From assembly GCA_002269645.1 (NCBI GenBank), contig NIVC01002381.1, forward strand, positions 62,001-126,000: a stretch of DNA of 64,000 nucleotides. Direction: 5' to 3'. Position numbers and translations under genes: made by a program. Within the stretch, counting starts at the first letter, position 1. Each line of letters opens with the position of its first letter. The notes below the pieces were generated by a model. The model saw only the letters and a list, made by a program, of their open reading frames with translations. It made no database searches and was not told where the DNA came from. Source of the DNA: Macrostomum lignano (taxonomy: Eukaryota). This document shows positions 1 to 64,000 of this stretch, piece after piece.

Positions 1-15
1 AGTCTGGCCGCCACA

Positions 16-30
16 GAGCTCCCCCCCAGC
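16..30 (-). other. Polypurine tract, followed by the start of the 3' LTR (TGTGGCGG..., positions 15 to 1)
   Basis: The minus strand reads GCTGGGGGGGAGCTC then TGT, downstream of the integrase stop at 186. Confidence 0.6.
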
Positions 31-185
31 ACCGAGCTATTCAGCCAAGGCTGCCGGGCTCGGACGGCACTGGCGGGGCGGCAGTACGAGCTAGGCGGCT
101 GGGGCAAGCAGCAGTGCGTTGGGCCGCAGGCGGAAGGTCATCAGCTGAAGAGGCGGGGTCGGCGGCAGAGTGCGCTGGGGGCGGC

Positions 186-3100
186 TCAGAGGGCAGCCGT
201 GGCGGGCAGCCGTGGCGGGCGGCCTCTCGGTCGCAGAGCCGGCGTCGGGACAGGGTCGTCCGCGTCGATGACGGCTGGCTTCAGCCTATCCACTGACACC
301 CGGTTGCGGCGAGTGCCCAGGTCCAGCAGGAAAGCTTTGGCGTCCCGCTCGAGGACCTTGCACGGGCCGTCGTAAGGTCGCTGCAGTGGGGGGCGGTGGC
401 CGTCGCGCCGGATGAAAACGAACTGGCAGGCGTCGAGGGCGGCGGGCCAGGCGGTGGGGCGGCTGCCGTGACGGGACGTCGGCGACGGCCGGAATGCCTG
501 GACGGCACCGCGGAGCCGGGTGAGGAACTGGTCGTGGTCGCCGGCCGGCGGGCTGGGCTGCAGGCACTCGCCGGGCACGCAGAGGGGCGCACCGTAGACC
601 AGCTCGGCTGACGAAACCGGCAGGTCCTCCTTGGGGGCCGTCCGGATGCCGAGCAGCACCCAGGGCAGCTCGCTGACCCAGGCTGGTCCGGCCAGTCGCG
701 CCATGAGGGAGGCCTTCAGCTGTCGGTGGAAACGCTCGACCAGCCCGTTCGCCGTTGTCCGGTATAGCTGCATTTCGAGGAGTCGTGAGACGTTCGACCA
801 CAGCTGCGACGTGAATTGCGAGCCGCGGTCCGATGTGATGTCGCTCGGCACGCCGAACCTGGCGATCCAATGGGCGATGAAGGCTGAAGCGCACGCGGCC
901 GCGGAGGTGTCGGTCATCGGGATCGCCTCCGGCCACCGGGTGAAACGGTCCACGATGGTCAGCAGGTGCGTGAAGCCTTGCGAAGGCGGCAGCGGCCCCA
1001 CCAGGTCGACGTGCACGTGGGCGAAGCGCTGGTCCGGGACGCGGATGTTGCCAACTGGGGCTGACTTCCTTGTTCATGCCGGCCCACACGAACTTAGCGG
1101 CCACGAGGCGCCGCGTGCTGCGGACGGACGGGTGGGCGCGAGGCCGTGGATGGCGTCGAAGAGGGGGCGTCGGAAATTCGGCGGCACCAACGGGCGCGGC
1201 CGGCCCGTGGAGATGTCGCAGAGCAGGGTGACTCCAGGGCTGAGCTGCAGCGGCTCGAGCTGGAGGCTGGCATCGGCCTGGCTGGCCAATCGGCAACCTG
1301 CGCCATGGCCGCGAAATCCACGCCGGGGAGCAGCCGGGGCTGCACCGAAGAGACCTTGCAGCGGGACAGCGCGTCTGCGACCGAGTTGTCCTTGCCCGCC
1401 ACGTGCTGGATGTCCGTGGTGAACTCGGATACGTAGGCCAGGTGGCGCTGCTGCCAGGCGGACCACGGGTCAGACATCTTGGACATGGCGGCGACCAGCG
1501 GCTTGTGGTCTGTGAAAGCGGTGAATGCGCGGTCCTCGAGGAAATAGCGAAAGTGCCCGACCGCCAGGTACAGGGCGAGCAGCTCCCGATCGAAGGCGCT
1601 GTACTTCTGCTCGGGCGGGCAGAGCTGCCGGCTGAAGAAGGCGAGCGGCTGCCAGGCGCTGCCAACCCGCTGCTCGGGCGCCGCGCCGACTGCGGTATCG
1701 GAGGCGTCGACGGTGAGGGCGAGGGGCGCGTCTGGCCGCGGGTGCGCCAGCATGGCGGCGGAGGCCAGCGGCCGCTTTGCCCTGTCGAAAGCGGCGGTCA
1801 GCTCGGGCGTCCACCGGACGAACTTCTCCTTGCCGGCCATGGCCGCATGGATGGGGCGCAGCAGCTGGGCGGCGCGCGGCACGAAGCGGTGGTAGAAATT
1901 CACCATGCCGGCGAACTCCTGCAGGCCCTTGACGGTGGCTGGTGGTGCGAACATGGCGATGGCGTCGACTTTGGTGGGCAGCGGCACGGCTCCCTGGGCG
2001 CTGATCCAGTGGCCGAGGAAGTCGATCTCGCTGCGGCCGAACTCGCACTTGGCCGGGTTGACGATAAGGCCGTTGTCGGCCAGGCGCTGGAACAGCGTCC
2101 GCAGGTGCTCCATGTGCTGCTGCCGGCTTTGGTTAGCGACCAAGAAGTCATCGATGTAGGCGAAGACGAAGTCCAGGTCTTGGAAGACGGAGTCCACCAG
2201 CCGCTGGAAGGCCTGGGCAGCGTTCTTGAGGCCGAACGGCATTCGCAGGAATTCGAAGAGGCCGAACGGGGTAGTGACGGCTGTCTTGGGCACGTCAACT
2301 GTAGCCACAGGCACCTGGTGGCAGCCACGGACGAGATCGATCTTGGAGAAGGCGCGCTGAGAAGTCCTGGATGTGCGGCACGGGGTAGCGGTCGGGCACC
2401 GTGGCGTCGTTGAGCCGCCTGAAATCGCCACAGGGACGCCAGCCGCCCGAGGCCTTTGGCACCATGTGCAGCGGCGAGGACCAAGTTCCGGCGAGGACCA
2501 GGAGCCGGAACTCCTCCTTGGCCACCGCCAGCTTGTCCGGCGGCAGGCGGCGAGGGCGGGCGTGGACCGGCGGGCCCTGCGTCGGGATGTGGTGCTCCAC
2601 CCCGTGTCGTGGCGCAGCCCGCTGGAAACTGGGCTCGGTGAGGGCAGGGAACTCGGCCAACAGCTGGCTGTACGGGTCCTCAGCGGTGGCTGCGGCGAGC
2701 TGCAGTCCGGGCCCCGCGCCGTCCAGCAGGTGCACGCTGGCGAGCGAGCGGGCGTCCAGGAGGCGCCGGTGCGGCAGGTCCACCAGCAGGCCGTGATGCC
2801 GCAGAAAGTCGGCGCCGGTCAGCGGGCGGGAGACCTCGGCTAGTATGAACGGCCAGGAGCAGCGCCGGATGCCGAGGTCCAACGTGAGCTGGCGGTGCCG
2901 AAGGTGCGGATGAGGCTGCCGTTGGCTGCGAAGAGCGGCGGGCCTGGCGAGTGCAGGCGGGCGTCGGAACCGGCGACGGGGAAAATGCTGACCTCGGCGC
3001 CGGTGTCGACCAGGAAACGCCAGCCTGTCTGCACATCCGGGATGAGGAGCAGGCTGCTGCTGTTGCCGGCCGTCGAGCTGTTCACTGACGGCCGGCCTGC

Positions 3101-3797
3101 CCGTTTTCCTGGAAGCTGTACGGGGGCTCGCAGTGGCGGGCCTTCGCACCGAAGCGACGGTGAAAGAAACACAGGCCGTCGTCCGGGCGGTGTTGCCGAA
3201 GCCGGCTCTGTCTGGCGCCCTTGCTGGCCGCAGAGACCGCCGGCTGGGCTTGCTGGACTGGGTCTGCCGCCGGCTGCTGGACGGAGGCCGCGACCAGCTG
3301 CGGCCGGCTGGCCCAGAGCTTGTCCACCTGCTGCGCTGCTGCCCGGGGGTCCGCGAAACTGACGGTTGTCATGGCCATGCGTACCTCCGGTGGCAGCTGT
3401 GGCGGAACAGCTCCTCGAACAGCAGGCAGGGGCGGTGTGGTTCCCCAGCAGGGCGAGCATCTCGTCCATCAGCTCGGACGGCCGCCGGTCGCCGAGGCCG
3501 GACATGCTGAGCAGGCGGCTGGCCCGCTGCTGAGGAGTCAAATCGAAAGTGCTGTTGAGGCGCTCCTTTAGCTGAGCGTACTTGTTCGCATCCGGAAGAT
3601 CCTCCAGAACATCGAACAGGCGCTCTACTCTCCGCTGGTCAAGAGCTGCGACCAGATGGGCGTACTGTATCGTCCTTGAGTGATGCCTCTCAGGGTAAAC
3701 TGAGCTTCGGCCTGGATTAACCAGGCTCGAGGCAGTGAGGCTGGGCCGCCCGAAAAATGGCAGCTTCAGGGACAGCAGAGTCGGTTTGTTGGGCCAT
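186..3797 (-). pseudogene. gag-pol of the Gypsy element, broken by several 1-2 bp indels
   Basis: ATG at 3797. Domains are spread over ORFs 2840-3802, 3082-3378, 2295-3149, 1094-2431, 1074-1466 and 186-1016. Gag motifs SLKLP..WLIQAEAQF..YAHLVAAL are recoverable only by frame switching. Confidence 0.85.
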
Positions 3798-3815
3798 TGC
3801 ACGAAATGGCTGCGT

Positions 3816-3826
3816 AGGGCTCACCA
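3816..3826 (-). other. Primer-binding site (tRNA-Trp-like)
   Basis: Minus strand TGGTGAGCCCT lies 1 nt after the LTR end (...TTCA at 3828). It is close to the TGGTGACCCC tRNA-Trp PBS of CsRn1-type elements. Confidence 0.6.
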
Positions 3827-3827
3827 A

Positions 3828-4020
3828 TGAAGCGCGGCTTGCGAGTTGTAGCTAAAGCGAGCAAAAAGAGCTTGTGATATTTGTTCAGCATAGTTATTTA
3901 TACATAACGAGAATAGGGAGGTGTGAGTCAGATCGAACTGGCTGGCTGGGCAAAACTCCCCAGCAGCCAGACGTGCAGGGGGGTCTGTGTACAGGGTACA
4001 GGCGGGCCCCGCTCTCAGCC
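3828..4020 (-). repeat. 3' part of the 5' LTR
   Basis: Ends in CA next to the PBS. Composition changes abruptly to AT-rich at ~4020. The LTR start seen at 1-15 is absent here. Confidence 0.55.
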
Positions 4021-4800
4021 GTTGAATTTGATTGATTAAAAATTTCTAAGCTTAGCTTAATTTTAAGTTCAAACTAAACTCGAATTAATTCGGTTGAAGA
4101 TTTTAAGCAGTGTCCTTTTTATGTAGGATTTAATAGAGAATGCGGTAGTCGTGCGAAATTTTTGTGAATACCAAAAATATCCACTTTTGTACATGTATGC
4201 AATACACAAACACAAAATATGCAAAAAGATGAAATACTAAGCTGGTAATAATTTGATTAGAACGTGAATTCATTTATACATATGCATAGACAAAACTCTA
4301 AAAATCAGAAATTGCTATCGTACTGAAAGTGGAATAGAAAACATATTTTTATAACTAAAATCATATACCAGCTGTGAGAAAGTATAGTAAAGCGACAAAA
4401 ATATTAGAAAGCCCTTAAAACAGTATTTTTGTGCTCGAACAAAAATCGAGCAAAAATTGCAGAGTAAGACTGAAGAAGAGGCATAGAGATTTTCCTCTGC
4501 ATTTTTTCCTTTTAGAGCAAAATCGGCAGAAAAAGACCTGGTTCTCAAATGTGCAGCAAAATCGGCAATCCGTAATTCCCAGAAACCAGACTAAAGCGTA
4601 ATGTTACTTTACGCGAAAATTTAAAAGGTTTTTTCCTTGCTTCCTCAAATTTCGAAAACTTAATTCTCGTCTCGGCAGCTTGCTCGCACAACCCGGAACA
4701 GGAAACTAGCCGCACGATTAGCGGGAATAAAATTGCGGGAGGGGATTAGCTCATTTGTTAGTTAGTAATTTACGGTTTAAAGCCGTGATCTAAAGTGGTC

Positions 4801-23824
<19,024 letters not shown>

Positions 23825-24864
23825 TCTAAATTTAACTGACAATAATAAATAATAAATTAAATACATATCCGCCGCATACTACTGCTGCTGCGCGAGACTA
23901 CTGCTGAACAAAAATTCTGGCAAAACTTCTGCTAGCGATTTCAATCAATCAATACTGAACTCGGGTTCGCAGTCGGACACACTGATTAGAGCCATTCCTG
24001 TATTGCTACTTGATTTCTTGATCAGAGCTCCCTGCCTGCGCACCCACTAATCACTGCTTTATACACCTCTGCCCCAGCCAGGTGCAATCCGACTTCCTTT
24101 TTGGTCCGTTTTTTTGCTGTCTTCAAGTCTGTCTGATTCGCAATTTTGGTTTTTTTGAGTTTTGTCAGAATTGCAAATTTTATAAATTGATTATTTTGAG
24201 TCAATTCTGTGCAGTAGAACTGTTTTTAACTGATTAGCGCTTTCTTAGCTGAGTGATTCTTCCCCAGTAATCCCCTTCAATTGGTGCTTTGAAATTCATT
24301 TATTCACTGTTTTGTACCTGATTACTATTAGTAATATTTTTATTAATTTGTTACTTTTTCCGCACGGACTGTTTAGTGGACATTTAATAAATAATAATGA
24401 TGATGATAATAGCAACAAATGTTCGCAGGCTCAGGTGCCAATGGAAAAATCGACTCATTCATTTATTATCTGAAAGGTTTCTCCGGCTCTCATCTTGAAG
24501 GTCATGAAGAATTGAACTTTGAGGAAAGCCAGGAAAACGAAAGCCAAAACGAACATTCGCATTTATGACCAAAATTATTAAAGAAAAAATGCGATGTTTG
24601 TTTTTGCTTTCGTTTTCCTGGCTTTCCTCAAACGATGTACCTTACCTTGACTCTGAATTGAACTTTAAAGTGCACAGTCGGTTGGAGTTTTCCTATGGCG
24701 AAACTCTGAAGCCTCTGACAAGTGACGAGAATTGCTTTTGTCAGCCAAAGTTGAGAATTCCCATTTGCCAGCAGTAGATATGGTCTTGCCCATAGACAGG
24801 CAAAAAATGGCCGTCAATCAAATTGATAAATCTGATCTTTACTACATGGAAGTAGATGTTTACC

Positions 24865-26224
24865 GGTTCACTGGTCAGATCGTCATATTCCATTTCGTCA
24901 TATCGGATGACGAAGTGACCAAATATTTTGTTATGCTGGATACTTCGTCATCAACCAATCAGTAAAATGGGGGATGAAAATACCTTTAACGTGGATAACA
25001 ACCATGCACAAAAACTAAACCGGATCAATTGGTATCCTAACTTCGTCATCCACCAATGAGAAAGAAATAGCAAAAAATAGACACCGAGTCTTTTAGATAT
25101 TAAAAAATTTAAAAATATTTTCTTTGCCATGAATTAAAGGATTTTCCACGCAACAGTTTTATACGCACAACGCATATCTTTACAATGCCGGATAAACGTA
25201 GACCGCGAAAGTGCAAGAGACAATTGTGTGCTGCATGCTCAAAAACCGTGCGCAATGATGATGAAGCCATTTCGTGTGACTCATGCAAGAAATTGCAACG
25301 TCGCTGCTGCGGAACAGGTGTGTCGAAAAAAGACTACAATGCTAATAATGCAGGATAAATTCACGTGGATGTGCACTGAGTGCCGGATATCCGAAGCAAA
25401 ATCGCCGCAATCGAATTCGCGATCAGGTCCTGCGTCCGCTCTGGCAGCTGTGCTGCCGAATTGCCACCGACTTTGCCGCCGTCGACTTCGCCGTCAGGTC
25501 CTGCGCTCTCGCAGTCGCCTCCGCTGCCGCCGCCACCGACTTCGCTGCCACCTGCGCCTCATCTGGAAGCAGCACTATCGCCGCCACCTGCGCCTCAGTT
25601 ACTTAAGTATGCATTAATGCCACAACGGTTAGTAACGTCTATGGCTCAGCCAGCTACCATTTTGGATGAGCTGTATTCCTTCCATCTAGAACCCGTCCGC
25701 CATCCTGCGGCTTTTACTGGAAAATCCAATCGAGGGTCCTGAGCCGCAAACCGGTAATTTTCCTGCAGCTGGAATAACCAACGGAGTTTTTGATGAGGAT
25801 CTGCTGGCAAAAGTCATATGAAGTTAAATGAATTCGTGTTTAAGGATTATTTAGCTTTCTATTAAAAAACCTTCCAATTGCAAAACTATCTAATAAAAAT
25901 CCTAAAAAAGCAAAGTCCACGGGGGGTGTGTGTGAGATTTGAGTTAGTGTAAACTATTTTTTGTTTTATTAACTATAAGCTGCGGCAAGCAGAACCGATC
26001 CATCGACAGGTTTTATCAATCGAGATGACAAAATGACTGGGATCATTAGGATTCCAAGTAAATACGTTTAATTGCCACATTAATTCACTTGGAAGTTGAA
26101 ACTAACATGATTGGTGGATGACGAAATGACTCTCTTCAGGTAGTGCATGTTAATTAAGATGACGAAGTGACCCTAGTCGAGGTGAGCACCCCAGACACCT
26201 CAGATGAAGAAATGACTAGGAACC
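24865..26224 (+). mobile_element. Decayed DNA-transposon-like element carrying a frameshifted PHD-finger ORF
   Basis: Imperfect inverted ends GGTTCACTGGTCA / TGACTAGGAACC and multiple inverted GATGACGAARTGAC motifs (16-bp exact inversion TTCGTCATCCACCAAT). The ORF from ATG 25185 reads CAAC..EAISCDSC, then shifts frame to WMCTEC. No TSD was found. Confidence 0.5.
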
Positions 26225-26521
26225 ACCGACTTATATGAGCTAATAATTTAATTTAATAAATTAATAATCGAGGTATCCTTTGTAGTCAAGTTGTTCCTCC
26301 TGAAATTCAGACTGTCGCTCTTTTCATTTCCTTGCTTTTGGCAGTTGGTTACTATACCGACAAACGCCTACATTCCGTTCCTAAAGGCGATGTAAAATTT
26401 AATCGATATTGAGTCTTGACTACGGGCTTCTGACTACAGCGCAGACGCCAAATGTTGCCTGTACCAGCAAGTTGGCTGGTTCGGAACCCCTCCCGAAGGG
26501 TCTTTGACGTGACCGCTCTTT

Positions 26522-27030
26522 TTAAGATACTGAATGAAACTGATTGAAAAACTTTGATGTCAACAAAGCAGGGCATGCAGCTGCCGTCACGTCCTCGAGT
26601 TCGGGCAGGGCTCGCACGAGTCGCACTCGGCCAAAATCGTGCGGTCCTTTTTGACCTCCAGCACTCGGCAGTAGCCTGAGCAGCAGTCCTTGCCGCTCCA
26701 GCACCTGGCAGTAGCCTGAGCAGCAGTCCTTGCCGCTCCAGCACCTGGTGCCGCCTTCTGAGCACGACTTGCTGGATGAGCAGGCCGGTGCCATCTCTAG
26801 CTTTGCAGTGAGGAAAATTGTGTATTTGTATAGATACTTTATATACTTTATATAGAGTCTTTGGGGTTAATGGCCCTCCTGGGTGCGAATGGCTCAGTAT
26901 AACCCACCAGAGCCATGCAATACCTGTACTTGAAAAGAAGTCTCAATTGTCAGTTAATAAATGGCATTGCAAATGCATAAAACAGCTACTCACGCGTAAG
27001 AAGAGTTATGATAATCAAAAAGTTGAACAT
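26522..27030 (-). pseudogene. Knottin-like secreted peptide gene K1, frameshifted by an internal 40-bp tandem duplication
   Basis: Exon 1 is 27030-26994 (MFNFLIIITLLT, phase 1, GTGAGT); exon 2 starts at 26796. Removing the duplication (26667-26706 = 26707-26746) gives ..MAPACSSSKSCSEGGTRCWSGKDCCSGYCRVLEVKKDRTILAECDSCEPCPNSRT*, stop at 26587. Confidence 0.8.
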
Positions 27031-27544
27031 TTGTAATTTAGTGAAGAAGATGGAACTGTGTGCAAAGTGCAGTTGGGTTCGAAGATCGGTGGTACTGAGA
27101 CTACGGACACTTGGCTGCATGATGATGGAGATGGATGGAGAATGATAATTAGGCTTAGTTCTGGCTCAACTGCTGCCATAGACGGTAAAGGCCTGACACA
27201 AATTGAAGAGACAAAGAGAAGGTTCTGTAGCTGCCGGCGGAGACTGTCCCGCCAAGGGCGGGTTTCTTGTCTATGGTAAAAAGTCAAACTTCTCTGTGGC
27301 ACAGTCAACTGCAAGTGCCAGGGGTTCTCAATTCCTCTGCAAGACCTGGTCACTAAAATCTCAAGCTTACATGATGTACTTGCTGCTTGCTTGGAATAGA
27401 ACTGCCCTTTTTACGCAGTTATAGAATTTCTACTGGATACATGTAATTATTGGTCTGAAAGTTGGTAGCGGAAATGAAAGCTTAGCAATCTCTACACACG
27501 GATATATTGCGGCAGAGATCAAAACTGGGTGAAAAGCACAGGCT

Positions 27545-28085
27545 GGGCTGGCGGCAGAGATCAAAGCGGGGCAGCAGGGCACAGGCCGAGTTGCCGGCAG
27601 AGATCAAAGCGGGGCAGCAGGGCACAGGCCGAGTTGGCGGCAGAGATCAAAGCGGGGCAGCAGGGCACAGGCCGAGTTGCCGGCAGAGATCAAAGCGGGG
27701 CAGCAGGGCACAGGCCGAGTTGGCGGCAGAGATCAAAGCGGGGCAGCAGGGCACAGGCCGAGTTGGCGGCAGAGATCAAAGCGGGGCAGCAGGGCACAGG
27801 CCGAGTTGGCGGCAGAGATCAAAGCGGGGCAGCAGGGCACAGGCCGAGTTGGCGGCAGAGATCAAAGCGGGGCAGCAGGGCACAGGCCGAGTTGGCGGCA
27901 GAGATCAAAGCGGGGCAGCAGGGCACAGGCCGAGTTGGCGGCAGAGATCAAAGCGGGGCAGCAGGGCACAGGCCGAGTTGGCGGCAGAGATCAAAGCGGG
28001 GCAGCAGGGCACAGGCCGAGTTGGCGGCAGAGATCAAAGCGGGGCAGCAGGGCACAGGCCGAGTTGGCGGCAGAGATCAGAGCGG
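27545..28085. repeat. 43-bp minisatellite (~12 copies) directly 3' of the K2 stop
   Basis: Unit GCGGCAGAGATCAAAGCGGGGCAGCAGGGCACAGGCCGAGTTG. Confidence 0.95.
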
Positions 28086-28103
28086 AGCAGCAGGCACAGC
28101 AGC

Positions 28104-28428
28104 TCAGGTGCACTCTGCAGTGAACGTCAAGTTCGGCCAGGCCTTGAGCACTCTGCAGTAGTGTGAGCAGCAGTCTTTGCCCGACCAGCAGCTCACTCCG
28201 TTGACCAGACATGGCTCTGTGGCGGGGCAGGCGACTGATGATCTCAAGTCTGCAACAAATTGAGCGGGTAACGGACTGCTCTTTGTTCATTCTAGTCTTG
28301 GTTTTAATTAGGAAATAAAATCGTTATTTACAGTTGATATTAGTCGATAGACTGCCTGAAAACTCACAGATTAGCAGTAAAATGAAGAAAGCAAGCAGAA
28401 GTGACTTCACGGACTGGTGTATTTTCAT
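28104..28428 (-). CDS. Knottin-like secreted peptide K2, 68 aa, 2 exons
   Basis: Exon 1 28428-28368 (GTGAGT donor), exon 2 28249-28104 (TTGCAG acceptor). Protein: MKIHQSVKSLLLAFFILLLIYLRSSVA-CPATEPCLVNGVSCWSGKDCCSHYCRVLKAWPNLTFTAECT*. Confidence 0.88.
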
Positions 28429-28687
28429 GGCTGCGTGATCAAGTTGGCAAACCTGCAAACTGACTTCTTGTGGTGGTCGCTCAAGTGAAGGTGGGTGCCA
28501 AAGCGCATGGCACCGAGAAGTAAATAAAAGTCCTTGTCTTGAAATTGTCTGTGGCTGAAAACCTGTTTCTTGTAAAAGAACAAGACTCTGCTTTTACAAA
28601 TCAAAGAGACCATTCTAAATCAGAATTTATTGCAAAAATTTTATATACCGGTATTTAAAGCAGAAATTTTCAGTGGAAAGAAACCAT

Positions 28688-29462
28688 ATGTCTGGCTGGC
28701 TTATGTTACTCCTGCTGGGCCTCTCCGTCAGCAGCCAACTGATTACATGTGAGTCAGGGAGTTTTCAATGTCAGCGTTGCGCGCCATCATTGTGTTATGA
28801 ACTTTCATGTTCTGAATTCGTGTTCTGAATTTATGTGTCCTGAATCTGTGTTCTGAATTCGTGTTCTGAATTTGTGTCTTCAATCTGTGTTCTGAATTCG
28901 TGTTCTGAATTTGTGTTCAATCTGTGTTCTGAATTCGTGTTCTGAATTTATGTTCTGAATTCGTGTTCTGAATGATCTTGTTCTGAATTCGTGTTCTGAA
29001 TTCGTGTTCTGAATTCGTGTTCTGAATTCGTGTTCTGAATTCGTGTTCTGAATTCGTGTTCTGAATTCGTGTTCTGAATTCGTGTTCTGAATTCGTGTTC
29101 TGAATTCGTGTTCTGAATTCGTGTTCTGAATTCGTGTTCTGAATTCGTGTTCTGAATTCGTGTTCTGAATTCGTGTTCTGAATTAGTGTTCTGAATTAGT
29201 GTTCTGAATTAGTGTTCTGAATTAGTGTTCTGAATTAGTGTTCTGAATTAGTGTTCTGAATTTGTGTTCTGAATTCGTGTTCACGAAGCTTCTTTCCTCC
29301 AATCCAGCAGCGCAGGCCTGCAAGTGCCCCAGGGACCACCGCGGCTGCACCCTGAAGCAGGACGGCCAGGTGTGCGGCCGCGGCAGCGAGTGCTGCTCCC
29401 GATGGTGCCGGCTGAGCTCGGTCGCGTCCGGCATTAACAGGCGAGTCTGCGCGTCCTGCTGA
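28688..29462 (+). CDS. Knottin-like secreted peptide K3, 71 aa, 2 exons
   Basis: Exon 1 28688-28748 (GTGAGT), exon 2 29308-29462 (TCCAG acceptor). Protein: MSGWLMLLLLGLSVSSQLITSAQA-CKCPRDHRGCTLKQDGQVCGRGSECCSRWCRLSSVASGINRRVCASC*. Confidence 0.88.
28806..29281. repeat. 13-bp minisatellite filling the K3 intron (copy at ~37696-38250)
   Basis: Unit GAATTCGTGTTCT, with variant GAATTAGTGTTCT in a 3' block. Confidence 0.95.
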
Positions 29463-29620
29463 TGAAGCTGAGCTGGCACCAGGCTCCCGCGGCCTCATCG
29501 CTTGGGGGGAAGAAACCGCATCACTAGTGCATGCATGTATTGTAATAAGTTCACTGTTTTATACTCTGTTCATTTTAAATACACAAGTTACCGCAACAAA
29601 TCAGTACATTTTAGTACAGT

Positions 29621-32600
29621 ATCAAGTTCTACCTGGAGTACAAGCCTATGCTGCTCAACGACCTGCTGCAGGTGGGGCTGGGGACTGAATCTGGCATTGC
29701 ATGATGCCGCTTCATCTTGGGAGATGCAGGAATGAGAGTTATAAGAAGTGTGAAAAGTGCGAATGTGATAGCATTGAATAGGGTGAGATGGGGATGAGAG
29801 AGGGTGAGATAAGATGAGACAGGGTGAGATGAGCTGAGAGAGGGTGAGATGGGGATAAGAGAGGGTGAGATGGGGATGAGAGAGGGTGAGATAAGATGAG
29901 ACAGGGTGAGATGAGAGAGGGTGAGATGGGGATGAGAGAGGGTGAGATAAGATGAGACAGGGTGAGATGAGATGAGAGAGGGTGAGATGGGGATGAGAGA
30001 GGGTGAGATAAGATGAGACAGGGTGAGATGAGATGAGAGAGGGTGAGATGGGGATGAGAGAGGGTGAGATAAGATGAGAGAGGGTGAGATGGGGATGAGA
30101 GAGGGTGAGATGAGATGAGAGAGGGTGAGATGGGGATGAAAGAGGGTGAGATGGGGATGAGAGAGGGTGAGATGGAGATGAGAGAGGGTGAGATAGAGAT
30201 GAGAGAGGGTGAGATGGGGATGAGAGAGGGTGAGATAGGGATGAGATAGGGATGAGAGAGGGTGAGATAGGGATGAGAAAGGGTGAGATAGGGATGAGAG
30301 AGGGTGAGATGAGGTTGAGAGGGTGAGATAGGGATGAGAGAGGGTGAGATGGGGATGAAAGAGGGTGAGATGGGGATGAGAGAGGGTGAGATGGAGATGA
30401 GAGAGGGTGAGATAGAGATGAGAGAGGGTGAGATGGGGATGAGAGAGGGTGAGATAGGGATGAGATAGGGATGAGAGAGGGTGAGATAGGGATGAGAAAG
30501 GGTGAGATAGGGATGAGAGAGGGTGAGATGAGGTTGAGAGGGTGAGATAGGGATGAGAGAGGGTGAGATGGGGATGAGAGAGGGTGAGATATGGATGAGA
30601 GAGTGTGAGATTGGGATGAAAAAAAGTGAGAGAGTTGAGAATGAAGCCCGAGAGAAAAGGACACTCACATGAAAACAAACCGCAGTCCACATCACAGAAA
30701 ACTCGCACCCCTGCCCAGGTGATGACCCCCCGCCTGGACCACACCCGCACCGTGAGCTACTTCACCAAGGAGGGCAAGCTGGCCATGGTGAAGCCCTACC
30801 TGAAGCAGGTGCAGCAGGTGAACAACAAGCAGGTGAACGAGGCCTTGAACTCGCTGTACATCCAGGAGGAGGACTTCCAGAGCCTGCGCGCGTCAATTGA
30901 GGCGTTTGGCAACTTTGACAACATCGGGCTGGCGCAGAAGTGCGAGAAGCACGAGCTGCTGGAGTTCAGGCGCATCGCCGCCCTGCTGTACAAGAGCAAC
31001 AACCGGTTCGGCCAGAGCGTGGAGCTGTGCAAGCGGGACCGGCTGTACAAGGACGCCATGCAGTTCGCCTCGGACTCCAAGGACCCCGAGCTGGCCGCCT
31101 CCCTGCTGCAGTGGTTTGTTGACGAGCGCCTGTCGCACTGCTTCGCCGCCTGCCTGTACCAGTGCTACGACCTGCTGAAGGCCGACCGCGTCCTGGAGCT
31201 GGCTTGGAGATTCAACCTGATGGACTTCGCCATGCCGTTCCTCATCCAGGTCATGGCTGAGACTCAGAACCGCCTAGATAAGCTGGAGCACGCTGAGGCC
31301 GTGCGGGCTGAGCATGATGAGGAGGCTGAGACTGAGCCCAGTCCCATTGTGATGCCAGGTGAGTGTCTGATCTCATGGTGAGTGTCTGTCTGATCCCAAG
31401 GTTGCTATGCCAGGTGAGTTTCTCATCCCATGGTTGCTATGCCAGGTGAGTTTCTGATCCCAAGGTTGCTATGCCAGGTGAGTTTCTCATCCCAAGGTTG
31501 CTATGCCAGGTGAGTGTCTAATTCCATAGTTGCTATACCAGGTGAGAGTCTGTCTGATCCCAAGGTTGCTATGCCAGATGAGTGTCTAATCCTATAGTTG
31601 CTATGCCAGGTGAGTGTCTAATCCTATAGTTGCTATGCCAGGTGAGTGTCTAATCCTATGGTTGCTATGCCAGGTGAGAGTCTGTCTGATCCCATGGTTG
31701 CTATGCCAGGTGAGTGTCTAATCCTATGGTTGCTATGCCAGGTGAGAGTCTGTCTGATCCCATGGTTGCTATGCCAGGTGAGTGTCTAATCCCATGGTTG
31801 CTATGCCAGGTGAGTGTCTAATCACAAGGTTGCTATGCCAGGTGAGTGTCTAATCCCATGGTTGCTATGCCAGGTGAGTGTCTAATCCCATGGTTGCTAT
31901 GCCAGGTGAGTGTCGAATCACAAAGTTGCTATGCCAGGTGAGTGTCTAATCACAAGGTTGCTATGCCAGGTGAGTGTCTAATCACAAGGTTGCTATGCCA
32001 GGTGAGTGTCTAATCCCATGGTTGCTATGCCAGGTGAGTGTCTAATCCCATGGTTGCTATGCCAGGTGAGTGTCTAATCCCATGGTTGCTATGCCAGGTG
32101 AGTGTCTAATCACAAGGTTGCTATGCCAGGTGAGTGTCTAATCACAAGGTTGCTATGCCAGGTGAGTGTCTAATCCCATGGTTGCTATGCCAGGTGAGTG
32201 TCTAATCCCATGGTTGCTATGCCAGGTGAGTGTCTAATCACAAGGTTGCTATGCCAGGTGAGTGTCTAATCACAAGGTTGCTATGCCAGGTGAGTGTCTA
32301 ATCCCATGGTTGCTATGCCAGGTGAGTGTCTAATCCCATGGTTGCTATGCCAGGTGAGAGTCTGTCTGATCCCACGGTTGCTATCTCAGTTGAGTGTCTG
32401 ATCCCATGGTTGCTATGCCAGGTGAGCAAAAGTCCCCAATCCCCTATTAATCCCCTGCTCATCTGTCACCTGGCTGCCATCCAAACTTCTTTCGCCCATC
32501 AAAGCGCAGCGATTGAAGGATTTCTGACAGCCAAGACGAATCCCCAGAAGGGGGGGGCACTGAAACGAATCCTGTCGGTCGGCCTCGGGCTTGCAAATAT

Positions 32601-32843
32601 CGACACGATAAAGACTTTGCCCACAGGCCTCCCATAGGGAATTTTGATTTCTATTACTGGACCCAGGGCGCCTTGGGATTGATGTTATAAGCTATTGCTA
32701 CTATCAGTAGCATTATTCGGCCCGCCCGCAGCGAACCCCATGCTGATGCTGACTGGCCCCGGCCAGCAGGCCATGGCACCGCCGCCCCCGCCGGCATGGG
32801 CTACCCGGGCGGCTTCTACCCTGGCGTGCCGCCGCAGTTTTAA
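29621..32843 (+). pseudogene. Duplicated 3' fragment of clathrin heavy chain (last 51 nt of exon 12, exon 13', exon 14')
   Basis: Exon 13' (30719-31358) is 640 nt and in frame. Exon 14' (32732-32843) is 112 nt, one G short of copy 1. There is no 5' part or promoter. Confidence 0.9.
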
Positions 32844-33882
32844 TCTAAATTTAACTGACAATAATAAATAATAAATTAAATACATATCCGCCGCATACTA
32901 CTGCTGCTGCGCGAGACTACTGCTGAACAAAAATTCTGGCAAAACTTCTGCTAGCGATTTCAATCAATCAATACTGAACTCGGGTTCGCAGTCGGACACA
33001 CTGATTAGAGCCATTCCTGTATTGCTACTTGATTTCTTGATCAGAGCTCCCTGCCTGCGCACCCACTAATCACTGCTTTATACACCTCTGCCCCAGCCAG
33101 GTGCAATCCGACTTCCTTTTTGGTCCGTTTTTTTGCTGTCTTCAAGTCTGTCTGATTCGCAATTTTGGTTTTTTGAGTTTTGTCAGAATTGCAAATTTTA
33201 TAAATTGATTATTTTGAGTCAATTCTGTGCAGTAGAACTGTTTTTAACTGATTAGCGCTTTCTTAGCTGAGTGATTCTTCCCCAGTAATCCCCTTCAATT
33301 GGTGCTTTGAAATTCATTTATTCACTGTTTTGTACCTGATTACTATTAGTAATATTTTTATTAATTTGTTACTTTTTCCGCACGGACTGTTTAGTGGACA
33401 TTTAATAAATAATAATGATGATGATAATAGCAACAAATGTTCGCAGGCTCAGGTGCCAATGGACTTATCGACTCATTCATTTATTATCTGAAAGGTTTCT
33501 CCGGCTCTCATCTTGAAGGTCATGAAGAATTGAACTTTGAGGAAAGCCAGGAAAACGAAAGCCAAAACGAACATTCGCATTTATGACCAAAATTATTAAA
33601 GAAAAAATGCGATGTTTGTTTTTGCTTTCGTTTTCCTGGCTTTCCTCAAACGATGTACCTTACCTTGACTCTGAATTGAACTTTAAAGTGCACAGTCGGT
33701 TGGAGTTTTCCTATGGCGAAACTCTGAAGCCTCTGACAAGTGACGAGAATTGCTTTTGTCAGCCAAAGTTGAGAATTCCCATTTGCCAGCAGTAGATATG
33801 GTCTTGCCCATAGACAGGCAAAAAATGGCCGTCAATCAAATTGATAAATCTGATCTTTACTACATGGAAGTAGATGTTTACC

Positions 33883-35242
33883 GGTTCACTGGTCAGATCG
33901 TCATATTCCATTTCGTCATATCGGATGACGAAGTGACCAAATATTTTGTTATGCTGGATACTTCGTCATCAACCAATCAGTAAAATGGGGGATGAAAATA
34001 CCTTTAACGTGGATAACAACCATGCACAAAAACTAAACCGGATCAATTGGTATCCTAACTTCGTCATCCACCAATGAGAAAGAAATAGCAAAAAATAGAC
34101 ACCGAGTCTTTTAGATATTAAAAAATTTAAAAATATTTTCTTTGCCATGAATTAAAGGATTTTCCACGCAACAGTTTTATACGCACAACGCATATCTTTA
34201 CAATGCCGGATAAACGTAGACCGCGAAAGTGCAAGAGACAATTGTGTGCTGCATGCTCAAAAACCGTGCGCAATGATGATGAAGCCATTTCGTGTGACTC
34301 ATGCAAGAAATTGCAACGTCGCTGCTGCGGAACAGGTGTGTCGAAAAAAGACTACAATGCTAATAATGCAGGATAAATTCACGTGGATGTGCACTGAGTG
34401 CCGGATATCCGAAGCAAAATCGCCGCAATCGAATTCGCGATCAGGTCCTGCGTCCGCTCTGGCAGCTGTGCTGCCGAATTGCCACCGACTTTGCCGCCGT
34501 CGACTTCGCCGTCAGGTCCTGCGCTCTCGCAGTCGCCTCCGCTGCCGCCGCCACCGACTTCGCTGCCACCTGCGCCTCATCTGGAAGCAGCACTATCGCC
34601 GCCACCTGCGCCTCAGTTACTTAAGTATGCATTAATGCCACAACGGTTAGTAACGTCTATGGCTCAGCCAGCTACCATTTTGGATGAGCTGTATTCCTTC
34701 CATCTAGAACCCGTCCGCCATCCTGCGGCTTTTACTGGAAAATCCAATCGAGGGTCCTGAGCCGCAAACCGGTAATTTTCCTGCAGCTGGAATAACCAAC
34801 GGAGTTTTTGATGAGGATCTGCTGGCAAAAGTCATATGAAGTTAAATGAATTCGTGTTTAAGGATTATTTAGCTTTCTATTAAAAAACCTTCCAATTGCA
34901 AAACTATCTAATAAAAATCCTAAAAAAGCAAAGTCCACGGGGGGTGTGTGTGAGATTTGAGTTAGTGTAAACTATTTTTTGTTTTATTAACTATAAGCTG
35001 CGGCAAGCAGAACCGATCCATCGACAGGTTTTATCAATCGAGATGACAAAATGACTGGGATCATTAGGATTCCAAGTAAATACGTTTAATTGCCACATTA
35101 ATTCACTTGGAAGTTGAAACTAACATGATTGGTGGATGACGAAATGACTCTCTTCAGGTAGTGCATGTTAATTAAGATGACGAAGTGACCCTAGTCGAGG
35201 TGAGCACCCCAGACACCTCAGATGAAGAAATGACTAGGAACC
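33883..35242 (+). mobile_element. Second copy of the PHD-bearing transposon relic
   Basis: Near-identical to 24865-26224. Confidence 0.5.
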
Positions 35243-35539
35243 ACCGACTTATATGAGCTAATAATTTAATTTAATAAATTAATAATCGAGGTATCCTTTG
35301 TAGTCAAGTTGTTCCTCCTGAAATTCAGACTGTCGCTCTTTTCATTTCCTTGCTTTTGGCAGTTGGTTACTATACCGACAAACGCCTACATTCCGTTCCT
35401 AAAGGCGATGTAAAATTTAATCGATATTGAGTCTTGACTACGGGCTTCTGACTACAGCGCAGACGCCAAATGTTGCCTGTACCAGCAAGTTGGCTGGTTC
35501 GGAACCCCTCCCGAAGGGTCTTTGACGTGACCGCTCTTT

Positions 35540-36048
35540 TTAAGATACTGAATGAAACTGATTGAAAAACTTTGATGTCAACAAAGCAGGGCATGCAGCT
35601 GCCGTCACGTCCTCGAGTTCGGGCAGGGCTCGCACGAGTCGCACTCGGCCAAAATCGTGCGGTCCTTTTTGACCTCCAGCACTCGGCAGTAGCCTGAGCA
35701 GCAGTCCTTGCCGCTCCAGCACCTGGCAGTAGCCTGAGCAGCAGTCCTTGCCGCTCCAGCACCTGGTGCCGCCTTCTGAGCACGACTTGCTGGATGAGCA
35801 GGCCGGTGCCATCTCTAGCTTTGCAGTGAGGAAAATTGTGTATTTGTATAGATACTTTATATACTTTATATAGAGTCTTTGGGGTTAATGGCCCTCCTGG
35901 GTGCGAATGGCTCAGTATAACCCACCAGAGCCATGCAATACCTGTACTTGAAAAGAAGTCTCAATTGTCAGTTAATAAATGGCATTGCAAATGCATAAAA
36001 CAGCTACTCACGCGTAAGAAGAGTTATGATAATCAAAAAGTTGAACAT
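35540..36048 (-). pseudogene. K1' (duplicate of K1, same 40-bp duplication)
   Basis: Exon 1 36048-36012; exon 2 from 35814; duplication at 35685-35764. Confidence 0.8.
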
Positions 36049-36559
36049 TTGTAATTTAGTGAAGAAGATGGAACTGTGTGTGCAAAGTGCAGTTGGATTC
36101 GAAGATCGGTGGTACTGAGATCCGGACACTTGGCTGCATGATGATGGAGATGGATGGAGAATGATAATCAGGCTTAGTTCTGGCTCAACTGCTGCCATAG
36201 ACGGTAAAGGCCTGACACAAATTGAAGAGACAAAGAGAAGGTTCTGTAGCTGCCGGCGGAGACTGTCCCGCCAAGCATGGATTTCTTGTCTATGGTAAAA
36301 AGTCAAACTTCTCTGTGGCACAGTCAACTGCAAGTGCCAGGGGTTCTCAATTCCTCTGCAAGACCTGGTCACTAAAATCTCAAGCTTATTTTTTTTACTT
36401 GCTGCTTGCTTGGAATAGAACTGCCCTTTTTACGCAGTTATAGAATTTCTATTGGATACATGTAATTATTGGTCTGAAAGTTGGTAGCGGAAATGAAAGC
36501 TTAGCAATCTCTACACACGGATATATTGCGGCAGAGATCAAAACGGGGTGAAAAGCACA

Positions 36560-36975
36560 GGCTGGGCTGGCAGCAGAGATCAAAGCGGGACAGCAGGGTA
36601 CAGGCTGGGCTGGCGGCAGAGATCAAAGCGGGGCAGCAGGGTACAGGCTGGGCTGGCGGCAGAGATCAAAGCGGGGCAGCAGGGTACAGGCTGGGCTGGC
36701 GGCAGAGATCAAAGCGGGGCAGCAGGGTACAGGCTGGGCTGGCGGCAGAGATCAAAGCGGGGCAGCAGGGTACAGGCTGGGCTGGCGGCAGAGATCAAAG
36801 CGGGGCAGCAGGGTACAGGCTGGGCTGGCGGCAGAGATCAAAGCGGGGCAGCAGGGTACAGGCTGGGCTGGCGGCAGAGATCAAAGCGGGGCAGCAGGGT
36901 ACAGGCTGGGCTGGCGGCAGAGATCAAAGCGGGGCAGCAGGGTACAGGCTGGGCTGGCGGCAGAGATCAAAGCGG
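36560..36975. repeat. 43-bp minisatellite (~9 copies), a variant unit relative to copy 1
   Basis: Unit GCGGCAGAGATCAAAGCGGGGCAGCAGGGTACAGGCTGGGCTG. Confidence 0.95.
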
Positions 36976-36993
36976 AGCAGCAGGCACAGCAGC

Positions 36994-37318
36994 TCAGGTG
37001 CACTCTGCAGTGAACGTCAAGTTCGGCCAGGCCTTGAGCACTCTGCAGTAGTGTGAGCAGCAGTCTTTGCCCGACCAGCAGCTCACTCCGTTGACCAGAC
37101 ATGGCTCTGTGGCGGGGCAGGCGACTGATGATCTCAAGTCTGCAACAAATTGAGCGGGTAACGGACTGCTCTTTGTTCATTCTAGTCTTGGTTTTAATTA
37201 GGAAATAAAATCGTTATTTACAGTTGATATTAGTCGATAGACTGCCTGAAAACTCACAGATTAGCAGTAAAATGAAGAAAGCAAGCAGAAGTGACTTCAC
37301 GGACTGGTGTATTTTCAT
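36994..37318 (-). CDS. K2' knottin-like peptide (duplicate of K2)
   Basis: Exons 37318-37258 and 37139-36994; same protein as K2. Confidence 0.88.
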
Positions 37319-37576
37319 GGCTGCGTGATCAAGTTGGCAAACCTGCAAACTGACTTCTTGTGGTGGTCGCTCAAGTGAAGGTGGGTGCCAAAGCGCATGG
37401 CACCGAGAAGTAAATAAAAGTCCTTGTCTTGAAATTGTCTGTGGCTGAAAACCTGTTTCTTGTAAAAGAACAAGACTCTGCTTTTACAAATCAAAGAGAC
37501 CATTCTAAATCAGAATTTATTGCAAAAATTTTATATACCGGTATTTAAAGCAGAAATTTTCAGTGGAAAGAAACCA

Positions 37577-38431
37577 ATGTCTGGCTGGCTTATGTTACTC
37601 CTACTGGGCCTCTCCGTCAGCAGCCAACTGATTACATGTGAGTCAGGGAGTTTTCAATGTCAGCGTTGCGCGCCATCATTGTGTTATGAACTTTCATGTT
37701 CTGAATTCGTGTTCTGAATTTATGTGTCCTGAATCTGTGTTCTGAATTCGTGTTCTGAATTTATGTGTCCTGAATCTGTGTTCTGAATTCGTGTTCTGAA
37801 TTTGTGTCTTCAATCTGTGTTCTGAATTCGTGTTCTGAATTTGTGTTCAATCTGTGTTCTGAATTCGTGTTCTGAATTTATGTTCTGAATTCGTGTTCTG
37901 AATGATCTTGTTCTGAATTCGTGTTCTGAATTCGTGTTCTGAATTCGTGTTCTGAATTCGTGTTCTGAATTCGTGTTCTGAATTCGTGTTCTGAATTCGT
38001 GTTCTGAATTCGTGTTCTGAATTCGTGTTCTGAATTCGTGTTCTGAATTCGTGTTCTGAATTCGTGTTCTGAATTCGTGTTCTGAATTCGTGTTCTGAAT
38101 TCGTGTTCTGAATTCGTGTTCTGAATTCGTGTTCTGAATTCGTGTTCTGAATTCGTGTTCTGAATTCGTGTTCTGAATTAGTGTTCTGAATTAGTGTTCT
38201 GAATTAGTGTTCTGAATTAGTGTTCTGAATTAGTGTTCTGAATTCGTGTTCACGAAGCTTCTTTCCTCCAATCCAGCAGCGCAGGCCTGCAAGTGCCCCA
38301 GGGACCACCGCGGCTGCACCCTGAAGCAGGACGGCCAGGTGTGCGGCCGCGGCAGCGAGTGCTGCTCCCGATGGTGCCGGCTGAGCTCGGTCGCGTCCGG
38401 CATTAACAGGCGAGTCTGCGCGTCCTGCTGA
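37577..38431 (+). CDS. K3' knottin-like peptide (duplicate of K3)
   Basis: Exons 37577-37637 and 38277-38431; same protein as K3, with a synonymous CTG/CTA change in exon 1. Confidence 0.88.
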
Positions 38432-38585
38432 TGAAGCTGAGCTGGCACCAGGCTCCCGCGGCCTCATCGCTTGGGGGGAAGAAACCGCATCACTAGTGCA
38501 TGTATTGAATAAGTTCACTGTTTTATACTCTGTTCATTTTAAATACACAAGTTACCGCAACAAATCAGTACATTTTAGTACAGTA

Positions 38586-40828
38586 ATAATGTACTGAATA
38601 GTCTATATAGTCTATGGTCTTCACTGAGTAGTCTATAGTCTATGGTCTTCACTGAGTAGTCTCTATATAGTCTATGTTCTTCACTGAATAGTCTATAGTC
38701 TATGGTCTTCACTGAGTAGTCTCTATATAGTCTATGTTCTTCACTGAATAGTCTATAGTCTATGGTCTTCACTGAGTAGTCTCTATATAGTCTATGTTCT
38801 TCACTGAATAGTCTATAGTCTATGGTCTTCACTGAATAGTCTCTATATAGTCTATGGTCTTCACTGAGTAGTCTATAGTCTATGGTCTAACAGTCTATAC
38901 CTATTGACAAACTCGGCAAATAAAACTTTGTTTAAAAAATTCGTTGCCCACCTCCGCTTGACTAAATTCCTACATGTACATTATTTTGAGAATTGGTGTT
39001 GCCAGGGCCCATTTTATTGCCGCAGGCACTCATTAAATTTAATTTGAATTTCTGAAAACCTTTCTGCCTTTCTGCAGAGGATAAACTATTTTATCCAATG
39101 ACTCAAGAAGATTGAGAAAATTCATTAAAGACATAAACAAGCCCCTCTGAACTGCCCTGAGGCTCGATTTAAATAAATGAGACAGAAGGCGGTGGTTCTT
39201 TGTTATTAATATTTTTAAGAACGAGATAATAATGGGCCAAAGGACTGCAACCGTTTGATTGCGGGTGCTTTCTATTTATAGCTTTTTGATGATGATGGGA
39301 CATTCCGGAAGAAAAAATGTTCTAGAAAGAGTAGCGCGGGAATTCGAGTTACTGTATTTAGAATTATTTTTATCGTGGAAATTTCTAGAATGAAATGCTT
39401 ACTACATGGTCAGAAAGTTTGCGAAGGTTCAGTACAAGGTCACTTTGGTACGAGTGTACCGATAATATGATCTGCTTTACGTCGAGAAACTTAATTATTT
39501 AGTAATGGATGATTAAAGTATAATAGCAATTAAAATTAAAAGTTTAAATTAAAATAAATTTTAAGAAATTAAGATTTTAAAACTAGGATTTTTCATCAAA
39601 AGAATAAGTTAATAACAGTAATAGAATAGCAACAAACACTAATTATTTTTTGTAATTTTTCCTTCATTGTACTATAGCCTTAAATAACATTTTTAAATAT
39701 GAAAATCAGCACCCTCTGCGCAAATTTTTAATAACAATATTTGTTGTTAATATGTACGCTCGTAAGTACGGTTGAATTTTTAAAAGAGCGCTTCGAATCA
39801 CTTCGTACTGACCTGCTTGAGGAAATTTTCCAGGCTGAACAAATTCGATTTTTGCAGTGTCCACAGCGTTTGTTCATGCACACTATGCGGCTTGCGGCAA
39901 CGATCCATTTTGTGACCAGCATCAGGTGCGATGCAGAGTTGATCCTGCCTGGCATTTGGACGGCAGTCTCGAATTCGAAGCCATTTCGAGTTTCCCTTCT
40001 TGGCCACCAACAGCCAGGACTCCTGGCACTCATGCAGACCAGCGGGCCCGATGTCCTTTTTCAGTGTATAGTGCACCTGATCCTCCGATTCACAGCAGTT
40101 GTCGCTGCCGAGACGCCAGCAATTGCCTTGCTCGATCATCGATGTTGGAAACCTGGCCTGCGATTGAAAAGTTTTTTCATAATGACCAGAGGTTTTGGTA
40201 TAGACTGTTAGACCATAGACTATAGACTATTCAGTGAAGACCATAGACTATAGAGACTATTCAGTAAAGACCATAGACTATATAGAGACTATTCAGTAAA
40301 GACCATAGACTATAGAGACTATTCAGTGAAGACCATAGACTATAGAGACTATTCAGTGAAGACCATAGACTATAGAGACTACTCAGTGAAGACCATAGAC
40401 TATAGAGACTATTCAGTGAAGACCATAGACTATAGAGACTATTCAGTGAAGACCATAGACTATAGAGACTATTCAGTGAAGACCATAGACTATATAGAGA
40501 CTACTCAGTGAAGACCATAGACTATAGAGACTATTCAGTGAAGACCATAGACTATAGAGACTATTCAGTGAAGACCATAGACTATAGAGACTATTCAGTG
40601 AAGACCATAGACTATAGAGACTATTCAGTGAAGACCATAGACTATAGAGACTATTCAGTGAAGACCATAGACTATATAGAGACTATTCAGTGAAGACCAT
40701 AGACTATAGAGACTATTCAGTGAAGACCATAGACTATAGAGACTATTCAGTGAAGACCATAGACTATAGAGACTATTCAGTGAAGACCATAGACTATATA
40801 GAGACTATTCAGTGAAGACCATAGACTA
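38586..40828. mobile_element. Foldback-like element with long inverted arms built from ~30-bp tandem units
   Basis: The left arm (~38590-38901, AGTCTATAGTCTATGGTCTTCACTGAAT units) is the reverse complement of the right arm (~40198-40828). The inner ends match exactly (TATGGTCTAACAGTCTATACC). The 1.3-kb core has only broken ORFs. Confidence 0.7.
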
Positions 40829-41138
40829 AGACCGTGTTAAGTCAATGTCAATCAGACTCCAGAAAAAATATACCAATATCTCGCATTCTGGACTTCTGTA
40901 TTGAAAACAAAGCAATTCTGCTTTTTTCGAAATTGATGCACAAGTTTCTTACGCTAAAGCTGTCAGTCCAGTCAGGTATCATAAATTCTACCAGAGACAA
41001 ACCGACTAGTTTGAGCAAAGTGAGCGAAGTTCTGGCGATCCCACTATTTTCGTGCGTTCTATATACGACCTAAGTTAAGTTGCTGTCCATGCTTTACGAG
41101 TGTAAGTACATGTAGTTTGATGCATTTAGCCACGATTT

Positions 41139-42587
41139 TTAAACGGCTGTTGAATATAATTTACAATTTACGAGAAAACTCACAGTTTTATCATTTTCTG
41201 GCTTAAGATATTCCTTGATCCAATTTTTGTCCAGTTGATCCAGACCGGCTGCTCCAGATGCTTCCTCAATTTGTCTTCTTTTGTGCTGGGACACAAAACG
41301 TAAGCTCGGTAGCCGCTCAGCTGCCTCCTTCATCCGGCGAATGCCCTCGGCGGGATCTTGGCCGCTGACCAGGAGAAAGCGGCCGAACTCGAACCGGACG
41401 TGAAGCCTCGTCTTGTTGCTGTCTGCAGCAGCCTGCTCTTCGAGGGCTTCGTATCTCTCACGAAGTTCGACCTTGTCGACAGCTTCTTCATTCTCATTCA
41501 GACCCAGCAGCCTCAGCTGGGCCCAGGTGTTTGTTAGATCGACTTTTTGCAGCAAGTATCTGGCTTTCTGGATTCTGTCCTCGCCAGCATCTTTTGTTTT
41601 GATGAAGTACAGAGCGCACTGGAAAGCGAAATCGCTCTTCAGGAACTCGCTATCTGACAGAGTCTCGCCAGTCTTCAAAACCTTCAGCTCCTTGTTCTTG
41701 AGCCTTTTCTTGAGAATTTGGTCCTGGTCTCCTTGGATTGGCACTTTCTTCCACTGCACCATTTTTGTCAGTCCGCGATAGACTTTGCAGCAGGTGATGT
41801 ATACCTGGAGGTGCTCGCCTGCAAACTGAACCGCCTCATCTGCCAGCTGCTCAGACTTGTTGAAATGAACAGCGGAGTACGCGAGGGCCTCAGCGAACCG
41901 AGCCAGAAACATCGGGTGCTGGACTTTACATTTGTCCAGAATCCTCTTAGCCTCATCCCACAGCTCCACTCTTTCCTCTCCAATCTCAGCACTGAGGTCC
42001 GCCTGACGCCTCTGCATGGCCATCGCCTCTGCCAGACCGAAGCGCCAGTGGAAGCTCTGGACCGACTGCTCCAGATGGTGCTCCACCTCCAGCTTCAGGG
42101 CCTCCCGGAACGCCTTCGCGGCCTCCTCCAGCTGCTGCCTCCCGAAGCTGAGCAGAGTCCAGCCTTTGGCGCCCCAGACTGAGGCCCGGACCTGCGGCTT
42201 CTGCCACTCATCAGAGAGCTTCTGAAGCATCATCTGCTCTTGCTGCTCATCTGGGTGGAATTTGTTCATCAGGTGCAGCTCCGTGGCCTCGATCAGGAAG
42301 GCCACATCCATGGTTAAAGGTGAATTAGCATTCAAATCCAGCTTTGCTTCGTTAAGGTACTTCAGACACCGTGCTTCATCACCAGGTTGCTCCAGCATGT
42401 GCACGTAGACCAGACTCAGCAGGTGCAGCCCCTTTAGTCCGAGCTGGGTGTCCATCCTGCCTTGCAAGCTGCTGACGAGTCTGTCGATGCTCTCTGGGCT
42501 CTCGGCAAGTTTCGGCCTCCACTGGAAGTGACACGGAACCTCGCCCAGGCTCTTGAAAGACTCCGCTGGATTGTTGAGTTCCGCCAT
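41139..42587 (-). CDS. IFIT-like (interferon-induced TPR family / TTC22-like) protein, 482 aa, single coding exon
   Basis: From MAELNN. Motifs parallel vertebrate IFITs: SLGEVPCHFQW (cf. SLEQLRCHFTW), GLHLLSLVYVH, KGWTLLSFGRQQLEEAAKAFREAL (cf. [24 protein letters not shown]), LHVRFEFGRF (cf. IHFHYGRF). Acceptor-like sites lie upstream of the ATG. Confidence 0.8.
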   Translation of the reverse strand: MAELNNPAESFKSLGEVPCHFQWRPKLAESPESIDRLVSSLQGRMDTQLGLKGLHLLSLVYVHMLEQPGDEARCLKYLNEAKLDLNANSPLTMDVAFLIEATELHLMNKFHPDEQQEQMMLQKLSDEWQKPQVRASVWGAKGWTLLSFGRQQLEEAAKAFREALKLEVEHHLEQSVQSFHWRFGLAEAMAMQRRQADLSAEIGEERVELWDEAKRILDKCKVQHPMFLARFAEALAYSAVHFNKSEQLADEAVQFAGEHLQVYITCCKVYRGLTKMVQWKKVPIQGDQDQILKKRLKNKELKVLKTGETLSDSEFLKSDFAFQCALYFIKTKDAGEDRIQKARYLLQKVDLTNTWAQLRLLGLNENEEAVDKVELRERYEALEEQAAADSNKTRLHVRFEFGRFLLVSGQDPAEGIRRMKEAAERLPSLRFVSQHKRRQIEEASGAAGLDQLDKNWIKEYLKPENDKTVSFLVNCKLYSTAV

Positions 42588-44169
42588 GGCGAGAACTGAC
42601 TGTCTGAATGAACGGGGGGAGGGGGTAGGGTTGGGATCAGCTCTCAGGCAGCTGTCAGACCAGAGAGTCGGACTGACATCAGTGGCTCTACAAATGAAAA
42701 AAACCGTTAGACCAAGCAAGGAGAACAATTAGTTTTACAAAATTACGAGTAGTAATGTTGGGTTACTTCCTTAGTACTTAAGCAGTAACCCTGTTGTTAT
42801 ATATAAATGTTGTCTGTTGTCTCTTTCGATTGAAGCTAAAATAAACCTTGATGATGTCCGCTTTGGACGAAAAGCTTTGGCACGAGCTAATTGCACAACA
42901 TTTTTCCTAGCTGCTGGTTCTATTTTTGAATCTGACGCTGATCTCAGAAAAATAATAATGGAGGTTACTAAAAAAAGTCACGTACCGGAGCAGCAGTTGA
43001 CAGATTTGACCCAATGGCTCACAAGGTACAGCCTACCTGATCGATATTTTAGTTCCATATTTCTGCTTTAAATAGCTATCCAAATATATACCATATGGTT
43101 GAACCTGTTATGAGGGATTTTTAGTGAAGAAAACTAGCAATCAGCGCCCCCTGTTGGGGAGCCAACATGGTATGGAATAAAAATTATTGAACAAACTACA
43201 TTTAGCTTCTGACTACTCCTCAGCCTTGATATCTCAGCAATTCCCCGACCAGCCTTGACATTACAGCAATTCTCCCCAAGGATCGCAGCATTAGCAACCT
43301 CCCCATGGCTTGACATCTTAGCAATTGATCCCCAATGAACCTTTTGTGTTTGACATAGCTCTTCTTTTACGTTAGACATGACAAAAAGTTTTCGTTTCAC
43401 TGGGGAAGGTGCAAAGTATGAAGTTAGTGCGTTTCGAGAGAGGTTGGCCCCCTGTTCCACATTTCTGTGGGACCAACAAATTTAAAGTTAAGAGACGCAG
43501 CTTTATGAGCTTCAATGACAACTCTCACAGCAGTCATATTCATATCACAGGAGCACCCACGGGTTCGCTTGTAAATTTGCAGCCACTGTTCGAAAATGAA
43601 AAGAGCAAATTGGCGAGATCACTTACCGAAATACAGATGCTGAGAATGGCTTAGCGACTTTGTAGCACGGCTGGTTTATGTGAGTTGGTTTTGCTGGCCA
43701 TTAGTTTCAATTAGTTTCAGATATAATATACAGTGTATACCATGCAGTCATACATGTACATGTACAATAGTTGGAATGGCAGACCCCCTACGCACTTGAA
43801 ATCTAATTGGGGTGGGCGAGAATTTCAGATACAAATACCAGCATATTCTGTTCGCAACTGCACGCTCTGGCTGTGATCGGTACAGTACGGAGCTAAGAGG
43901 AAGTTTGGGCAAATTGAGGGGGAACTTCATTGTTTCTCAATCCTCGTCTCCCTCCTTACGTACATGCGTGACGGAGTCATATCACGGGTCTTGGGTGATT
44001 GCGAGCTAAATTCAACTGGCTCTCTCGAGGGCCCGATCACAATCTTGTTCAGTTACCACATAGTAAGTCTATACAAAAGAATCCACATTGACTGTACGTG
44101 TGGTAGCCCAGCATTAATGTTGATCGATAATTTCCGCCTTGTCCTAATGGCAACGCCAAGCAACGGACG

Positions 44170-44646
44170 CTGACGAGCTCGCTCGAACAACAGCAAGTTG
44201 AGATGCCTTCAAGTTTGAGTTAGCAACGCCGCGCCGTGCTACCCACACTCAGTGCAGGTGTTCATGCTTTACCGGCGGTGACAGGTGCGCACTGTGTTTC
44301 GTCGACTGCCTGCTGGCTCGTGCTGTCACCCGAATTTGGTAGGCGGCGGAATGGCCTTTGTTTTCGCGCTATAACGCTGCTTTTTTTAGGCTGTAGGCAT
44401 TCTGGCTCGCGCTCAACGCTTTCGGGGCGAAATCGTCTCAAAAAAACCAGCAGTTTTGCCCATTTCGCAGACTCCAGGGCACATGCATGCGCAAGCGCGC
44501 CAACACTGTATGCTTGGGGGTTGACAAACCCCCTGTGACCAATTTTCCTGCACACAAGCCCCAAATGAGCGAGGCCACACAAGGAATCGAACCCGGGTTC
44601 TTGGCGGGAGAGTCGGACTCGGTTCACCACTGAGCTGATCCGCCCC
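44170..44646 (-). mobile_element. tRNA-derived SINE
   Basis: Minus-strand head GGGGCGGATCAGCTCAGTGG (A box) and GGTTCGATTCC (B box), with no tRNA cloverleaf end. The 3' boundary is approximate. Confidence 0.6.
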
Positions 44647-45559
44647 GTCCGTAACTGTACGAGTATGGAGGGCGGGGATCCTTGACAGACGGTTAAAGGA
44701 TGTCGATATTTCACCAAAAACTATGAGCACTGGTTTTTAAATCTAAGGAATTCAAGCCTGGACATCCAGTCCAAGGAAGCAGCTTCTTAAAGATGTACTT
44801 TAGCAGAACAGACAGCTGCCCCTGAACTAGAATGAGCTGCCTCCAGATCTTCTTCTACGAGCTAGAAGCTGAAGCCGCAACAATAGGCTAGCTTGTGTTC
44901 GTGAATTTTGTGTTTCACCTTTGGGATAGTTCTACAGGTGCAACCGAAGGAACTCGAGCTGTCCGGCTTTGACTTGCGTCCGAGCAGCGTACATACCATA
45001 CTACTTTGTAATAAACCAAACCAATTGAACTAAAAATACAATTGACTGCTGGTCTTATAGAAATGTCATTACCTGATTATATATTTTTTTAAATCAAACC
45101 AAATCAACTCGCCTTATCAAAAACATTGAATGTTGAAGTCTGTAACAGTAGAAAGCGTGAAAAAACTGTATTAAAATACAGCCTGATATTTGGTAAATGA
45201 GTATGAATATAGATGGATATAGTGCTGCATAATTACTGGTTCTACTCAGAAGCGCTAAGCTGGCTCTAAGAGCGAATGAATAAGACACTAAAAATAGCAT
45301 CAGGCAGAGTAGGCACACTGGAGTTGCAGCATTCATTTCTCATTAGTATATAGAAAAAGGGAAGCATAAATCAAATTGGAAACATGTAGAAGAAAATTTG
45401 TGCTAAAATTTACACTCAAAATATTTTTATTTTATAACCAATGCTCAAGCTACACTACTCGGGCAAGCAAGTCAGTAGCATCTAACGAGTGCATTTGCCG
45501 GGCGGTGGGCAACGCGGGTGAAGCGGAGAACATTTTGGACAGCAATAATGTCAGGCAGG

Positions 45560-46140
45560 GGTCCATAGACACGGACAGGTGAGGTCCTTAAACACGGATA
45601 CACGGGGTCAATAGACAAGGACAGGAGGGGTCAGGTGGGATCTATAGATACGGACAGAAGGGTCAGGTGGGGTCCATAGACATGGTCAGGCGGGATCCAT
45701 AGACATGGACAGGTGGGGTCCATAGACATGGACAGGAGGGGTCATATGGGGCCCATAGACATGGATAGGAGGGGTCAGGTGGGTCCATAGACATGGACAG
45801 GGGTCAGGTGGGGTCCATAGACATGAACAGGAGGGGTCCATAGACATGGACAGGAGGGGTCCATAGACATGGACAGGCGGGGTCAGGTAGGCTCCATAGA
45901 CATGGACAGGCGAGGTCAGGTAGGCTCCATAGACACGGACAGGCGGGGTCATGTAGGCTCCATAGACACGGACAGGCGGGGTCAGGTAGGCTCCATAGAC
46001 ATGGACAGGTGGGGTCAGGTAGGCTTCATAGACACGGACAGGCGGGGTCAGGTAGGCTCCATAGACACGGACAGGCGGGGTCATGTAGGCTCCATAGACA
46101 CGGACAGGCGGGGTCAGGTGGGGTCCATAGACATGGACAG
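45560..46140. repeat. ~30-33-bp minisatellite overlapping the zinc-finger stop codon
   Basis: Unit GGGTCCATAGACATGGACAGGCGGGGTCAGGT. Confidence 0.9.
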
Positions 46141-46938
46141 GCGGCGCGCGTGGGCCCGCAGGTGGCGCACCAGGTCGCCGGGGCGCTGGAAGCCGCGCGG
46201 GCAGATCACGCAGTCGAGTCGGCGACCGGCGGCGATGGCGTCTTCGTCCTCGTGCGCCCGCCGGTGGCTGTCCAGGTGGCTGCGGCGGGCGAAGCGGTGC
46301 TGGCAGAGGTCACACTGGAACGGCCGCTCGTTGGCGTGCAGGCGGCGGTGGCTCAGCAGGGAGCCGCTCTGGGCGAAGCTGCGGCCGCACTGGGCGCAGG
46401 CGAACGGCCGCTCGCCAGAGTGCGTGCGGCGGTGGCGGGACAGGTCGGTGTTGCGCGGGAACTGCCGGCCGCACTGGTCGCAGCTGAACGGGCGCTCGTC
46501 GGTGTGCCGGGCCCGCAGATGGCTGCGCAGGTTGCTGAGGCGGGCGAAGCTGGACGGGCACTGCTCGCAGCTGAAGGGCCGCTCGCCGCTGTGCACCCGC
46601 ATGTGGCTGCTGAGGTGGCTCCGCTGGCCGAAGGCGAGGCCGCAGTCGCCGCAGCGGTGCGGTTTCGCGTGGCTCCGCCGATGCCGAGACAGCTGGCGGA
46701 GCTCCGGGAAGCGGCGCGGACAGTCCGGACAGCTGAACTGCTCGGCCGCGGCGGCCTCCATGGCGTCAGGCGGCTGGCGCTGGTCAGGCGCGGACTGCCG
46801 ATCCTCAGTGTGCGGCGGCTGCTGCTGCAAGTCGGGCATGGCGGGGCGGGGGTCAGAGACCAGCTGCTCAGCCGCGGTGTGCATATATTGGGGCCGGCAG
46901 CGGCTCACATGCCGGCTCACTGTGTGGCAATGCGCCAT
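46114..46938 (-). CDS. C2H2 zinc-finger protein with 7 fingers
   Basis: Seven CX2CX12HX3-4H units, several with SGERPF/DERPF linkers. The start codon is uncertain because a TGA lies immediately upstream of ATG 46938. Confidence 0.9.
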   Translation of the reverse strand: MAHCHTVSRHVSRCRPQYMHTAAEQLVSDPRPAMPDLQQQPPHTEDRQSAPDQRQPPDAMEAAAAEQFSCPDCPRRFPELRQLSRHRRSHAKPHRCGDCGLAFGQRSHLSSHMRVHSGERPFSCEQCPSSFARLSNLRSHLRARHTDERPFSCDQCGRQFPRNTDLSRHRRTHSGERPFACAQCGRSFAQSGSLLSHRRLHANERPFQCDLCQHRFARRSHLDSHRRAHEDEDAIAAGRRLDCVICPRGFQRPGDLVRHLRAHARRLSMSMDPT

Positions 46939-47449
46939 TCACATTTCTGCTGCAGTCCCCACCTCACTGAGCTCTGCTCACAGCTCTCAACACTTCCTCG
47001 GACCACCCGGGCCAAGGTGGCTTTTTTCTAACTGCTGCTTTTTTATCGGCCTGCCGCGCTATCTTGCTGGGCCTCCCTCTCTCTCTCTCTCGCTCAGACC
47101 ACTGGCAGCAATCTATGGGAACACCTGTGGAACACCTGCCAGAAGTGAGACGTCCTTTTTTATTAAAAAAAATGGGTGAGCAGGGTGTTCTTCATTTGCC
47201 GATAACTCCGCTAGCTCAGCTAAAATATGCCAAATAAACAAGCAATGTGAAAGACGCACAGGTGTATTGAAATAAAAATAGGGCATGAAACAAAAGTGAA
47301 ATTGAATAGGAAATCAAAGCGTGTATTTGCCATCGGCCTGGCTGTGGCCAAGCAGAGCGATTCGTACATTGCGAGCTCAGCTCGGCAGGCCATGAAGTCA
47401 CTGGGTGCCGCAGCATTAGCTGGATATGAATGAAACTGGCTGCCGCAGC

Positions 47450-49936
47450 TCACACGGGCTTCGTGACCATCAGAGCAGCTGACGGGCACAGGTCCAGCGT
47501 GTACAGCGGCTTCTCCATGTCCTCAGCGGTGAACACCCGCTTTGGGAACAGCGTCATAAGGGCGAAGTCCTCACCAGCCCGGCCGTCTGTCCGGTTGGTT
47601 CGAACGTAGCAGGCCACCGCCGCGAGGCTCTCCTTGGCGCCGAACTGGGTAGTGAGCGGCTGGCCGCCGCCCGGCAGGCGGATCTGCAGCCGGCAGGTGT
47701 CGCCGTCCGACACCGCGGCGGGGGTCGCCGCCTTCGGCAGGCTCGGGCCAGACGGCGCGCCAGCGGCAGCCGCAGGGGCAGCCGGTTGACCCGCGGCCGC
47801 TCGGCGCTCTTCGGCTTCGCGCGCCTCCATCTCGGCGCGGTCCTGCGCGTAGCGCTGCCTAATGCGCGCCAGGTACTCGCGCTGCTCCTCCTTCTCGCGC
47901 CGGCGCGCCTCGGCCTCGCGCTTTAACTCCTGCTCAGCGGACTCCTCGCGCCACTTTTTGAGGCCTTTGCCGTCCGTGCGCCGCTTCCGCTCGCGCTCCA
48001 GCTCCGCCCGGCGCTCCTCAGCCTCCCGCTCTTGGCGCTTCGCCTCCAGCTTGGCCTCCAGCTGGCGCAGCTGCTCCGCCTTCTCCTCGGCTGTCAGGGC
48101 GCGGACCTGCGGTTAGGGCGGGGCGGATTCTGCTTGAGAGCTGAGATGGGGGCGGATTTTGGTTGAGAGCTGAGATGGGGGCGGATTTTGGTTGAGAGCT
48201 GAGATGGGGGCGGATTTTGGTTGAGAGCTGAGATGGGGGCGGATTTTGGTTGAGAGCTGAGATGGGGGCGGATTTTGGTTGAGAGCTGAGATGGGGGCGG
48301 ATCATCCGCTAGTTGGGGGCGGATTATCCGCTAGTTGGGGCGGATCATCCGCTAGTTGGGGGCGGATCATCCGCTAGTTGGGGGCGGATCATCCGCTAGT
48401 TGGGGGCGGATCATCCGCTAGTTGGGGGCGGATCATCCGCTAGTTGGGGGCGGATCATCCGCTAGTTGGGGGCGGATCATCCGCTAGTTGGGGGCGGATC
48501 ATCTGCTAGTTGGGGGCGGATCATCCGCTAGTTGGGGGCAGTGGCGGATCTGGCATTAGATAATGAGTTCGCTGACATTAACAGCCCTTCCCCAGCTGCT
48601 CACCTCCTCCGTGGACTGGGAGAAGTTGGCGTGGCCGGTCTTGGCGGCGTGGAATTCGGCCTCGGCCGGGCTGCGGAACAACTTGCCGCAGTCGTCGCAC
48701 TTCAAAGATTTTGCATCGGCATCGGTGGCCTCCGCCGAGCCGGCGGTGCCTCCCGCCGACTCTCCTGACGCCGCCGACGAAGCAGCTGCCGCGTTGGCTG
48801 CCGGCGCGGGCTCCGGTTCCGGGATCGGGTCGTCAATATCCGGGTCATCCTGGTGGCTGGACAGCCTGCGGAATTTCCGAGGAAAAAGCAGAGTTAGGCA
48901 ATGTTGGCATTGCCGAGTCAGCTGGGGTAAGATCGCTACTTGGTTAGAGGCGATTCTCAGCTGAGGTCAGATGGCGGTTCTCATGGTGAGATCGGGGGGC
49001 GATTCTCATGGTGAGATCAGGGGAGGATTCTCATGGTGAGATCAGGGGGCGATTCTCATGGTTAGATCAGTGGGCAATTCTCATGGTGAGATCAGGGGGC
49101 GATTCTCATGGTGAGATCAGGGGGCGATTCTCATGGTGAGATCAGGGGAGGATTCGCATGGTGAGGTCAGGGGGCGATTCTCATGGTGAGATCAGGGGAG
49201 GATTCGCATGGTGAGGTCAGTGGGCAATTCTCATGGTGAGATCAGGGGGCAATTCTCATGGTGAGATCAGGGGGCAATTCTAATGGTTAGATCAGGGGGC
49301 GATTATCATGGTGAGATCAGGGGGCGATTCTCATGGTGAGATCAGGGGAGGATTCGCATGGTGAGGTCAGGGGGCGATTCTCATGGTGAGATCAGGGGAG
49401 GATTCGCATGGTGAGGTCAGGGAGCGATTCTCATGGTGAGATCAGGGAGCGATTCTCATGGTGAGATCAGGGAGCGATTCTCATGGTGAGATCAGGGAGC
49501 GATTCTTATGGTGAGATCAGTAGGCGGTTCTCAGGTGGTATCAGGTGTCAGTATGGTCAGGGTGGATCCTCGGTTGATGTCAGAGAGTGACTTTGGTCTA
49601 TCAAAATTCAAAGCCAAAATCGACAAACTAAATAAGTTATTACATTGTTACGATATTACTTGTAATATTAGTATACTCGTACTAATTAAACCAGCAAAAA
49701 CATGAGTTGGAGAAACTTGAAGTAATACAATGGACTTACCAGTCCATTGCTGCTTCAATCCCTTTGTTCCCCGACTTCAACAGAGCTTTTTTTCTAAAAA
49801 TAAAAGACAAAATAACGATTTCACTGGCAATGTAGCTTGTAGACATAGCAAGTGATTTATTTGGCATTTCTTACGCTCTGATTTCGGAGAAACCCATGTC
49901 TAAGAGCATGCTCAGGTTGGAGTCATTGGATGACAT
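47450..49936 (-). CDS. UBXN1: UBX domain protein 1 (UBA - C2H2 - coiled coil - UBX), 344 aa, 4 exons
   Basis: Exons 49936-49875, 49793-49740, 48865-48604 and 48106-47450 total 1035 nt. UBA [30 protein letters not shown]; zinc finger LKCDDCGK..EFHAAKTGH; UBX CRLQIRLPGG..FALMTLFPKRVF. AATAAA on the minus strand at 47164-47159. Confidence 0.93.
48120..48540. repeat. Two adjacent minisatellites (29 bp and 22 bp) in UBXN1 intron 3
   Basis: Units CGGATTTTGGTTGAGAGCTGAGATGGGGG and CGGATCATCCGCTAGTTGGGGG. Confidence 0.9.
48965..49520. repeat. 25-bp minisatellite in UBXN1 intron 2
   Basis: Unit ATTCTCATGGTGAGATCAGGGGGCG. Confidence 0.9.
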
Positions 49937-50224
49937 GGCAGATTCGACTGTTGCATGAAGTATTGGATTTGAAAGTTCATTTGTTTAATTGACTTAATTT
50001 GAAGGTTTAAGATAAATTATAATATCTGGTCATTCAGAAGTTATTGTATTTTACAAGTAAATATTATAATTAGTTAGAAAAAATGTATGCATTATATGTA
50101 CATGCAATGTGTCTAAGGCCTTCTCTATTTTGTACAATTAATAATGCTTTTTGCACAAATTGAATTTGCACCAAATCTCTGAAAAATATTTTGTTGAAAT
50201 ATTTATACATGTAATTCAACAGGC

Positions 50225-50440
50225 CAGGGGGTTGTAGCCTAGAGGTTAGAAAGTTGGACTCACGACTAAAACTGAAAAGTTGGGGTTCAATTCCCAATCC
50301 CACTGGAACAATATGTGTCCATGAGCAAGACACTTAATTCTGCATTGCTTCAGTTCACCCAGCTGTAAAATGGGTGCCAGCATTAGCTAGGGTAATTGAG
50401 GGTGTGTGTGACAACCCCCAAGTCCTTGGACTGAACAGCT
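50225..50440 (+). mobile_element. tRNA-derived SINE with a CORE/Meta-like central domain
   Basis: A box TAGCCTAGAGG, B-box-like GGTTCAATTCCC, then GTGTCCATGAGCAAGACACTTAA..CAGCTGTAAAATGGG. A sister copy lies at 59915. Confidence 0.7.
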
Positions 50441-50839
50441 ATACTTATTTGACAATGACCAATTTTTTAAAGTAAGATGTGGAAAGCCTTTTTTATTCTT
50501 TATTTTTAAGCAAAAATCTAATTTTCTGTGATTTCAAATCTGCACAAAAACTAAAAAACAAACTTTTTGTTTAAATAATCATATTTTTCTAAATATTTTT
50601 GTGATTTTTTGTTTTAAATGAACCAAGAAAATAGTATAAATAGATGCAAATTTTCAGACAAGAGAATCAACCTTGCCAACTGTGGTTACATATAATTAAT
50701 AATAAACTAGGTGTAGCAGTTAACAAGAAGTGTTCCAAATGAAATTAAATCTTTGAGAATTCAATTTGACTTGGTTAATTTTCTGAGTGAAGTAGAAAGA
50801 TAATAAGAATATACCATATATACTACTGAGAAGTAGAAA

Positions 50840-51350
50840 ACCATAGTAAAAGAGACAAAGTAGATCTTGAAGCAGACATATAGAGGCCATGACCTTCTAA
50901 TCTCAGAAATGCCCAGGACTAGAAAGATCAATACATGCAATCCATATACTAGTAGAATATATACTGCTCAGGTCAGATATTTATATATATAACACTACTA
51001 GAATTAATTAAGAATGCTACCAATGGAATAATAATGCTATCAGTTAAGAAATAGGAAATACTAAGAACTATTACTTAGACTAATACTTAGATATATACTC
51101 AGACTTAGACAAATATTCAGTTACATATACTAAGAATAAAAGTCCTGCAACGACTGAAAGAGAACAACATAACCATCGGGAAGGATAAGTGCAAGTTTTT
51201 AGTGGATTAAAATAATCTTCATGGGAATGCTACTAACTTGCAAGGATATTTAGGGTCTCAACCAATTCTAAGAAAGTAGAGAATTAGCATAGGAACAACT
51301 AGGTGGAAGCTTTTAGGACATTTACAGAGACTGAAGCAAGACCTTAGTGA
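50840..51350 (+). mobile_element. Highly decayed Gypsy RT relic
   Basis: 51151 onward reads RLKENNITIGKDKCKF..KIIFMG, resembling the Gypsy RT segment L..N..KC.F..FLG. Confidence 0.35.
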
Positions 51351-52329
51351 CACCACACTCTCAAATCTGCTACATGGTACGCTAGAAAAAATGACCCCCT
51401 ATACCATAAATTCAAATTTACACCACAAAAAACTAATTTACTTGTGATCTATATGCCAGACATTATCAAAAAAGCATTTTGGCAATAAAGGATTTTTTTG
51501 TTGCAGCAATACAAGAATAATTTTTTCTTGGAATTGGGATCAGGATTTGGGATTAGGTCTTTTAGTATATTGAAGTTTGTAGGTCCATATAAAGTTAAAC
51601 AAAATTGAGCAAAAAATGTCAATATCAAAAGTAAAACACAACAAAATTGATGCAAAGTTTGGTAATTAACAAAGTAATAACATAATGAATACTGGTAATT
51701 AACAAAGTAATAACATAATGAATACAAGTTAAAACAAAATAAATTTAAATAATTATTAATTCTATAAACTTTTGATCAAAAGAACTGTTCCCAATTCTTG
51801 TGTTTTTTAGGGTTGGGATCCTAGTCCCACAGGAACACAATTTTCCTTGGGATCCTAAGATTTTGGGATTGGGATCCCATCCAATGGTCCAGTGTTGCCA
51901 CTACTTGCGTTTTTAATGTAGCTATATTTTTTTAGCTCTGGTTCTGCGTTGTGCAATAATTTTTTCACCAGATGTAATATCTGCGTTTTTTCTTATTATA
52001 TACACCGTACCCATCCTTTTTCATGATTATAAATAAACAAGCCCAGTTGGTAGTCAAATTTTGACTCTGTTTTATACTTGTCTTTTTAATTTTAAGTAAC
52101 ATTTTTGGTATCTAGCAGTCAGCAAAATGATAATTTGTTTTATTTAATGCTATTACTCTCACTTAAAGCAAAAATTAATTAATCCTTTCCATATATTTCA
52201 GTGTCCTTATTTTGCAAATCAAACTACTGTTGCAGCCAAGTGCCAATGATAATACCAAATAGCAAAGTACCTAGTAAAAGCCACCAAACTCTTTTCAAGA
52301 GAGCTGGATTAAGAAATTGAATGCATAGA

Positions 52330-52710
52330 CTTGGTTTCAAAAAGGCGAAACCCCAACAATTGCTTCATGCTCAGCCTGCAACGATGCCGAAATATCTATG
52401 GCCCAAGCAGGCATTCAAGCTCTGCATTAGCACAAGAAGGGTACTAAGCACATTGTTGCTGTTGCTGTTACCATGAAGTTGCAGCACTCTATCAAGCATT
52501 TTTGCCAAGCCCCTGGCTGAAAAGGTTGATGTAGCTAAGCCAGCTGATCAAGTTATGGAAGCTGAGCTTTGTTGATGTCTCTATCTGTGCAAAACAAATA
52601 CCACAATCAATTTGCAGGATCATTTGGCCCATCTTTTTGATTGAATGTTTCCAGACAGCCAAATTGCTAAAAGATGACCTGCAGTTGAACAAAGCTATTG
52701 ACATTGTACC
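52330..52710 (+). mobile_element. Decayed DNA-transposase N-terminal fragment (hAT-like)
   Basis: Frame-hopping gives ACSAC..SMAQAGIQALH..KGTKH and VFPDSQIAK..TK. A CAGTGTTGCCA end-like motif lies at 51890 and an imperfect inverse at ~53342-53351. Confidence 0.4.
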
Positions 52711-54639
52711 TTCTTGTTCATGCCATGGATCCATTCTTCCAGAAAAGTCTGGTAGAACTGCTGAAAACGACACCAAAACAACACTAGGCCTACTATGTCT
52801 ATCATGCCTATAATGTATATGTCATTAGGCCTACTATATAAATTATTTAATAAGTCAGTTCTTTAGGTCTCTGCCTCAGCCTGAGGCTCAGGGATTAAGT
52901 TAATATAAACATTTTTGGGTAGGATGTTGGCATAGACCTTAGTCCTATACCTAAAATAAGTCATCGTAGTAGTAGTAGTAGTAGTAAGTTTGGCTCAGGC
53001 AAGAAGCCTATTTGGCCAATATATTTCAATGTAGGGGGCCTAATTTAATAAATTTCAATAAATCACACTGAATAGTAATTCAAGAGAGAAGGATGGAGTT
53101 TTGCAATAATATGTAATGTATCTTTATATCTATTTTAAAAGTAATCATATTTTGTACTTATTTTAAATTGTGCATTGTTTGTACTTGTATTCTATTTATA
53201 TTTTACTGTACTTTTTACTGTATGTATTTATGTTTATTTTGCTGGACAGTTTAAAATAAAGCTTGTTTTAATGACTAATAATTAACTAATGTAAATATGA
53301 GTCATCGTTTTTTGTAAGAGTTCGCCGCTCTAATTTGGCATTGGCACTCTGGTCTCGACTGACGATTCAAATATTCAAATGGGACTATTCAAATTTATTA
53401 CAAATATAGTATTTGAAAGAGCACCAAATTTTTCTACGAAACTTTAAACGATCTTTAACGACTAACAAAGCAAAAAGTAAGAAATTAAAAAACAAGTATT
53501 GTATGAAATTTATGTATAGCAATTCGATTGATCCCGTAGGTAATGAAAAATAAGTTGGCGTCACTAGGGGAGCGCATAGATGCTGGCAGGGAGACAGGAT
53601 TTCAATACTAATCTCCGGCTTAAGCCAAAAAAGTTCTGCAACGTCAAAACGAAATGCAAATAGGTATTGATCAGACAATAGCAAAAATCAAATGTAAGGA
53701 TTGTTGGCAATTATTAGGCATTAAAGATGAAGGATATTTTTTAAAAGCAAGTATAGGAGGAAATGACCAAAAAATAGAGCTCTTAAGTCCGCTGATAATA
53801 GAAAATATTTGAGATGAGACTGACACTCGGAAATAACAAACATATCTGCTTCTTCTAAACCACAAAACCTTAAAGCCATTTTACAGGAGAAACAAAGATA
53901 AACAGCCTTAAAAATGGATCTCCCAATTAGAATGATTTTTATAATTAACCAAAAAATGATTCACTTTCCTATTTTCACAGTGCACTAGATTAATATTTGC
54001 AGAGTGCGAAAGTACTCGCTTGCTCTCTGTTGCTTCAAATTTTTATTAATCTATTAATAAAAAAGATTAATAAATTAAAAAATTAATAATTTTTATTTTT
54101 ATTATAACTTAAACGAGAGCAAGCTTTGTGAATGATGTAATATGAGCTGCCCACTAGAGCTACGCACAAAGCGGTTTGCACTCGTACATTTAACAATCAG
54201 CCGATCTCATGAGTAAATGTATATGTCTCATGATTTCCTCATCGTATCCAACTGAAGATGATGATCCTAATGTGAAGAGCAGTCCTTGATGTGAGACTCG
54301 GTTGGCATGCTGACTGTCTTTGTTTCAAAATGAGGCCTAAAACTCGAAGATCGTCTATCTCCTCCTGAGAAAAATGCTGACCTTAATTATAGCTGGGCGA
54401 GGCCGGCTGGGGCGGGTCCATGAGATTTGCCCGCAGTGCATTTTGCCCTTGAGCGAATTGCCCGTCGAGTTTTTCCCGCCGAGATTTGCCCGATTTGCAC
54501 ATACTTTGCATGTAGTGCTATCCCAGACGGCGAACGGGCAGGAATGAGTCAATTAGAGTTAGTCTAGGGATCTTTTGAAGGCTTTAATACTTCTGCATCA
54601 GCTCTATATGGCGACAAGTTGACAAATTTCAGGCCAAAA

Positions 54640-54850
54640 GCGAGAAAGCACATGCACATGTATTTTCTGAGAGTTCAATGTACTTCGTACGAGTAATAGT
54701 GCATCCAGCGGAGAGACTCCTCAGCGCAGGAACCCCTGGAAAGTCTTCTCTGTCCCTGCATGGACACGACAACACCCTGGCCGATTTTCGTGCACAAGCC
54801 TCAAATGAATGTGTGACCGCGGGCACGGAATTGAACGAATTAGGGTCCGC
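54640..54850 (-). mobile_element. Degenerate relative of the 44.2-44.6 kb SINE
   Basis: Shared segments GCACAAGCC[T/C]CAAATGA and GCACATGCA. Confidence 0.35.
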
Positions 54851-55059
54851 CTCTCAATTACAGTAGCTATATGTACAGATACATGCGCCAGAAAGTTTTC
54901 ATCCATGAAATGTTTGGCTATATGAAGTCCTGGCTTGCTAATCTGTCCAATTTAATAAATAATTGAGCATTGATTAATCAGTCGACAAGGCGTTCTGGAG
55001 AACGGGAAGTTTGCAAAGTCACAGCGTCACTGCGAGGGAGCTCCACTCGCAGTCATCGA

Positions 55060-56025
55060 TCAAGCGCACCGGAATACCTTCTTCCTATTGCGGATCGCCA
55101 CCATGGAGCAGATGCCACTGCAGCAGTCGGAGTCGCTCTGCGCGCACTCGGTTCCGGTGGCCTTGCAGCGGTCTCGCAGGCAGGTGGAGGCGCTGTCTTA
55201 AAATGCCAATGGTTTTACATTAAATTTTAGATTTTTCGATAAGTTTAAATAATATCGAATTCTTGTTCGATAACACCTAATTGTCGAAGAAGTCATGAAA
55301 AATTAGGTTGTCTGTCATTTCGGACAGGACGACATCGCGACCAAATGTCTTTCCATCGAACACTACAATCCCCTTTGACAGCTCTAGACTGAGCTGACTG
55401 ATCCTACCCGCTGCAATCTGCTCACACTGACTGATCCTACCCGCTGCAATCTGCTCACACTGACTGATCCTACCCGCTGCAATCTGCTCACACTGACTGA
55501 TCCTACCCGCTACAATCTTCTCACACTGACTGATCCTACCCGCTGCAATCTGCTCACACTGACTGATCCTACCCACTGCAATCTGCTCACACTGACTGAT
55601 CCTACCCGCTGCAATCTGCTCACACTGACTGATTGTACCCGCTGAAATCTGCTCACACTGACTGATCCTACCCGCTGCAATCTGCTCACACTGACTGATC
55701 CTACCCGCTGCAATCTGCTCACACTGATCCTACCCGCTGCAATCTGCTCACACTGACTGATCCTACCCGCTGCAATCTGCTCACACTGACTGATCCTACC
55801 CGCTGCAATCTGCTCACACTGACTGATCCTACCCGCTGCAATCTGCTCACACTGACTGATCCTACCCGCTGCAATCTGCTCACACTGACTGATCCTACCC
55901 GCTGCAATCTGCTCACACTGACTGATCCTACCCGCTGCAATCTGCTCACTCACAGAAGTTCTTAAATGATTATGAAACTTACTGATGATGACTAATAGAC
56001 AAAATAAGAAGAACAGCAGTCTCAT
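55060..56025 (-). CDS. Knottin-like secreted peptide K4, 59 aa, 2 exons
   Basis: Exon 1 56025-55983 (MRLLFFLFCLLVII, GTAAGT donor, phase 1); exon 2 55196-55060 (TTTTAAG acceptor). Protein: MRLLFFLFCLLVIINSAST-CLRDRCKATGTECAQSDSDCCSGICSMVAIRNRKKVFRCA*. Confidence 0.82.
55394..55950. repeat. 33-bp minisatellite in the K4 intron
   Basis: Unit CTGACTGATCCTACCCGCTGCAATCTGCTCACA. Confidence 0.95.
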
Positions 56026-56527
56026 GTTTTACCAATGAGTGCGAGCAGTGCAGGAACAAGTGATCTTTTACAAACGACAGAAGCTAATTGATTGTAAACC
56101 ACTGCAGCCACATGTGCAACCATTTCTGCATGCATTAAGCTCATAATTTTTTTGCCATAGAAATGGGAAGTTCTCGCTTCTTGTTTCAGCCAGAAGCAAC
56201 ATGCAGCTATAATAACAGAAGATTCATCCAAGATGAATGAAATTCTTCTGCAGAACAAAATTCGCAAAAAGCATCAACTCTTTTAGTCGCATTGCTCTTT
56301 TTGGATGCATACAGTTAGGGGGGGGCGCGTTTCACAATCGAAAAGGTTTCTAATTTTTAATTTTTAAAAATCAAAATAAGACGTTAATTACTTAATTTCT
56401 ACTGCACAGTGTAAATAGACTATACGCTTTAAATCATTGGGACTGTAGAGCCTTCACCAATTCTGGAAGTGACTGGTGTTGTTATTGCAACAGCGTTTTA
56501 GCAATTCAGCTGTGGAGGACCCCGGCA

Positions 56528-56892
56528 TCAGGCGTTGCATGCGTCGCTACCGCAAATCGAGATTCCGTTGTACCCCAAAGCGATGCGCTCATTCGGATGT
56601 TTCGAAGACGAAACGCACATCCGAGAATGATGTTTCCGGGTCTCCGCAGCCTTTTGTAGTCCTCGTTCTCTATATCCGACCAGCCAAAACTATTCAGCTT
56701 GGCCCAGCTGAAGCAGAACGGGCAGGTTTTCAGCTCAGTCTTGATTCTTGTGGGGTTGTCGGGGGGGGGGTCAAGGCTCATGTGGTCGCACCGAGTTGGC
56801 CGCGGCGGGGCTCAGGTGGAAAACCAAAATTGCAGCAGCAGCGAAGGCAGTAGCGACACGGAACGGCTGAGCGTGGCTGCAGTCTTGGCGAA
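56528..56892 (-). pseudogene. Possible disrupted secreted Cys-rich protein with a three-finger/LU-like C-terminus
   Basis: Hydrophobic leader, in-frame TGA, then RCDH..TCPFC..IILGC, then a frameshift to ..ISICGSDACNA*. The reconstruction needs two corrections. Confidence 0.3.
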
Positions 56893-57415
56893 CTGAAATT
56901 TGTCATTTGGACGCAACTTCTTTTATCGCTAACTTTTGTGGCTAACTTTTATGTTATGACTGACTCGTTACTGGCGTAAGAAATAATAACTTGTCTAATT
57001 AATAGTGCATATTTCTCGCTCACATACGGAATAAGTTTTTTTCAGCTTAAACCATGACAAACTAATCAAACAGTAACCAACAGTAGCATGATGCGTAGCA
57101 GATCTGAAGTCTTGGCTTACCAGGTTCGGCGACTGTATAGGTCAGAAAAAGTATTTCTGAAAATGTCAATGAAGATTTGCAGGATATTAAACTTAAATTA
57201 CTTCGATTTAAATACACATGTAGATGGCGCGTGGAGTTCTGCGAATTTGTAAATTTCCCCTAATTGCGAATTGATTTTTCGAAGGCATTTTAATTTAAAG
57301 AAGATTCAAGCAAATGATTTTTTAAATAATAAATCGCAAAACTCAGACGCAATGGATTGCGCAGTACTGAAATATAATGGCCAAACACGAGTGCGCGCAC
57401 GAGTGTCTGTGGCCA

Positions 57416-57679
57416 TTATTTCAGCCCCTTACCTACTACGCAACGGCATTGTCTATAAGACACATATATAGAGGCCATTGTAATTATACTTTTTACCCAG
57501 ACGCAATAACAAAATATTTGGGCCATTATTCCACAGTTTTGATGTGTACCATAGACATTTGGATTGAAAAAATCATCGCACAGCATTTTTGTTGATAAAT
57601 ACATAACAGCAAGGAGTAAATGAACAAAAAGGAAAAAAATCATTAAAACTAAAGTACCAGCTACAGGAAAAGAGTTCAT
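57416..57679 (-). CDS. Putative 87-aa secreted 6-Cys peptide (uncertain)
   Basis: MNSFPVAGTLVLMIFFLFVHLLLA followed by C..C..CYC..CRC. The 3' half shares 14-bp motifs with the neighbouring MITE. Confidence 0.25.
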   Translation of the reverse strand: MNSFPVAGTLVLMIFFLFVHLLLAVMYLSTKMLCDDFFNPNVYGTHQNCGIMAQIFCYCVWVKSIITMASIYVSYRQCRCVVGKGLK

Positions 57680-58087
57680 TATAAATGTCACAGCTAGTGC
57701 AGGTCATCAGTTTGTAGTCGAAATTTGACAATGTGAAAATCTGTCACTCAAAGTGAAACATGCAGTACTCAAAGCCGCAGTTCCTAAAGATGCTCGACAC
57801 TTTAGCCTGATGATTTGGCACTGCAAAAGGAGTTGGTCTATTTTGAATGTTTTCTATAAAAGAGAAATACAGGTGCTCAACTATAGATGCCGAACTTACC
57901 ATTTGAAAGATGCACGTCTTGGTTGGCTTGCGACTGATAAGCTTCGTCTGATGGCCTTCTTTGGTAACGCAGTATCCAAGTTGGGATTCTTTGGGACTGT
58001 CGGCTGCTCGACTAAATCTATCGGCTGCTTTGAGTCATCGCTTATAGCCATCGAGGCGTTGAAGACTGCATGGTCGCGTTTTCTTCC

Positions 58088-58850
58088 TAGGTAGCGCTGC
58101 ACGGTTCGTTCAGTCGTCGACAGGAAGATTTTTTCCAATTAATTAGCGCGGCTGTTTGACGAGATGCACCAGTTAAAGTTGTTTGACAAGACAAATAGCT
58201 TTTTCTCTCACTACTCGCTTTTCTGTTTCTTACAAGACGCAAGCGAAACCAGCACTCATCACAGTGTGTCTATGGTCAATCTAAGACACACATCTCAGTG
58301 GTCTATGGGTAAAATAACTCTTAAAACAGCCAATTGAAGCATGATAAAAAAGTGTGGAATACCAATTGAAGCATGATAAAAAAGTGTGGAATAATGACAG
58401 CGACAATAGTGTGGAATAATGGCCGCAAAAGTGTGGAATAATGACTGCGCGCTGAGTGAAATTATAAGTACAATGCACTTGTATAGTATGCAACTGAGTT
58501 GAATACTATACAATCTACCATTATTTCAGCATAACGTAGTCTGCCGGCCATTATTTCAGCGTGCCGGAAGCGCTATTTCACACTTTTTTTATCACGCTTC
58601 AATTGGCTGTTTTGAGAGTTATTTTACCCATAGACGACTGAGATGTATGTCTTAGTTTGACCATAGACAACACTGTGATGAGTGCTGATTTCGTTTGCGT
58701 CTTGCAAGAACTCAGGAAAGCGGGTAGTACGAATGAAAGCTATTTATTTGTCTTGTCAAACAACTATGGCTGGTGCATCTCGTCGAACAGCCCCGCGCTT
58801 ATTAATTGGAAACATCTTCTTGTCGACGACTGAACGAACCGTGCGACCTA
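58088..58850. mobile_element. MITE with ~270-bp imperfect terminal inverted repeats
   Basis: 58090-58361 is the reverse complement of ~58575-58848 (e.g. GCACGGTTCGTTCAGTCGTCGAC). TA flanks both ends. Confidence 0.8.
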
Positions 58851-59245
58851 TATGCTTCAGTGAAGATGCGGGGTGAAGGATGAAGAGACACAGGAGATGC
58901 GGGTGAAGCATGGTAAGCATAATATGTCAACATTGTAAGTAAATTAGTGTGGCTTATACTAATGGCTATAGAAACAGAATTTTTTACAATGTCCATTAAT
59001 GGATTCGGAACGCGCAATTCGCTTCTTCGAGAACTGCCACTTCAAGGATTGCACGTTTCAGTTTTAATGAGCAACTGCTGATGAACAGTCTATGACTACT
59101 GGACGTGTTGCTTTTGTGCTTAATGTGTGCGTTTTCCATTGTTTAGCAATTTGACGATCATTATTCACATTTTTAATGCAGAACAATCCATTACTACAAA
59201 CAATGCATTGTCTGTAGGATCGTCAAACAGAAAAACAATGCAAAG

Positions 59246-59340
59246 AATCAGCGGTCGCAGCACGTGACAACGATTTGTCTATGGCTCGCGCCTACCGGCG
59301 CTCGCCAGACAATCGTTGTCACGCGCTGGGACCGCTGATT
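59246..59340. repeat. Strong hairpin with 34-35-bp arms and a 26-nt loop
   Basis: AATCAGCGGTCGCAGCACGTGACAACGATTTGTCT pairs with AGACAATCGTTGTCACGCGCTGGGACCGCTGATT (2 mismatches, 1 indel). Confidence 0.8.
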
Positions 59341-59914
59341 ATTTATCCATTGTTTGTTAGCTAAAATGACTATCCTTTTTCAGCGTATTCCAGAATGTTA
59401 TGTAGACTGTTTGCGATTATAAACCCCTTGTGTCAGTTAATAAATGCATAGTTAACTAATCGTCTATGGTTCAAACGCCTGCTAAAGCTGAACTAATGGC
59501 CAGTTGAGTTTGTCATTTCGCCAGCTAGGCTGTGTCTTATGGACAATGATAGATTGTGTATATGGTTTTGGAGGTAGACAATGATAAAATTTTCACGAGT
59601 GGCTATAAACATTATAGCTAGGTTTGCGTAAGGGGAGCGGTGACGTTACTGGGGAAATGTGTGATATGCATGTGACATGTTGCTGGGGAAATTGTGATGT
59701 CTCGACATACATATGTATGGACTAGTAGGCTTCCAAATTCTAATGCAGGACGCGCGGTTCACGAACATCGCATTGAATTAGGTTGCCCTCTAGAGGTTGG
59801 GTGTGGTGCCTCTGACAGCAGGAGAGCCGGGGTGTCGGAAGTTCCATCATCTGTCCGCCAGCGTCTAGCTAGATCTCTCGACGTGCCTTCGATGTCGTCC
59901 TGAACACAGAGAAT

Positions 59915-60110
59915 AACGTGGTCCTTGGTGGTTAGAGCGTCGGACTCTCGACTTGAAGGTCGGGGGTTCGATTCCCGGTCCCACTTGAACGATTTGTGCC
60001 CTTGAGCAAGACGCTTAACTCTGCATTGCTTCTGTTCACCCAGATGTGTAAAATGCGTGCCAGCTGCATTAGCTGGGGTAATTGAGGGTGTGTGGCGACC
60101 CCCCCCCCCC
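59915..60110 (+). mobile_element. tRNA-derived SINE (same family as 50225)
   Basis: TGGTCCTTGGTGGTTAGAGC A-box region, GGTTCGATTCCC B box, and the shared body TTGAGCAAGACGCTTAACTCTGCATTGCTTC. Confidence 0.75.
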
Positions 60111-60297
60111 CCAGCAGGGGTGTCGGAACCGGGGGGGCCCACTTTTTAGCATTATTCTGCAAGTGCCCTTTTTTAATTTCAAGCAAGTGTCGGCCGGTTT
60201 TCGGCTTTGGCTGATATAATAGCTCGTAGTTCAGTCGTTCTCAATCCTATTCCACTACAGTTTTTATCTAATGTGCCTAAGCCTAGCGCTTTTAGTG

Positions 60298-61024
60298 CAG
60301 AGGTCAGCAAACGTTTTACCTCTAGGGCCAGATTGAGAATAGCGCATGACTGCCCTTCTGGGTCCGCTTCGCTGGGCCCTCTAAGCAAAACGCGCGCCCA
60401 GGAGTCCGCGATGACTGCGGGCTATAGGGAGAGAGGATAGGGAATAGAGAAGAGAAATACGAGCGCAGGAGCGAGAAAGGAGAGGCGAAGGAATAAAGGA
60501 GAAGAGAGTAGACGAGAAGAAAGATAAAATAGGAGAGAGAAGGAGAGGAGAGAGAAGGGAAGGGAGAAGAGAATGGAGAGGAAACGGGAGATGAGAGGAG
60601 AGGAAACAAGAGATGAGAGGAGAGGAGAAAGAAGAGAGGAGAGGAGAAAGAAGAGAGGAGAGGAGAGGGGAGAGGTGAGATGAGAGGAGAGGAGAGAGGT
60701 GAGGAGATGAGAGGAGAGGAGATGAGAGGAAAGGAGAGATCGGAGAGGAGAGGAGAGAGGTGAGGAGATGAGAGGAAAGTAGAGAGGAGAGGAGAGGAGA
60801 GGAGAGGAGAGGAAAGTAGAGAGGAGAGGAGAGGAGAGGAGAGGAGAGGACAGGAGAATATGAGAAGAGAGAGGTGAGGGAAGAGAGCTGAGAAGAGACA
60901 CAAGCATCGAGCGGGCCGGATTGCTATTGTGAAGATTCAAAAGGACCCAAGGGCCGGATATAGAGAGGCTTTGCGGGCAGGCAACATTTGGCTCTCAGGC
61001 CGGAGTTTGCCAACCCCCGGCCTG
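60298..61024. mobile_element. hAT-type non-autonomous element with an internal GA-rich microsatellite (60425-60900)
   Basis: Ends CAGAGGTCAGCAAAC / GTTTGCCAACCCCCGGCCTG. The 8-bp flanks TTTTAGTG / TTTTAGTA are a 7/8 TSD match. Confidence 0.6.
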
Positions 61025-63326
61025 TTTTAGTATTAAGCCTTTTTTACTTTGGCATCTCTGATCAAAATCCCGAGTCCACCGCAATCCAAGATAAAAGAAT
61101 AAAGAGACAGCGCCAAGAGGAACTGATCGAAAGGCAGCCAAGAGATCCAGAAAATTACTGGTCTTGCCCTGGCAATTTTCATTCATTTTGATATGAATTA
61201 AGTTGCGCAGTTGCGCAATGTTTGAATTAGTGAAAAACATTTTTTCAAACAGTTAAAACATTTTTAGACTTTTGGCCACACCTAACACAGAATTGAATAT
61301 TGGCCTGGTTTTCACAATTAATGCCACAAAAACTGACATAACAGCAGGAGTTAGGGTGCCCTTAGATAAAAAAATAATGTGCAATGTGCCCTCCCACCAT
61401 ATAGCCCCCCACTTTGAAATATGTTCCGACACCGCTGCCCCCCAGTCCTTGGACTGAACAGCTTGGCTGAGCTTCGGTTGCACATCTGCCTATTGGTGTA
61501 GGTGTAATCAATTGTTATTATTACGCACAGAGCATTGAGATGAAACAGCCCGAGGAACGAGGAACCAGATAGAAACAGCCGAGGACAGAGTCCAATAAAT
61601 TTACGCTCGTACAGATCGAGCGTACAGTTATATCGATGACTTTTCGATGCATTGATATAAGCAAGCCGAAGCTCCAAAGTCGGATTATATATGAGTGCCA
61701 AAATTTTGACTGAGGCACGGGGCTGTGCAGAGTGTCAAAGACCGAAAAAATGAGGCAGCTTTAGACAGAATTTTAACAGGCTCATTAAGGATAGGTAGCC
61801 AAAAAGTACAGCACTCCTTTCAATTTCTGAAGCAGCAAATTGTCATTGCATGGGCCAGTAGCTAGCTTTATTTGAGTTTTCTGTCTCTACTAATGTAATG
61901 GAAATTTAATCCATAGGGTCGAACGCGACGAGACGACATTTGTTTTTCGCTTGGTCTTCGGTTTTTGATTTAAGAATTTTTCTATGAATGTCACGCGTCG
62001 TATGGTATGGTAGGCTGGTAGCTAGCTAGGCTTGCAAAAAGCAAGTCCAATGAAAGCTAGAACTAGCAGCTGTCGGCTGGCCGGTTCCAGTTCAGTTGCT
62101 GCGTTGCATTTATCATTCATGAGAGGACGTGTATGCGACCCGTGTTCCAACTCCAACACAGGCTCTTCAAGATGCCTCTAAGTAACCCTAACCCTAACTT
62201 TATGATATGTTATGTTATGATAGATGATAAGGCCTATCAAGTTTTTTTATTTTGCATTTGCTTTTTCGCTCTTTCGCTTGAAAGCTGCGAGTGGTATAAT
62301 AAAATTTATACCTACCTAGACTAGAGAATTCTTTGTATTGTAGACATAGGCCTACCTTAAAAATAGCCCAACCTAAGTAGATTTTTAACTTTTTTGATAG
62401 GGGCCTAATGATAATTTTGAATTTTATAATGTAATAAGTGCTTTAAAATTCAAGTTTCATTGTTTTATTTACTAAATTGAACCAAAATATTCATTCAATA
62501 GGCTAGGGCTCATCCCTATATATGTATGTATATAGGCCTAGGCCTATGTATAGTTTTAATACAATGTGAATTAGGCTAGGCTAATTTGGGCCTTCTATCC
62601 AACTAGACCACAAATCAATATTGTAATTTTTGGAAAATTGGCTAATTGCTTATTTTGTAACTTTTTAACATTAATTTTATAATTTTATTTGGCAATTTTT
62701 ATTTTTTCTATGTTTAATTCTTTAAAGTTTAATAATTTTTATTTTAATTAAGTACAAAATTATATAGGCTATAAAAATTTGAGAGAAACAAAGGAATGTT
62801 TCTATAACTGGTCAATGAATATAAAAAAAGAAAATAAGCTATAAATAGTTTAAAGCCAGAGAAAAAATTTAAATTGTACATAATGCAAAACTATATTGCA
62901 AGAAAGCCTCCAAATATTAAACTATGTCCACTTTTTCATTAAAGGTATGCACTTTTAAATTACCTGTGATTGTGTGTGTATGTGTGTAATAGTGATAGCC
63001 CATAATTCATGGGTTTTGTACTTTGGGTAGCGTGGCCAAATGAATATGATGCAAGAAGTGATTGCAGAGAAGAAAAAGTCACAAAGGCTTGGAAGGCCAG
63101 TGTGCACTTATATTATAGTTAAACAAACTACTAACCAGCATGATTCAGCAAACACCAAACTCTCCACCCGGCCTAGGCTGGTCTGGGCAGACAGACAAAC
63201 CCCAGCCAATCAGAACGCAAGAACACTAACCAGCGTGCAAGCTGCATACACAACAATGGGGTCTCAATTGTGACAGCCCAGTGATCCAAATCTTGCATTT
63301 CTTCCACCCACTGCATTTCTCTCCAG

Positions 63327-64000
63327 TCAACGCCAAGAAGTCAGGCTGCTCAGCAGCCCGAAGGTGCCCCAGCGCAGCTGCAGCAGCTGTCCTATCCCTA
63401 CCTCAATCTGTTCAAGGAGCTGGGCGTTGGCCAGTGGAACAGGTCAGAATGCCACGGCGGGGTGGCCTCCTACATGGACCAGACTGTCAAGTCAACTGCC
63501 TTCAGCATCCAGGGCGCGGGTCCGCCTCCAACTACATCAGCTGCCCAGGCCTGCTGGCCGCGGCCTGCAGCTGCAGTGCCGCTACCTGTACGTGCAGTTC
63601 CGGCCAGCCCGGCCGCCACTTCGTGCTGCACGTGGACCTGGCAGCGGCCGGCACCGCCGCCCCGGTGCGGCTCAGCGTCAGCAGCCTACAAGCGGCCTGC
63701 CGGCGGCGCCGCTGCCATCAAGCTGCCGTTCGTCTTCGACGCCGACGGCCGAGGCCGCCTGCTGGCCGCGCCGCCGCACGAGTCGAGGCGCCGGCGGCCG
63801 GGGCGCCCTGCCCGGAGGCGGCCCGCTGGACTCTGCTGCGTCTCGACCTGGACTGGGCGCTGCGGGTGTTCGCCGGGGTTCGCCTCGGCTGCCTGCGCGG
63901 CCTTCGGCTCTGCGCCTGCATGAGCGCCCGCGCCGTCTTTGCCGCCTCCAGGCGCTACCAGCGAACGCATCGCCCGGCTCCGAGGAGGCGCTGCCCGCGC
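63327..64000 (+). CDS. WDR90: WDR90 N-terminal CFAP20/DUF667 domain exon, with about 4 frameshifts, running off the window end
   Basis: After the CTCTCCAG acceptor, frame-corrected: YPYLNLFKELGVGQW..DQTVKSTAFSIQG..SNYI..CRYLYVQFRP..HFVLHVDL..VRLSVS..IKLPFV..RWTLLRLDL..LRLCACM, collinear with the WDR90 N-terminus. Confidence 0.8.

Follow-up and report, generated by a model that had tools for sequence, protein, structure and literature searches.

Knottins (ICK peptides) are best known from venoms and plant defence. Omega-hexatoxin-Hv1a, from a funnel-web spider, acts on insect calcium channels, and what defines a conotoxin superfamily is its conserved signal peptide, together with a propeptide; Macrostomum lignano, the animal considered here, is a diatom-feeding meiofaunal worm. 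In Mytilus, the MgCRP-I peptides had no detectable toxic or antimicrobial activity (PMC4558851), and in the flatworms the family UPF0506 is known from schistosomes and cestodes, and was found as a component of the secretome in Schistocephalus (PMC8400842).

The stretch of M. lignano DNA analysed here (the window, 64 kb; assembly Mlig_3_7, contig NIVC01002381.1, positions 62001-126000) contains a 3-kb cluster of three genes, K1, K2 and K3, directly downstream of a clathrin heavy-chain gene, and a fourth gene, K4, which is located 26 kb off. The clathrin exons in the window have a best protein match of 77-78% identity over the full query, e.g. to vertebrate clathrins, and an Rfam scan of the whole 64-kb window gave no match. 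The cluster probably encodes small, secreted, disulfide-rich knottin-like peptides from two-exon genes. Each of the K genes has two coding exons, and the GT-AG intron between them, of phase 1, falls close to where the signal peptide ends. K2, K3 and K4, which are intact two-exon genes in the window, have a common plan in which a hydrophobic signal exon is followed by a phase-1 intron of the form GTRAGT...AG and then by an exon rich in Cys, with the pattern C-x6/8-C-x5/6-CC-x3-C-x13/14-C. The features are as follows:

26522-26796, minus strand: K1 exon 2 as found, giving a 103-aa product, with TAA at 26524-26522
26656-26748: 40-bp tandem duplication, 2.3 copies, inside K1 exon 2
26797-26993, minus strand: K1 intron, 197 nt, phase 1, GT...ctag/AG
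26994-27030, minus strand: K1 exon 1, MFNFLIIITLLT plus the first base of the split codon, signal-peptide core, donor cgc/GTGAGT
27509-28099: tandem array of a 43-bp repeat, 13.8 copies, directly after the K2 stop, presumed 3' UTR
28104-28249, minus strand: K2 exon 2, (Y)LRSSVACPATEPCLVNGVSCWSGKDCCSHYCRVLKAWPNLTFTAECT and stop
28250-28367, minus strand: K2 intron, 118 nt, phase 1, GTGAGT...ttgttgcag
28368-28428, minus strand: K2 exon 1, MKIHQSVKSLLLAFFILLLI plus one base, donor tct/GTGAGT
28429-28687: spacer of 259 bp between the divergent K2 and K3 start codons
28688-28748, plus strand: K3 exon 1, MSGWLMLLLLGLSVSSQLIT plus one base, donor cat/GTGAGT
28749-29307, plus strand: K3 intron, 559 nt, phase 1, acceptor ccaatccag
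29308-29462, plus strand: K3 exon 2, (S)AQACKCPRDHRGCTLKQDGQVCGRGSECCSRWCRLSSVASGINRRVCASC and stop
55060-55196, minus strand: K4 exon 2, (N)SASTCLRDRCKATGTECAQSDSDCCSGICSMVAIRNRKKVFRCA and stop
55197-55982, minus strand: K4 intron, 786 nt, phase 1
55983-56025, minus strand: K4 exon 1, MRLLFFLFCLLVII plus one base, donor tca/GTAAGT

The two-exon, phase-1 GT-AG models which an earlier note on this DNA had proposed for K2 and K3 were borne out with their exact coordinates and junctions. K2 (C-x5-C-x6-C-x5-CC-x3-C-x14-C) has a second acceptor, in frame, 15 nt downstream of the first, with which exon 2 would start at 28234, and K3 (C-x1-C-x6-C-x8-C-x5-CC-x3-C-x13-C-x2-C) has NAGNAG acceptors at 29307/29308 and 29310/29311, 3 nt apart, with one annotated model using each. 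TATA-like elements are located at -46 and -36 relative to the K3 ATG, and the K3 intron consists mostly of a 13-bp repeat in 37 copies (28804-29282). Similarly, the K4 intron holds a 33-bp minisatellite of 17 copies (55394-55949), and an ATTAAA signal is found 104 nt past the K4 stop. Both the long plus-strand ORFs at 27507-28166 and a Cys-pattern match at 36501-36665 were rejected as genes, as their frames run through the 43-bp tandem repeat.

The window copy of K1 is disabled. Because of the 40-bp tandem duplication, its frame is shifted after the CC-x3-C, and it reads C-x5-C-x6-C-x5-CC-x3-C-x44-C and ends at 26522, the first coordinate given in the earlier note, the stop expected without the duplication being at 26589-26587; as a consequence of this frameshift the copy in the window lacks the ICK cysteine array. 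Exon 1 and the 197-nt phase-1 intron of the model proposed earlier for K1 stood, but its x14 loop has been lost here, and is restored only when one 40-bp copy is taken out, as in the paralogous contig L001, which has a single copy and encodes an intact K1 of 62 aa with eight Cys. The AATAAA signal of K1 in L001 is deleted in the window copy. An alternative K1 acceptor (caaag/ctag) was out of frame and was rejected.

The cluster lies in a duplicated segment, in which the clathrin heavy-chain gene is represented by its 3' exons in both units, together with K1-K3:

20821-38585: tandem segmental duplication, unit A (20821-29620) and unit B (29621-38585), 98.4% identical
35540-36048, minus strand: K1' in unit B, identical to K1, frameshifting 40-bp duplication included
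36994-37318, minus strand: K2' in unit B, identical to K2
37577-38431, plus strand: K3' in unit B, exon 1 at 37577-37637, exon 2 at 38277-38431

The tandem duplicate is of approximately 9 kb, and L001 has one unit without the second. All seven loci counted in the earlier note were located, namely K1, K2, K3, the three primed copies (35540-38431) and K4 (55060-56025), but three of the seven belong to the 98.4%-identical tandem copy that the paralogous contig lacks, and this near-identical copy may represent assembly redundancy. Exon 1 of K3' has one synonymous difference from K3. As unit A and L001 do not differ anywhere in K2, in K3, in the introns of the two or in the spacer, a selection test on these allelic or paralogous copies was uninformative. 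The sequence L002 equals window positions 27514-48431 at 100% identity.

We compared the K peptides with the Pfam families. For the conotoxin families the E-values were 0.04-7.5, which is far short of the cut-off (PF02950, 8.0-11.4 bits vs 25.1; PF08087, K4 only, 14.4 bits vs 24.3), and PF06357 (gathering cut-off 22 bits) gave no match at E<=10 for any K peptide. The sub-threshold Pfam matches were to knottin-type toxin families or UPF0506 only, with two exceptions: MotB_plug, matched by the K2 signal peptide, and Big-defensin, matched by K3. Going by these scores, the K peptides would fall outside both UPF0506 and the conotoxin families. That K1-K4 belong to UPF0506 (PF11703), the knottin-domain family of flatworms, as divergent members is a possibility to keep in mind, albeit a rather unlikely one. 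Their host belongs to the same phylum, Platyhelminthes, to which UPF0506 is described as a restricted knottin fold (PMC8400842), in S. mansoni a upf0506 gene specifically marks the parenchyma, and PF11703 gave the best Pfam score for each of K2 (22.1 bits, E=2e-4), K1 (15.8 bits) and K4 (15.6 bits). However, all of these scores are below the curated gathering cut-off of 23.2 bits, K3 gave no match, and the matches cover positions 25-57 at most of the 59 in the model (K2 32-57, K1 32-55, K4 26-55), this being the C-x6-C-x5-CC-x3-C half (C-terminal half of the model). Proteins from outside the flatworms exceed the cut-off on the same part, with 28.7 bits for a Cotesia venom protein (P0130) and 30.2 bits for an ENA protein (P0124). 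Since wasp-venom and metagenome proteins pass with the same half, the match points to a generic ICK motif and not to a family-specific signature, and the link to UPF0506 that the earlier note had touched on is not supported at this cut-off.

With regard to the reality of the genes, it is clear that the K architecture and Cys pattern exceed chance expectation. The Cys framework occurs five times in the window vs none in 300 second-order Markov simulations, and a hydrophobic ATG exon with a GTRAGT donor splicing in frame was present in 4/4 K genes vs 5.9% of random anchor codons; the intron is phase 1 in 4/4 genes. These chance controls and the splice architecture uphold the proposal that the K loci are genuine genes with two exons, coding for small, secreted peptides rich in Cys. 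The overall dN/dS between K1 and K2 is approximately 0.37, and in the block CWSGKDCCSxYCRVL the amino acids are kept despite synonymous changes (dN 0.14, dS 0.56); positive selection was looked for in the K1/K2 comparison, and no sign of it was seen. Just as had been described, the K genes differ widely in their loops but keep their Cys spacing and intron phase. The conserved signal and hypervariable mature part of a toxin radiation, to which this had been likened, are absent, with four signal peptides that are mutually unrelated in sequence and the low K1/K2 ratio given above.

The predicted K3 splice is confirmed by two annotated models derived from RNA-seq, as both acceptor variants are present in the Mlig_3_7 annotation, which was made from StringTie/TACO RNA-seq assemblies and TransDecoder. 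The K3 product is PAA58382.1 (P0172) of M. lignano, and a single residue at the acceptor differs from PAA90593.1 (UniProt A0A267GX33, P0121) of the same species, which is labelled "hypothetical protein" and is without family assignment. Hence K3 is neither "hidden" nor "undescribed", although no family had been given to it. The K3' copy is annotated as BOX15_Mlig024546g2 (CDS 37514-38431), and K3 is annotated in two contigs, with no other K gene annotated. Neither the GenBank annotation nor either of the two protein libraries searched contains K1, K2 or K4; in a word-indexed protein search the K2 query gave no candidate, and the family profile returned K3 only. The statement that an open reading frame track misses these genes is thus correct for the unannotated K1, K2 and K4 but not for K3, and the spliced transcripts expected at the predicted junctions are represented in the annotation for K3 but not for the other three. 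This leaves an annotation gap, in which the deposited gene set lacks K1, K2 and K4 and has K3 only as a "hypothetical protein".

Taken at face value, this gap could mean that only K3 works, with K1, K2 and K4 as untranscribed relics and the seven loci inflated by assembly redundancy, which we consider unlikely. K3 is the only K gene annotated, K1 has a frameshift and no longer its AATAAA, units A and B match at 98.4% identity where the paralogous contig has a single unit, and the Mlig assembly was reported with 180 Mb of blocks which are at least 95% identical. However, K2 and K4 have intact ORFs, consensus splice sites and all core Cys, though dS exceeds 1 between paralogues, and the K2 coding sequence is identical in three copies. 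Furthermore, the Mlig_3_7 annotation left out transcripts judged non-coding or overlapping repeats, and since these genes are short and repeat-flanked, this filter would affect them.

The knottin (ICK) reading of the K family is supported by profile searches and by structure prediction. A C-C-CC-C-C array with ICK-typical loops is present in K2, K3 and K4 of the window and in K1 of L001. When the family profile was compared with the PDB sequences, 14/16 matches were ICK peptides (best Xt3a, E=5e-5), with 1axh matched end to end, and delta-conotoxin TxVIA and omega-SVIB among the matches. Against 1.84 billion representatives, the profile gave 50 non-self matches, which are knottin-repeat proteins dominated by knottin Pfam families (Conotoxin_I2 20, UPF0506 18, Conotoxin 12, Toxin_29 10). 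The AlphaFold model of K4 (pLDDT 84.5) gave eight Foldseek matches, all eight to ICK toxins, with 1axh (omega-atracotoxin-Hv1) at the top (probability 1.00, TM 0.69/0.76, rmsd 1.8 A over 37 columns). The K2 model is of low confidence (pLDDT 57.8, top match 1axh at E=0.43), and a phmmer search of the PDB sequences with K2 gave one chance antibody light-chain match only. Together, the PDB matches of the profile, the placing of the K4 model on 1axh and the knottin Pfam families in the library support the earlier assignment to the knottin-type peptides.

It is quite unlikely that the peptides have the same Cys framework but fold as a mini-granulin or another disulfide isomer, without toxin-like activity. 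A cystine knot has the connectivity I-IV, II-V and III-VI, in which the third bond threads the ring. Framework VI/VII is no guarantee of the ICK fold, as shown by the conotoxins TxVIIB and Vc7.2, and for peptides of this sort AlphaFold is known to get disulfide pairs wrong (PMC11035057); the extra Cys of the K peptides could re-pair, the K2 model is weak as noted, and MgCRP-I, which likewise has C-C-CC-C-C and an intron of phase 1 within its signal peptide, belongs to a different family with no measured activity (PMC4558851). On the other hand, mini-granulin folding is tied to short loops of 2-4 residues (PMC11035057), whereas the K loops (6/5-6/0/3/13-14) are identical to those of omega-hexatoxin-Hv1a, and the confident K4 model matches ICK structures only.

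The number of Cys after the predicted cleavage site is seven in K2 and K4, eight in intact K1 and nine in K3. The six-Cys formula given in the earlier note omits the further Cys, and the odd counts (7, 9, 7) are unusual for a simple knottin. In a heuristic test of secretion, the signal cores had 8-residue Kyte-Doolittle means of 3.0-3.7, and small residues are found at -3/-1 of the first Cys (APA/C, SVA/C, AQA/C and (S)AST/C), which follows the predicted cleavage site directly with no pro-region. The precursor would enter the ER, and signal peptidase would cut it beside the first Cys, at a site of the A-x-A type. A cut in front of that Cys would leave 7/9 Cys and a cut closely behind it 6/8; in either case there would be no propeptide. 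The product of 40-47 residues and 4.4-5.1 kDa would fold as a three-disulfide knot with a long C-terminal beta-hairpin, and the extra Cys may form a fourth disulfide in K1 and K3, and may be free for an intermolecular bond in K2 and K4. Most likely the peptides would act extracellularly as stable binding ligands. The peptides have net charges between 0 (K1, K2) and +6 (K3) and so do not all look like AMPs. If we were to guess at a role, then surface or mucus defence, antimicrobial or by anti-predator channel-blocking, would be the least unlikely. A bolder version of this, to which we give very little credence, is that these are platyhelminth-specific knottins in which an extra, possibly unpaired N-terminal Cys (7 or 9 Cys in total) would let them form covalent dimers or tether a partner, serving as a secreted chemical defence of a non-venomous free-living flatworm, in which case ICK peptides like omega-hexatoxin would have arisen independently in an animal without venom.

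That the peptides are seminal-fluid (prostate-gland) peptides transferred at mating is highly improbable: many small secreted lineage-specific prostate transcripts are described for M. lignano (PMC5977470), but Mlig024546 was not found in the accessible supplements of the seminal-fluid ISH screen or the compiled list of ISH-tested transcripts, and K1/K2 evolution is purifying and not accelerated. A full-text literature search found no paper for Mlig024546, and the accessible M. lignano supplement tables, of which the genome-scale table covers ISH-tested genes only, had no expression or ISH entry for it. To our knowledge M. lignano is the one flatworm with routine transgenesis, and this tractability would make possible a direct test of the role of such peptides in a non-venomous animal.

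Compared with the known systems, omega-hexatoxin-Hv1a (1AXH, PF06357) has a core, C-x6-C-x5-CC-x3-C-x13-C, with the same loops as the K peptides, and has a long C-terminal beta-hairpin in common with the K4 model, at 30% identity. The K peptides differ from it by one to three extra Cys and the absence of a propeptide, and the genes by a phase-1 intron in the signal peptide and by their host, a non-venomous flatworm. The O-superfamily conotoxins (PF02950, PF08087) are, like the K peptides, small and secreted, with the C-C-CC-C-C framework, and have the ICK fold that is predicted for the K peptides, but the conserved signal peptide and propeptide are not shared, as the K signals are mutually unrelated and there is no pro-region. 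Mytilus CRP-I resembles the K family in being lineage-restricted and multi-copy, with a C-C-CC-C-C framework, a phase-1 intron inside the signal peptide and pseudogenised members, but its genes are split into four exons, its pre-pro region is conserved and ends in a dibasic cleavage site, and its loops are short, C(x3-6)C(x1-7)CC(x3-4)C(x3-5)C (PMC4558851), whereas in the K genes the coding sequence is in two exons, a pro-region is missing and the last loop has 13-14 residues. UPF0506 is likewise secreted and Cys-rich with a described knottin fold, but the Schistocephalus protein is longer and two-module, with C-x6-C-x7-CC-x4-C-x9-C (PMC8400842). The biology of the K family is unsurprising in kind, as lineage-specific C-C-CC-C-C families recur, Mytilus CRP-I being an example, with functions that are often elusive, and the K family is a lineage-specific new member of an already known kind of peptide.

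Three small genes (K1, K2 and K3) can be read directly at 26522-29462, in repeat-rich eukaryotic surroundings, and with a fourth, K4, they represent a real, lineage-restricted cluster of knottin-like peptide genes in M. lignano, in which K3 is annotated and transcribed, K2 and K4 are intact but unannotated, and K1 is broken in this window. The architecture proposed in the earlier note, a signal exon, a phase-1 GT-AG intron and a cysteine exon, was found in all four genes and passed the chance controls:

28688-28748, + strand, K3 exon 1 (MSGWLMLLLLGLSVSSQLIT plus one base), donor GTGAGT, intron of 559 nt
29308-29462, + strand, K3 exon 2, acceptor ccaatccag
28428-28368, - strand, K2 exon 1 (MKIHQSVKSLLLAFFILLLI plus one base), donor GTGAGT, intron of 118 nt
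28249-28104, - strand, K2 exon 2, acceptor ttgttgcag
27030-26994, - strand, K1 exon 1 (MFNFLIIITLLT plus one base), donor GTGAGT, intron of 197 nt
from 26796, - strand, K1 exon 2, acceptor ctag
56025-55983, - strand, K4 exon 1, donor GTAAGT, intron of 786 nt
55196-55060, - strand, K4 exon 2, acceptor ttttaag

The intron is in phase 1 in 4/4 genes and lies 4-7 codons ahead of the first cysteine. The mature regions read C-x5-C-x6-C-x5-CC-x3-C-x14-C (K2), C-x1-C-x6-C-x8-C-x5-CC-x3-C-x13-C-x2-C (K3, precursor of 71 aa) and C-x4-C-x6-C-x6-CC-x3-C-x13-C (K4), and thus contain the predicted six-cysteine core, although its original formula omits one to three further cysteines per peptide. Five instances of this framework lie in the window (K2, K3, their duplicates K2' and K3', and K4), versus none in 300 second-order Markov simulations. 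A control search for an upstream ATG exon with hydrophobic core, GTRAGT donor and in-frame splice succeeded for 4/4 independent cysteine exons, compared to 5.9% of 4000 random anchor codons, and all four signal exons found in this way share one phase; the pattern exceeds chance.

When a profile built from K1-K4 was run exhaustively with HMMER against 1.84 billion representative proteins, a single match covered the full length (E=4.8e-13), the M. lignano "hypothetical protein BOX15_Mlig024546g1" (PAA90593.1 / A0A267GX33), which is K3; a second K3 model, PAA58382.1 (Mlig024546g2), is located on NIVC01002381.1, whose sequence agrees at 100% identity with window 27514-48431 and so places the window at 62001-126000 of that contig. 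As the Mlig_3_7 annotation was derived from RNA-seq assemblies via StringTie, TACO, TBONE and TransDecoder (PMC5730564), both models constitute transcript evidence for the predicted K3 splice junction, and their single-residue difference (ITSAQAC vs ITSQAC) matches tandem acceptors 3 nt apart (ccag/cag/CG). The genes had been described as hidden from the ORF track, which is true for K1, K2 and K4, but not for K3, an annotated GenBank/UniProt protein. K1, K2 and K4 had no counterpart in either protein library (the 1.84 billion representatives and a word-indexed library), and no gene call in the annotation of NIVC01002381.1 or the paralogous contig NIVC01000107.1. Since the deposited annotation left out transcripts judged non-coding or overlapping repeats (PMC5730564), these missing calls are weak evidence against expression. 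The K2 stop is directly followed by a minisatellite (43 bp x 14, 27509-28099), and minisatellites make up most of the introns of K3 (13 bp x 37, 28804-29282) and K4 (33 bp x 17, 55394-55949); such arrays may have caused the genes to be filtered out. The arrays also give rise to long spurious ORFs, and their copy numbers vary among the two duplicate units and the paralogous contig.

K1 to K3 lie in a tandem duplication of ~9 kb (20821-29620 and 29621-38585, 98.4% identical), which starts inside a clathrin heavy-chain exon; the clathrin 3' exons and K1-K3 are present in both units. K1' and K2' match K1 and K2 exactly, and K3' differs from K3 by one synonymous base. The count of seven loci was right for this sequence; it includes the three of the near-identical second unit and corresponds to four distinct genes. 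The deposited clathrin model (1683 aa) extends to ~32871, which places the first-unit K1-K3 within its last intron, while only one unit is present on NIVC01000107.1, with a clathrin of 1674 aa. The duplication could be structural variation that truly distinguishes the subgenomes, or could stem from mis-assembly at a 21-bp minisatellite (20980-21600 / 29780-30619); 180 Mb of blocks at least 95% identical are reported for the M. lignano assembly (PMC5730564). The second unit is best taken as a candidate duplicate.

For K1, exon 1 and the phase-1 intron stood, whereas the framework is interrupted by a tandemly duplicated 40-bp unit (26656-26748, 2.3 copies) that shifts the frame directly past CC-x3-C, giving a product of 103 aa with a last loop of 44 residues; it ends at 26522, where the earlier note had the cluster begin. 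The paralogous contig has a single 40-bp unit and an intact precursor of 62 aa with eight cysteines (C-x5-C-x6-C-x5-CC-x3-C-x14-C-x2-C), followed by AATAAA. Both window copies lack ~79 bp of 3' flank, and with it the AATAAA (compared to 7930-8350 of L001, the stretch of the paralogous contig used for comparison), and nine substitutions separate the contigs in K1 versus zero in K2 and K3. The most likely reading of the window K1 is a copy that was disabled recently, and the paralogous K1 copies are decaying or diverging along different routes. The TGA stop of the paralogous K1 is TGC in the window, an extra cysteine codon.

The wider region holds other features. A mariner-type transposase gene (HTH_48 / Transposase_1, 353 aa) is inserted at 16445-17807 of L001 on NIVC01000107.1 and absent at window position ~43837, an insertion by which the two copies of the region differ. 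The GC content of 31-56% over most of the window rises to 65-70% in the first feature below and ~66% at 46001-48000:

186-3802, - strand, LTR-retrotransposon pol region (RVT_1, RT_RNaseH, integrase core)
41139-42587, - strand, intronless 482-aa ORF (MAELNNPAESF...), without Pfam match or exact gene product on record, possibly a lineage-specific or unannotated gene
46114-46938, - strand, 274-aa C2H2 zinc-finger ORF (at least five fingers) within the 66% GC island, overlapped by long + strand ORFs

A Pfam scan of K1-K4 gave no match above threshold. The best was UPF0506, a flatworm knottin-domain family (K2 at 22.1 bits vs a cut-off of 23.2; also K1 and K4), with weak matches to conotoxin or spider-toxin families. 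The suggested UPF0506 link is not supported, as the match is below the curated cut-off and confined to the generic ICK half of the model (C-x6-C-x5-CC-x3-C), a half which non-flatworm proteins pass. The knottin reading itself fared better. The family profile had 16 matches at E<=10 among all PDB sequences, 14 of them inhibitor cystine knot (ICK) peptides: Xt3a on top (E=5e-5), omega-atracotoxin-Hv1 aligned end to end, with loops of 6, 5, 0, 3 and 13 equalling the K core loop lengths, and bidentatide, U3-SYTX, delta-conotoxin TxVIA, SVIB, theraphotoxins and ALO3. The AlphaFold2 model of K2 is unreliable (pLDDT 57.8), while that of K4 (pLDDT 84.5, C-terminal beta-hairpin) matched omega-atracotoxin-Hv1 (1AXH) in Foldseek over all 37 residues (prob 1.00, TM 0.69/0.76, rmsd 1.8 A), and the remaining seven matches were all ICK toxins. 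Knottin-like proteins with several repeats make up the 50 non-self profile matches among the 1.84 billion representatives; they come from wasps (Cotesia, where the annotation is "Venom protein", and Microplitis), from the gastropod Babylonia and from metagenomes. Among the 51 proteins scanned with Pfam, 20 match Conotoxin_I2, 18 UPF0506, 12 Conotoxin, 10 Toxin_29 and 5 Omega-toxin. The C-C-CC-C-C framework is also compatible with mini-granulin folds, and for peptides of this sort AlphaFold gets cysteine pairing wrong (PMC11035057). As far as sequence profile and predicted fold go, a knottin-like nature has good support.

Beyond the demonstrated gene structure, K3 transcripts and ICK-like profile and model, the precursor would be imported co-translationally into the ER and cleaved at APA/C (K1), SVA/C (K2), AQA/C (K3) or AST/C (K4), so that a mature peptide of 40-47 residues would start at or beside the first cysteine, without a pro-region, and form a three-disulfide knot. 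Extra cysteines may provide a fourth bridge in the intact K1 (eight cysteines) or an odd thiol in K2 (7), K3 (9) and K4 (7), possibly leading to dimers; a cut past the first cysteine would instead make K2 and K4 canonical six-cysteine knottins and leave K3 with eight. Whether the count is odd or even (7, 9, 7 vs 6, 8, 6) bears on dimerisation. The net charge ranges from 0 to +6, and a uniform antimicrobial mechanism is therefore not obvious. Diatoms are the food of M. lignano in culture, which makes a prey-capture toxin role seem unlikely. A full-text literature search and the supplements of a set of M. lignano papers yielded no in situ hybridisation or expression entry for Mlig024546. In schistosomes a UPF0506 gene marks the parenchyma, and the activity of the mussel analogue, Mytilus CRP-I, was not measurable (PMC4558851), both of which caution against inferring "toxin" from fold. 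Our best guess is putative secreted defence or binding peptides; a seminal-fluid or purely endogenous role would be an alternative. The value of the cluster lies mainly in correcting the annotation and in giving a tractable setting for the study of knottin function in a non-venomous animal.

The likeness to toxin radiations noted earlier holds in that the loops have diverged around a kept framework. The central block of K1 and K2 (CWSGKDCCSxYCRVL) is under purifying selection (dN 0.14, dS 0.56), versus dN 0.70 and saturated dS in the loops, and an overall dN/dS of ~0.37; the K genes are old paralogues under constraint, not demonstrably a fast-evolving arsenal. The likeness does not extend to the signal peptides, as the four are mutually unrelated. 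Conotoxin membership is not supported, as the K peptides score below the conotoxin cut-off and have neither a propeptide nor a conserved signal peptide, and their pattern is the reverse of the conserved signal and hypervariable toxin of conotoxins and Mytilus CRP-I (PMC4558851).
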